The notes below the pieces were generated by a model. The model had not been told where the DNA came from. It did no database searches and saw nothing but the letters and a program-made list of their open reading frames with translations. From the NCBI GenBank assembly GCA_903866395.1, contig CAIPNM010000371.1, positions 5,787 through 37,786 of the forward strand: a DNA stretch of 32,000 bases, given 5' to 3'. A program made the translations under genes and the position numbers. The DNA comes from an uncultured bacterium. Lineage in GTDB: Bacteria > Pseudomonadota > Gammaproteobacteria > Burkholderiales > Burkholderiaceae_E. This document shows positions 1 to 32,000 of the stretch, piece by piece. How positions within the stretch are numbered: the stretch's first letter is position 1; each line of letters opens with the position of its first letter.

Positions 1-608
1 TCGCCAGCTGGCTGGGCGCTCACGCGCCGGCTACCGCTACCTTCCTGAATGCCGACACCCGTGTGGCGCTCAGAGAGGCGGTGATGGCCGATCATCCCGA
101 GCGGGCACACGACGTGGGTTTCCTCCGCCTTGAGCTTCTCAGGCGGGCGCTCGTTCGTGCTGGCGATGATCCTGCGCTCGCGCAGCCTGCCTTCGATGTT
201 TTTTTTGAGGCACGCCAGCAGGTCAGCCTGTTTGACGATGTGCTGCCTGTGCTTGAGCGCTGGTCAGCGAAGGTGCCGGTGGTGGCGCTCACCAACGGTA
301 ATGCCGATCTGCATCGAATCGGGCTCGCCAGGTTCTTCACGGGTGTGGTGTCGGCACATGAACTGGGCTGCGCGAAGCCTGACCCGCGAGCGTTTCACGC
401 TGCGTGCGAACTCGCGGGCGCGGCGCCCGCCGATACCCTTCATGTCGGTGATGATCCTGCCCTTGACGTTGCCGGCGCGCAGGCTGCCGGCCTGCAGGCG
501 ATCTGGCTGCTTCGGCCCGAGTTGCTCGACCGGCATGCCGGGCATGCGGCGGCCGCCCAGTCGGTGGCGAGCCTCTACGACATCGATCGCACGTTTATCC
601 GCGACTGA
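1..608 (+). CDS. HAD-superfamily hydrolase (IA-like), 5' end cut by the window edge
   Basis: The reading frame is open from nt 3 to the stop at 606-608. C-terminal HAD motifs are present: VVALTNGN, GCAKPDP (conserved Lys) and LHVGDDPALDVAGAQAAG (acidic motif IV). The N-terminal DxDxT nucleophile motif is absent, so the true start lies upstream of the window. The GTG at 63 is only the first in-window start. Confidence 0.75.
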   Translation, partial: ASWLGAHAPATATFLNADTRVALREAVMADHPERAHDVGFLRLELLRRALVRAGDDPALAQPAFDVFFEARQQVSLFDDVLPVLERWSAKVPVVALTNGNADLHRIGLARFFTGVVSAHELGCAKPDPRAFHAACELAGAAPADTLHVGDDPALDVAGAQAAGLQAIWLLRPELLDRHAGHAAAAQSVASLYDIDRTFIRD

Positions 609-710
609 GGGCAAGGCCAGGTCCGCTTCGTGCCGGCGGAACGCATCGCGCAGGTTCGTGCCTGAGATCGCTATGATCGGGCTCGTGTGACACGCTCCAG
701 GAGCCGTACG

Positions 711-2441
711 ATGCCCCGCAAAACCCCCGATGCTCTGCGCAGCGCGCGCTGGTTTGCGCCCGATGACCTCCGTTCTTTCGGCCACCGCTCCCGCCTCATG
801 CAGATGGGCTACTCGCACGCCGACTGGGTGGGTAAGCCCGTGATCGCGATCGTGAACACCTGGAGCGATATCAACCAGTGCCACGGCCATATGCGGCAGC
901 GTGCCGATGATGTGCGTCGCGGGGTGTTGCAGGCGGGGGGGCTGCCGATTGAGTTGCCCGCCATCAGTCTGTCGGAACCCATCGTCAAGCCCACCACCAT
1001 GCTCTATCGCAATTTTCTGGCGATGGAGACCGAGGAGTTGCTGCGCAGCCATCCGATCGACGGTGCGGTACTGATGGGGGGGTGCGACAAGACCACGCCG
1101 GGCCTCACCATGGGCGCACTCAGCGCCGGTTTGCCCTTTATCTTTGTACCGGCCGGCCCGATGCTGAGCGGCCAGTGGCGCGGGCAGACGCTGGGCTCGG
1201 GATCGGACGCCTGGAAATATTGGGACGAGCGACGCGCCGGCCGATTGTCCGAAGACGCCTGGCGCGAAATCGAGGGCAGCATTTCGCGCAGTCACGGCAC
1301 CTGCATGACCATGGGCACGGCCGCCACCATGATGGGGATCGCTGAGGCAGTGGGCCTGACGCTACCCGGTGCATCGAGCATTCCTGCGGTCGATTCTGCG
1401 CACATGCGGATGTGCGGGGACAGCGGTCGACGCATCGTTGACATGGTCTGGGAAGACCTCACGCCAGCGGCCATGCTGTCGCGTGCCAATTTCGAAAACG
1501 GCATTGCCTGCGCCATGGCGATGGGCTGTAGCACCAACGCGATCATTCATCTGATCGCGATGTCGCGTCGTGCGGGCTATCCGGTCACGCTCGATGACTT
1601 CGACGCTGCCAGCCGAAAGGTCCCGGTGATTGCCAACATCCGCCCAAGCGGCGAGCGCTACCTGATGGAGGATTTTCACTATGCAGGCGGGTTGCGGGCC
1701 CTGCTTGCCACCGTGCGCGAGCACCTGCATGGCGAGGCCATGACCGTCAACGGCCGCCCCCTGGGCGACAACATTGCGGGCGTCGAGCCCGCCAATCGCG
1801 ATGTGATCCGGCCGCTTGATCATCCGATTTATGCCGAGGGCGCGCTCGCGGTGCTGCGCGGCAATATTGCGCCGGATGGGGTGGTGATGAAGCCCAGCGC
1901 CTGCGCGCCTCGATTGCTTCGCCATGTTGGCCGGGCACTGGTGTTTGACGACTACCCCAGTCTCAAGCGCGCGACCGACGATCCGGATCTGGACGTGACA
2001 GCCGATGACATCCTGGTGCTGCGCAATGCCGGGCCGCTGGGCGCGGGCATGCCCGAGTGGGGCATGTTGCCGATTCCGGTGAAGCTCGTCCGGCAGGGCG
2101 TGAGCGACATGCTGCGGCTGTCGGACGCCCGGATGAGCGGCACCAGCTATGGAGGATGTCTCCTTCATTGTGCGCCCGAGGCTGCAGTCGGCGGGCCGCT
2201 CGCCCTGGTGCGAACCGGTGACCGAATTGCGATCGATGTGCCTGCGCGCCGGATCCACCTTGAGGTGAGCGACGAAGAGCTCGCACGCCGGCGCGCCGAA
2301 TGGCAGGCCCCGGCGCCGCGCTGGCAGCGGGGCTATGGCTGGATGTTCAGCCGCCATGTGCTGCAGGCCGATCAGGGCTGCGACTTTGATTTCCTCGAGC
2401 GGGATTTCGGGGCGCCCGTGCCGGAGCCCGACATCTACTAG
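711..2441 (+). CDS. IlvD/Edd-family dehydratase (sugar-acid dehydratase type; substrate not assignable)
   Basis: ATG at 711 is preceded by AGGAG at 698-702. The 576-aa product carries family signatures: KPVIAIVNTWSD, GGCDKTTPG (Fe-S Cys), HGTCMTMGTA, and C-terminal SDARMSGTSYG and HxAPEAAVGGPLALV. The N-terminus (SARWF...FGHRSRLMQMGY) resembles arabonate/xylonate-type members more than biosynthetic IlvD; this comparison is from memory. Confidence 0.85.
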   Translation: MPRKTPDALRSARWFAPDDLRSFGHRSRLMQMGYSHADWVGKPVIAIVNTWSDINQCHGHMRQRADDVRRGVLQAGGLPIELPAISLSEPIVKPTTMLYRNFLAMETEELLRSHPIDGAVLMGGCDKTTPGLTMGALSAGLPFIFVPAGPMLSGQWRGQTLGSGSDAWKYWDERRAGRLSEDAWREIEGSISRSHGTCMTMGTAATMMGIAEAVGLTLPGASSIPAVDSAHMRMCGDSGRRIVDMVWEDLTPAAMLSRANFENGIACAMAMGCSTNAIIHLIAMSRRAGYPVTLDDFDAASRKVPVIANIRPSGERYLMEDFHYAGGLRALLATVREHLHGEAMTVNGRPLGDNIAGVEPANRDVIRPLDHPIYAEGALAVLRGNIAPDGVVMKPSACAPRLLRHVGRALVFDDYPSLKRATDDPDLDVTADDILVLRNAGPLGAGMPEWGMLPIPVKLVRQGVSDMLRLSDARMSGTSYGGCLLHCAPEAAVGGPLALVRTGDRIAIDVPARRIHLEVSDEELARRRAEWQAPAPRWQRGYGWMFSRHVLQADQGCDFDFLERDFGAPVPEPDIY

Positions 2442-2512
2442 TTTTGCGGGGGGCGCGGCTACGCGTCTCGGGCATCTGCATGGCACCTCGGCTACCATTC
2501 GGGTCGAAACGG

Positions 2513-4120
2513 ATGGGGACGGCCTTGAACGACAATTTCTCTTCGACGCAGACGGTTCGCAAAGCGGTAGTGCCCACCGCAGGCGGCGTGGTGGCCGCCC
2601 AGCACCGCGTGGCCGCCGAAGCCGGCGCCGCCGTGCTGGCCGCGGGCGGCGATGCAGTCGATGCGGCAGTCGCTACGTCGTTTGCACTCGGGGTGGTTGA
2701 GCCCTGGATGAGCGGGGTGGCAGCGGGCGGGTGCATGGTCGTCTGGCGGGCTGATGAACAGCGTGCCCGCGCTGTCAATTTCGGCATGCGCTCGCCGGTC
2801 AACCTGGATCCCGCTCACTTTCCCCTCACCGGTGCTGGCGTCAATACCGACCTCTTTGGCTGGCCATCGGTGCTTGAGGACCGCAACATCCAGGGCGCGA
2901 GTTCGGTGGCGGTACCCGGCGTCATCGCCGGCATGGCGTTGGCGCACGGCGAATACGGCCGGCTCGGCTGGCGCGAACTGGTGGAGCCCGCTGCCCGCCT
3001 GGCCCGCGACGGGCTGCTGTGTGACTGGTACTCCGGGCTGGTCACTGCGTCGAACGCCAAGGCGCTGGCCGCCGACCCCGATGCCGCAGCCATGTTCCTT
3101 GATGAGGGGCGATGGCCGATTCTTGGCGCCTGGACCGGCGGCCCATTGCGGCGGCTGAATCAGAACCGGCTGGCCGATACCCTGACCCAGATTGCGCTCG
3201 ACGGCGCCAACGCCTTTTATGGCGGTGATGTCGGGCGGGCGCTTGCCGCCGATGTACTGGCCAAGGGCGGATTCCTCAGCGATCGTGACCTCGCTCACTA
3301 TCGCGCGGAGTGGGTGGAACCGCTCCGACTGGCTCACCCCGGGGGCGTAATCTGGGCGGTTCCTGGCCTCACCGGCGGGCCCACTTTCGCGCGCGCGCTG
3401 TCTGCACTCGATTTCGACGCCGACCACGCGACCTCGTCCGAGGCACGGCATGTGGGCCCCAGGCATTACCAAGCGATAGCGGCCGCTCTCAATGAAGCCT
3501 TCACCGCCCGCCTGGCCGAAATGGGGGATCACGAGTCGGGCAAGGCGCCGGGCAGCACCACGCACTTCAGCGTGGTGGACCGGCACGGCAACATCTGTTC
3601 AGTGACGCAGACCTTGCTTTCGATCTTCGGTGCGCGGGTGGTGTCGCCCGCCACCGGGGTACTGCTCAATAACGGCATCATGTGGTTCGATCCGGTACCC
3701 GGCAAGCCGAATTCACTGGGACCTGGCAAACGGTGTCTCGCCAACTACTGCCCAGTGATTGGCGCTGACGGCCAGCACCGGATGTTCGCACTCGGCGCGT
3801 CGGGTGGACGCAAGATTCTTGGCGCCGTGCTGCAGTTGGCGACCTTTGTCTCGCGATTCGGCATGAACCTCGAGCAGGCATTCCATCAGCCGAGGATCGA
3901 TGTCAGTGGCCAGCCGGTCATCTCAGCAGACCCGCTCCTGGGCGAGGAAACGCTTACGGCGCTCGCTGAGGTGATGCCGGTGGTGCAGGCGCGACGCCAG
4001 GTCTACCCCTATGCGTTTGCTTGCCCGGCAGGCGTACTGCGCGAGGCGGGCCTCAACAGCGGTTGCACCGAGATCATGTCGCCTTATGGTGACGCGGTCG
4101 CCGAGCCCGGGACACACTGA
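2513..4120 (+). CDS. Gamma-glutamyltransferase (GGT) family protein, leaderless
   Basis: GAPGSTTHFSVVDRHGN contains the autoprocessing/nucleophile Thr motif. The N-terminal GGVVAAQHRVAAEAGAAVLAAGGDAVDAAVA and the C-terminal GASGGRKILGAV are typical GGT blocks. There is no hydrophobic signal peptide. The start is ambiguous between TTG 2444, ATG 2480 and ATG 2513. Confidence 0.85.
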   Translation: MGTALNDNFSSTQTVRKAVVPTAGGVVAAQHRVAAEAGAAVLAAGGDAVDAAVATSFALGVVEPWMSGVAAGGCMVVWRADEQRARAVNFGMRSPVNLDPAHFPLTGAGVNTDLFGWPSVLEDRNIQGASSVAVPGVIAGMALAHGEYGRLGWRELVEPAARLARDGLLCDWYSGLVTASNAKALAADPDAAAMFLDEGRWPILGAWTGGPLRRLNQNRLADTLTQIALDGANAFYGGDVGRALAADVLAKGGFLSDRDLAHYRAEWVEPLRLAHPGGVIWAVPGLTGGPTFARALSALDFDADHATSSEARHVGPRHYQAIAAALNEAFTARLAEMGDHESGKAPGSTTHFSVVDRHGNICSVTQTLLSIFGARVVSPATGVLLNNGIMWFDPVPGKPNSLGPGKRCLANYCPVIGADGQHRMFALGASGGRKILGAVLQLATFVSRFGMNLEQAFHQPRIDVSGQPVISADPLLGEETLTALAEVMPVVQARRQVYPYAFACPAGVLREAGLNSGCTEIMSPYGDAVAEPGTH

Positions 4121-4122
4121 CG

Positions 4123-5190
4123 GTGGCCGCGTCCGGCGCGCTCTTTTCCTGGTGGACGGTCGGCTTTCCGCTGGCCGGCGCCGCGGTGCTCGCTGCACCG
4201 GCCATGGGCCTGCAGGTGCCGATTGCAGCGGTTGGGGCGCTTCTCATCGGCTGCACGTTTGCGTCGGTGCATCACGCTGAAACCCTCGCGCACCGGCTGG
4301 GCGCGCTATTTGGCAGCCTGGTGCTTGCGATTGCTATTTCGGTGATCGAAGCGGGGCTCATCGTGTCGATGATGCTGGGCGGCGATCAGCCTGAACTCGC
4401 CCGCGATTCAATTTTCTCGGCGCTTCTCATTGCGCTCAACGGCATCCTGGGTGTGTGCCTGCTGCTGGGCGGGGGACGCCACTACGAGCAAAATTTCAGG
4501 GTCTCGGCATCCAACGCATTCCTTGCTGTTCTGGTGCCGCTTGCGATGCTCACCATGGTGTTGCCCTCCTATACGGTGAGCGCGCCCGGGCCGGTATTCA
4601 CGCGGGCGCAGCTGATTTTTGTGGCGGCGGTGTCGTTCGTTCTTTATGTGCTCTTTCTTTATGTTCAACTGGTGAGGCATCGCAGCGATTTTGTTGCCGA
4701 CCACGAGGTGATTCCCAACACCCCGCGCCCCAGCGGTCGCGCGTTCCTGCTGGCGCTCGCCCTGCTGCTGGTTGCCCTGGTGTCGGTGGTGCTGCTTGCG
4801 AAGCTGCTCTCGCCAGTGCTGGAAAGTTCAGTGGCGGCGGCCGGGTTACCGAAGGCGCTGGTAGGGCTGGCCATTGCCCTGCTGGTTCTCATGCCCGAGG
4901 GGCTCACCGCCATCAAGGCGGCGCGTCGGAACCGGCTCCAGACCGCGCTTAACCTCACGCTGGGCTCAGTGTTGGCCTGCGTGGGTCTCACCATTCCAGC
5001 GGTCGCCATCACCGCGCTCCTCACCAACCAGTCGCTGCATCTGGGCCTGAGCGAACCGATGGTGGTGCTGCTCTTTACCACCTTTCTCACGCTATCGTTT
5101 ACGCTGAACACTGGGCGAAGCACCGTGCTGGAAGGTTTTGTTCATCTCGCGATCTTCGCCGCATTCGTTCTCTTCACCATGCTGCCGTAA
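4123..5190 (+). CDS. chaA: Ca2+/H+ antiporter, CaCA/ChaA family
   Basis: The 355-aa polytopic membrane protein has VHHAETLAHRLGALFGSLVLAIAISVIEAGLIV, an alpha-repeat that aligns with E. coli ChaA VRHADVLAHRLGEPYGSLILSLSVVILEV (recalled from memory), followed by LLLGGGRHYEQ. The GTG start lies 2 nt after the GGT stop. Confidence 0.75.
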   Translation: MAASGALFSWWTVGFPLAGAAVLAAPAMGLQVPIAAVGALLIGCTFASVHHAETLAHRLGALFGSLVLAIAISVIEAGLIVSMMLGGDQPELARDSIFSALLIALNGILGVCLLLGGGRHYEQNFRVSASNAFLAVLVPLAMLTMVLPSYTVSAPGPVFTRAQLIFVAAVSFVLYVLFLYVQLVRHRSDFVADHEVIPNTPRPSGRAFLLALALLLVALVSVVLLAKLLSPVLESSVAAAGLPKALVGLAIALLVLMPEGLTAIKAARRNRLQTALNLTLGSVLACVGLTIPAVAITALLTNQSLHLGLSEPMVVLLFTTFLTLSFTLNTGRSTVLEGFVHLAIFAAFVLFTMLP

Positions 5191-5194
5191 ATCG

Positions 5195-6220
5195 ATGGTT
5201 CGCTCTGCTCACACTGCTCCGAAGCGCGTCTCGGGTCGCCGCGCGCGATTCGTCACCGGCTGCCTCGCGGCCGTGCTTGCCCTGACCGCAGGGCTCGTTT
5301 CGCCTGCGGCGGTTGCCCAGGAGTTCCCGCCCCGCCGCGGCATCACACTTCTGGTGGGCTTTGCGGCGGGCGGCGCGGCCGACACCGCTGCCCGCATCAT
5401 TGCGCGCCGCCTTGCCGACAACCTCGGGCAGACTGTCTCGGTCGACAATCGCCCCGGTGCCGGTGGCAACATCGCGCATCAAATGACCGCGGCAGGCCCG
5501 ACCGACGGCAGCCTCATTCTTCTTGGCACCATCGGTCCGCTCTCGATTGCGCCGCACCTCATGAAGACCGGCTACGACGCAGCCGCCGATTTTGCGCCGC
5601 TCACCATGGCGGTCAATTTTCCGAATGTGTTGGTGGTGCATGCGGGCGCCGGCATCCGATCGTTCACCGAGTTCATCGATGCAGCGCGGCGCCAACCCGG
5701 CCGGATTGACTTTGCCTCCACCGGCCCCGCCTCGGCGTCGCATCTGGCAGGTGAGTTGCTAAATGCCATGGCGGGCATCGAGACGGTTCATGTCCCCTAC
5801 AAAGGCGGTGCGCCGGCGCTGGTCGATATTCTCGCGGGTCGGGTGACGTCCTGGTATGCCACCATGTCCACCGCGCAGCAGCACATCGAGTCGGGCAAGC
5901 TCATTGCGCTTGCCTCGACTGGTCTTACTCGCCATCCCTCGCTGCCCAACGTGCCCACCATTGCCGAGTCCGGTTTTCCTGGCTTCAATGCCACCAACTG
6001 GTATGCGTTCATCGCCAGTTCAAAAGTGCCGCGCGAGGTACTCGATCGCTGGCATGTCGAACTGGTGCGCGTGCTTGACAACCCTGAGGTGGTCGAGGCG
6101 CTGGGTCGTCACGGTTTCTGGCCCACGCCCACCAGCCGCGCCGAGTTGGGTGCTTTCATTGCACGCGAATATCAGACCTGGGGCAAGGTGATCCGTGAGC
6201 GCAATATCAGTGGTCGCTGA
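5195..6220 (+). CDS. Bug/TctC-family tripartite tricarboxylate transporter substrate-binding protein (orphan)
   Basis: ATG is 4 nt after the chaA stop. The N-terminus SGRRARFVTGCLAAVLALTAG...AVAQ is a twin-arginine-like signal peptide. Family blocks are present: ITLLVGFAAGGAADTAAR, NRPGAGGNIA, VPYKGGAPALVDILAGRV, NWYAF. Confidence 0.9.
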   Translation: MVRSAHTAPKRVSGRRARFVTGCLAAVLALTAGLVSPAAVAQEFPPRRGITLLVGFAAGGAADTAARIIARRLADNLGQTVSVDNRPGAGGNIAHQMTAAGPTDGSLILLGTIGPLSIAPHLMKTGYDAAADFAPLTMAVNFPNVLVVHAGAGIRSFTEFIDAARRQPGRIDFASTGPASASHLAGELLNAMAGIETVHVPYKGGAPALVDILAGRVTSWYATMSTAQQHIESGKLIALASTGLTRHPSLPNVPTIAESGFPGFNATNWYAFIASSKVPREVLDRWHVELVRVLDNPEVVEALGRHGFWPTPTSRAELGAFIAREYQTWGKVIRERNISGR

Positions 6221-6259
6221 GCCGGTTCCTGCTGGGGCGGTGCGTAAAGTCGGTGCGCC

Positions 6260-6280
6260 GCGCCCGGTCGGTCGCTTTTT
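6260..6280 (+). terminator. Possible intrinsic terminator after the TctC gene
   Basis: GCGCCC-GGTC-GGTCGC gives a 6-bp stem with one mismatch and a 4-nt loop. It is followed directly by TTTTT at 6276-6280 and lies 40 nt downstream of the stop codon. Confidence 0.35.
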
Positions 6281-6307
6281 AGTTTCCCTTTCTTGAGGAA
6301 TCACGTC

Positions 6308-6919
6308 ATGAAGCTCCTGTTCTCGCCTTTTTCTCCCTACGTCCGCAAGTGCTTGATCACCGCCAATGAACTGGGTCTGGATGGCCGCATCAGTCTGCTC
6401 CCCTCGGCCGCCAACCCGGTGAATCGCGATCACACCATCATCCCGCACAACCCGCTCGGCAAGGTCCCCACATTCTTCACCGACGACGGCGAGGCGATCT
6501 ATGACAGCCGGGTCATCTGCGAATATCTCAATGAGCTGGCAAAGGGCAGCATTTTCCCTGCTGCTGGTACGGCGCGCTGGCGGGCGCTCACCCTACAGTC
6601 GCTGGGCGATGGCATTCTCGATGCGGCCATCCTCGCCCGCTATGAAGTGTTCCTGCGCCCGGAGCCCCTTCGCTGGGAGGACTGGTCGGTTGGCCAGCGC
6701 GACAAGATCCGCACGTCGCTTTCACACCTGAATGCCCACCCGTCGCTGCTGTCGGCGGAGGTCACCATCGGCAACATCGCGGTGGGTTGCGCACTCTGGT
6801 ATCTGGATCTTCGTTTCGCCGATTTCGGCTGGCGCGAGACCTATCCCGAGGTGGCGAAATGGTATGCCGCCTACAGTCAGCGGCCGTCAATGAAAATGAC
6901 CTGGGCGCTCCCGTCTTAA
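6308..6919 (+). CDS. Glutathione S-transferase family protein
   Basis: ATG at 6308 follows GAGGA at 6295-6299. The thioredoxin-like N-domain reads MKLLFSPFSPYVRKCLI...NPLGKVPTF...DSRVICEYL (GSH-binding cis-Pro and Ser/Asp-Ser region). A helical C-domain follows. Confidence 0.8.
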   Translation: MKLLFSPFSPYVRKCLITANELGLDGRISLLPSAANPVNRDHTIIPHNPLGKVPTFFTDDGEAIYDSRVICEYLNELAKGSIFPAAGTARWRALTLQSLGDGILDAAILARYEVFLRPEPLRWEDWSVGQRDKIRTSLSHLNAHPSLLSAEVTIGNIAVGCALWYLDLRFADFGWRETYPEVAKWYAAYSQRPSMKMTWALPS

Positions 6920-6956
6920 GCTATCTACTGCGGGCCTCACCCGATCGGAATCAAAC

Positions 6957-9119
6957 GTGGAAGTCTCGTTTCGCGAAGAAATCGATGCGCTCAGGCTGGG
7001 GGCGGGGCAGACCTTCCACGGCGAAGGCATCCTCGCCATCACCAAGGCGCTGCTGCAGTCGGGCGTGGCCTATGTGGGCGGCTATCAGGGGGCACCGGTC
7101 TCGCATCTGCTCGATGTCATGGTGCAGGCGCGGGATTATCTCGATGAGTTGGGCGTTCATGTCGAGGCCTGCTCGAACGAGGCCTCGGCGGCTGCCATGC
7201 TGGGCGCCTCGCTTCACTATCCGGTCCGTGGCGCAGTCACCTGGAAGTCCATCGTGGGCACCAACGTGGCGGCTGACGCGCTCTCCAATTTGGCCTCGCC
7301 CGGCGTCACGGGCGGCGTGCTGATTGTTGTTGGCGAAGACTATGGCGAGGGCGCAAGCGTGATCCAGGAACGCACGCACGCTTACGCGCTCAAGTCGGGC
7401 ATGTGCCTGCTCGACCCGCGCCCCGAGCTTGGGCAGATGGTGGATTTGGTCGAGCGGGGTTTTCAGCTGAGCGAAGCGAGCAACATGCCTGTGATCATGG
7501 AATTGCGCATTCGCGCCTGCCATGTGAGAGGAAGCTTCGAGACCCGCGACAACATCGCACCCAAGTTTTCCACTCGGCACCTGATCGAAGACCCAGCGTC
7601 GTTTGACTACATGCGCCTCGCGCATCCACCGGTGACCTTCATTCATGAAAAGCTGAAAATCGCCGAGCGCATTCCAGCGGCCAGGCGCTTCATCATTGAA
7701 CACAGCCTGAATGAACTCATGGCTGGCAATGAACACGCCGATCTCGGGCTCATCGTGCAGGGCGGCCTGCACAACGCACTCATCCGTTCGCTCCAACAAT
7801 TCGGCCTCGCCGATGCGTTTGGCCGCTCATCGCTTTCGATGCTGGTGCTCAATGTCACCTGGCCGCTGGTGCCCGAGCAACTCACCGAGTTCTGTCGTGG
7901 CAAGTCCGCCGTGCTGCTGCTCGAAGAGGGGCAGCCGGAGTACATCGAGCAGGAGCTTGCGCTTGCCTTGCGGCGAGCAGGGGTCAGTACGCCGCTGCAT
8001 GGTAAGGACATGCTGCCCGCGGGTGGGGAATACACGGCCGAAGTGATCTCGCGCGGGCTGCTCCAGTTTCTCGACCGCCACCGTCCCCAGGCGGTTGATT
8101 CGTCGGTTCGCAACTGGCTCGAGAGCATCGTCACACGCCGCCAGCAGGTGCAGGCGGCGCTCGATCAGCCGCTGCCGGCGCGGCCCCCCGGAATGTGCGT
8201 CGGTTGCCCGGAACGACCAGTATTCTCGGCGCTTAAGCTCGCCCAGCAGACCGTTGGCCCGGTGCATGTCTCGGGCGATATTGGCTGTCACGCCCTGGCC
8301 ACGTTTGAGCCGTTTTCGGTCGGTCATTCCATCCTGGGTTACGGCATGAGTCTGGCGAGCCGGGCGGGTGTGTCGCCCCTCATGAAGCGGCGGGTGCTGT
8401 CGATCATGGGCGATGGCGGCTTCTGGCACAACGGGCTTCTCACCGGGGTGCAGAGCGCGCTGTTCAATGGCGATGATGCGGTGCTGCTCATCATGAAAAA
8501 TGGCTACACCTCCGCAACCGGCACGCAAGACATCATTTCAACGCCGGGCGAGGCTGTACGCGACCGAGCGCAAGACAAGCGTCAGAGCCTCGCCCACGAG
8601 AACCGCACGATCGAATCCACGTTGGAGGGGCTGGGGGTTAAGTGGCTGCGCACGGTGCATACCTATGAGGTTGCCAAGGTGCAGGCCACGCTCACCGAAG
8701 CGTTCACCACACCGTTCCAGGGGCTCAAGGTCATTGTTGCCGAGGGCGAGTGTCAGCTTGAAAGGCAGCGGCGGGTCCGTCCCTGGGTTGCCGCACGACT
8801 GAAGCGCGGTGAGCGGGTCGAGCGCGTGAAGTATGGCGTGGATGACGATGTGTGTAACGGCGATCACGCCTGCATTCGTTTGTCGGGCTGCCCCACGCTC
8901 ACGCTCAAGGACAACCCCGATCCGCTCAAGGTCGATCCGGTGGCAACGGTTCTGGAGGGGTGCGTGGGGTGTGGTCTGTGTGGCGAAAACGCGCACGCCG
9001 CCACGCTCTGTCCATCGTTTTACCGCGCCGAGGTGGTGCGTCATCCCGGCATGGGGGAGCGGCTGCGTGACCGCGTCCAGGGGGCGGCACGTCGGGTGCT
9101 GCAGGGTGTGTTCGGATGA
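6957..9119 (+). CDS. iorA: Indolepyruvate:ferredoxin oxidoreductase alpha subunit (2-oxoacid:ferredoxin oxidoreductase, TPP and 2x[4Fe-4S])
   Basis: The 720-aa product has N-terminal GEGILAITKALLQSGVAYVGGYQGAPVS, the TPP-binding segment GDIGCH...MGDGGFWHNG, and ferredoxin-like Cys clusters CNGDHACIRLSGCP and CVGCGLCGENAHAATLCP. Confidence 0.85.
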   Translation: MEVSFREEIDALRLGAGQTFHGEGILAITKALLQSGVAYVGGYQGAPVSHLLDVMVQARDYLDELGVHVEACSNEASAAAMLGASLHYPVRGAVTWKSIVGTNVAADALSNLASPGVTGGVLIVVGEDYGEGASVIQERTHAYALKSGMCLLDPRPELGQMVDLVERGFQLSEASNMPVIMELRIRACHVRGSFETRDNIAPKFSTRHLIEDPASFDYMRLAHPPVTFIHEKLKIAERIPAARRFIIEHSLNELMAGNEHADLGLIVQGGLHNALIRSLQQFGLADAFGRSSLSMLVLNVTWPLVPEQLTEFCRGKSAVLLLEEGQPEYIEQELALALRRAGVSTPLHGKDMLPAGGEYTAEVISRGLLQFLDRHRPQAVDSSVRNWLESIVTRRQQVQAALDQPLPARPPGMCVGCPERPVFSALKLAQQTVGPVHVSGDIGCHALATFEPFSVGHSILGYGMSLASRAGVSPLMKRRVLSIMGDGGFWHNGLLTGVQSALFNGDDAVLLIMKNGYTSATGTQDIISTPGEAVRDRAQDKRQSLAHENRTIESTLEGLGVKWLRTVHTYEVAKVQATLTEAFTTPFQGLKVIVAEGECQLERQRRVRPWVAARLKRGERVERVKYGVDDDVCNGDHACIRLSGCPTLTLKDNPDPLKVDPVATVLEGCVGCGLCGENAHAATLCPSFYRAEVVRHPGMGERLRDRVQGAARRVLQGVFG

Positions 9120-10750
9120 GCGCCCCAATCTCTATTCTTTTGTGCGCGCTGGGCGGCGAGGGAGGCGGCGTTCTGGCCGGCTGGCTGGTGTCGGCCGCGC
9201 GCGCTGCCGGCCTGGCTGCACAGGCCACGTCCATCCCGGGCGTAGCCCAGCGCACCGGTGCCACCACCTACTACCTTGAGATTTACCCCGAGCCGTTGCC
9301 AGCCGGGGCGCCCAAGCCTGTGCTGGGCCTCAATCCGTTGCCTGGCCGACTCGATCTGCTGGTGTCCTCCGAACTGCTTGAAACCGCACGTCAGGTGGCT
9401 AACGGACTGCCGTCCAGCGACCGCACCACGGTCCTTAGCAACGCGGCGCGCGTACTCACCACCGCTGAAAAAATGGTGATGGGCGACGGCCGCCGCGATG
9501 CGGGGCGCCTGCGCGATCTGGTGGCGGCAAACAGCCACGACCACCGCTTGGTCGACATGACCAGCCTTACCACCCAGGCGGGCACGGTGATGAGCGCAGT
9601 GATGCTGGGGTGCATCGCCGGTGCTGGTCGTCTGCCGCTGCAAAGGGAGCACTTTGAAGCGGTGCTTGCGGGCGACTCGGCGTCGTCGCAGGCCAGCCGG
9701 CGCGGGTTTGAACTGGGTTTCAATGCGGTCACAGCGTCTGGCAATACCGAATGGCGTTCGGTATCGCGTCAGGGCTCGTCGTCGGAGTCGGTTCGTCTGC
9801 CGCAGGCCACGGGCGAGGGGGGCGGTTCGGCGCCTGCCAGCGAGGCTGCAGCCGCTGCGGCGATCGTGTCGCCCTGGGCGCGCGAGCAGGCGGCGCGCTT
9901 TCCGGCCGACGTTCACACGATCGCGGCGCTGGGCATTCAGCGGATGATGGACTACCAGGGCGCCGGCTATGCGGCGCTCTACATCGAGCGACTCCAGTCC
10001 ATCTTGAGCGCAGAGCGTGCTGCGGCATCCCACACGCATCCTGTGACCGTGGAAGCCGCGCGCTGGCTTGCACTCTGGATGGCTTTCGATGATGTCATCC
10101 GGGTGGCGGCCCTCAAGAGTGCTGCCTCGCGTCTGGAGCGCGTGCGGCGCGAAGCCGGGGCTGGTCCCCAGGACCTGCTTAAGCTCTACGATCACTTCAA
10201 ACCTGGTGTGCCTGAGCTCGCCGGTCTGCTTCCTGCGCCCCTGGCGCGTTGGCTGATCGAACGCGATCGTCGCCGGGTGGCCAGGGGGGTGCCGCCCTGG
10301 GCGCTTGCGCTTCGGATCGGTACCCATTCGGCCTTGGGGTTTCTTGCGCTACGGCTGCTCGCAAGCCTGCGGGTCGTACGTCCCTGGGGCAGTCGCTACC
10401 AGAGCGAACAGGCGGCAATCACGACCTGGGTCGAGGCGGTGATGCAGGGCTCGCGCGAGCACCCTGAGCTCGGCCTGGAGATTGCCCGCTGCGGGCGGCT
10501 GATCAAAGGCTATGGGGCCACCAACGAACGCGGCAAACGCAACCTCGCCCATGTGCTCGATCATCTGACCCAGCGGGACTCCCCTGCGCTCACTCGGGCG
10601 GCGGCCATCGCGAGTGTGCGCGACGCTGCGCTCAAGGACGAAGCGGGCCGCGCATTCGATCAGGCGCTGCGCGAGCACGGGGCGCCGCCTCGACCGGTCG
10701 AGGCCAAACCGGTGCTATGGCTGAAAAACCCCCGCACGGGTCGGGCCTGA
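9116..10750 (+). CDS. iorB: Indolepyruvate oxidoreductase beta-subunit family protein, long form with C-terminal extension
   Basis: Its ATG overlaps the iorA stop (ATGA at 9116-9119). The N-terminus ILLCALGGEGGGVLAGWL...TSIPGVAQRTGATTYYLE is the gamma/IorB-type domain. An Ala/Ser/Gly-rich linker and a C-terminal helical domain of about 300 aa follow. Confidence 0.8.
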   Translation: MSAPISILLCALGGEGGGVLAGWLVSAARAAGLAAQATSIPGVAQRTGATTYYLEIYPEPLPAGAPKPVLGLNPLPGRLDLLVSSELLETARQVANGLPSSDRTTVLSNAARVLTTAEKMVMGDGRRDAGRLRDLVAANSHDHRLVDMTSLTTQAGTVMSAVMLGCIAGAGRLPLQREHFEAVLAGDSASSQASRRGFELGFNAVTASGNTEWRSVSRQGSSSESVRLPQATGEGGGSAPASEAAAAAAIVSPWAREQAARFPADVHTIAALGIQRMMDYQGAGYAALYIERLQSILSAERAAASHTHPVTVEAARWLALWMAFDDVIRVAALKSAASRLERVRREAGAGPQDLLKLYDHFKPGVPELAGLLPAPLARWLIERDRRRVARGVPPWALALRIGTHSALGFLALRLLASLRVVRPWGSRYQSEQAAITTWVEAVMQGSREHPELGLEIARCGRLIKGYGATNERGKRNLAHVLDHLTQRDSPALTRAAAIASVRDAALKDEAGRAFDQALREHGAPPRPVEAKPVLWLKNPRTGRA

Positions 10751-10789
10751 GGGCTAGGCGGTTTGATTCGATTTCCGGAGTGCATCGCA

Positions 10790-11770
10790 ATGAACAAGAT
10801 GATTCGTACCCTTCTGTGTGCTGGACTCGCAGTGGCTGCGCTCGCGGGCGGCACGCCGGTTTTGGCGCAGTCGGGCGCCGCACCGCGCCCGCTCCGCATC
10901 GTTGCCAACTTTCCACCGGGGGGTGCGGCCGATCTCATCGCGCGCGCGGTGGCCATTCCGCTCTCAGAATCGCTTGGTCAACCGGTGGTGGTGGAAAACC
11001 GCGCGGGCGCCAACGGCAACCTGGGCGGTGAGGCGGTCGCGCGCTCCGCTCCAGACGGCAGCACGCTGCTCTTGAGTTCGGGCGGCATGGTGTCGGTCAA
11101 TCCGCACATCTATCCCAAAATGAGCTTCGACCCGGCGCGCGAACTGGTGCCGGTCGCATCCGCCGCACGGGTGCTGGTGTTTCTGGTCGCCCGCGCCGAT
11201 CTGCCGGTGGCCGACATCCGCGAATTTCTGTCCTATGTGAAGTCGCGGCCTGGCAAGCTCTCCTTCGGGTCGGCCGGCAACGGCAGTTCCCCGCATCTTG
11301 CCGCCGAGATGATGAAGAGCCAGGCCGAACTGTTTGCGGTCCATGTTCCCTACCGGGGCGCGGCGCCAGCGCTCCAGGATCTGCTCGCTGGTCAGATCGA
11401 TTTTTATTTTGATCCCGGCATCGGGCTCAACCAGGTTCGTGCCGGGAAGCTCAAGTTGCTGGCGGTGGGAAGTCTGCGGCGCTCACCGATGTTCCCCGAT
11501 ACCCCCACGCTCGATGAGGCCGGCCTCAAGGGCTTCGACGCCGATACCGTGTTTGGGTTCTATGCGCCGGCTGGCCTGGCAGTCGAGGCGGTTGCGCGGC
11601 TGAATACCGAGATCAACCGTGCGCTCGCGACGCCCGCAGTCACCGAGCGGATTCGCGCCTTGGGAGGCGAACCGTTGCCGCTCACGCCGGCGCAGTTCGG
11701 TGCCCGGATCGCTGATGATTCGAAGCGCTTTGGCGCGATCATCCGCGAACGCAATATCCGAGGCGACTGA
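10790..11770 (+). CDS. Bug/TctC-family substrate-binding protein (orphan)
   Basis: The signal peptide is MNKMIRTLLCAGLAVAALAGGTPVLAQS. Family blocks are present: RIVANFPPGGAADLIAR, NRAGANGNLG, VPYRGAAPALQDLLAGQIDF. Confidence 0.9.
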   Translation: MNKMIRTLLCAGLAVAALAGGTPVLAQSGAAPRPLRIVANFPPGGAADLIARAVAIPLSESLGQPVVVENRAGANGNLGGEAVARSAPDGSTLLLSSGGMVSVNPHIYPKMSFDPARELVPVASAARVLVFLVARADLPVADIREFLSYVKSRPGKLSFGSAGNGSSPHLAAEMMKSQAELFAVHVPYRGAAPALQDLLAGQIDFYFDPGIGLNQVRAGKLKLLAVGSLRRSPMFPDTPTLDEAGLKGFDADTVFGFYAPAGLAVEAVARLNTEINRALATPAVTERIRALGGEPLPLTPAQFGARIADDSKRFGAIIRERNIRGD

Positions 11771-11781
11771 CTTCCGTTCCT

Positions 11782-14238
11782 ATGCGGCGACCCGCGTTTC
11801 AACGCTCTCTTCCGAAGGGCGATCCAAAACATGAAGCGGGGCGAGTTCAGGCTGGCTCGCGCCTGATATCCCATGCGGCGGCGGGTGCACGTCACGCGCT
11901 GGGCGGGGTGCGACAAGCAGCCCGCTGGGCGTGTCTGGGCGGAGCATTACTCGTGGCGATGCTTCAGGCGACTCAGGCGCAGCCTGGTTCGACACAGGCC
12001 CAATCCGGGCCCATGCAGTTCTCCGCCGCGCCGGCGCTGGCCCGCTCCACATCAGCGACCGATCCGCTTTCGTCCGCCGCCGCCCCGACTTCGCCGCCTT
12101 TGGCGCGACGACCCGTGGTGGCCGTGGTGCTGGGCGGTGGGGGCGCGCGCGGTGCGGCGCATGTGGGTGTGCTCCGCGTGCTCGAACGCGCGGGCGTGCC
12201 GATCGACATCGTGACTGGCACGAGCGCGGGCGCGATCGTGGGCGGCTTGTACGCGGCCGGCCAGTCGCCCGACCAGATCGAGGAGACGCTGCGCGGCATT
12301 GACTGGGACGCCACGCTATCAGATCAGCCCCCCCGTTCGCGTCGGGTGCAAAACAGCCGCGCCGATGAACGGGTGATGATCTCGCGCGAAGTGGCTGGTG
12401 TGAGCGAACTCGAGGTTCGAGCGCCCAGCGCGCTGGTTCAGGGCCAGCAGTTCGATTTCATTCTGCGCAACCTCACCCTGCCGGTTCAGCGCGTGACCGA
12501 CTTCGACCGGTTGCGTGTCCGCTTCCGTGCGGTGGCAACCGATGCGGCCACCGGTGACCCGGTGGTCCTCGGTGGCGGCGATCTCGCGCGCGTGATTCGG
12601 GCAAGCATGGCAGTACCGGCGGTATTTGCCGGGGTTGACATCAATGGACGGTTGTTGATCGACGGAGCGGTATCGAACAACCTGCCGATTTCGGTGGCGA
12701 TCGAGATGGGGGCCGATATTGTGATTGCTGTCGATATCAGCACACCGCTTCGCCCGCGAGAGCAGCTCGGTTCACTACTCGCCATGATGGACCAGATGAC
12801 CGGCTTCCTCACGGCCCGCAACACTGCTGATCAGATCGCACGGCTGCGGGCGGTCGATTTGCTCCTGCGTCCGCAGCTTGATGGCCTTGCGACCTCGGAT
12901 TTTTCGCAGGCGCACCAGGCTGTGCAATTGGGCGAGCGGGCGGCGGCGCAGGCCATCCATCGGATCGAAGAAATCGCCGCGCTCGCGCGCGTCGACACGG
13001 CCCGTCAGCCCGCGTCTGCTTCACCAACGGCAGGGACGGCGCCGGTGTTGCCAGTCATCCGTTTCGTGCGCTTCGAGAACCCGTCTTCGCTGCGCGACGA
13101 CGTGCTGCGCGCCAAGCTTGGCGATCTGCTCGATCGCCCGCTCGATCTCGACAGACTCAAGCTCGGGCTTGACCGTATTTATGCAACCGAGGCCTTCGAA
13201 AGCGTGCGGTATCGCCTGGACGAAGATGGCGAACGCACCGGGCTGGTGGTGTCGGTGACGCCGCGTTCATGGGGGCGAGACGCCCTGAACTTTGGCCTGC
13301 GCATGGCGGCGGAACGCCGGCGCGGAGCCGAATTCGATTTTGGCGTGGCCTACGAGGCGCGGGCGATCAACGAACTCAACGGCAAATGGCGAACCGAACT
13401 TCAGCTTGGCCAGAGCACACTGCTTGCCACCGAAATCTACCAGCCGCTTGATCCTGCGGAATACTGGTTTGTGAATGCACGTCTTGGCGCTTCTGACACG
13501 CTGCGAAAGCGCTACGTCAACAATCAGGCGGTATCGGAATATGGTATTGCGCGAACGGGCGTCCTGGCAGCGTTCGGTGCAAACGTCGATCGCTACGGCG
13601 ACGTGCGCACGGGCTTCCGGCGCTATGTCGGTCACACCCGGCTGGCGGTGGGCGAACGCGATCCCTATCCCCGCTATCAGTTTGATGAGGCGAGTATTTT
13701 TGTCTCCACCGAATTCGAGAACCTCGATTCCATCCGCTTCCCGCGGTCGGGCGGCCGCCTGCTGCTCATTCGCACGCACTCCTTGCCGCATCTTGGCGCG
13801 AGCGCCGACTATCGGCAGTTCGAGGCCCGCGCCACCGTGGCGCGCAGCTGGTCCGCGCACACGCTGATCGGTCAGGCGAATGTCGGACTCACCACCGGCG
13901 GCAGCGCACCGCTTGAAGCTCAGTTCTCCATGGGCGGTCTCTTCACGATGCCGGGCTACAACATTGATTCACTGCTCGGTCAGCAGCTTGTGCATTCATC
14001 GCTCACCTACATGTACTCATTCGGTCGCGTCGGTTTGCTACCGGTCTACCTTGGCGCCTCCTGGCACGCTGGCAATGTCCGCGAGGAGCGGTCGGCAGTC
14101 CAGGGTTCACGGTTACTCCAGGGCCGGGCCGTATTCGCGGGGACCGACACCCTGATCGGTCCAATCTACCTGGGGGTGGGCGCCTCCCCGGGTGTGGGCA
14201 GCGCTCTCTATCTGAACCTCGGTCAGTCCGCATTCTGA
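11782..14238 (+). CDS. Patatin-like phospholipase fused to a POTRA domain and an Omp85-type beta-barrel (PlpD-like, type Vd secretion)
   Basis: Patatin motifs are present: VLGGGGARGAAHVG (oxyanion hole), GTSAG (nucleophile elbow) and DGAVSNNLP (catalytic Asp). A POTRA-like segment follows (IRFVRFENPSSLRDDVLRAKLGDLL...DRIYATEAFESVRYRL), then a roughly 300-aa beta-strand-rich C-terminus ending in LNLGQSAF with a terminal aromatic residue. Start uncertainty: ATG 11782 has no SD and places 42 aa ahead of the signal peptide. GTG 11908 would give a clean signal peptide (VRQAARWACLGGALLVAMLQATQA). Confidence 0.85.
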   Translation: MRRPAFQRSLPKGDPKHEAGRVQAGSRLISHAAAGARHALGGVRQAARWACLGGALLVAMLQATQAQPGSTQAQSGPMQFSAAPALARSTSATDPLSSAAAPTSPPLARRPVVAVVLGGGGARGAAHVGVLRVLERAGVPIDIVTGTSAGAIVGGLYAAGQSPDQIEETLRGIDWDATLSDQPPRSRRVQNSRADERVMISREVAGVSELEVRAPSALVQGQQFDFILRNLTLPVQRVTDFDRLRVRFRAVATDAATGDPVVLGGGDLARVIRASMAVPAVFAGVDINGRLLIDGAVSNNLPISVAIEMGADIVIAVDISTPLRPREQLGSLLAMMDQMTGFLTARNTADQIARLRAVDLLLRPQLDGLATSDFSQAHQAVQLGERAAAQAIHRIEEIAALARVDTARQPASASPTAGTAPVLPVIRFVRFENPSSLRDDVLRAKLGDLLDRPLDLDRLKLGLDRIYATEAFESVRYRLDEDGERTGLVVSVTPRSWGRDALNFGLRMAAERRRGAEFDFGVAYEARAINELNGKWRTELQLGQSTLLATEIYQPLDPAEYWFVNARLGASDTLRKRYVNNQAVSEYGIARTGVLAAFGANVDRYGDVRTGFRRYVGHTRLAVGERDPYPRYQFDEASIFVSTEFENLDSIRFPRSGGRLLLIRTHSLPHLGASADYRQFEARATVARSWSAHTLIGQANVGLTTGGSAPLEAQFSMGGLFTMPGYNIDSLLGQQLVHSSLTYMYSFGRVGLLPVYLGASWHAGNVREERSAVQGSRLLQGRAVFAGTDTLIGPIYLGVGASPGVGSALYLNLGQSAF

Positions 14239-14248
14239 TGACCACACA

Positions 14249-14264
14249 CCCGTTCGCGAACGGG
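14249..14264 (+). terminator. Perfect 16-bp palindrome/hairpin just downstream of the PlpD-like gene
   Basis: CCCGTTCGCGAACGGG is its own reverse complement (6-bp stem, CGCG loop) and lies 11 nt after the stop. No U-tract follows, so terminator function is uncertain. It could equally be a protein-binding site. Confidence 0.3.
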
Positions 14265-14278
14265 GCTCCCTTCGCACG

Positions 14279-14362
14279 CTCGATCTGATCGCTGAGCGGC
14301 GAATTCGTGAGGCGATCGAACGCGGCGAATTGAAAGACCTGCCCGGCTAGGGGCGGCCGCTA
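14279..14362 (+). pseudogene. Remnant of a DUF1992/YhdN-family (DnaJ-C28-like) gene with an in-frame TAG
   Basis: The frame reads LDLIAERRIREAIERGELKDLPG*GRPL. This matches the conserved N-terminal block of the family (E. coli YhdN: LLDQWAERHIIEAQEKGEFDNLPGSGEPL, from memory). There is no start codon upstream in frame. TAG at 14348-14350 sits at the variable position, and similarity ends after GRPL, before the convergent trpB2-like gene. Confidence 0.55.
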
Positions 14363-14412
14363 AGGTGCGCTGGCCCGCGCGCGCCGGGCCGGCGTGCGAT
14401 GAGAAGGCTTGG

Positions 14413-15777
14413 CTACGCGCTCACGCTGGGCAGGCCCGCAAGCGCCATCGCCAGTTCTTTCTCGTCGTAACTTTCGTCACGCAGTTCGCCCGCGAAGTAC
14501 TTCTGGTAGGCGCTCATGTCGAAGTGCCCATGTCCGCACAGGTTGAACAGGATGGTTTCCGAGCGTCCTTCGCGCTTACAGCGTAGCGCCTCTTCAATGG
14601 CGCCTTTGACTGCATGATTTGCCTCCGGCGCGGGTACGATGCCTTCGCTGCGCGCGAACTGAACGCCCGCTGCAAAGCATTCCGTTTGGGTGTAGGCGCT
14701 GGCCTCGATCAACCCAAGTTCCTTCAGATGCGAGACCAGCGGCGCCATGCCGTGATATCGCAGGCCGCCCGCGTGAAACGCCGGTGGCGTGAAGGTAGAC
14801 CCCAAAGTGTGCATCTTGACGAGCGGGGTCATCTTGCCGGTGTCGCCGAAGTCGTAACCGTAGCGGCCTCGCGTGAGCGACGGGCAAGCTGCGGGCTCAA
14901 CCGCAACGATGCGAGGCTTGACCCCGCCTCGCAGACCGTGCCCGATGAAGGGGAAGGTGATGCCGGCGAAATTCGAGCCGCCGCCTGTGCAGCCCACGAT
15001 CACATCGGGCCAGGCGTTGGCCATCTGCATCTGTTCGATGGCTTCGAGACCGACGATAGTCTGGTGCATCAGGACATGGTTCAGCACTGAGCCCAGCGCG
15101 TACTTAGTGTCTTCTCGCTGCGCAGCGAGTTCGACCGCCTCGGAGATGGCGATACCGAGGCTGCCCGGATGGTCGGGCCGCTCTGCCAGCACACTTCGGC
15201 CGTATACAGTTTCTGTCGACGGTGAGGGCAGGCAACGCGCACCATAGGTTTCCATGACTGCGCGCCGGTAGGGCTTCTGGTCATAGGACACCCGAACCTG
15301 GAACACGAGGATTTCCAGCCCATAGATCTGGCCTGCAAAAGAGAGCGAGGTGCCCCACTGACCCGCGCCAGTTTCCGTGGTGAGGCGCTTCACGCCAGCC
15401 GCAGCATTGAAGAACGCCTGCGGCACCGCGGTGTTGGGCTTGTGGCTGCCCGCCGGGCTTACCCCCTCGTATTTGTAAAAAATCTTGGCCGGGGTGCCGA
15501 GTGCCTTTTCGAGGCGGTGTGCGCGATAAAGCGGCGAGGGGCGCCAAAGACGGTAGACCTCGCGCACTGGCTCCGGAATCTCGATCTCGCGCTCGGTGCT
15601 CACTTCCTGAAGGATCAGGTCCATGGGAAAGAGCGGGGCAAGATCTGCCGGGCCGATTGGCTGCAAGGTGCCCGGGTGCAGGACGGGAGGCAGCGCCACG
15701 GGAAGGTCGGCCTGAATGTTGTACCAGGCGCGCGGCATCTGTGCTTCGTCGAGCTGATACTTGGTCGGTGTCGTCAT
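14413..15777 (-). CDS. TrpB2-type (TrpB-like) PLP-dependent beta-replacement enzyme
   Basis: The 454-aa length is typical of TrpB2. The N-terminal extension MPRAWYNIQADLP, then RPSPLYRAHRLEKALGTPAKIFYKYEGVSPAGSHKPNTA (PLP lysine), GGGSNFAG and the C-terminal LFNLCGHGHFD are all present. SD GGAGAC lies upstream. Confidence 0.9.
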   Translation of the reverse strand: MTTPTKYQLDEAQMPRAWYNIQADLPVALPPVLHPGTLQPIGPADLAPLFPMDLILQEVSTEREIEIPEPVREVYRLWRPSPLYRAHRLEKALGTPAKIFYKYEGVSPAGSHKPNTAVPQAFFNAAAGVKRLTTETGAGQWGTSLSFAGQIYGLEILVFQVRVSYDQKPYRRAVMETYGARCLPSPSTETVYGRSVLAERPDHPGSLGIAISEAVELAAQREDTKYALGSVLNHVLMHQTIVGLEAIEQMQMANAWPDVIVGCTGGGSNFAGITFPFIGHGLRGGVKPRIVAVEPAACPSLTRGRYGYDFGDTGKMTPLVKMHTLGSTFTPPAFHAGGLRYHGMAPLVSHLKELGLIEASAYTQTECFAAGVQFARSEGIVPAPEANHAVKGAIEEALRCKREGRSETILFNLCGHGHFDMSAYQKYFAGELRDESYDEKELAMALAGLPSVSA

Positions 15778-15843
15778 GCCGTGTCTCCGTCGTTGAGTGG
15801 GAATGATCTGTAACGCCTTGCCCTTGCGCCTGGAATCTGGTGG

Positions 15844-16827
15844 TCAGTCAGCGAATACGCCCGCTTTTTTGATGACCGGCCCCCACTTGGCGATTTCTGC
15901 CTGGAGATGAGTGCGCAGTCCCTCAGGGGAAATTTTGTCAGCGGGCGGAATGTCCGAACTCAGATCGGCCATCCGTTTGACGACCGCCGCGTCGGTGAGC
16001 GCTTCACGAAGCGAACGGGTGAGTTTTTCGGTGATGTCACGCGGCGTGCCCTTGGGGGCGTAGACGCCGTGCCAGACCTTCACTTCGAAGCCCTTGAGCC
16101 CCTGCTCGTCAAGGGTTGGCACGCTGGGTAGCGCTGCCAACCGGCTGGTGGAGGTGACGCCATAAATCTTCACCCGCCCGTCGCGGATCATTGGAACAGT
16201 CTGTGTGGTCTGGTCGCAAAGAAGGTCGACCTGACCGCCCAGCAGATCGGTCATGGCCGGGCCAGTTCCTTTATAGGGGACGGTAGTGAGGTCGGTGGCG
16301 ATGGCGGACATGAACATCATGCCGCACAGATGCGAGACCGCGCCCAGGCCCGCGTTGGCAAGCGTTACCTTGTCCTTGTTGGCCTTCACATAAGCGATCA
16401 GCTGCTGCAGGTTTTCAGCGGGAAAATCTTTCCTGGCCAGCATGGTCATGGGTACATCAAGCGCCTGACCGATGTATTCAAAGCTGGCGAGCGGGTCGAA
16501 AGACAGCCGACGGTAGAGCGCCGGCGCAGTGGCCATCCCCATATGATGGATCAGCACGGTGTAGCCATCGGGGTTTGATTTGGCAACGCGCTGTGAAGCG
16601 ATGGTGCCGCCTGCGCCCACGGTGTTTTCCACCACCACCGTTGTGCCCAGCGATTTGCCCATCGGGCCCGAGATCATGCGCGCGACCACATCGGTGGGGC
16701 CGCCGGCCGCGAATGGCACAACCAGAACGATGGGCTTGGTGGGGTAGGACTGGGCACTCGCCTGCGAACCCACCGCTGCCAGGGCAGCGGCGAGCAGGGG
16801 CAGGAAAATGCGGGCGCGTGGGTTCAT
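15844..16827 (-). CDS. Bug/TctC-family substrate-binding protein (orphan)
   Basis: The signal peptide is MNPRARIFLPLLAAALAAVGSQASAQS. Family blocks are present: PIVLVVPFAAGGPTDVVAR, ENTVGAGGTIA, VPYKGTGPAMTDLLGGQVDL. SD GAGGAAAG lies upstream. Confidence 0.9.
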   Translation of the reverse strand: MNPRARIFLPLLAAALAAVGSQASAQSYPTKPIVLVVPFAAGGPTDVVARMISGPMGKSLGTTVVVENTVGAGGTIASQRVAKSNPDGYTVLIHHMGMATAPALYRRLSFDPLASFEYIGQALDVPMTMLARKDFPAENLQQLIAYVKANKDKVTLANAGLGAVSHLCGMMFMSAIATDLTTVPYKGTGPAMTDLLGGQVDLLCDQTTQTVPMIRDGRVKIYGVTSTSRLAALPSVPTLDEQGLKGFEVKVWHGVYAPKGTPRDITEKLTRSLREALTDAAVVKRMADLSSDIPPADKISPEGLRTHLQAEIAKWGPVIKKAGVFAD

Positions 16828-16888
16828 GGCTTTCCTCGGTTGGCGCGCACTGTCGTGCGGAAAAACGGGATGTTAACCGGCGATTCGC

Positions 16889-17917
16889 TTAACCGCCGAG
16901 ATGGCGCGCGACATCGGCGTGAAGTTGCAGCCAGCGGCCCACCGACTCGGCGGGCCGCCGCCCCAGCCCGCATTCGCAGGCAATGCCGAAGGCCGGCGCG
17001 AACGGCCGCGCGGCGTGAATTCGCTCGAGCGCACCCTCGACGCCATCGTCCAGATGCAGAAGCCCCAGAAACAGCTCGCTCCTGGGCGCAAGGCCCAGAC
17101 CGCCGAGCGGGGCGAAATAATTTGAGTCAGTCCGGTTCTGGGGCACCGGTAGATGAAGAAAGTCCAGGCGTCGTGTTGTCCGCGCAATCAGCCCGTTGGC
17201 CACGGCCACCAGGTTTGCCGTGTCCACGGGCTCTTTCCAGTGCCGGTTGTTCATGCTGCCATAGCAGAGATGAAGCCCGAGTTCCACCCCGGCGGGAACC
17301 GCGTTCAGCAGTCTGGCGACGCTGTCGAGTACGCCGCTTTCAATGTCGTTGAAGGGGGCGGGATAGACCCGCTCCCACCAACTCATTTCGGTAGCAACGT
17401 CCCACTGAATGCACAGTGACTCGGATGGAATGACCTCGCAGAGCGCGGCCAGTTCGGCCAGTAGCGCGGCTTCGTAAATCGGGTGAATCTCACGCTGCCA
17501 GTGGTAGCTGATGAAGGAATAGACCGGTGCCCAGGCGGTTGGGAGCGCAACCTGCAGACGCGTGTCCGGAGCGAGGGTGCCGCGGGCCTTGAGCTCCTGA
17601 AAGACCCGCCAGGAGTCGATAGCTTCGGCCGCGAACCCGAGCGGGCCGAAGCGTACGTCGGAGGGTTGCGCGCCGGGGCGCAGCGTGAACGGCGGGAACA
17701 GTTGATAGTCGCGTTCGCGTGCGCTGGATTCGACCAGCGCAGCAACCGCTCCAAATACGGCGCGCTGCCAGGCGATCCAGTTACTGCGGCGACCGGTCTC
17801 GCCGTCTGGCAGGCGCCGCGCGCTGCGTCCCAGTGTTTGCGCGGCCGCCTGAAAAACGGTCGCCGAATCCCTGAGCGGCACGCTGCCCACCAGCAGCGTG
17901 GCTACGCCGGTGGACAT
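16889..17917 (-). CDS. Short MetE-like / UROD-superfamily TIM-barrel protein, putative Zn-dependent alkyl- or methyltransferase (function unknown)
   Basis: The 342-aa product shows the block order of the catalytic domain of cobalamin-independent methionine synthase. The blocks are LLVGSVPLR (cf. GSFPR), CIQWDVATE (cf. IQIDEPA), LHLCYGS (His-x-Cys zinc ligands), LFLGLLHLDD (cf. LGVVD) and ACECGLGR (C-terminal Cys ligand, cf. DCGL). Its start overlaps the upstream gene's stop by 1 nt (TGATG). Confidence 0.55.
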   Translation of the reverse strand: MSTGVATLLVGSVPLRDSATVFQAAAQTLGRSARRLPDGETGRRSNWIAWQRAVFGAVAALVESSARERDYQLFPPFTLRPGAQPSDVRFGPLGFAAEAIDSWRVFQELKARGTLAPDTRLQVALPTAWAPVYSFISYHWQREIHPIYEAALLAELAALCEVIPSESLCIQWDVATEMSWWERVYPAPFNDIESGVLDSVARLLNAVPAGVELGLHLCYGSMNNRHWKEPVDTANLVAVANGLIARTTRRLDFLHLPVPQNRTDSNYFAPLGGLGLAPRSELFLGLLHLDDGVEGALERIHAARPFAPAFGIACECGLGRRPAESVGRWLQLHADVARHLGG

Positions 17918-18912
17918 CAGCGGCCGACGAACTGGTTGGTGAACAGTTCAGCGACCGGTGTTTCCTTGGGAACAATGCCCTGAGACACGTAAAACTTCTG
18001 AATGGCGGAGAGCTTCTCGGCGTTGATCGCGCCGAGCGGGCCCGCGCCCTGGTAGGTGTACTCGGTGTACTGGCTGAACACATCTTCAAGGAACGCTTCG
18101 CGGCCTTTGAAGGTGGGCGAGCCGGCAATGAAATCAGGCACCACCGCCTTCGGGTCTTTCATGATGTCGGCAAGCCCGGCGAGTGTGGCGCGAACCAGTT
18201 TCTGGATGAGCTCGGGCCGCTTGGCGATCATGTCGTCGGAGGCAAGGATGGCCTGCGTGGTGGTGGGGATGAACTGGTCGGAGGCCACCGTGGTGACCTT
18301 GGCGCCAGCGCCACGGGCGCTGATCGCAAAATCGACCGGGCCCGCAAACGCCTGAGCCTTGCCGGTGGCGGGCTGCTGCCAGACGCCCACCGGGCCAGCC
18401 GCCTGCACCTCGACATCATTCTTGGTGAGTCCCGCCGACGCCAGCACACCCAGGAGCACGTAGTAGGACGTGTCCTGATAAGACATGACGGTGATGGTGC
18501 GGCCCTTGAGATCGGCCACTTTCTTGATGCCCGCGGTATCGAGAACATGAAGGTGATGGAGCGCGCGGCCACCGATCAGGGCGACAGCTTTGACTGGCAC
18601 GCCTTGGGCGCGAACGATGATGGGCGTGTCGCCGATTCCGCCGCCGATGGGCGCATTGCCCGCGCCGACCTGCTTGGCTACATCGACCCCGCCCTTGGCG
18701 ACCAGGAAGTTCACCTTCAGGCCTTCGCGGGCGTAGTAGCCGCGCTGCTGCGCGAGCACCCAGGGCGCAAACGCCGGCAGGGTGGGCGGGGCAGGCAACA
18801 GGTAGGCCACCTCTTCCAACTTTTGCGGGGCTTGCGCCTGCGCTGCAGTACAGGGGATGAGGGTGGCGGCAGAAAGGGAAAGGGCCGCGAGGGTGCCGGC
18901 GATACGGTTCAT
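17917..18912 (-). CDS. NMT1/THI5-like (NitT/TauT/SsuA-type) periplasmic substrate-binding protein, no cognate permease or ATPase nearby
   Basis: The signal peptide is MNRIAGTLAALSLSAATLIPCTAAQAQA. A two-lobe SBP pattern follows (PWVLAQQRGYYAREGLKVNF...GGVDVAKQVGAGNAPIGG...IKKVADLKGRTITV...LASAGLTKNDVEV). SD AGGAGGAG lies upstream. Confidence 0.75.
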   Translation of the reverse strand: MNRIAGTLAALSLSAATLIPCTAAQAQAPQKLEEVAYLLPAPPTLPAFAPWVLAQQRGYYAREGLKVNFLVAKGGVDVAKQVGAGNAPIGGGIGDTPIIVRAQGVPVKAVALIGGRALHHLHVLDTAGIKKVADLKGRTITVMSYQDTSYYVLLGVLASAGLTKNDVEVQAAGPVGVWQQPATGKAQAFAGPVDFAISARGAGAKVTTVASDQFIPTTTQAILASDDMIAKRPELIQKLVRATLAGLADIMKDPKAVVPDFIAGSPTFKGREAFLEDVFSQYTEYTYQGAGPLGAINAEKLSAIQKFYVSQGIVPKETPVAELFTNQFVGR

Positions 18913-18939
18913 GAGCTCCTCCTGACGGGGTGGACGCTT

Positions 18940-18955
18940 GCGCCGGGACCGGCGC
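18940..18955. promoter_or_regulatory. GC-rich inverted repeat in the divergent intergenic region (candidate operator or 5'-UTR hairpin)
   Basis: GCGCCGG-GA-CCGGCGC forms 7-bp arms. It lies in the 107-bp spacer between the minus-strand SBP operon and the plus-strand Rieske operon. No convincing -35/-10 pair could be placed by eye. Confidence 0.2.
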
Positions 18956-19019
18956 CGCGCGTGTGTTTTAGTGAGTCACATAGTAGCATCGGCCTGTCAT
19001 TTTTCAGCAGGGGACGGGG

Positions 19020-19379
19020 ATGAATCCAAGCGGCGAAACCATCATGCTTACCGTGTTCCTTCGGCATGATCAGTCGCAGAACCTCGACCAGATTCAGCGC
19101 ACACTTGCCGAGCGCAACTGGTGGGATCGGTTTCCGCCAGCAGGCGTCGACATCGTGTCGTGGAATGTGGTGATGGGGATTGGTCAGATCGTTACCCTGC
19201 GCCTGCCGCCCGACAAACTAGCGATGGTCAATGTCGAACTGGAGCGCTCGGCGTGGGGGGTGTTCACCACCGAATTTTTTCCCACCTACGATTTTGTGCC
19301 CGTGCGTGAGCGGATCCGCGCGCGCGCTCATGCTGGCGAATGGTCGGCGCCGTCGCCCCAGTCCGGAGAGCAGCCATGA
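19020..19379 (+). CDS. Small cytoplasmic protein of unknown function (possibly DUF3303-like alpha+beta fold)
   Basis: The 119-aa ORF has strong GC3 bias and GGGGA just upstream of its ATG. The pattern RFPPAGVDIVSWNVV...(15)...W...TEFFPTYDF recalls the DUF3303 skeleton (P-x-G-[VL]-x2-x-SW ... W ... P-V). That comparison is from memory and weak. An alternative start is ATG 19044. Confidence 0.6.
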   Translation: MNPSGETIMLTVFLRHDQSQNLDQIQRTLAERNWWDRFPPAGVDIVSWNVVMGIGQIVTLRLPPDKLAMVNVELERSAWGVFTTEFFPTYDFVPVRERIRARAHAGEWSAPSPQSGEQP

Positions 19380-19618
19380 ATCCGTTCGGCGATCGCAGGT
19401 TTCCCGAGCCCTGGATGCAGCCGCACCAGGCCCGCCGGGCTCCGCCAACCGATGATGAGAACGCACTGGCCGCATCCATCGAGGCTGCGTTTGCGGCGGG
19501 GGTGTGGGATCTTGCAGGCTTGGTCGCGCGCTTGAACGCCGATGGTCTGCGCACGCCGGCCGGCGAGCCCTGGACCGAGGCGCGCTACCGCGATGTCATG
19601 GCCCGACTGGGTCGCTGA
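19376..19618 (+). CDS. Small protein with a recombinase-domain-like helix-turn-helix segment (function unknown)
   Basis: The 80-aa ORF starts in an ATGA overlap with the upstream stop and has strong GC3 bias. The C-terminal LAGLVARLNADGLRTPAGEPWTEARYRDVMARLG resembles the Ln-x2-Gi-x-T-x2-G-x2-W-x5-V-x2-iL segment of serine-recombinase 'recombinase' domains. No catalytic recombinase domain is present. Confidence 0.6.
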   Translation: MNPFGDRRFPEPWMQPHQARRAPPTDDENALAASIEAAFAAGVWDLAGLVARLNADGLRTPAGEPWTEARYRDVMARLGR

Positions 19619-19625
19619 GGGACAC

Positions 19626-20696
19626 ATGCCCACCGATCCCACCGATCAAGAGATCGAGACCCTGCTTCGTATGGGGCTGCGTAACCGCTGGCATCCGCTT
19701 TGTCCGTCGCATTTTGTGACCGATCGACCCGTGTCGCTGTATCGGCTCGGGCTCAAGCTCGTGCTGTGGCGCGACGCTTCAGGAACAGTTTGCGTGCAGG
19801 ATGATCACTGCCCGCATCGCGGCGCGCCGCTCTCCCTAGGGCGTCACCTGGGCGACCGGCTCGCGTGTGCCTATCATGGCGTGGAGGTGTCCACAACCGG
19901 CAAGGTGCTGTCGGTGCCGGGCAGTCCAGGCTGCAGGCTTGAAGGGCAGATGGCAGTTCGCACCTATCCTGCGCGCGAACTGAAAGGGGCAATCTTTGCC
20001 TACGTGGGCGATTCGCTTCATCCGGAACCGTGTGCGTTCGAGCCGCCGGAGCAGCTGGCCTCCGACGAATACGAAGCATTTCTCTGCTACGCCGAATGGC
20101 GAACCGCTTACCGCTATCTGATCGACAACAATCTCGATCCCATGCACGGCAGCTTTCTGCATCGGCAGTCACATTCCATGGCGGTGGGCGATGTCCGCGC
20201 AAATTTTCAGGTGCGCGATACCGCGAGCGGGTTTCGCTTCGAGAAGGTCACGCAGCGTGATGTGAATTTCGACTGGAGCGAGTGGTGTGACACCGGTGCC
20301 CTCTACGCGCGGCTGGAAATCCCCTATCCCAGATCGGGCGGACCCGGCGGCAACTTCGGCATCATCTTCATGTCCACGCCTATCTCCGACACGCTCTGCG
20401 CAAACTTCTTCTGGCGTAATCGCCGCGTGCAGGGTTGGGAGCGTGACACCTGGCGTTTTCTTTACCGGAACCGGCTCGAGGCCCGGCACTGGCAGGTGCT
20501 TGAGCAGGATCGTGCAATGCTCGAGGCCGTTGAACCCGATGCTAACCAGAACGAGTGCTTCTACGACCATGATGTGGGGGTTGCGCGCGTGCGCCGCTGG
20601 ATGCGGGAACGCGCAATTGAACAGCTGCGGGCGCTGAACGCGGCTGGTGCGCGCAAGCCCTGGGAGCGACGCGCTGCCGCAGGAGTTTCAACATGA
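19626..20696 (+). CDS. Rieske [2Fe-2S] non-heme-iron oxygenase, alpha (catalytic) subunit, alpha-only (KshA/phthalate-family-like) type
   Basis: SD GAGGGA precedes ATG 19626. The Rieske motif is CPHRGAPLSLGRHLGDRLACAYHG (C-x-H-x17-C-x2-H). The mononuclear iron motif is NNLDPMHGSFLHRQSH (D-x2-H-x4-H). No beta subunit, ferredoxin or reductase gene is in the window. Confidence 0.85.
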   Translation: MPTDPTDQEIETLLRMGLRNRWHPLCPSHFVTDRPVSLYRLGLKLVLWRDASGTVCVQDDHCPHRGAPLSLGRHLGDRLACAYHGVEVSTTGKVLSVPGSPGCRLEGQMAVRTYPARELKGAIFAYVGDSLHPEPCAFEPPEQLASDEYEAFLCYAEWRTAYRYLIDNNLDPMHGSFLHRQSHSMAVGDVRANFQVRDTASGFRFEKVTQRDVNFDWSEWCDTGALYARLEIPYPRSGGPGGNFGIIFMSTPISDTLCANFFWRNRRVQGWERDTWRFLYRNRLEARHWQVLEQDRAMLEAVEPDANQNECFYDHDVGVARVRRWMRERAIEQLRALNAAGARKPWERRAAAGVST

Positions 20697-21094
20697 CCCT
20701 TCGCAGAGTCACCTGTCCTGAGGTGCCCGAATCGGTAGCGCCTTTCTCGCAATGCCTGGTGGTCGACCGACAGGTGTTCCTGTCGGGGGTGACAGCGGCC
20801 GGGCCCGACGGGGAGATCCGCGGTGGCAGCGACATGGCGGCGCAAACGCGTGCCTGCCTGGAGAAAATCAGCCATTTATTGCGGGCGGCGGACTCGGATC
20901 TGAGTGATGTGGTGAAGCTCACGATTTACACCACAGACATCTCGCGCCGCGTCGAAATTTCCGCTGCGCGCCGCGAGCTTCTTCGCGAGCCTTTTCCGTG
21001 TTCTACGCTGGTGGAGGTGAAGGCGCTCGCTGCGCCCGGATTGCTGGTTGAAATCGATGCCACCGCGCTGATTGGCGCCTCGCGGGGAAGCTGA
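20693..21094 (+). CDS. YjgF/YER057c/UK114 (Rid) family protein lacking the canonical RidA arginine
   Basis: Its ATGA overlaps the oxygenase stop, and AGGAG lies 7 nt upstream. The family fold blocks are PFSQCLVVDRQVFLSGVTA, AQTRACLEKISHLL, VVKLTIYTTD and LLVEIDATA. The segment FPCSTLVEV aligns with E. coli RidA FPARSCVEV, so the deaminase Arg is replaced by Ser. Confidence 0.8.
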   Translation: MTLRRVTCPEVPESVAPFSQCLVVDRQVFLSGVTAAGPDGEIRGGSDMAAQTRACLEKISHLLRAADSDLSDVVKLTIYTTDISRRVEISAARRELLREPFPCSTLVEVKALAAPGLLVEIDATALIGASRGS

Positions 21095-21099
21095 CCGCC

Positions 21100-23085
21100 A
21101 TGACCCACTTGCCGCCCGACCTGCTGCGCTTTAAGGACCGTATCCTGTTTCTCTCAGAGGACCCGGACAAAGTCGCATTACAACTCGCCGGCCAGGCGCT
21201 CGCCCGTGAAGCGGCGGGCACGCTTCGCGACAACGTCTCCACTGACGAGATCACACCCGTGCCGGCCATGACCATATGGGACGACCGGCTGGGCCGTATC
21301 CCTTACACCGGCTTTAAGGCCGGGCAGCGCCTGCCGATCGGGCGCGATGCGATTCGCGACGCCGGTATCGAGGTGGTGGTGGCTGGCGCACGCTATGGCA
21401 AGGGGTCTTCGCGCGAGCATAGTCCGGCGGCCGAGCGGGCGGCAGGTGTTCGCCTGGTGATTGCCGAAAGCTTCGAGCGCATTTACAGGCAGAACGCTGA
21501 CAATATCGGTCTCCTCACCTCCACCGATTTCGGGCTGATTGAACGGATCCGTCGCGGTGAGCCGATCGCGCTTTCTGAACTGCTCGCTGACCGCGATCAG
21601 CTCGCAGCCGCCATTGTTCGCGCGGGCGGACTGATCGAGTTCGGTCAGCGCCATCTGCGCTCGGTGAGCCCGCAACCGATGGCGGCCTCGGGTGACGCTC
21701 CCCCTGCGCGGACGCTCTTCGAAAAAATCATCGAGCGCAATCTGCTTGCAACCCCGGTGAGCGCTCAGGCGGTGCATCCTGGCGCCGGGGTGTTTGTACA
21801 CGCCGACTGGCGCTTCATCATTGAGTACTACGCGGGCATGGCCATTCATATGCTGGAGCGCCGCTTTGGCAGCGCGCTCTCGCTTGTGGACCCTGAACGT
21901 ATCGTGATGTTCGAAGATCACACCTCCTATGCCGAGGAAAGCACGGTGCATGTTCGACTGGGGCTGCTCTCCCAGGTGCGCGAGATGTGCGAGGTGCAGC
22001 GCAATTTTGCCGAACGCCATCAGCTGAAGTTCTTTCGCACGCTGCCCGAAGACGAGGCGGCCGCCGATGAGGGTCGGCATGTGGCGGGTATTTCTCACGC
22101 TGTGATGTCTGAGCAGTTCGCGCTGCCCGGCCAGCTCATCGTGGGCACCGATTCGCATACGCCGCATAGCGGCGCGCTCGGGTGCGTGGCGATCGGTGTA
22201 GGCACGACCGATATGGCCAACGCCTTCGTCACCGGGGCGATCCGGCTCACCATTCCCGACACGATTCGGGTCGAATTCATGGGGCGTCTGCGACCCGGCG
22301 TCACGGCCAAGGACGCGGTGTTGCATCTGCTGTCGCAGCCGGCCATCCGGGCGGGTGGGGCGCTGGGCAAGGTGTTTGAATTCTGTGGTGAGGCGGTTCG
22401 GGCCATGGATACCGACGAACGGGCCACGCTCACCAACATGGTGGCCGAGCTCGGTGGACTCACTGGGCTGGTCGAGCCCGACGACGAAACCGTCCGCTAC
22501 CTGAAGGAGCGCCGCGGTATCGACTTCCAAATCGAAAGCTGGATGCGCAGTGACCCCGACGCGCCCGTTGCGGAGCATCTGCGGATCGATTGCGCCGAGC
22601 TCGGGCCGATGCTGGCGCGGCCCGGCGATCCGGGTAACGGCCTCGCAATGGCTGAATTGGCTGCACGGGTGCCGATCACCATCGCCTACGGGGGCTCGTG
22701 CACCGGCGGCAAGCGCGCCGATTTCGATCATTATTTTGCGGTGCTGCGCTGGGCCTTCGATCGCGGGCTCAAAGTGGCGCCTGGGGTGCAGCTCTTCCTG
22801 CAGTTCGGCACCACGGCCGTCCGCGACTATTGCATCGCCCGCGGTTACATGCCGGTGTTTGAATGGTCGGGCGCGAGGCTGTTGCAGCCTTCCTGCGGCG
22901 CCTGTGCCAACTGCGGCCCGGGTTCCTCGGTGAGTGCCGAGCAGGTGACCGTGAGCGCAATCAACCGCAATTTCCCTGGCCGTAGCGGGCCGGGTCAGGT
23001 GTGGCTCGCGAGCCCGCCCACGGTCATTGCGAGTGCAATCGCGGGCGAACTGATGTCGTTCGAGGGACTGCAGGCTCGTCACTGA
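21100..23085 (+). CDS. Aconitase-family hydro-lyase, single chain with the LeuD-like swivel domain N-terminal to the LeuC-like domains (order 4-1-2-3)
   Basis: Residues 1 to about 190 carry NVSTDEITP, GARYGKGSSREHSPAAERAAGVRLVIAESFERIYRQNADNIGL (small-subunit/swivel motifs). Residues from about 200 to 661 carry GTDSHTPHSGALGCVAIGVGTTDMA, GGSCTGGK, PSCGACANCGPG (three cluster Cys) and AINRNFPGRSG. All canonical catalytic motifs are intact. Confidence 0.85.
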   Translation: MTHLPPDLLRFKDRILFLSEDPDKVALQLAGQALAREAAGTLRDNVSTDEITPVPAMTIWDDRLGRIPYTGFKAGQRLPIGRDAIRDAGIEVVVAGARYGKGSSREHSPAAERAAGVRLVIAESFERIYRQNADNIGLLTSTDFGLIERIRRGEPIALSELLADRDQLAAAIVRAGGLIEFGQRHLRSVSPQPMAASGDAPPARTLFEKIIERNLLATPVSAQAVHPGAGVFVHADWRFIIEYYAGMAIHMLERRFGSALSLVDPERIVMFEDHTSYAEESTVHVRLGLLSQVREMCEVQRNFAERHQLKFFRTLPEDEAAADEGRHVAGISHAVMSEQFALPGQLIVGTDSHTPHSGALGCVAIGVGTTDMANAFVTGAIRLTIPDTIRVEFMGRLRPGVTAKDAVLHLLSQPAIRAGGALGKVFEFCGEAVRAMDTDERATLTNMVAELGGLTGLVEPDDETVRYLKERRGIDFQIESWMRSDPDAPVAEHLRIDCAELGPMLARPGDPGNGLAMAELAARVPITIAYGGSCTGGKRADFDHYFAVLRWAFDRGLKVAPGVQLFLQFGTTAVRDYCIARGYMPVFEWSGARLLQPSCGACANCGPGSSVSAEQVTVSAINRNFPGRSGPGQVWLASPPTVIASAIAGELMSFEGLQARH

Positions 23086-23212
23086 CCCACGCCGGGCCCC
23101 GGCGCCTGATGTCCCCGGAAGGTGAGCGGTTGAAGCTTGTTATGATCGTCCCGACCTACCGGTTTGGGGCCGCTCGGCCGCCTTCCTTTCATCCACTGTG
23201 ACCGGGTTAGCC

Positions 23213-24475
23213 ATGTCTTGCTCAGCGCTTAAACGGATTGCCGCGGGCTCCCTGCTCGTGTTTGCGCTCGTGGCCGGGGCCCCGTCAGGGTGGACGCAAG
23301 ACGCCGTTCCGGGCTACAGCATCGATCAGGTAACCCAGCGGGTGCTGGCCGGCAATCCCGATCTGCAGGTGACCGCGCTGGCGCGGGATGCTGCGCGTTC
23401 GGCGAGCACGGCTGCGCTCGCGCTCCCGAATCCGAAGCTAGACGTTTCGGGGGGGCGCGCTGCGCCGCGCGCGTCAATCGGTGGCTCGTCGTCGGTTCAG
23501 GCGTTTGGTGCCTCTCAGCTGATCGAAAGCACGGCAGTGCGGGGGGCCCGCGTTGATTCGGCGCGCGCGGCCGAACGCGGCGCTGGGCATGCCGTGCTGC
23601 AGGTTCGTAATCAATTGGTCGCGCAGACGCGCCTGGGGGCCTTCGAGGCGCTGCTACGACAGGAGGAGGCCGAGGCGGCGTCCGAGGCCTTGCGGCTACT
23701 CGACCAGGTTCGTGAGCGGGTCCGGGTGCGGGTCGACAGCGGCGAGGCGCCGCGCTACGAACTCATCAAGGCCGACGCGGAAATCATCAGCGCGCGTCAG
23801 CGTCGCGATGCCGCCCGTCTGATGGCCGAGAAAGCGCTGCTCGATCTCAACCGGCTGGCCGGTGGCGCGCTTCCCGATCGCTGGCGTCTTGCCGCCACGC
23901 TCGACGAAGCCGGACCGGCGCTGGAGCTCGACCCACTGATCCGGGAGGCCCTGGCTCGCAGCCCGGAGCTTGCACAATTGCAGGCGGAAGTGGATCGGGC
24001 GCGCGCTCAATTGCAGGCCGCGCAGGCGAGCCGCTGGCCCGGTGTCGAGGTCCGTGTCGACCATTCGCGCGAACCTGATGTGATTCAGAACAAGATCGGA
24101 CTCAGCGTCGCAGTGCCGCTTCTTGACAATCGATCCAGCGCAATCGAACAGGCCAGCGTCGAACTGTCACGCGCGCAGCGTCTGCTCGAGGGGCGCCGTA
24201 CCGAATTGCGCCAGCAGGTTCTTCTTGGCTGGAAGTCTCTTGAAATGGCGACCGGCGCGGTCGAAGCCCTCAGCCGAGGGGCAGTGCGCGAGGCTGAGGC
24301 TGCGCTTCGCGTTGCCGAGGCCGCTTATCGATTCGGCGAGCGAGGCATTCTCGAGGTGCTCGATGCGCAGCGCGTGTTGCGCTCGGTTCGCGCCGATCTT
24401 CTGCAGGCGCGTTTCCAGGCGCAGGCCGCGCGGGTTGTGCTCGAGCAGCTTGCGGCCCGTTATGTTGATCGCTGA
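23213..24475 (+). CDS. Outer-membrane efflux protein, TolC/CzcC family (OMF of an HME-RND system)
   Basis: The signal peptide is MSCSALKRIAAGSLLVFALVAGAPSGW. Two repeated coiled-coil/OEP halves are present (NPDLQ..., SPELAQLQAEVDRARAQLQAAQASRWP). It sits directly upstream of the MFP and RND genes. GTG 23198 is an alternative start. Confidence 0.8.
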   Translation: MSCSALKRIAAGSLLVFALVAGAPSGWTQDAVPGYSIDQVTQRVLAGNPDLQVTALARDAARSASTAALALPNPKLDVSGGRAAPRASIGGSSSVQAFGASQLIESTAVRGARVDSARAAERGAGHAVLQVRNQLVAQTRLGAFEALLRQEEAEAASEALRLLDQVRERVRVRVDSGEAPRYELIKADAEIISARQRRDAARLMAEKALLDLNRLAGGALPDRWRLAATLDEAGPALELDPLIREALARSPELAQLQAEVDRARAQLQAAQASRWPGVEVRVDHSREPDVIQNKIGLSVAVPLLDNRSSAIEQASVELSRAQRLLEGRRTELRQQVLLGWKSLEMATGAVEALSRGAVREAEAALRVAEAAYRFGERGILEVLDAQRVLRSVRADLLQARFQAQAARVVLEQLAARYVDR

Positions 24476-24503
24476 TTCTGTTCGAATGTTTCCGAGGTGT
24501 GTG

Positions 24504-25724
24504 ATGGCCCGACCGATTAATCGCCTGATGTTTGCCACAGCCATCGCTGCGGCGTTCACGCTGGCCGGGTGTGGCGAGCGCAGCCCTCAGGCGCCGGTGG
24601 CCACGCCGTCGGGCGCTGCGAAAGCTGGCAGTGGCAGCGCCGGTACGGGTGCAGCTGCCGCGGGCGCGCGCCGGGCGGCTGACCCGATGGAGGTCGCCGT
24701 TCGCCCTGAGATGGCGGCCTACTTCAAGGTTGGCAAAGTTGATCAGGTCGAGATGGCGCAGACCCTGGATGCGGTGGGCCGAATCGAGGCAGATGCGCGC
24801 AGGGTGGCCCGCATCGGTGCGGCCGTCTCGGGCCGCGTCACCGAGATTCTTGCGGAGGTCGGTGACACGGTGCAGCGCGGCCAACCGCTTGCCGAAATCG
24901 CAAGTCCGGAGCTCACCACCGCGCAGCTCAATTATCTGCGGTCCTATTCGGCGAGTACCCAGGCCGAACGCGCAGTCGACCGGGCCCGCCAGCTGCTGCA
25001 GGCCGATGTTATTGGGTCGGCCGAGTTACAGCGGCGGGAGTCCGAGCTCACCATTGCGCGTGCCGAGCTCGGTGCGTCACGCGACCAGCTATCCCTCATC
25101 GGCATGACGAATCTCCAGATCGATACCTTGCGCGGTAGCGGCACGTTGAACGCCCGCATGCCGATTGCATCGTCGCTGTCCGGGGTAGTGATCGAGCGCA
25201 AGCTCAGCAAGGGCCAGGTAGCGCAGCCTGGCGATTCGCTCTTCACGGTGGCCGACCTGAGCAGTGTCTGGGTGGTGGGCTCGCTGCCCGAGCAGGTGGC
25301 CAGGCAGGTGAAGATCGGCCAGACCGTCGAGATGGAAGTGGCAGCGCAACGCGGCCGAAAAATTGTTGGGAAAATCATTCATGTCGGTGACATGCTTTCA
25401 TCCGAAACCCGGTCGATCGAATTTCGCACCGAGGTTGCTAACCCGCAGCGCGAACTCAAACCCCTCATGATGGTCTCGATGCGCGTGCTCGGCGAACCGC
25501 AGCGACAGCTCGCGGTGCCGGCGGATGCTGTGGTGCGCGATAACGACCGAGACCATGTTTTCGTGCGCACCGGGCCTGACCGGTTCCGGCTGGTTCCAGT
25601 CGAACTCGGCTATGCGGTGGGGGGCTTGCGCCCGGTGCGGCGAGGGTTACAAGAAGGGGTCGAGATCGCGGTATCCGGCGCCTTTCACCTGAACAACGAA
25701 CGCAGGCGCGCCGAACTGGAGTAA
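24504..25724 (+). CDS. Efflux RND periplasmic adaptor (membrane fusion protein, CzcB/HlyD family), lipoprotein
   Basis: ATG at 24504 is preceded by GAGGTG. The lipobox is FTLAGC. A biotinyl-lipoyl-like hairpin (GRVTEILAEVGDTVQRGQPLAEIASPEL), a coiled-coil and a beta-barrel segment follow. The longer ORF from 24123 overlaps czcC and is rejected. Confidence 0.85.
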   Translation: MARPINRLMFATAIAAAFTLAGCGERSPQAPVATPSGAAKAGSGSAGTGAAAAGARRAADPMEVAVRPEMAAYFKVGKVDQVEMAQTLDAVGRIEADARRVARIGAAVSGRVTEILAEVGDTVQRGQPLAEIASPELTTAQLNYLRSYSASTQAERAVDRARQLLQADVIGSAELQRRESELTIARAELGASRDQLSLIGMTNLQIDTLRGSGTLNARMPIASSLSGVVIERKLSKGQVAQPGDSLFTVADLSSVWVVGSLPEQVARQVKIGQTVEMEVAAQRGRKIVGKIIHVGDMLSSETRSIEFRTEVANPQRELKPLMMVSMRVLGEPQRQLAVPADAVVRDNDRDHVFVRTGPDRFRLVPVELGYAVGGLRPVRRGLQEGVEIAVSGAFHLNNERRRAELE

Positions 25725-25728
25725 GCCC

Positions 25729-28700
25729 ATGATCGCGAGCCTCATTCGGGCGGCGCTCGGCCAGCGCCTGATCGTCATCGTCCTGTCGCTGGTGCTGGTG
25801 GCCTTTGGCGTTCGCGAGGCGCTTCGCCTGTCGGTCGATGCGTTTCCTGACGTCACCAACGTGCAGGTACAGATTGCCACCGAGGCCGTGGGCCGCTCGC
25901 CCGAGGAAATCGAACGCTTCGTCACCGTGCCGCTTGAAATCGCCATGACGGGGCTACCGGGGCTGGTGGAGATGCGCTCCCTCAACAAGAGCGGGCTGTC
26001 GATCATCACGCTCGTCTTTACCGATCAGACCGATGTGTATTTCGCGCGTCAGATGGTGACCGAGCGCCTGATCGAAGTGACACCGCGAATGCAGGCGGGA
26101 ATCGTGCCGGTGCTGGGCCCAGTGTCCACAGGCTTGGGCGAGGTGTACCAATACACCATCGATCATCCCGATGATGGGCAGCGTGCGCTCACCGAACAGG
26201 AACTCGCCGAGCGGCGCGCCGTACAGGACTGGGTGGTGCGACCCCTGCTTCGCTCGATCCCCGGCGTGGCGGAAATCAATTCTCAGGGCGGTTATGTGCG
26301 CCAGTATCAGGTGCAGGTCGATCCGGGCCGACTGTTCCACTTCCGTATGTCGGTCCAGCAGGTGGTGCAGGCCATTGCCGCCAACAACGCCAATTCCAGC
26401 GGCGGCATCCTGCCTCGTGCCTCTGAACAGTTTCTCATTCAGGGTGTGGGCCTCATTCGCACGGTAGACGACATTGCCAGCATCGTGATCCGTGAAGATG
26501 CTGGTGTGCCGGTGTTTGTTCGTGATGTGGCAAGCGTCAGCATCGGCTCCGAAGTCCGTCAGGGGGCCATCGTGAAGGGCGGCTACACCGAGTCGGTCGC
26601 GGGCATCGTCCTCATGATGCGCGGCGGCAACGCCAAGGAAATCGTGGGCCGCATCAAGGATCGCGTCGATGAGATCAATGCCAAGGGCATGCTGCCGGGC
26701 GGACTGAAGATCGTTCCCTTTTACGACCGGACCGACCTGGTTGACGCCGCGCTCTGGACGGTCGGCAAGGTGCTGATCGAGGGCATCTTGCTGGTGGTCG
26801 TGATCCTGTTCATTTTTCTGGGCGATGTGCGCTCTAGCCTCATCGTGGTGGCCACGATCATCATCGCGCCACTCACCACCTTCATCGTGATGAACCGCTA
26901 CGGTATCTCGGCGAACCTCATGTCCCTGGGAGGGCTGGCCATTGCCATCGGTCTGATGGTCGATGCCACGGTGGTGGTGGTCGAAAACGTCTACCTGAAG
27001 CTTGGTGAGTACGTGCCCGGAGGGAAGTCCCGCCGACGCATTGTGTTCGAAGCCACCACGGAGGTGGCAACGCCCACCATCTTCGGCATCGCCATCATCA
27101 TTCTCGTGTTTCTGCCCCTCATGACGCTGCAGGGCATTGAGGGCAAGATGTTTGCGCCGCTTGCGCTCACCATCGCCATCGCGCTGGCGGTTTCGCTGGT
27201 GGTGTCACTGCTTCTCTCTCCGGTGCTGTGCTCGTTTTTCCTCAAAGGAGGGGGCGACCACGAAACCTGGCTCATTGCTTTCCTCAAGCGCCGCTATACC
27301 CCGTTGCTTGATGCCGCGCTGGGTCTTCCCTGGGTCACCGTGGCCGCGGCGATGGCGCTCCTTGCGGCAGCCGTCGGGTTATTTCCGCTCCTCGGTAAAT
27401 CCTTCATGCCGATCATGAAAGAGGGAGCGCTCACGCCGCAGATCAATCGGGTACCCAGCATTTCGCTGGAAGAGTCGCTACGCATCGAGATGGATGCGAT
27501 GAAGCGAATTGCCGCAGTGCCGGGCGTGAAGATGGTGGTCTCCAAGCTTGGCCGTGGCGAATCGCCCGCCGACCCGGCAGGTCCCAACGAGTCTGATCCT
27601 ATCGTGCTGCTCGACCCGAAATCCGGCCGCAGTCAGGATGAAATCGACGAAGACATCCGGCAACGCCTGTCCACCATCCCGGGGGTACAGATCGTGCTCT
27701 CGCAGCCGATTGCCGAGCGCGTTGACGAAATGGTCACGGGCGTACGCTCGCAGCTTGCCATCAAGGTGTTCGGCAACGAGTTGTCTGAGTTGCGACGCAT
27801 CTCCGAAGCGGTGGCCCGGGTGCTGCGATCGGTGCCCGGTTCGCAGGACATCCGGATCGAGCGGTTGTCAGGGCAGCAGTCGCTACAGATTGAAATCGAC
27901 CGATTCGCCATCGCACGCTATGGCCTCAACGTGGCCGACATTCATCAGATCATCGAGTCCGCTGTTGGTGGCAAGGAGGTGACCTCGGTCTATGAAGGCG
28001 AGCGCCGCTATGCGGTCACGGTCCGGTTTCCGCCCGATCGCCGCAACACCATCGAAGCCATCTCGGCGATCAAGGTGCGCAGCCACGATGGAAGCGAAGT
28101 GCCCCTGTCGGCGCTGGCTCGCATTCGGCTGGTCGATGGCCCGGCGCAGCTCTCGCGCGAAGGGGCCAAGCGCAGGGTGGTGGTGGGCGCCGATGTGAAC
28201 GGCCGCGATCTGGGCGGTTTCGTTGCCGAGGTCCGCCAGCGACTGGATGCGGAGGTCCGGCTGCCCGAGGGCTACTACTTCGACTTCGGCGGGCAGTTCG
28301 AGAACATGGAGCGCGCGATGGCAACCCTGTCGGTCATCGTGCCCATCACGGTTGGCGCCATTTTCTTTCTGCTGTTTCTGCTCTTCAATTCGGTCAAGCT
28401 CGCCTCGCTCATCATTCTGGTGCTGCCGTTTGCATCAATTGGCGGCATCTTCGGATTGTTTGTCACGGGCGAATACCTGAGCGTTCCCGCCTCGGTGGGC
28501 TTCATTGCCTTGTGGGGCATCGCAGTGTTGAACGGCGTGGTGCTGGTGACCTGCATCCGACGCCTGCGCGACGACGGCAAGGATGTGGCGTTGGCGGTCC
28601 GCGAAGGCTGCCTGCTTCGCTTTCGCCCGGTGATGATGACCGCCACCGTTGCGCTGCTCGGGCTGGTCCCGTTTCTGTTCGCTACGGGGCCGGGCTCAGA

Positions 28701-28818
28701 GGTTCAGCGCCCACTCGCGGTGGTGGTGATCGGCGGTCTGATCACCTCCACCCTGCTCACCCTGGTTGTGCTGCCTGCGCTCTACCGCTGGTTCGACGAT
28801 CGTCCGCAAGAGCTCTGA
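25729..28818 (+). CDS. Heavy-metal-efflux type RND permease (CusA/CzcA family); metal specificity not assignable
   Basis: The 1029-aa product has N-terminal MIASLIRAALGQRLIVIVLSLVLVAFG...AFPDVTNVQVQI, typical of HME-RND. The TMH4 motif is GGLAIAIGLMVDATVVVVEN. It has a 12-TM/2-large-loop architecture and follows OMF-MFP in czcCBA order. Confidence 0.9.
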   Translation: MIASLIRAALGQRLIVIVLSLVLVAFGVREALRLSVDAFPDVTNVQVQIATEAVGRSPEEIERFVTVPLEIAMTGLPGLVEMRSLNKSGLSIITLVFTDQTDVYFARQMVTERLIEVTPRMQAGIVPVLGPVSTGLGEVYQYTIDHPDDGQRALTEQELAERRAVQDWVVRPLLRSIPGVAEINSQGGYVRQYQVQVDPGRLFHFRMSVQQVVQAIAANNANSSGGILPRASEQFLIQGVGLIRTVDDIASIVIREDAGVPVFVRDVASVSIGSEVRQGAIVKGGYTESVAGIVLMMRGGNAKEIVGRIKDRVDEINAKGMLPGGLKIVPFYDRTDLVDAALWTVGKVLIEGILLVVVILFIFLGDVRSSLIVVATIIIAPLTTFIVMNRYGISANLMSLGGLAIAIGLMVDATVVVVENVYLKLGEYVPGGKSRRRIVFEATTEVATPTIFGIAIIILVFLPLMTLQGIEGKMFAPLALTIAIALAVSLVVSLLLSPVLCSFFLKGGGDHETWLIAFLKRRYTPLLDAALGLPWVTVAAAMALLAAAVGLFPLLGKSFMPIMKEGALTPQINRVPSISLEESLRIEMDAMKRIAAVPGVKMVVSKLGRGESPADPAGPNESDPIVLLDPKSGRSQDEIDEDIRQRLSTIPGVQIVLSQPIAERVDEMVTGVRSQLAIKVFGNELSELRRISEAVARVLRSVPGSQDIRIERLSGQQSLQIEIDRFAIARYGLNVADIHQIIESAVGGKEVTSVYEGERRYAVTVRFPPDRRNTIEAISAIKVRSHDGSEVPLSALARIRLVDGPAQLSREGAKRRVVVGADVNGRDLGGFVAEVRQRLDAEVRLPEGYYFDFGGQFENMERAMATLSVIVPITVGAIFFLLFLLFNSVKLASLIILVLPFASIGGIFGLFVTGEYLSVPASVGFIALWGIAVLNGVVLVTCIRRLRDDGKDVALAVREGCLLRFRPVMMTATVALLGLVPFLFATGPGSEVQRPLAVVVIGGLITSTLLTLVVLPALYRWFDDRPQEL

Positions 28819-28820
28819 AA

Positions 28821-29687
28821 TCAGCGATCCATGCCGTATTCGCGCTGAATGCGCTCGATATCGTCAAATCCGATCAGCTTCTTGAATTGATCCATGCTGG
28901 TCTGCGGCAGGGGCAGGTTGCGCGCGTGCCGGTCTGCGACGAGCTTTGCAAGATTAGCGCGTATGGCGCTCGTGACCGTCATGAGCGGCACCAGCGGGAA
29001 CACCGCAAGCCCGGCGACTGATTCAATATCGGCCGGGCTCAGATCGCGTTCCAGCCAGCCCAGGATCTGCAAGGACAGACGCTTGCCGCAGGCGGCCTGG
29101 AGCCGGCGCAGGTCGTCGATCGATTTCATGGTTTTGGAGATTGGCTGAATCAGATCGGCACCGGCTTCGGCGTAGAGGCAGGCGCGTTCGATGGCTTCCT
29201 CCACGCTGTCGGCGTCGGTGCGCGCAATCACCAGAAAATCACGATCTCGGCGTGTATCGCAGGCGGCACGGATCTTTCGTGCGGCTTCTTCGGCGGGCAA
29301 TACCTCCACCTTGCTCGCTGCGGCCGGGCAGCGCTTGGGGATCAGCTGGTCCTCAAACACAATGCCCGCTACGCCGGCATGCTCGAATTCGCGCACGGTG
29401 CGGATCACGTTGATCACGTTGCCATAGCCTGTGTCGCCGTCAGCGATCACTGGGCGCTTGACCGAATTGACCATGTGACGCACCACGCCCAGATTTTCGG
29501 TCATGGTGTAAAGCTCGACATCGGGCAGGCCGAGGTGCGAGGCCGAGATGCCAAAGCCGGTGGTGAAGACGGCGTCGAATCCGGCCTCGTCGACCAGGCG
29601 AGCCGACAGCGCGTCGTAGGCGCCAGCCGACCATATGGTGCGACCGGCTTCAATGATGTTGCGTAGTGCGCGGGCATGGGTGGTCAT
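28821..29687 (-). CDS. Isocitrate lyase / PEP mutase superfamily enzyme (methylisocitrate-lyase / dimethylmalate-lyase / oxaloacetate-decarboxylase-like)
   Basis: Blocks present: WSAGAYDALSARLVDEAGFDAVFTTGFG, PVIADGDTGYG (Mg2+ site), GVAGIVFEDQLIPKRC and FLVIARTDA. The catalytic loop reads KRCPAA rather than the canonical KRCGH. SD GGAGA lies 7 nt upstream. Confidence 0.8.
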   Translation of the reverse strand: MTTHARALRNIIEAGRTIWSAGAYDALSARLVDEAGFDAVFTTGFGISASHLGLPDVELYTMTENLGVVRHMVNSVKRPVIADGDTGYGNVINVIRTVREFEHAGVAGIVFEDQLIPKRCPAAASKVEVLPAEEAARKIRAACDTRRDRDFLVIARTDADSVEEAIERACLYAEAGADLIQPISKTMKSIDDLRRLQAACGKRLSLQILGWLERDLSPADIESVAGLAVFPLVPLMTVTSAIRANLAKLVADRHARNLPLPQTSMDQFKKLIGFDDIERIQREYGMDR

Positions 29688-29722
29688 TGCGGTCTCCGGA
29701 AGAAAAGGCGTGGGGGGCGGGG

Positions 29723-30235
29723 CTAGGGGGTGGCGGTTACCCGGTGCTTCAGATAGCCGGTGAGACCGCCATGCTCGAGCATGCTGAGATCGGCGCTTGC
29801 GAGGGGCAGAAATGGCAGCGTGGCGCCGCTGCCGAGCACTACCTGCTGGCGGGCCCAGTCGATGGTGAGGGTATCCCAGCGGGTTACCGCCTGGAGGATG
29901 CCCGGGCAGGCAACCATCGGAAACCCCATGCTAATTTCACCGCGCCAGAAACCTGGCGAGAACGATTCGGCGATCAGTGCACGAATGCCCAGATGTCGCA
30001 TGGCGCGAAGCGGCGGGTAGTGGGGATGGCCATAACCGAAGTTCACTCCCCCCACCAGCACGTCGCCGGGGCGCACCTGCTGGGCGAATGTGGGGTCGAA
30101 CTCTTTCATGGCCTGAGCGGCGAGCTCTTCGATATCGGTGATCTTGATGTTTTTGACACCAACGATCTGGTCGACGTCAAAGTCTTCCTGGGGAAAGATC
30201 CAGGCGATCCGGCCGGTGATGTTTTCAAGTGCCAT
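29723..30235 (-). CDS. LeuD-like (type-2 small subunit) aconitase-family swivel-domain protein, divergent
   Basis: The 170-aa product has GRIAWIFPQEDFDVDQIVG in place of the Gk-w-fGD-I-dTD-I-P block. GDVLVGGVNFGYGHPHYPPLRAMRHLGIRALIAESF replaces NFGCGSSREHAP...GI-AVIA-SF. The fold pattern is retained but the GSSREH serine motif is missing. Confidence 0.7.
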   Translation of the reverse strand: MALENITGRIAWIFPQEDFDVDQIVGVKNIKITDIEELAAQAMKEFDPTFAQQVRPGDVLVGGVNFGYGHPHYPPLRAMRHLGIRALIAESFSPGFWRGEISMGFPMVACPGILQAVTRWDTLTIDWARQQVVLGSGATLPFLPLASADLSMLEHGGLTGYLKHRVTATP

Positions 30236-30259
30236 GGTGGGATGGGTGAGGGCGGTTGA

Positions 30260-31531
30260 TCAGACGGCGCTCGCGGCGAGCAGGGGGCGGGGGTCGGCAA
30301 TGCTGCCGGCCACGGCCGAGGCCGCGACCACGGCGGCATTGCAGATGTAGATTTCCGAGTCGGGGCTGCCCATGCGGCCCGGCACATTGAGGGTGCCGGT
30401 CGACACAGCACGCTGGCCCGCGGTCATGGTGCCGATCCGGCCAAAGCAATAGTCGCAGGAGGGCGAGCTGACAAAAGCCCCGGCGTCGGAAAACACCTGA
30501 ATGAGGCCCTCGGCTGCCGCCTGCGACATGATGGCCTGAGAGGTGGGCACGATATGAAGCGATACCCCTGCAGCCACCTGACGTCCGCGAAGCACCTGCG
30601 CCGCGGCGCGGAGGTCTTCCATGCGGCCGCTCGCGCACGAGCCGAGGTAGCCTGCGTGGATGGGCAGTCCGATGAAGTCGGTCAGGTCGCGGGTTCGCGC
30701 CGGGCTGGGCGGAATCACCACGATCGGTTCAAGCGCCGAGATGTCGATCTCGACCACCCGCTCGTAAACCGCGTCAGGGTCGCTGGTGACCGGGTCGAGC
30801 GCGATGCGCGCGCGATCGCGTGCGTAGTCGATCGCTTTCTGGTCGGGGTTGACGATGGCGGTGGTGGCGCCCACGAACATAGCCTGGCCGCAAATCGTCT
30901 GCCGGCCCTCGATGCTCATGGCATCAATCACCGGGCCGCCCAGTTCCAGCACCTTGAAGGCGCACGACGCCGGCCCCATGACCCGGACGATGTGATGGAA
31001 TATGTCGCGCGCCATCACGCCATCGCGCAGCTTGCCGTGGAGATTGACCCGGACCGTTGCGGGGACGCGCAGACTCACCGTCTCTTTGACGAACGCTTCG
31101 AGGAGGTTACGGCGGAGCCCGATGGCAAGCGTGCCGAGCGCCCCGAGTTGGCTGATGTGGCCGTCGAAATGAACTGCGAACGCGCCCGGCGTGGCATAGC
31201 CCAGCTCCGCGCTCACCTGATGCCCGATTCCTTTGCGCTCATAGACCGGAACGCCCTGCTGAGCCCCCCACTGCCGGGTCTGGATGTGAAGCTCCTCTTC
31301 CTTGGGCGTAGCGACCGGCACCATGTGGTCGATGAAAAGCGCGAACCGCTTCGGATCGGTCACCCGGTCAATGCCGAAGTCATCTTTCATCTGCTTGAAG
31401 ATGACATCGGTGTAGCCGGGGAAATCATAGGCGATGACAAAGTCGGGGCGCGCCAGCACTTCATCGCCGGCGTGCACAGCAGGGCGCTGCGCAACGCGCG
31501 CGAGGATTTTTTCGGTGATCGTGAAGCCCAT
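30260..31531 (-). CDS. LeuC/HacA-like (archaeal-type, about 420 aa) aconitase-family large subunit, divergent active site
   Basis: Strong SD GGAGGAACA precedes the start. The N-terminus is MGFTITEKILAR. The cluster Cys motifs LGSCASGRMEDL and SPSCDYCFG are retained. However, HFDGHISQLGALG replaces GTDSHT...GA-G, and GTLNVPGRMG replaces NRNF-GR-G. Confidence 0.8.
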   Translation of the reverse strand: MGFTITEKILARVAQRPAVHAGDEVLARPDFVIAYDFPGYTDVIFKQMKDDFGIDRVTDPKRFALFIDHMVPVATPKEEELHIQTRQWGAQQGVPVYERKGIGHQVSAELGYATPGAFAVHFDGHISQLGALGTLAIGLRRNLLEAFVKETVSLRVPATVRVNLHGKLRDGVMARDIFHHIVRVMGPASCAFKVLELGGPVIDAMSIEGRQTICGQAMFVGATTAIVNPDQKAIDYARDRARIALDPVTSDPDAVYERVVEIDISALEPIVVIPPSPARTRDLTDFIGLPIHAGYLGSCASGRMEDLRAAAQVLRGRQVAAGVSLHIVPTSQAIMSQAAAEGLIQVFSDAGAFVSSPSCDYCFGRIGTMTAGQRAVSTGTLNVPGRMGSPDSEIYICNAAVVAASAVAGSIADPRPLLAASAV

Positions 31532-31694
31532 TGTTCCTCCGCGGTTCGCCCGCCCGGCCGCTGGCCGCTGAACGGGCGGAGCGGAGTGGTCTCATCATGG
31601 CCAACGCCTTGGCGGACGTTGCTTGTCCGGATAGTCTAGCGATAACCCGGGCGCGCGGGGTGTTCGCGGTTCACGCCCGGAGCGCCCCTCATCA

Positions 31695-31721
31695 AAACCG
31701 GTGGTTGATTCGGGGCGATGT
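31695..31721 (+). promoter_or_regulatory. Candidate sigma70-type promoter for the downstream binding-protein gene
   Basis: TTGATT (31695-31700) and TATCAT (31716-31721) are separated by a short 15-nt spacer, about 48 nt upstream of ATG 31770. This was identified by eye only. Confidence 0.2.
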
Positions 31722-31769
31722 CCTTTATCATCCGCGGGCTTGGCAGCTTTTCCCATCAAGGAGACACAC

Positions 31770-32000
31770 ATGTTGAAACGAATTCTGGTCGCGGCCGTCG
31801 CCGCAGCCTGCGCAACGGGCGGTGCCTTTGCGCAGTCCCTCCCCGCTGGCCCCAAGGTCACGGTCACCGCGGTGACCCAGGCCGCCCCCTCCATTCCGCA
31901 ATACACCAAGGTCGACGTGCCGGTGCTGCGCGAGAATATGCCCAAGGCGAGCAACGGCCGCATTGAATTCAATCTGAAGAGCTGGCCCGAGGCTAACGTC
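31770..32000 (+). CDS. Secreted/periplasmic solute-binding protein, 3' end cut by the window edge (family uncertain, possibly TRAP-type)
   Basis: This ORF is absent from the supplied track because it runs off the window. ATG 31770 follows the strong SD AAGGAGA (31758-31764). The signal peptide is MLKRILVAAVAAACATGGAFAQS. The frame stays open for 77 codons to nt 32000 with GC3 bias. Confidence 0.6.
   Translation, partial: MLKRILVAAVAAACATGGAFAQSLPAGPKVTVTAVTQAAPSIPQYTKVDVPVLRENMPKASNGRIEFNLKSWPEANV

Follow-up and report, generated by a model that had tools for sequence, protein, structure and literature searches.

The protein of 342 amino acids encoded at 16889-17917 on the minus strand of the window (the whole stretch of DNA analyzed here, 32,000 nucleotides in length) would best be understood, with a probability that we put at roughly 55%, as a zinc-dependent thiol methyl- or alkyl-transferase similar to the core methionine synthases, supplied with an imported donor and carried by a locus of mosaic construction. 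This estimate covers the reading as a whole, that is: (i) the family of this protein would be distantly related to the catalytic barrel of MetE, the cobalamin-independent methionine synthase; (ii) the TctC and TrpB2 genes behind it would be lineage-specific additions, belonging to one Burkholderiales lineage only; (iii) and finally, the TrpB2 would be an ordinary stand-alone enzyme, a passenger rather than a partner dedicated to the MetE-like enzyme.

The four genes of the minus strand, when re-read, have the junctions given in the preliminary description. The first encodes a binding protein of the NMT1/SsuA type (17917-18912, 331 aa, with a signal peptide ending in AQA), and its stop overlaps by 1 nt the start of the MetE-like gene, at 17917 (TGATG, within the junction gccgcTGATGtcc); these are followed, also on the minus strand, by an orphan periplasmic receptor of the TctC/Bug family (15844-16827, 327 aa, PF03401) and by a stand-alone TrpB2 of the TrpB2_o type, a PLP-dependent beta-replacement enzyme (14413-15777, 454 aa, NF009057), after gaps of 61 nt (16828-16888) and 66 nt (15778-15843), respectively. 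Shine-Dalgarno sequences precede NMT1 (GGAGGA), TctC (GAGGAAA, 6 nt 5′ of the ATG) and TrpB2 (GGAGA, 7 nt 5′ of the ATG), neither gap contains a terminator-like site, no sigma-70-like promoter was found, and the RNA of the two gaps does not fold better than shuffled sequences. Compared with the sister contigs, dN/dS is 0.004-0.19 across all four genes, which are therefore real and constrained by purifying selection.

The identities first proposed for these genes, including that of a short MetE-like barrel with a His-x-Cys...Cys pattern, are borne out by domain scores, by Foldseek and by profile alignment, the second and third of these being what the MetE-like assignment stands on, as it has no sequence-family support. 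Searches of Pfam, NCBIfam and the PDB sequences with the 342-aa protein gave no match, nor did the profile of its family against the PDB, and PF01717 and TIGR01371 match neither the window protein nor any of 42 family members at E values up to 10. All of its more than 2258 homologs are annotated as hypothetical. The AF2 model (pLDDT 93.5) is a (beta/alpha)8 barrel of the type of the MetE catalytic domain, and the best Foldseek match is MetE 3bq5 (E 6.7e-9, TMq 0.65), with 1ypx at E 1.8e-8; each of the top 14 matches (E 7e-9 to 1e-5) is to a MetE or a short MetE-like structure, and only after them comes uroporphyrinogen decarboxylase (UROD, E 1.9e-4). At the level of sequence the link is weak, with a probability of just 28% in hhalign, where the alignment with one short Meth_synt_2 protein has an E of 0.068 over 176 columns and that with four such proteins an E of 6e-4 over 322 columns.

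What this alignment matches are the functional residues of MetE. It pairs GS12 with GS433, DGE40 with GE484 and QWD173 with QxD599, so that S12, E40 and D173 are the counterparts of the homocysteine-binding S433, E484 and D599 of the E. coli enzyme; it likewise pairs H216xC218 with H641xC643 and EC316G with C726G, and the zinc ligands H641, C643 and C726, the His-x-Cys and the distal Cys, thus have their counterparts in H216, C218 and C316. Five of these residues (S12, E40, D173, H216, C218) are invariant in 42 family members, and for C316 the conservation among these is 90% or more. The zinc and homocysteine residues of MetE and of the core synthases MesA-D have been defined in PMC7857596, and the six residues of the 342-aa protein occupy exactly those positions, which counts for the MetE-type reading. 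The fourth zinc ligand, E665 in E. coli, is placed by hhalign opposite P257-P259, where there is no conserved Glu or Asp; judging by conservation, it may have been replaced by H255, D264 or H288, which together with H226, R262 and H333 are invariant in the family and have no counterpart in MetE.

If we accept this reading, the recurring core of the locus would be the NMT1 protein and the 342-aa enzyme, back-to-back with a translationally coupled series formed by h119, HTH_62, a VanA-type Rieske protein and RidA. The enzyme, with the predicted MetE (beta/alpha)8 fold and with the folate-binding N-terminal barrel absent, would hold a metal, presumably zinc, on H216, C218, C316 and a fourth ligand other than Glu; the metal would deprotonate the thiol of an amino-acid-like substrate, retained by S12, E40 and D173, and a small alkyl group, methyl or another, would pass to the thiolate. 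Its donor would be something other than methyl-folate, most likely a compound imported by the neighboring transporter, and the remainder of this compound could then be oxidized or deaminated by the Rieske oxygenase and RidA.

The neighborhoods of the family were surveyed in 82 loci. In 40 of them there is a transporter near the family gene (TRAP in 20, NMT1/ABC in 14, MFS in 6), and at L086 the gene is itself embedded between an ABC ATPase and a permease. Canonical Meth_synt_2 genes adjoin it in L084 and are found nearby in L074 and L048, and some of the representatives carry, as a fusion, a class-I methyltransferase, GST_N or flavin-reductase domain; these neighbors and fusions are hints of methyl or thiol chemistry. 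Given such heterogeneous surroundings, several substrates may be used within the family.

The preliminary description had also suggested that the four genes may form, with the divergent Rieske operon, one locus of about 8.7 kb. The divergence itself is as described, since the operon starts at 19020, after an intergenic region of 107 nt (18913-19019) which contains a 9-bp palindrome, GTGAGTCAC (18971-18979), shows no sigma-70-like promoter and no Rfam match, and folds as RNA no better than shuffled sequences. Its first gene on the plus strand, h119 (19020-19379), encodes a highly conserved ferredoxin-like protein of 119 aa, with 1219 homologs at 65-97% identity, 38 invariant residues, a beta-alpha-beta-beta-alpha-beta fold in the AF2 model (pLDDT 81) and no specific match in the PDB. 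Its stop overlaps (ATGA) the start of a small HTH_62 protein (19376-19618, plus strand; PF20552, E 9e-26), to which it is fused in P0182 and which in related loci is always upstream of the Rieske gene. The latter (19626-20696, plus strand; PF00355 and PF19112), preceded by GAGGGA, encodes the oxygenase component of a VanA-type, class IA-like Rieske monooxygenase, with relatives in the PDB such as phthalate dioxygenase-like proteins, SxtT, DdmC, CarAa, KshA and NdmA. Then follow, also on the plus strand, a RidA/YjgF-family deaminase (20693-21094; PF01042, E 5e-25), whose start overlaps the Rieske stop (again ATGA) and which also comes after the oxygenase in L085, L169 and L170, and a fused LeuD-LeuC-type hydro-lyase of the aconitase family (21100-23085, 661 aa; PF00694 at residues 89-140, PF00330 at 266-520), conserved in the window's own clade only (L006, L007).

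The part of that suggestion which stands is that the MetE-like/NMT1 pair is functionally linked to the Rieske operon: the h119-HTH_62-Rieske module is found in 11 of the 82 family loci, an alphaproteobacterial contig (54% identity) has it opposite the MetE-like gene in the same divergent layout, and in several Betaproteobacteria the arrangement recurs in rearranged form. The part which falls is that of a single, obligatory locus. In a sister contig HTH_62, Rieske and RidA have been cleanly deleted, so that the hydro-lyase gene abuts NMT1 directly, and the four genes have been retained under purifying selection; conversely, L169, L170 and L172 have the Rieske cluster and no family gene. The coupling is therefore facultative.

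With respect to the two receptors, the NMT1 protein matches PF09084 (E 8e-33), and its scores for TIGR01728 (SsuA_fam) and for the sulfonate and taurine equivalogs are below the respective cut-offs. Orthologs with at least 45% identity lie near the family gene in 11 of the 82 loci; in related clusters NMT1 forms part of an ABC_tran-NMT1-BPD_transp_1 transporter, permease and ATPase genes flank the ortholog in L085, L169, L170 and L172, and at the window locus there is neither a permease nor an ATPase gene for it. The TctC protein matches PF03401 across the full domain (E 2.5e-69), has orthologs of at least 90% identity only in the window's own clade, and is of the orphan type, there being no tctA or tctB within the window, where two further paralogs are found (5138-6220 and 10763-11770). 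Among the four genes, the recurring module is only that of the NMT1 binding protein and the putative MetE-like zinc enzyme.

A bolder form of the proposal would make the 342-aa family a fifth folate-independent “core” family, present in Proteobacteria and Chloroflexi of aerobic habit, of methyltransferases for homocysteine or a related amino-thiol, which would take the methyl group directly from an imported methylated compound alongside the O2-dependent h119/HTH_62/Rieske module; we offer it tentatively, as a rather unlikely extension. It is also unlikely, in our estimation, that the protein is a methionine synthase with a true biosynthetic role, a fifth core family methylating homocysteine from a cellular methyl carrier in the manner of MesD and its oxygen-dependent partner, with h119, HTH_62 and the Rieske protein supplying the methyl group. 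This would agree with the conserved zinc- and homocysteine-binding residues, with the occurrence of the family in aerobic lineages, with the adjoining oxygenase, and with one representative fused to a flavin reductase, which echoes the MesD/MesX/flavin-reductase neighborhood (PMC7857596). However, the neighbors are transporters and catabolic genes and not those of methionine or SAM, there are tandem paralogs (L027, P0096), the Rieske block accompanies just those 11 loci and is lost in the sister contig, and no SAM, B12 or methionine riboswitch is found upstream.

As for the TrpB2, its match is full-length to NF009057 (730 bits, cut-off 366) and clear to TIGR01415 (622 bits, cut-off 519), it contains the PLP-lysine motif GSHKPN, and, as the preliminary description had it, it lies outside any trp operon, with no trp gene, trpA included, in the 32-kb window. 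The same description proposed that TrpB2 and the MetE-like enzyme formed a single pathway around a beta-substituted alanine. In its full form, this would be a dedicated four-gene pathway in which TrpB2 joins serine or O-phosphoserine with an imported nucleophile, the MetE-like enzyme alkylates or dealkylates the product, and the two receptors deliver the substrates. Such a scheme is suggested by the common orientation, the 1-nt overlap and short gaps free of terminator-like sites, by the order NMT1, MetE-like, TctC, TrpB2 being kept in seven contigs at dS of up to about 1.7, and by the fact that both enzymes plausibly act on amino-acid-like substrates. The survey of co-occurrence and synteny which had been suggested as its test speaks against it from both sides. 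The seven contigs are one clade, with TrpB2 97-100% identical; among 80 TrpB2 loci (72-98% identity, about 40 of them with 3.5 kb or more of sequence before the gene) the other three genes accompany it in a single one, at 98% identity, and none of them in the remaining 79 (72-91%), where it has no conserved neighbor at all; and TrpB2 occurs in five of the 82 family loci, all close Burkholderiales relatives within the window's own clade, and is absent from the other 77, with 69 of the 82 having enough downstream flank to show it. Its dN/dS of 0.004-0.015 is also that of a housekeeping-like evolution. We thus regard a dedicated pathway as improbable, and a tight, operon-like packing with TrpB2 is no evidence of a common one.

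In the mosaic locus that we prefer, TctC and TrpB2 are probably co-transcribed with the MetE-like gene in that lineage, and, given that the order has held at dS above 1, some selection may keep them behind it. TrpB2 itself probably retains its usual housekeeping-like role, the formation of tryptophan from free indole, a salvage attributed to stand-alone TrpB2 by Hiyama et al. 2014 (cited through PMC11085991). Neither the stand-alone TrpB2 nor the orphan TctC deserves the “unusual” applied to them, both being well-known situations (PMC1854888; abstract of PMC11452294).

It is quite improbable, lastly, that the protein is no alkyltransferase and uses a barrel of the MetE/UROD type for, e.g., a UROD-like decarboxylation or hydration of an imported organic acid, as might be read from the Foldseek match to UROD, the missing Glu ligand, the TRAP and NMT1 transporters that point to organic anions and the invariant residues without a MetE counterpart, since the motifs H-x-C-Y and [DE]-C-G, like the three residues that bind the amino acid, do not vary and follow the same order as in MetE, the MetE matches are some four orders of magnitude better, and UROD is not known to have a metal site of the MetE kind.

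The interest of the family is that its 4146 representatives (at 50% identity), without a Pfam or NCBIfam entry, have yet kept those residues of methionine synthase that form its zinc-thiolate site and bind the amino acid. If they were thiol methyltransferases with a new donor, aerobic bacteria of soil and water would have one more way of removing methyl or alkyl groups from the compounds that they import, the set of folate-independent relatives of MetE would grow, and names could be given to many hypothetical proteins and to h119 and HTH_62, the likewise unannotated proteins that accompany the Rieske oxygenase in a widespread cluster; if they were in addition a fifth core family, catabolic demethylation would be coupled to the formation of methionine.

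Among known systems, the closest are the catalytic C-terminal barrel of MetE and the core synthases MesA-MesD (PF01717; Price et al. 2021, PMC7857596), which have their fold in common with the 342-aa protein; the core synthases are likewise of about 340 aa and without the folate-binding N-terminal barrel, and the residues of MesA (8, 59, 174 and 216, 218, 301) lie at nearly the same positions as those of the window protein (12, 40, 173 and 216, 218, 316). Unlike them, the 342-aa family is not matched by PF01717 or TIGR01371, permissive thresholds included, does not conserve the Glu/Asp zinc ligand, and has further His, Arg and Trp residues that are invariant; its neighborhoods, moreover, contain transporters and the Rieske catabolic cluster in place of corrinoid-protein, Wood-Ljungdahl or DUF1852 genes. 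The Rieske enzyme shares its Rieske and VanA_C domains with the VanA/VanB-type systems of class IA (vanillate O-demethylase, the dicamba demethylase DdmC, TsaM, NdmA), the class to which its closest solved relatives belong, and in related clusters a Fer2/NAD_binding_1 reductase is present (after RidA in L169 and L170); it differs from these two-component systems in having no reductase gene in the window and in always standing behind two small conserved proteins, h119 and HTH_62, once fused. The window TrpB2 resembles TrpB2_o, the largest TrpB2 group, found outside operons and without a conserved neighborhood (Merkl 2007, PMC1854888), in its full-length NF009057 match, in the lack of trpA and other trp genes nearby and in its own lack of conserved neighbors; nothing about it is distinctive, its place downstream of the TctC gene being found only in a narrow lineage. 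Finally, the TctC protein is like the orphan Bug/TctC receptors of Burkholderiales, of the tripartite tricarboxylate transporter family, which also belong to PF03401 and have no tctA or tctB nearby; according to the abstract of PMC11452294, these receptors are massively expanded in Bordetella-like genomes, mostly with no assigned role, and several paralogs within 32 kb are typical of that expansion (PMC11452294 and PMC5812351), and what sets the window protein apart from them is its lineage-specific place between the MetE-like gene and TrpB2.

The layout of four minus-strand genes given in the preliminary description was correct throughout when its ORFs, overlap, gaps and SD sites were re-read: an NMT1-type binding protein (17917-18912, 331 aa; PF09084, E 8e-33), a MetE-like protein recognized by fold and motifs (16889-17917, 342 aa), a TctC receptor (15844-16827, 327 aa; PF03401, E 2.5e-69) and TrpB2 (14413-15777, 454 aa; NF009057, 730 bits, cut-off 366). 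The stop of the NMT1 gene and the start of the 342-aa gene overlap by 1 nt (gccgcTGATGtcc), the remaining two intergenic gaps are of 61 and 66 nt, the SD sites of TctC (GAGGAAA) and TrpB2 (GGAGA) lie 6-7 nt 5′ of the ATGs, and GGAGGA is found 5′ of the NMT1 gene, the first in the run. Neither gap contains a terminator-like hairpin, the frequency of such sites is not above that of shuffled sequence, and no sigma-70-like promoter was found; the intergenic RNA structure is unremarkable, the gaps folding no more stably than shuffled sequence, and no Rfam riboswitch or leader was matched, either in the window at gathering thresholds or within 14200-19200 at E up to 1. Co-transcription of the four genes is plausible, and purifying selection acts on all of them, with dN/dS against sister contigs of 0.03-0.05 (NMT1), 0.08-0.19 (342-aa gene), 0.015-0.05 (TctC) and 0.004-0.015 (TrpB2).

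The AlphaFold model of the 342-aa protein is a (beta/alpha)8 barrel (pLDDT 93.5, pTM 0.92), and among PDB structures its top 14 Foldseek matches are without exception MetE or short MetE-like proteins (E 6.7e-9 to 1e-5, TMq 0.57-0.66), followed by uroporphyrinogen decarboxylase (E 1.9e-4). At the level of sequence, hhalign found nothing when the family was compared with E. coli MetE alone, the family HMM aligned with the C-terminal domain of that protein in one piece only (HLCYG with H641-M-C643-Y), and hmmalign of the family likewise aligned the HxCY segment alone. Three of the comparison loci happen to contain short Meth_synt_2 genes of the canonical kind (PF01717, E 1e-18 and 5e-14), and these provided a bridge: hhalign of the family with one of these gave E 0.068 over 176 columns, and with a four-sequence alignment that included E. 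coli MetE, E 6e-4 over 322 columns. The motif pairs of this full-length alignment, which are also readable directly in the sequences, are, with the window protein first, VGS12vP and IGS433FP, PDGE40 and HGE484, IQWD173 and IQID599, H216-L-C218-Y and H641-M-C643-Y, and E-C316-G-L and D-C726-G-L. In MetE the zinc ligands are H641, C643, E665 and C726, and homocysteine is bound by S433, E484 and D599, residues that the core synthases MesA-D keep at very similar positions (Price et al., PMC7857596). Across the 342-aa family, S12, E40, D173, H216, C218 and C316 are invariant or nearly so; the Glu ligand has no counterpart, the aligned position being a Pro-rich strand (FLH255LPVP), and an invariant H255, D264 or H288 may substitute for it.

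The agreement of fold and motifs thus bears out, at those two levels, the original reading of a short MetE-like Zn enzyme. The second barrel is absent, and therefore the protein has no folate-binding domain. However, it fails the MetE family profile test and is without one zinc ligand, and on sequence and model we file it as a remote MetE/core-synthase variant, not as a member. A first, less likely reading is that it could be a housekeeping enzyme, a fifth core methionine synthase, to which the retained motif set would lend itself. A second, also less likely, is that it could be an enzyme other than a transferase, as the decarboxylase among the fold matches might suggest, behind the whole MetE group.

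The remote MetE variant belongs to a large family. In Pfam, NCBIfam and the PDB sequences, neither the single protein nor a 42-member profile was matched, even with the E limit relaxed to 10; when the 42 members were scanned against Pfam under that limit, the matches were all spurious, and MetE was absent from the PDB results of phmmer and of the family-profile search. More than 2258 homologs, each labelled ‘hypothetical’, were found by word-indexed search, and when 1.84 billion representatives were searched exhaustively with HMMER, 4146 reached E 1e-3 or better, 892 of them E 1e-30 or better. The best 80 loci in species-representative genomes are without exception MAGs, from Burkholderiales, from Rhodospirillales and other Alphaproteobacteria, and from Chloroflexia, Thermomicrobiales and Ktedonobacteria. 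Tandem paralogs occur in some genomes (contig L027, 6850-7827 and 8001-8987, with the representatives P0096 and P0241 entered alongside), and a 586-aa fusion read in P0096 was rejected as two such paralogs merged. Other apparent fusions in gene calls are to a class-I methyltransferase (P0271, P0273), GST_N (P0257), flavin reductase (P0342) and ornithine cyclodeaminase (P0341).

Of 82 non-redundant loci of the family gene, with gene calls based on codon-position GC content, 40 have a transporter belonging to one of three unrelated types (TRAP DctPQM 20, NMT1/ABC 14, MFS 6), and 11 have a pair formed by HTH_62 (PF20552) and a VanA-type Rieske gene. The NMT1 protein of the window is SsuA-like but does not reach the equivalog cut-offs for sulfonate and taurine. 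On an alphaproteobacterial contig (54% identity) the family gene is divergent from h119-HTH_62-Rieske, as in the window, with NMT1 genes and RidA nearby; in locus L085 it lies between ABC_tran-NMT1-permease and FAD monooxygenase-HTH_62-Rieske-RidA, and in L086 between an ABC ATPase and a permease. The canonical Meth_synt_2 gene is immediately upstream of the family gene in L084, where a GST-like ORF follows the latter, and about 2.6 kb away in L074, where it adjoins a VanA-type Rieske oxygenase gene, and in L048 (coordinates of the stretches concerned: L084, 71-1054 and 1063-2061; L074, 4301-5452 and 5457-6479; L048, about 4482-5477). Two readings of the neighbours were rejected: thiamin-pyrimidine salvage by TenA and NMT1/THI5, TenA being confined to four related Rhodospirillales contigs, beside the housekeeping gene mnmA, and carnitine/betaine catabolism by BKACE and cyclase neighbours, seen in four loci only.

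The 119-aa protein h119 (19020-19379) is very highly conserved, having 1219 homologs at 65-97% identity, with 38 invariant residues and a ferredoxin-like fold, for which the fold search gave generic matches only (E at or above 1e-3). It is always 5′ of an HTH_62 protein (in the window, 19376-19618) and a VanA-type Rieske gene, and in P0182 is fused to HTH_62. A literature search found nothing on HTH_62/PF20552 and, for MetE-like proteins with Rieske and demethylase, nothing on the 342-aa family. The divergent operon is translationally coupled through two ATGA overlaps (19376-19379, 20693-20696). Searching with h119 led to a wider conserved catabolic cluster of h119-HTH_62-Rieske-RidA, a Fer2-type reductase, ABC_tran-NMT1-BPD_transp_1, Cupin_2, SDR, alpha/beta-hydrolase and IclR. 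In L169, a protein of which is annotated as Oceanibacterium hippocampi, and in L170 and L172 this cluster is without a MetE-like gene. In L006, a sister MAG contig of 89% nucleotide identity, a clean 1.93-kb deletion with CCGC microhomology (window 19138-21065, L006 6745-6747) took out HTH_62, the Rieske gene, most of RidA and all but a 42-codon stub of h119, and the four minus-strand genes are still constrained there (dN/dS); the Rieske block is missing from the close relative L007 too. The shared arrangements, the clusters without a MetE-like gene and the deletion thus make the suggested link to the divergent operon real for the MetE-like/NMT1 pair but facultative.

The 107-nt divergent intergenic region contains a perfect 9-bp palindrome, GTGAGTCAC, at 18971-18979, a candidate regulator site; the cluster in the window has no regulator gene, and IclR, LysR or MarR are present in related clusters. 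Directly 3′ of the fused aconitase-like gene (21100-23085) is a CzcCBA-like operon of outer-membrane factor, membrane-fusion protein and RND pump, as read from translations (23198-28818), syntenic in L006 and L007. On the minus strand follow a PEP-mutase/isocitrate-lyase-family lyase and a second LeuC-like aconitase-family large subunit (28821-29687, 30260-31531), a pair resembling those of the dimethylmaleate hydratase/dimethylmalate lyase type; its LeuC-like member falls into one cluster with the fused aconitase.

A pathway dedicated to TrpB2, as the layout of the four genes had led the preliminary description to propose, is unlikely, since co-occurrence across genomes reveals no dedicated unit from either side. 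TrpB2 and orthologous TctC are 3′ of the family gene in only 5 of the 82 loci, 69 of which have a downstream flank sufficient to reveal TrpB2, and these five (L005, L006, L007, L009, L012) are Burkholderiales contigs in which the 342-aa protein is at least 73% and TrpB2 97-100% identical. A metagenome scan returned 80 TrpB2 loci (72-98% identity), and NMT1, MetE-like and TctC genes are upstream in one (L089, 98%); none of the three is found at the other 79, about 40 of the 80 having at least 3.5 kb upstream. No neighbour is conserved among the 80, the largest cluster being a SerB-like HAD phosphatase (5 loci), of possible interest given the reported use of O-phosphoserine by TrpB2. This agrees with the literature, in which TrpB2_o, lying outside operons, forms the largest group of TrpB2 genes and has no second conserved neighbourhood (PMC1854888); TrpB2 has also been connected with the salvage of indole (Hiyama 2014, cited in PMC11085991), and orphan TctC/Bug receptors are likewise ordinary in genomes of this kind (PMC11452294). 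There are three TctC-type receptors in the window; about 2.6 kb beyond the TrpB2 3′ end, a TctC receptor (10763-11770) comes after two genes of an IorA/IorB-like 2-oxoacid:ferredoxin oxidoreductase (6957-10750; TPP_enzyme_C and Fer4, then POR and DUF6537). Because TrpB2 and TctC accompany the family gene only in close Burkholderiales, and both are ordinary elsewhere, they are lineage-specific additions to the locus, and the operon of four genes, taken as a whole, is a mosaic specific to the lineage, with ordinary TrpB2 and TctC parts.

For the remote MetE variant itself, a mechanism can be proposed on the basis of its fold, its conserved motif set, the absence of the folate domain and the neighbourhood statistics: (i) by analogy with MetE, the enzyme would employ zinc-thiolate chemistry; (ii) the acceptor would be an amino-acid thiol, probably homocysteine; (iii) the donor would be a methyl or small alkyl compound imported via the adjacent transporter; (iv) and finally, the Rieske oxygenase and RidA would handle the remainder. 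The Meth_synt_2 genes adjoining or near the family gene are a weak hint in favor of this mechanism, as are, equally weakly, the apparent class-I methyltransferase, GST_N and flavin-reductase fusions.

In summary, the 342-aa family, together with h119 and HTH_62, two small uncharacterized partners of a Rieske oxygenase, makes a worthwhile lead; the kind of system itself is not new, the family being a large, uncurated and remote variant of the MetE/core-synthase kind.

What the first reader, a model, noticed from the sequence alone, without database searches (positions are those of the whole stretch)
19020..23085. Translationally coupled five-gene operon that matches no pathway I can name
Five plus-strand genes are packed with start/stop overlaps or very short gaps:
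- ATGA overlap at 19376
- 7-nt gap at 19619-19625
- ATGA overlap at 20693
- 5-nt gap at 21095-21099

This packing argues for one functional unit. The products are:
- a 119-aa unknown alpha+beta-type protein
- an 80-aa protein with a recombinase-like HTH
- a complete alpha-only Rieske oxygenase
- a Rid protein without the deaminase arginine
- a domain-permuted but catalytically intact aconitase-family hydro-lyase

Oxygenation (or oxidative N/O-demethylation) followed by an Fe-S hydratase/isomerase step suggests catabolism of a substituted di- or tricarboxylate or an amino-acid-like compound. I cannot match the combination to a characterised route. No reductase or ferredoxin for the Rieske enzyme is encoded in the window.
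Basis: partly seen in the sequence, partly recalled or inferred. Interest (0 to 1): 0.75.

Follow-up and report, generated by a model that had tools for sequence, protein, structure and literature searches.

The report
Mosaic operon around uncharacterised Rieske module
The five tightly packed genes are real, but they are an evolutionary mosaic: a four-gene oxygenase module of unknown substrate, found in hundreds of bacterial species, has been joined to an unrelated resident iron-sulfur hydratase gene, and its most interesting feature is two small unknown proteins that almost always accompany this particular oxygenase.

Summary
All five ORFs, both ATGA overlaps, the 7-nt and 5-nt gaps and every domain call check out, and all five genes are under purifying selection (dN/dS 0.05-0.19).

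The interpretation as one five-step pathway is not supported.
- Genes 1-4 (unknown 119-aa protein, HTH_62, VanA-type Rieske, Arg-less Rid) form a module found in at least 318 species.
- Elsewhere the module usually sits with a PDR/VanB reductase, an NMT1-type ABC transporter, an extradiol dioxygenase, SDRs, a TPP enzyme, a hydrolase and IclR.
- Gene 5 (fused LeuD-LeuC hydro-lyase) follows the module only in near-identical relatives (2 of 80 loci).
- A relative with 81%-identical gene 5 (L083) has the same backbone and the same promoter region but lacks genes 1-4.
- Other gene 5 homologues pair with TctC/LysR, not with Rieske genes.

The real novelty is the module. HTH_62 directly precedes 70 of 73 Rieske copies of this subfamily, but only 3 of 21 divergent paralogues. 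Gene 1 is a highly conserved ferredoxin-like protein outside Pfam and precedes 60 of 73. Neither small protein nor the substrate has been characterised anywhere I could search. The most likely function is the first oxygenation step in catabolism of an N-containing aromatic or heteroaromatic acid. The reductase must be encoded outside this window.

The parts
19020..19379 (+). Gene 1: 119-aa protein of an unnamed, highly conserved family (ferredoxin-like beta-alpha-beta-beta-alpha-beta fold plus a C-terminal helix); frequent partner of this Rieske subfamily
   Evidence: No Pfam or NCBIfam hit. 1219 homologue clusters at 65-97% identity and 43 invariant columns. AF2 model pLDDT 83; only loose dimeric alpha+beta-barrel matches, TM at most 0.55. 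Within 900 nt upstream of 60 of 73 subfamily Rieske copies. dN/dS 0.07.
19376..19618 (+). Gene 2: 80-aa HTH_62 (PF20552) three-helix protein, acidic, no Cys; near-obligate upstream partner of this Rieske subfamily
   Evidence: Pfam E=6e-26. Directly upstream of 70 of 73 Rieske copies at least 55% identical to gene 3, versus 3 of 21 divergent paralogues. Adjacent in three independently retrieved contexts. Median pI of 71 orthologues is 4.8. Three helices in the fusion model.
19626..20696 (+). Gene 3: alpha-only, VanA/phthalate-family Rieske non-haem-iron oxygenase of an uncharacterised subfamily
   Evidence: PF00355 plus PF19112. CPHRG...CAYHG and DPMHGSFLH motifs in the translation. Best solved relatives are only E=9e-20. 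No NCBIfam equivalog. dN/dS 0.05.
20693..21094 (+). Gene 4: Rid-family protein lacking the RidA arginine (Ser instead)
   Evidence: PF01042 E=5e-25, below the TIGR00004 cutoff. FPCSTLVEV aligns with FPARSCVEV. Best solved relatives are 3i7t and PA3499/2ig8. Follows the Rieske gene directly in 37 of 50 canonical loci.
21100..23085 (+). Gene 5: 661-aa fused LeuD-like (N) plus LeuC-like (C) aconitase-family hydro-lyase; a resident gene now co-transcribed with the module
   Evidence: Pfam domain order. Catalytic motifs retained. Family common in Variovorax, Achromobacter and Comamonas with TctC/LysR neighbours. Present without genes 1-4 in L083 and L084.
18913..19019 (.). Divergent promoter region shared by the binding-protein gene and gene 1; homologous to the binding-protein/gene 5 intergenic region of L083, with the ATG at the equivalent position
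   Evidence: Alignment A2; blastn boundaries 18993 and 21221; no Rfam match.
17917..18912 (-). NMT1/SsuA-type periplasmic binding protein, an orphan here (no permease or ATPase in the window); the usual transporter partner of the module in other genomes
   Evidence: PF09084 E=8e-33. A homologue lies within 10 kb of gene 1 in 60 of 80 loci. No permease or ATPase in the window. dN/dS 0.04-0.07, also in L083.
16889..17917 (-). 342-aa protein with no family assignment, apparently coupled to the binding-protein gene (its start shares base 17917 with that gene's stop codon); probably part of the same inserted island
   Evidence: No Pfam, NCBIfam or PDB hit. 60-61% homologues next to the module in L004 and L008. 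Absent between TctC and gene 5 in L084.

Best explanation
The region is a mosaic transcription unit. An island was joined to a resident gene. The island comprises the 342-aa unknown and the NMT1-type binding protein on the minus strand, and gene 1, HTH_62, the Rieske oxygenase and the Rid protein on the plus strand. The resident gene encodes the fused LeuD-LeuC hydro-lyase, so one promoter region now drives genes 1-5. Genes 1-4 are the oxygenase core of a widespread, uncharacterised catabolic system. The VanA-type Rieske enzyme (probably an alpha3 trimer) receives electrons from a PDR/VanB-type reductase. That reductase is adjacent in other genomes and must be encoded elsewhere in this one. 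The enzyme most likely hydroxylates or dealkylates an N-containing aromatic or heteroaromatic acid imported through the NMT1-type system. The acidic three-helix HTH_62 protein most likely acts through protein-protein contact with the oxygenase, as a cognate accessory subunit or effector. Gene 1 is either a third subunit or the next enzyme, for example an isomerase or tautomerase acting on a labile product. The Arg-less Rid protein most likely hydrolyses an imine or enamine product. In other genomes the product then goes to an extradiol dioxygenase, SDRs, a TPP enzyme and a hydrolase. Gene 5 is functionally independent: a hydratase or isomerase for a TctC-imported di- or tricarboxylate that is co-expressed here by genomic accident. 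Shown: the mosaic structure, the co-occurrence statistics, intact motifs and purifying selection. Inferred: physical association of HTH_62 and gene 1 with the oxygenase, the substrate class, the Rid role and the direction of the gain or loss event.
For: Mosaic structure. L083 (gene 5 81% identical) aligns to window 17608-18993 and 21221-23082 and lacks 18994-21220. Its gene map is NMT1 binding protein, gene 5, OEP, CzcB, RND, then ICL-like, LeuD-like and LeuC-like genes. The intergenic regions are homologous with the ATG in register. L084 has TctC next to gene 5 with nothing between. Gene 5 homologues in Achromobacter and Variovorax sit with LysR and TctC. Gene 5 lies within 3 kb of gene 1 in only 2 of 80 loci, and there is no recurrent aconitase-family neighbour.

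Module. At least 318 species carry gene 1. The canonical gene 1, gene 2, Rieske order occurs in 50 of 80 loci, and Rid follows directly in 37. HTH_62 is directly upstream of 70 of 73 subfamily Rieske copies versus 3 of 21 paralogues. It is also adjacent in independently retrieved loci L087, L089 and L090 and in the RefSeq-annotated Caballeronia megaplasmid, which has MFS, gene 1, HTH_62, Rieske, RidA, PDR/VanB and IclR.

Neighbours within 10 kb of gene 1 (of 80 loci): binding protein 60, SDR 61, permease 57, IclR 52, hydrolase 49, TPP 44, cupin 40, VOC dioxygenase 29, PDR 26.

HTH_62 is acidic (median pI 4.8) and has no Cys. A gene 1-HTH_62 fusion lies upstream of a Rieske gene. All genes are under purifying selection. 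Rid-family enzymes specialised for enamine products of ring cleavage are documented (bioRxiv 10.64898/2026.06.05.730449).
Against: No experiment or complex prediction shows that HTH_62 or gene 1 binds the oxygenase. The fusion model has a disordered linker and pTM 0.52, and the fusion comes from a single contig, so it could be a frameshift artefact. Most loci were retrieved through gene 1, so gene 1 co-occurrence is biased upward; two of three Rieske-anchored loci lack an adjacent gene 1. A signal-peptide paralogue of gene 1 in B. cenocepacia stands alone. The window lacks the reductase and every downstream enzyme, so in this genome the module could have been rewired, and the 5-nt gap between genes 4 and 5 means gene 5 could have been recruited. 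The substrate class is inferred only from neighbouring gene families. The direction of the event (insertion here or deletion in L083) is not resolved.
Confidence: 0.6

Rival explanations
1. One reading: all five genes encode one catabolic route in which Rieske oxygenation (or demethylation) is followed by an aconitase-type hydration or isomerisation of a substituted di- or tricarboxylate or amino-acid-like compound.
For: A 5-nt gap between genes 4 and 5 and a single upstream promoter region. All five genes are under purifying selection. The arrangement is kept in L001 and L002, and L003 shares it up to the end of its contig, just inside gene 5. This genome lacks the module's usual downstream enzymes in the window, leaving room for rewiring.
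Against: Gene 5 is absent from the module in 78 of 80 loci, and there is no recurrent aconitase-family neighbour. L083 and L084 keep gene 5 without genes 1-4. Gene 5 homologues associate with TctC and LysR. The module's conserved partners are ring-cleavage type enzymes.
Confidence: 0.12
2. Gene 1 and gene 2 together form a split one-component transcription regulator (an ACT/RAM-like ligand-binding domain plus an HTH DNA-binding domain) that senses the substrate and controls the operon; they are not part of the enzyme.
For: The gene 1 fold resembles ACT/PII/Lrp-RAM-type beta-alpha-beta-beta-alpha-beta domains among its weak fold hits. Gene 2 is classified as a helix-turn-helix. A sensor-HTH fusion exists. 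No other regulator lies next to the operon in this window.
Against: HTH_62 orthologues are acidic, median pI 4.8. Most loci already carry one to three IclR regulators. Gene 1 is more conserved (65-75% identity between Alpha- and Betaproteobacteria) than the enzyme it would regulate (58-62%), which is unusual for a sensor. HTH_62 tracks each Rieske copy, including second copies, rather than each operon. The genes are translationally coupled to the oxygenase.
Confidence: 0.15
3. Gene 1 is a stand-alone enzyme of the pathway (an isomerase, tautomerase, decarboxylase or cofactor-free oxygenase of the dimeric alpha+beta-barrel type) acting on the Rieske product. Only HTH_62 is an oxygenase partner.
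For: The closest fold relatives include muconolactone-isomerase-type enzymes (2ifx, ClcF) and ActVA-Orf6. There are many invariant polar residues (H16, D17, Q18, S19, R37, R61, E73, E75, R76, E85, Y90, D91). Rieske loci exist with HTH_62 but no adjacent gene 1. A gene 1 paralogue exists without any Rieske gene. PcaD-like enol-lactonase-type hydrolases recur nearby.
Against: Fold matches are weak (E about 1e-3, TM at most 0.55). Gene 1 sits at the head of the oxygenase genes rather than with downstream enzymes. A gene 1-HTH_62 fusion exists.
Confidence: 0.3
4. The module in this genome is a non-functional remnant of a horizontally acquired cluster: it has no reductase, permease, ATPase or downstream enzymes.
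For: None of the usual partner families occurs in the 32-kb window. The module is absent in the relative L083.
Against: All four genes and the binding protein are intact and under strong purifying selection across L001-L003 (dN/dS 0.045-0.19 at dS up to 1.5). Catalytic motifs are intact. Partners may lie outside the window.
Confidence: 0.05

Closest known systems
Two-component class IA (phthalate-family) Rieske oxygenases: VanAB, TsaMB, dicamba demethylase DdmC, phthalate dioxygenase/PDR, OxoO/OxoR, KshAB
   Same: An alpha-only oxygenase with an N-terminal Rieske domain and a VanA_C-type catalytic domain. In related loci a PDR/VanB-type FMN/FAD-NAD-[2Fe-2S] reductase is encoded next to it.
   Different: Only distant similarity (best E=9e-20, mostly in the Rieske domain) and no NCBIfam equivalog. 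To my knowledge none of these systems has an HTH_62 protein, a gene 1-type protein or a Rid protein as fixed operon partners. No reductase is encoded in this window.
Rieske N-demethylase complex NdmCDE, in which a non-catalytic protein (NdmE) is needed alongside the oxygenase (from my own knowledge, not tested here)
   Same: It is a precedent for a Rieske oxygenase that depends on an extra non-redox protein. That parallels the proposed role of HTH_62 and gene 1.
   Different: NdmE is GST-like and unrelated in fold to HTH_62 (three helices) or gene 1 (ferredoxin-like). No biochemical evidence exists here.
EthD of the EthABCD cytochrome P450 system and other small dimeric alpha+beta-barrel proteins (muconolactone isomerase, ClcF, ActVA-Orf6, GYD)
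   Same: Gene 1 is predicted to have the same general beta-alpha-beta-beta-alpha-beta fold. From my own knowledge, EthD is a small protein required in vivo by an oxygenase, with unknown mechanism.
   Different: There is no significant sequence match to any of these families. TM-scores are at most 0.55. The gene 1 family has its own invariant motifs (KHDQS, WWDRFPP, NVELERSAWG).
Rid-family 2-aminomuconate deaminases of aminophenol and kynurenine pathways
   Same: A Rid-fold protein embedded in an aromatic catabolic cluster. ALDH, extradiol dioxygenase and aspartate-dehydrogenase-like genes are frequent neighbours of the module. Specialised Rid deaminases that do not act as general RidA enzymes are documented.
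   Different: Orthology was not tested, because I had no reference sequence for a validated deaminase. Gene 4's best solved relatives are proteins of unknown function (3i7t, PA3499).
LeuCD / homoaconitase / dimethylmaleate hydratase (DmdAB) hydro-lyases, and AcnB as a precedent for domain permutation
   Same: Gene 5 keeps the three cluster cysteines, GTDSHT, NRNFxGR and the GSSRE swivel-domain motif. It is most similar to the archaeal-type IPM/citramalate isomerase (E=9e-53).
   Different: The small-subunit domain is fused N-terminally. All NCBIfam hits are below their cutoffs. The usual PAR(F/Y)L substrate loop reads PVPAMTIW, by my reading of the translation against the LeuD motif as I remember it. 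The family is associated with TctC and LysR rather than with leucine or lysine biosynthesis.

Membership tests
Rieske non-haem-iron oxygenase, alpha-only VanA/phthalate family | Rieske [2Fe-2S] domain with CxH...CxxH ligands | tested here: met
   PF00355 E=2e-16; CPHRG...CAYHG in the translation.
Rieske non-haem-iron oxygenase, alpha-only VanA/phthalate family | VanA_C-type catalytic domain with the mononuclear-iron His-x4-His motif | tested here: met
   PF19112 E=1.4e-12, covering profile positions 1-190 of 193; DPMHGSFLH in the translation. The carboxylate ligand was not individually located.
Rieske non-haem-iron oxygenase, alpha-only VanA/phthalate family | Cognate PDR/VanB-type reductase encoded with the oxygenase | tested here: not met
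   None in the 32-kb window. Present within 3 kb of gene 1 in 26 of 80 related loci and in the Caballeronia plasmid.
Rieske non-haem-iron oxygenase, alpha-only VanA/phthalate family | Equivalence to a characterised enzyme (VanA, TsaM, DdmC, PDO, GbcA, CntA and others) | tested here: not met
   The only NCBIfam hit scores 46 bits against a cutoff of 600. The best solved relative scores E=9e-20.
RidA (archetypal imine deaminase) | YjgF/Rid fold | tested here: met
   PF01042 E=5e-25.
RidA (archetypal imine deaminase) | Conserved arginine (E. coli Arg105) that binds the substrate carboxylate | tested here: not met
The TIGR00004 score of 70.6 is below the 106 cutoff.
Aconitase / isopropylmalate isomerase superfamily | Three [4Fe-4S] cysteine ligands and the catalytic GTDSHT and NRNF-x-GR motifs | tested here: met
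   Alignment to 4kp1.
Aconitase / isopropylmalate isomerase superfamily | Membership of a named equivalog (LeuCD, HacAB, AcnA/B/D, DmdAB) | tested here: not met
   All 27 NCBIfam hits are below their cutoffs, for example 303.7 against 612. Domain order is swivel domain first.
HTH_62 (PF20552) | Match to the Pfam model above the gathering score | tested here: met
   90.7 bits against a cutoff of 27, covering profile positions 4-72 of 72. RefSeq names the Caballeronia orthologue the same way.
HTH_62 (PF20552) | DNA binding, as the 'recombinase-like HTH' name implies | not testable with these tools
   Indirect evidence only: a median pI of 4.8 in 71 orthologues argues against it.
   Genes 1-4 are conserved, but gene 5 follows them only in L001 and L002. 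L083 and L084 have gene 5 without genes 1-4.
Dimeric alpha+beta-barrel superfamily (muconolactone isomerase, EthD, ABM, GYD) | beta-alpha-beta-beta-alpha-beta fold with significant structural or sequence similarity to a member | tested here: inconclusive

The most novel reading that the evidence does not exclude
HTH_62, together with the gene 1 protein, is an obligate non-redox subunit or effector of a previously unrecognised class of Rieske oxygenase. The enzyme would then be a three- or four-protein system (oxygenase, HTH_62, gene 1 protein and PDR reductase, with a dedicated Rid) that starts the catabolism of a common natural N-containing aromatic or heteroaromatic acid whose bacterial degradation genes are still unknown.
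Probability: 0.3. Interest if true: 0.7.

Novelty: new variant of a known kind. Interest (0 to 1): 0.5.

Why it matters
Rieske oxygenases are usually described as an oxygenase (alpha or alpha-beta) plus electron-transfer partners. Here two unstudied small proteins are tied to one oxygenase subfamily: HTH_62 in 96% of copies and gene 1 in 82%, across at least 318 species. A conserved Rid protein accompanies them. If these proteins are needed for activity, they add a new component type to a heavily used enzyme class in biocatalysis and bioremediation. That would also explain why such oxygenases might fail in heterologous reconstitution. The surrounding supercluster (NMT1 ABC transporter, PDR, extradiol dioxygenase, SDRs, PRK07064-type TPP enzyme, hydrolase, aspartate-dehydrogenase-like enzyme, IclR) is a widespread pathway with no assigned substrate. 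The case also shows that tight start/stop packing can reflect recent insertion into an existing operon rather than shared function.

Tried and rejected
- PicB, the four-component 6-hydroxypicolinate monooxygenase, was considered as a match. It is an ordinary ferredoxin/reductase/alpha/beta system.
- Literature searches found nothing functional. They covered PF20552/HTH_62, the P. aeruginosa PA3498-PA3506 genes that I remembered as a similar neighbour set, and a kynurenate degradation cluster. I could not verify the composition of the PAO1 cluster with the tools. Kynurenate remains only an illustrative candidate.
- The 342-aa upstream protein has no Pfam, NCBIfam or PDB hit. I thought I saw MetE-like HxCY / CGLG zinc motifs by eye, but this is untested.
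- The binding protein has no close solved relative with a ligand.
- No riboswitch or other Rfam family occurs in the promoter region or anywhere in the window, and no inverted repeat was reported there.
- No natural HTH_62-Rieske fusions were found; the long ORFs were over-extended calls.
- The B. cenocepacia gene 1 paralogue is secreted and in an unrelated context, and the 92-aa ORF after it is not HTH_62-like.
- The promoter and terminator scan was uninformative: 0 promoter-like sites, and terminator-like sites at the chance level.
- The fusion model gave no confident inter-domain geometry.

Full report
OBSERVATION

The five plus-strand ORFs exist as described:
- gene 1: 19020-19379, 119 aa
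- gene 2: 19376-19618, 80 aa
- gene 3: 19626-20696, 356 aa
- gene 4: 20693-21094, 133 aa
- gene 5: 21100-23085, 661 aa

The sequence shows the ATGA overlap at 19376-19379. It also shows a 7-nt gap (19619-19625) with a GAGGGA Shine-Dalgarno-like motif before the ATG of gene 3. ORF coordinates give the ATGA overlap at 20693 and the 5-nt gap before gene 5. A longer ORF for gene 3 starts at 19542, but homologues are 342-365 aa long and a 99%-identical protein is 356 aa, which supports the 19626 start.

- Gene 1 has no family.
- Gene 2 is PF20552 HTH_62 (E=6e-26).
- Gene 3 is Rieske plus VanA_C.
- Gene 4 is a Rid-fold protein.
- Gene 5 has the Aconitase_C (LeuD-like) domain N-terminal to the Aconitase (LeuC-like) domain.

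Gene 5 keeps GTDSHT, the GSCT cysteine, the CxxC pair and NRNFxGR when aligned with M. jannaschii IPM isomerase. No reductase or ferredoxin is encoded anywhere in the window. All five genes evolve under purifying selection relative to L001, L002, L003 and L083 (dN/dS 0.045-0.19).

CONTEXT

The window is a 64% GC, TctC-rich Burkholderiales-type sequence.
- Upstream and divergent lie an NMT1/SsuA-type binding protein (17917-18912), a 342-aa protein with no family (16889-17917), a TctC gene and a TrpB-like PLP enzyme.
- Downstream lie a czc-like OEP/MFP/RND operon (23198-28818), then a PrpB/ICL-like lyase and a LeuD/DmdB-like plus LeuC-like pair on the minus strand.

THE OPERON IS A MOSAIC

I anchored a genome scan on an alignment of gene 1 homologues. 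It returned 318 species-level hits, of which 80 loci were fetched. They are mostly Alpha- and Betaproteobacteria, plus a Streptomyces albidoflavus and a Vulcanimicrobiota MAG.

Genes found within 3 kb of gene 1, out of 80 loci:

| Gene | Loci |
|---|---|
| Rieske (gene 3) | 69 |
| HTH_62 (gene 2) | 58 |
| Rid (gene 4) | 48 |
| Fused hydro-lyase (gene 5) | 2 |

The two loci with gene 5 are L001 and L002, which are 93-96% identical to the window. The canonical gene 1, gene 2, Rieske order occurs in 50 loci, and Rid follows directly in 37 of them. No aconitase-family gene recurs near the module. The only exceptions are three Roseomonas loci with an ordinary LeuC/LeuD pair about 6.5 kb away at 28-34% identity.

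Gene 5 itself belongs to a large family of roughly 660-aa fused proteins in Variovorax, Achromobacter, Comamonas and Aquabacterium at 66-69% identity. Their neighbours are LysR and TctC genes, and once an RraA-like gene, not Rieske genes.

Two closer relatives are decisive.
- L084 (gene 5 74% identical) has the TctC gene divergent from gene 5 with nothing between them.
- L083 (gene 5 81% identical) has the binding-protein gene divergent from gene 5, followed by the czc operon and the ICL-like, LeuD-like and LeuC-like genes. This is the window's backbone without genes 1-4.
- By blastn, L083 matches window 17608-18993 and 21221-23082 and lacks 18994-21220.
- The intergenic region upstream of gene 1 in the window is homologous to the one upstream of gene 5 in L083, with the ATG at the same position.

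One promoter region therefore drives genes 1-5 here and gene 5 alone in L083. The binding protein remains 93% identical and strongly constrained in L083.

Two histories are possible. An island carrying the 342-aa gene, the binding-protein gene and genes 1-4 may have been inserted and genes 1-4 later lost in L083. Alternatively, the parts may have arrived in two separate insertions. I favour the first history, because the binding protein travels with the module in distant taxa (within 10 kb in 60 of 80 loci). This is inference, not a demonstrated result. Either way, gene 5 is a resident gene and genes 1-4 are a separable module.

WHAT THE MODULE IS

Neighbour clustering and annotation show a recurrent supercluster around genes 1-4. 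RefSeq labels on a Caballeronia megaplasmid and Pfam labels on independent contigs show the same set. It comprises:
- a PDR/VanB-type reductase, usually right after Rid
- a two-domain VOC extradiol dioxygenase
- the ABC permease and ATPase that go with the NMT1 binding protein (an MFS transporter replaces them in Caballeronia)
- one or two SDRs, and a monocupin or bicupin
- a PcaD-like alpha/beta-hydrolase
- a TPP enzyme matching the uncharacterised NCBIfam equivalog PRK07064 above its cutoff
- IclR regulators
- less often an ALDH, an aspartate-dehydrogenase-family protein and an FAD monooxygenase

None of these partner families occurs in the window. This genome therefore carries a minimal version: the binding protein, the 342-aa protein and genes 1-4. 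Its reductase must lie elsewhere.

The Rieske enzyme has no close characterised relative. Its best solved matches are a putative phthalate dioxygenase, SxtT, DdmC, CarAa, KshA and OxoO at E of 1e-19 or weaker, and it has no NCBIfam equivalog.

THE TWO SMALL PROTEINS

I built profile HMMs from the orthologue sets and scanned the region upstream of every Rieske copy in the fetched loci.

| Rieske copies | HTH_62 directly upstream | Gene 1 within 900 nt |
|---|---|---|
| At least 55% identical to gene 3 (n=73) | 70 | 60 |
| More divergent paralogues (n=21) | 3 | 0 |

Three loci retrieved through the Rieske protein rather than gene 1 all have HTH_62 adjacent, and one of the three has gene 1. HTH_62 is thus a subfamily-specific, near-obligate partner. 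Gene 1 is a frequent third member, although its frequency is inflated by the way the loci were sampled.

HTH_62 orthologues are acidic (median pI 4.8, n=71) and have no cysteines. This argues against DNA binding or electron transfer and for a protein-protein role.

Gene 1 is unusually conserved for a protein of unknown function. Identity between Alpha- and Betaproteobacteria is 65-75%, higher than the Rieske enzyme's 58-62%, and the alignment has 43 invariant columns. Its AlphaFold model (pLDDT 83) is a ferredoxin-like beta-alpha-beta-beta-alpha-beta domain with a C-terminal helix. Fold searches return only loose matches: a methylmuconolactone-methylisomerase-like protein, ClcF, ActVA-Orf6, ACT/PII domains and IS200 transposases, with TM at most 0.55. 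It matches no Pfam family.

One natural gene 1-HTH_62 fusion (P0062) lies 31 nt upstream of a Rieske gene. In its model both domains are confident, but they are joined by a disordered linker and pTM is 0.52. It comes from a single contig and could be a frameshift artefact. A 51%-identical paralogue of gene 1 in B. cenocepacia has a signal peptide and sits in an unrelated context. The wider superfamily is therefore not tied to oxygenases.

MECHANISM (inferred)

The Rieske oxygenase, fed by a PDR-type reductase, most likely performs the first hydroxylation or dealkylation of a small planar acid imported by the NMT1-type system. Extradiol dioxygenase, hydrolase, ALDH, Rid and aspartate-dehydrogenase-like genes recur nearby. 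This suggests an N-containing aromatic or heteroaromatic substrate, with an imine or enamine intermediate handled by the Arg-less Rid. Specialised Rid deaminases acting after ring cleavage are documented.

HTH_62 most likely binds the oxygenase. Gene 1 is either a further subunit or the next enzyme. Gene 5 most likely serves an unrelated TctC-linked di- or tricarboxylate route. The substrate cannot be named from these data: I found no ligand-bound relative of the binding protein, no riboswitch and no literature.

COMPARISON AND NOVELTY

The system works like a class IA two-component Rieske oxygenase (VanAB, TsaMB, DdmC, PDO/PDR) and meets the fold-level tests for that family. It is not equivalent to any characterised member, and it carries partners that those systems lack. 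Gene 4 is a Rid-family protein but fails the RidA arginine test. Gene 5 is an aconitase-superfamily enzyme but fails every equivalog test. I rate the finding a new variant of a known kind.

The conserved module of HTH_62, gene 1, Rieske and Rid is real, widespread and uncharacterised.

LIMITS
- Most loci were ascertained through gene 1.
- Gene calls in the fetched loci came from a simple GC3-based ORF filter.
- No complex prediction or experiment was possible.
- Two fold libraries were unavailable.
- The direction of the insertion or deletion event is unresolved.

Noticed in passing
window 28821-31531 (minus strand): A PrpB/ICL-like lyase (288 aa), a LeuD/DmdB-family small subunit (170 aa, no Pfam hit but TIGR02087 E=2e-30) and a LeuC-like large subunit (423 aa) lie together. 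The set resembles a dimethylmaleate-hydratase plus dimethylmalate-lyase type pair. In L001 it sits directly after gene 5, because the czc operon is missing there.
   Followed up: partly
window 23236-28748: The czc-like OEP/MFP/RND efflux operon is present in the window, L002 and L083, and its OEP gene follows gene 5 in L084 (that contig ends soon after). It is absent from L001, which is otherwise 93% identical. This is a presence/absence polymorphism immediately downstream of gene 5.
   Followed up: partly
window 16889-17917 (minus strand): A 342-aa protein has no Pfam, NCBIfam or PDB sequence match. Its start shares base 17917 with the stop codon of the binding-protein gene upstream of it. 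Homologues of 60-61% identity lie next to the module in L004 and L008. By eye it carries HLCYG and CECGLGRR motifs that resemble the zinc site of MetE-type enzymes, but this was not tested.
   Followed up: partly
window 14413-15777 (minus strand): A TrpB-like PLP enzyme (NF009057, 730 bits against a cutoff of 366) lies at the end of the divergent gene string, after a TctC gene. No homologue of it lies near the module in other genomes.
   Followed up: no
L086 10815-11294 (Burkholderia cenocepacia chromosome 2, NZ_CP091013): A 51%-identical paralogue of gene 1 has an N-terminal signal peptide and altered motifs (FYKAF in place of WWDRF). It sits next to LysR and MprF-like genes with no Rieske gene. 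The gene 1 superfamily therefore has a secreted branch of unknown role.
   Followed up: partly
L009, L010, L012, L048, L049 (about 2.1-4.5 kb downstream of gene 1): Several loci carry a second HTH_62 plus Rieske pair (55-59% identical to gene 3) without a second gene 1. The pair appears to duplicate as a unit.
   Followed up: partly
L014, L024, L026, L037, L039, L077 and similar Xanthobacteraceae/Alphaproteobacteria loci: A variant architecture occurs: gene 1 is followed directly by the NMT1 binding protein and a 45-47% identical Rieske gene. A second Rieske gene (41-45% identical) lies about 3.8 kb upstream on the opposite strand, and in L039 and L077 (and the related L035) a divergent HTH_62 lies just upstream of gene 1.
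   Followed up: no
L082 (Variovorax saccharolyticus) 7037-11476: A gene 5 homologue sits in the string LysR, gene 5 homologue, TctC, RraA-like. RraA-like proteins include HMG/CHA aldolases, which hints that this hydro-lyase family may hydrate an unsaturated tricarboxylate ahead of an aldolase. This rests on a single locus.
   Followed up: no
window 21178-23082 (minus strand): A 634-aa ORF runs antisense to gene 5. It is the kind of long spurious ORF expected in high-GC DNA and was rejected by the GC3 filter.
   Followed up: yes
window 6957-10750 and 687-4120: An indolepyruvate-ferredoxin-oxidoreductase-like alpha/beta pair (the beta subunit matches NF006179 above its cutoff) and an L-arabinonate dehydratase equivalog followed by a gamma-glutamyltranspeptidase. 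Both appear unrelated to the finding.
   Followed up: no

Follow-up and report, generated by a model that had tools for sequence, protein, structure and literature searches.

Three adjacent genes on the minus strand of the DNA analysed here (a stretch of 32,000 nucleotides, referred to as the window) most likely mark a conserved, uncharacterised module for nutrient breakdown that is present, judging from sequence, in over 75 bacterial species. They encode the LeuC-like large subunit (423 aa, 30260-31531) of a two-subunit Fe-S enzyme of the aconitase superfamily, its LeuD-like small or swivel-domain subunit (170 aa, 29723-30235) and a protein of the ICL/PEP-mutase superfamily, a putative C-C lyase (288 aa, 28821-29687). 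The first two genes are separated by 24 bp, the second and third by 35 bp. Such a trio had been predicted from the reading frames, which were located exactly at these positions, and the families were assigned by Pfam matches (PF00330 and PF13714) and by alignments to solved structures, those of 3vba and 1v7l in the case of the small subunit. The serine base and the arginine shell are regarded as hallmarks of the aconitase superfamily, and the Cys-Gly-His loop and Glu188 as those of ICL-type lyases. In the family described here these hallmarks are replaced, each time in the same manner, and the enzyme pair always comes with a transporter; enzyme discovery thus has a clearly delimited target in it. 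Its study might uncover a novel mode of catalysis among Fe-S hydro-lyases and a carbon source that has so far been overlooked in Azospirillum, Variovorax and freshwater Burkholderiales.

Active-site residues of the three proteins

The large subunit matched PF00330 with E=2e-68, and its closest solved structure was isopropylmalate isomerase (IPMI) of M. jannaschii (4nqy, 2e-70), with HACN at 1e-61. Its score against NCBIfam PRK00402 was 368.6, under the cut-off of 385. The LeuC/LeuD-like pair also missed the cut-offs of the isopropylmalate dehydratase/homoaconitase equivalog models (TIGR00170, TIGR02083, NF040615, TIGR02084 and NF040604), the best scores being 304 versus 611 (LEU2) and 84.6 versus 230 (HacB). 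Residues were mapped onto pig aconitase (1c96) and column counts were made over 81 sequences. The half of the aconitase site that activates water was 100% retained and comprises D68-H69 (aconitase D100-H101), H104 (H147), D123 and H125 (D165 and H167), R386 (R452) and the three cluster cysteines predicted to be kept, C299, C359 and C362, which align with C358, C421 and C424 and are invariant. The cysteine motif reads C-D-Y-C, not C-G/S-x-C.

Both replacements that had been proposed for this subunit were found in HMMER alignments to solved structures: HFDGHI stands in place of GADSHT (proposed as HFDGH for GTDSHT), and GTLNVPGRMG in place of SNRNFRGRQG. At the residue level, aconitase S166 is replaced by G124, N258 by G215, E262 by F219, N446 by T380 and R447 by L381, all of them invariantly; the changes at N258 and E262 go beyond those in the original prediction. 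As N258 and N446 hydrogen-bond the cluster and E262 is the partner of His167, there may be a different type of cluster or a different chemistry here, an observation that speaks against a hydratase module. In the tree, the large subunit falls into a derived non-canonical clade that belongs to an extensive radiation of LeuC-like proteins with non-canonical motifs. Its motifs do differ, but its divergence is less singular than had been implied.

The small subunit matched the LeuD structures 3vba (4e-24), 1v7l (2e-21) and 2pkp in phmmer searches, with E-values ranging from 4e-24 to 5e-18. Its score of 105.8 against TIGR02087 ('LeuD/DmdB') was under the cut-off of 108.95, and that of 18.5 against Pfam Aconitase_C was below the gathering threshold of 22.8. 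The segment N65-F-G-Y-G-H70-P-H72-Y-P is 100% conserved in 80 sequences and carries, as predicted, GYGHPH-Y in place of GCGSSREH. The catalytic serine motif is gone: the serine and its partner Ser-Arg (G-x-G-S-S-R-E-H) are absent, and the equivalents of aconitase S642-S643-R644 are uniformly replaced.

The third protein matched PF13714 (E=3e-44), and its best sequence match, over the full length, was petal death protein (1zlp, 3e-39). Scores against the prpB model TIGR02317 (173 versus a cut-off of 354), NF008455 (149 versus 353) and the PEP-mutase/phosphonopyruvate-hydrolase model TIGR02320 (123 versus 320) were below threshold. Alignments with 1zlp, 3eoo, 5unc, 2dua and 1mum showed that the Mg site D56, D83, D85 and E112 (PrpB D58, D85, D87 and E115) and R156 (R158) are invariant. 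In the gating loop P117-K-R-C120-P121-A-A, the residues K118-R119-C120 and P121 are invariant and are followed by A or I in place of G-H, so that the predicted KRCPA in place of K(K/R)CGH was evident. Glu188 of methylisocitrate lyase (MICL) is lost; a Q181-P-I-S-[KR] segment is found instead, with no acidic residue in either possible alignment. Both His125 and Glu188 of MICL are thus missing, which counts against a lyase step in the module. The P-C-enzyme signature E-D-K...N-S (or D-T-S), seen as EDKRFPKVNS in 5unc and EDKTFPKDTS in 2dua, is absent as well, the third protein having E-D-Q...K-R-C-P. Over the C-terminal half of the protein, the best alignment is with phosphonopyruvate hydrolase (PPH), which also counts against a lyase step. 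AlphaFold2 predicted a confident fold (pLDDT 91.5), for which Foldseek returned TM values of 0.85-0.90 to MICL, PEP mutase, PPH and petal death protein (PDP), with OAH and PA4872 comparable. On this model, the protein is structurally as close to lyases as it is to P-C enzymes. With this lack of structural preference, and with Gly-His and Glu188 gone while K-R-C and the Mg-site residues are kept, the lyase activity is putative. For all three proteins, every motif difference claimed beforehand was present in alignments to solved structures.

Conservation and genomic context of the trio

The changed positions are 100% invariant in 77-81 orthologues (50-99% identity) from Azospirillum, Variovorax, Acidovorax and Hyphomicrobiales, and the trio family occurs in at least 217 species genomes. 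At 80 loci from different species, the small-subunit gene was always directly downstream of the large-subunit gene (80/80), and the lyase gene was within the locus in 77. The invariance of the changed residues in 77-81 orthologues and the adjacency in 77/80 loci argue that the trio and its motif changes are not due to chance. The dN/dS values versus close relatives were 0.05-0.19, and the coordinated divergence suspected from a single sequence hence proved to be family-wide and under purifying selection. These sequence data support the view that the trio is one conserved functional unit. The pairing of the LeuC-like subclade with PEPM/ICL genes extends to 39-43% identity (L111, L112). One close relative (L035) has the LeuCD-like genes but no cognate lyase gene in their vicinity, which counts against a joint module.

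A genuine LeuC is encoded elsewhere in the genome (TIGR00170, 787 versus 560), and a canonical PrpB with the KRCGH motif lies on another contig (C502) beside PrpC and AcnA. Since both exist with canonical motifs, the trio is not the leucine or methylcitrate set. The suggestion of a hydratase-lyase module for a new substrate thus holds with respect to a conserved unit distinct from these two sets, but the hydratase and lyase activities themselves are not established. A full-text literature search covering aconitase-family and maleate-type hydratases, ICL and the database names found no characterised orthologue of the trio family and no paper on it. Likewise, no curated family model or database name gave the trio a function; the names of cultured-strain orthologues are generic or transferred by homology, and those in the databases include '3-isopropylmalate dehydratase', 'methylisocitrate lyase' and 'carboxyvinyl-carboxyphosphonate phosphorylmutase'. 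The current annotations of these genes are almost certainly wrong.

The trio is separated from a divergent TRAP operon by an intergenic region of 238 bp (31532-31769), presumed to hold promoter and operator. Within this region, there was no convincing sigma-70 match and no promoter match above shuffle expectation, and inverted repeats were weak and imperfect only. The gene at 31770-32000 on the plus strand is the 5′ part of a gene for a DctP-type TRAP solute-binding protein (PF03480, 1.6e-32; NF037995 TRAP_S1, 101.6 versus a cut-off of 50), which extends past the window end and encodes 356 aa in full according to the contig extension. It is followed by DctQ (PF04290, 4.5e-16), and in contigs of 98% identity (L002/L003) DctM was seen after DctPQ. 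Across loci the transporter type is swapped, the receptor being DctP in 6/80, TctC in 31/80 and Peripla_BP_6 (HAAT-ABC) in 35/80, with a Dpp-ABC type in addition. A binding-protein-dependent transporter of varying type always accompanies the trio, as expected if the binding protein may supply the substrate, a role proposed for it at the outset. The closest solved structures of the TRAP receptor were 2pfz/2pfy (E=7e-22), the Bordetella proteins DctP6/7, which bind pyroglutamate, and the best match of the HAAT receptor was 3lop (2e-31). Transfer of ligands from these structures was considered and dropped, as both matches are too distant. HAAT- and Dpp-type receptors usually bind amino-acid-like ligands.

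An IclR gene was present in 48/80 loci, and in the lineage studied here no regulator gene adjoins the trio. No biosynthetic partner genes were found at the 80 loci and no phosphonate genes in the context of the trio. The loci usually hold just a transporter and these enzymes, so that the products must be central metabolites. In alphaproteobacterial versions, genes for an MBL hydrolase of the lactonase type (31/80) and for an FAD oxidase (20/80) lie upstream; the hydrolase belongs to the lactonase/methyl-parathion-hydrolase group, the oxidase to the D-lactate-dehydrogenase/GlcD/VAO group, and both are far below any equivalog cut-off. This arrangement fits a ring-opened precursor that feeds the hydratase-lyase pair, and the added genes suggest nothing more specific than a lactone-like precursor. 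A relative of 45% identity with the same GYGHPH small subunit adjoins a gene resembling isopropylmalate, citramalate or homocitrate synthase and a DASS carrier, which suggests that enzymes of this subclade act on 2-substituted malates.

Proposed function and competing readings

Enzymes of the aconitase family hydrate or dehydrate a C=C bond that adjoins a carboxylate. We propose that the trio and the divergent TRAP transporter may form a self-contained, two-step catabolic module for an imported organic acid, in which an Fe-S (de)hydratase would be followed by a retro-aldol lyase; in our judgement, this proposal is about evenly poised between right and wrong. The acid would be imported by the TRAP transporter, and the LeuC/LeuD-like pair, carrying a [4Fe-4S] cluster, would add or remove water at a C=C bond beside a carboxylate. 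One of two small-subunit histidines, H70 or H72, could abstract the proton in place of the canonical serine. The substrate pocket is predicted to be remodelled and more hydrophobic, and two arginines that bind carboxylates have been lost from it. The ICL-family enzyme would take over the 2-hydroxy acid so formed, a substituted malate, for Mg-dependent retro-aldol cleavage, with C120 protonating the leaving carbanion. Both products, a carboxylic acid and a 2-oxo acid of the kind of pyruvate or glyoxylate, would then enter central metabolism. Reaction types, their order, the histidine base and the substrate class, an alkyl- or aryl-substituted acid of the maleate/malate type, are what we infer. 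A hydratase activity of the first enzyme is not established: the catalytic serine, its partner arginine and three more conserved residues are gone, and we know of no aconitase-family hydro-lyase with a histidine base. Moreover, because two carboxylate-binding arginines are lost, a dicarboxylate of the maleate/malate type fits poorly.

A more far-reaching possibility is one that we regard as doubtful. The LeuCD-like pair might be the first representative of a separate class within the aconitase superfamily, in which a histidine of the small subunit takes the role of the serine alkoxide and the substrate has fewer carboxylates than that of any family member known so far; its PEPM partner might catalyse a C-C or C-X cleavage that is as yet unlisted for its superfamily. 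Soil and rhizosphere Proteobacteria might thus possess a previously undescribed catabolic route made up of these enzymes, perhaps one for an acid derived from plants or from a lactone. A chemistry new to both superfamilies, acting on a substrate with a heteroatom or a single carboxylate (for example elimination of an amine or thiol, or breakdown of a lactone- or lactam-derived acid), would make neither 'hydratase' nor 'lyase' apt. The replacement of nine canonical active-site positions, the new invariant residues H121, D360, Y361, H70, H72 and Y73, the kinship of the TRAP receptor to the pyroglutamate binders DctP6/7 and the HAAT- and Dpp-type receptors of other lineages all speak for it. It nevertheless argues from absence, and what has been kept is precisely the set of residues acting on water or hydroxyl at the cluster and on the 2-oxy-carboxylate at the Mg site; we consider it unlikely.

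Alternatively, the first enzyme might isomerise a tertiary to a secondary alcohol (2- to 3-substituted malate), as aconitase and IPMI do, and the ICL-like enzyme would free glyoxylate and a longer acid like isocitrate lyase. The closest solved relatives are indeed isomerases (M. jannaschii IPMI and HACN), the relative beside the synthase-like gene mirrors the synthase-isomerase order of 2-oxoacid elongation, and the hydrophobic residues L381, F219, V383, Y68 and Y73 would go well with a side chain of alkyl or aryl type. Isomerisation requires two binding modes and both carboxylate sites, though, and the equivalents of R447, S166, R644 and S643, lost here, are kept in every characterised isomerase including IPMI with its hydrophobic substrate, which makes this reading quite unlikely. 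Very unlikely, in our estimate, is a dehydratase that turns a tartrate-like 2,3-dihydroxy acid into a 2-oxo acid of the oxaloacetate type, to be cleaved by a PEPM protein resembling hydrolases or decarboxylases of the OAH/PA4872/petal-death type instead of a retro-aldol lyase. Petal death protein, the best sequence match, also splits alpha-keto acids, OAH and PA4872 match comparably well in structure, the loss of Glu188 and His125 argues for an altered acid/base apparatus, and the GlcD-type FAD oxidases of the extended operons could oxidise a hydroxy-acid product. Against this, the gating-loop cysteine, a mark of C-C lyases, is invariant, and to our knowledge there is no tartrate-type dehydratase in the aconitase family. 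Finally, none of the three proteins reaches the curated cut-off of any NCBIfam equivalog and 'phosphorylmutase' is among the database names, as might be expected of degenerating or non-catalytic leuCD and prpB paralogues or of a part of phosphonate biosynthesis. Decay was rejected in view of the dN/dS values, the invariant active-site columns and the confident predicted fold, and a phosphonate role in view of the EDQ...KRC loop, which is not of the 5unc type, and a context of transporter and IclR genes without phosphonate genes. Hence, we assign this explanation a very small probability.

Comparison with known systems

Among proteins of solved structure, archaeal-type IPMI/citramalate isomerase and homoaconitase (4nqy/3vba; HacAB, 4kp2/2pkp) are the nearest to both subunits (2e-70 and 4e-24). 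The LeuC/LeuD-like pair shares with M. jannaschii LeuCD and HacAB the length, the domain layout, the three cysteines and the water-side residues D-H, H and D-x-H. It differs from them in that the equivalents of S166, N258, E262, N446, R447 and S642-S643-R644 are all replaced and in its C-D-Y-C motif. With PrpB, petal death protein and OAH, the third protein has in common the TIM barrel (TM 0.85-0.89), the Mg ligands, R158 and the loop K-R-C, at an identity of just 25-31%. Compared with PrpB, Gly124-His125 is changed to Pro-Ala and Glu188 to Q-P-I-S-[K/R] with a two-residue insertion, and the S-G-G-G oxyanion loop of PrpB-type lyases reads T-T-G-F-G.

HbzIJ is a maleate hydratase of the gentisate pathway of Pseudomonas alcaligenes for which no lyase partner has been described. 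Compared by description, it resembles the present pair as a LeuCD-like two-subunit enzyme in a catabolic pathway, HbzIJ being purely a hydratase. In the nicotinate fermentation of Eubacterium barkeri, DmdAB hydrates dimethylmaleate and Dml splits 2,3-dimethylmalate. The trio occurs in a different setting, that of an aerobic proteobacterium with transporter and IclR genes and no nicotinate genes, its small subunit scores just under the LeuD/DmdB cut-off, and its lyase is without the CGH loop and Glu188. Again by description, both systems have LeuCD-type Fe-S hydro-lyase genes that adjoin a gene for an ICL/PEPM-superfamily lyase, and the same logic is proposed for the trio, whereby a substituted maleate would be hydrated and then cleaved in a retro-aldol reaction to a 2-oxo acid and an acid.

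Gene trio and related genes in the source genome

Three open reading frames were found on the minus strand at exactly the coordinates originally predicted, encoding a LeuC-like large subunit of 423 aa (30260-31531; PF00330, 2e-68), a LeuD-like small subunit of 170 aa (29723-30235) and a third protein of the PEP-mutase (PEPM)/ICL superfamily of 288 aa (28821-29687; PF13714, 3e-44). The gaps between them are 24 bp (large-small) and 35 bp (small-third). The small subunit scored under the gathering threshold of Pfam Aconitase_C and matched the solved LeuD/HacB small subunits 3vba, 1v7l and 2pkp with values of 4e-24 to 5e-18. All three proteins stayed below the curated cut-offs of every NCBIfam model, broad subfamily models included: the large subunit scored 368.6 against 385 with PRK00402, the small subunit 105.8 against 108.95 with TIGR02087 (LeuD/DmdB) and the third protein 173 against 354 with the prpB model. 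An RND permease gene on the plus strand (25729-28818) converges with the lyase gene, the stop codons lying 2 bp apart, and no terminator-like site was found between them (28816-28823).

A function in leucine or propionate metabolism was ruled out, as canonical enzymes for both are encoded elsewhere in the genome: two canonical LeuC genes (TIGR00170 787 and 663 bits, cut-off 560) and, on contig C502, a canonical PrpB (KRCGH) together with PrpC and AcnA. The 2.1-kb contig C475 (L006) carries a second hydratase-lyase-type pairing, cut by the contig ends, with a canonical-motif ICL-family lyase (KKCGH) immediately upstream of a bacterial-type LeuC that is canonical too (GDSHT, NRNFVGRQG). Another non-canonical LeuCD-like pair (contig C390; L008 4330-7921) has the motifs CYDMHC and ATNHAGRFG in its large and GCGKPH in its small subunit, and belongs to a sister subclade (TRN[DE]PGR / ATNxAGR); an amidase and a Bug/TctC receptor precede it and a thiamine-diphosphate enzyme follows. 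The window itself contains a second aconitase-family gene on the plus strand (21100-23085), coding for a single chain of 661 aa in which the swivel (Aconitase_C) domain precedes domains 1-3 and the motifs are the canonical GTDSH and NRNFPGR. It adjoins a Rieske/VanA-like oxygenase gene (19542-20696), and its position beside the RND pump is kept in 98%-identical contigs.

Active-site residues and their conservation

All motif changes named in the original prediction were seen in HMMER alignments to solved structures, and the numbering was checked against pig aconitase 1c96 and E. coli PrpB 1mum, counted residue by residue. Mapped via M. jannaschii IPMI, the large subunit keeps D68-H69 (aconitase D100-H101), and also H104 (H147), D123 and H125 (D165, H167), N382 and R386 (N448, R452). 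C299, C359 and C362 align with aconitase C358, C421 and C424, in agreement with the predicted retention of the cluster cysteines. Exchanged are S166 to G124, N446 to T380 and R447 to L381, as well as two positions missing from the prediction, N258 to G215 and E262 to F219. In the small subunit, GYGHPHY stands in place of GCGSSREH, so that the catalytic Ser, the adjacent Ser and the Arg are all lost. According to the aconitase work of Lauble, Zheng, Beinert, Kennedy and Stout, the residues that the large subunit retains are those acting on the Fe-bound water or hydroxyl, and those lost are the proton-abstracting Ser, its oxyanion partner, carboxylate binders and cluster-shell residues.

By alignment, the third protein has the Mg ligands D56, D83, D85 and E112 as well as R156. 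The gating-loop KRC is kept and followed by Pro-Ala instead of Gly-His. Where PrpB has the Glu188 segment, the protein reads QPISK, and neither plausible alignment places an acidic residue at that position. A confident AlphaFold2 model (pLDDT 91.5, pTM 0.90) is about equally similar (TM 0.85-0.90) to methylisocitrate lyases, PEP mutases, phosphonopyruvate hydrolase, petal death protein and oxaloacetate acetylhydrolase, at 25-32% identity, and the protein thus represents a distinct subfamily rather than a divergent PrpB.

Scanning a single genome of each species for a sequence pattern revealed at least 217 loci with relatives, a lower bound because the pattern was built on the family's own Cys motif. 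The best 80 of these were fetched; their large subunits are 70-98% identical, and the hosts include Azospirillum, Variovorax, Curvibacter, Acidovorax, Pseudacidovorax, Xenophilus, Hyphomicrobiales, Acetobacteraceae and many MAGs. Every changed active-site position is 100% invariant across 77-81 aligned orthologues, comprising HFDGH, G215, F219, CDYC and TLN in the large subunit, NFGYGHPHYP in the small subunit, and PKRCP and QPIS[KR] in the third protein. Against relatives of 86-94% identity, dN/dS was 0.05-0.08 (large subunit), 0.11-0.19 (small subunit) and 0.06-0.09 (lyase). The invariance and the low ratios rule out decay of the genes and show a family under selection.

Among 50%-identity representatives, almost all of the 40 or so clusters nearest the query are devoid of GxDSHT and NRNFxGR. 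Dozens of LeuC-like clusters lack these motifs (hits P0127-P0161), and some also lack a Cys ligand (P0128, FDFC; P0168, EGQE). In a FastTree phylogeny of 130-odd sequences, the non-canonical proteins form a clade nested in the short archaeal-type IPMI/HACN-like family; about 13 clusters, with the signature H[FHY]DxH, C[DN]xC and TLNxxGR, make up the subclade that contains the query. The active-site remodelling is therefore old and part of a wider, large and apparently unexplored LeuC-like radiation.

Gene neighbourhood

Neighbourhoods were counted by tblastn on the best 80 of the at least 217 loci. The small subunit is immediately downstream of the large one in all 80, and the third gene is present in 77, usually starting 530-680 bp beyond the end of the large gene; one lineage carries an ABC transporter between small subunit and lyase. 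Among the three lyase-less loci, L092 is a 3.5-kb contig that stops about 900 bp past the large gene, in L038 the small subunit is immediately followed by a TctC gene, and L035, in a complete genome, has only lyase paralogues of 41-53% identity elsewhere. That small genome (G301, 3.0 Mb) contains at least eight PEPM/ICL-family paralogues, and its 86%-identical orthologue of the LeuCD-like pair has no adjacent cognate lyase.

In the window, the divergent gene from 31770 encodes a DctP-type TRAP receptor of 356 aa and is followed by DctQ, as read from the contig beyond the window end; 98%-identical contigs have DctM and additional transporters downstream. DctP is confined to the query's lineage (6/80), Peripla_BP_6 ABC receptors were found at 35 and TctC receptors at 31 loci, and a 59%-identical trio (L022) has a Dpp-type ABC system. 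An IclR regulator occurs at 48 of the 80. Four unrelated uptake systems replace one another beside the same set of enzymes, the hallmark of a catabolic module that acts on an imported compound. Large-subunit relatives of 39-43% identity (L111, L112) again adjoin PEPM/ICL genes, whose loops differ (KRCGA, or without Cys).

Alphaproteobacterial operons are extended upstream by genes for an MBL-fold hydrolase (lactonase/methyl-parathion-hydrolase group; 31/80) and an FAD_binding_4 oxidase (20/80), and those of Azospirillum have a further, GlcD-like oxidase downstream; these genes fit a ring-opened, oxidised precursor feeding the enzyme pair. The extended operons (L040, L048-L072; Azospirillum and other Alphaproteobacteria) run, as in L040 4250-16806, from a divergent IclR through the MBL-fold lactonase-like hydrolase, a 529-aa FAD oxidase, the trio and a HAAT-type ABC transporter to the GlcD-like FAD oxidase, with an AMP-binding ligase and a double alpha/beta-hydrolase beyond.

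On metagenome contigs L024-L026, a 45%-identical LeuC-like relative with a GYGHPH small subunit lies beside an IPMS/citramalate/homocitrate-synthase-like gene (TIGR02090 336, cut-off 485), the order in L024 (5806-11203) being GntR, synthase, LeuC-like, LeuD-like and a DASS carrier. This suggests that the substrates are 2-substituted malates, which the synthase would make at the L024-type locus and the lyase cleave at the query locus; the synthase-dehydratase-exporter arrangement could serve the making and export of an unsaturated diacid. At L109 (819-8105), a 43%-identical LeuCD-like pair has other enzymes in place of the PEPM-family gene, with two acyl-CoA dehydrogenases, a family III CoA-transferase, IclR and an FAA-family hydrolase as neighbours. 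None of these clues pins down the compound.

Proposed reaction and comparison with known systems

The most economical reading, which we consider evenly balanced against its rivals taken together, is an Fe-S hydratase with a His base followed by PEPM-family cleavage of a new acid. The water-handling half of the aconitase site would still work on the Fe-S cluster, one of the invariant small-subunit His residues would replace the Ser base, and the altered, more hydrophobic pocket would select the new acid. Cleavage of the product would fall to the PEPM-family enzyme with its Cys and its Mg dependence. For any dicarboxylate model, the loss of the two arginines is the chief difficulty. The same genes could instead encode an isomerase with a glyoxylate-forming lyase, or a dihydroxy-acid dehydratase with an OAH/PA4872-like keto-acid cleaver. 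A further rival is chemistry of another kind altogether, on a substrate that bears a heteroatom or a single carboxylate.

Of the predicted hydratase-lyase module with a new substrate, the module, the new specificity and the transporter link are upheld, and the reaction types remain proposals. Curated NCBIfam models, orthologue database names and the literature searched yielded no functional assignment for the family. The trio is a variant of the hydratase-lyase catabolic pair, and its closest functional analogues, by description, are DmdAB, Dml and HbzIJ.
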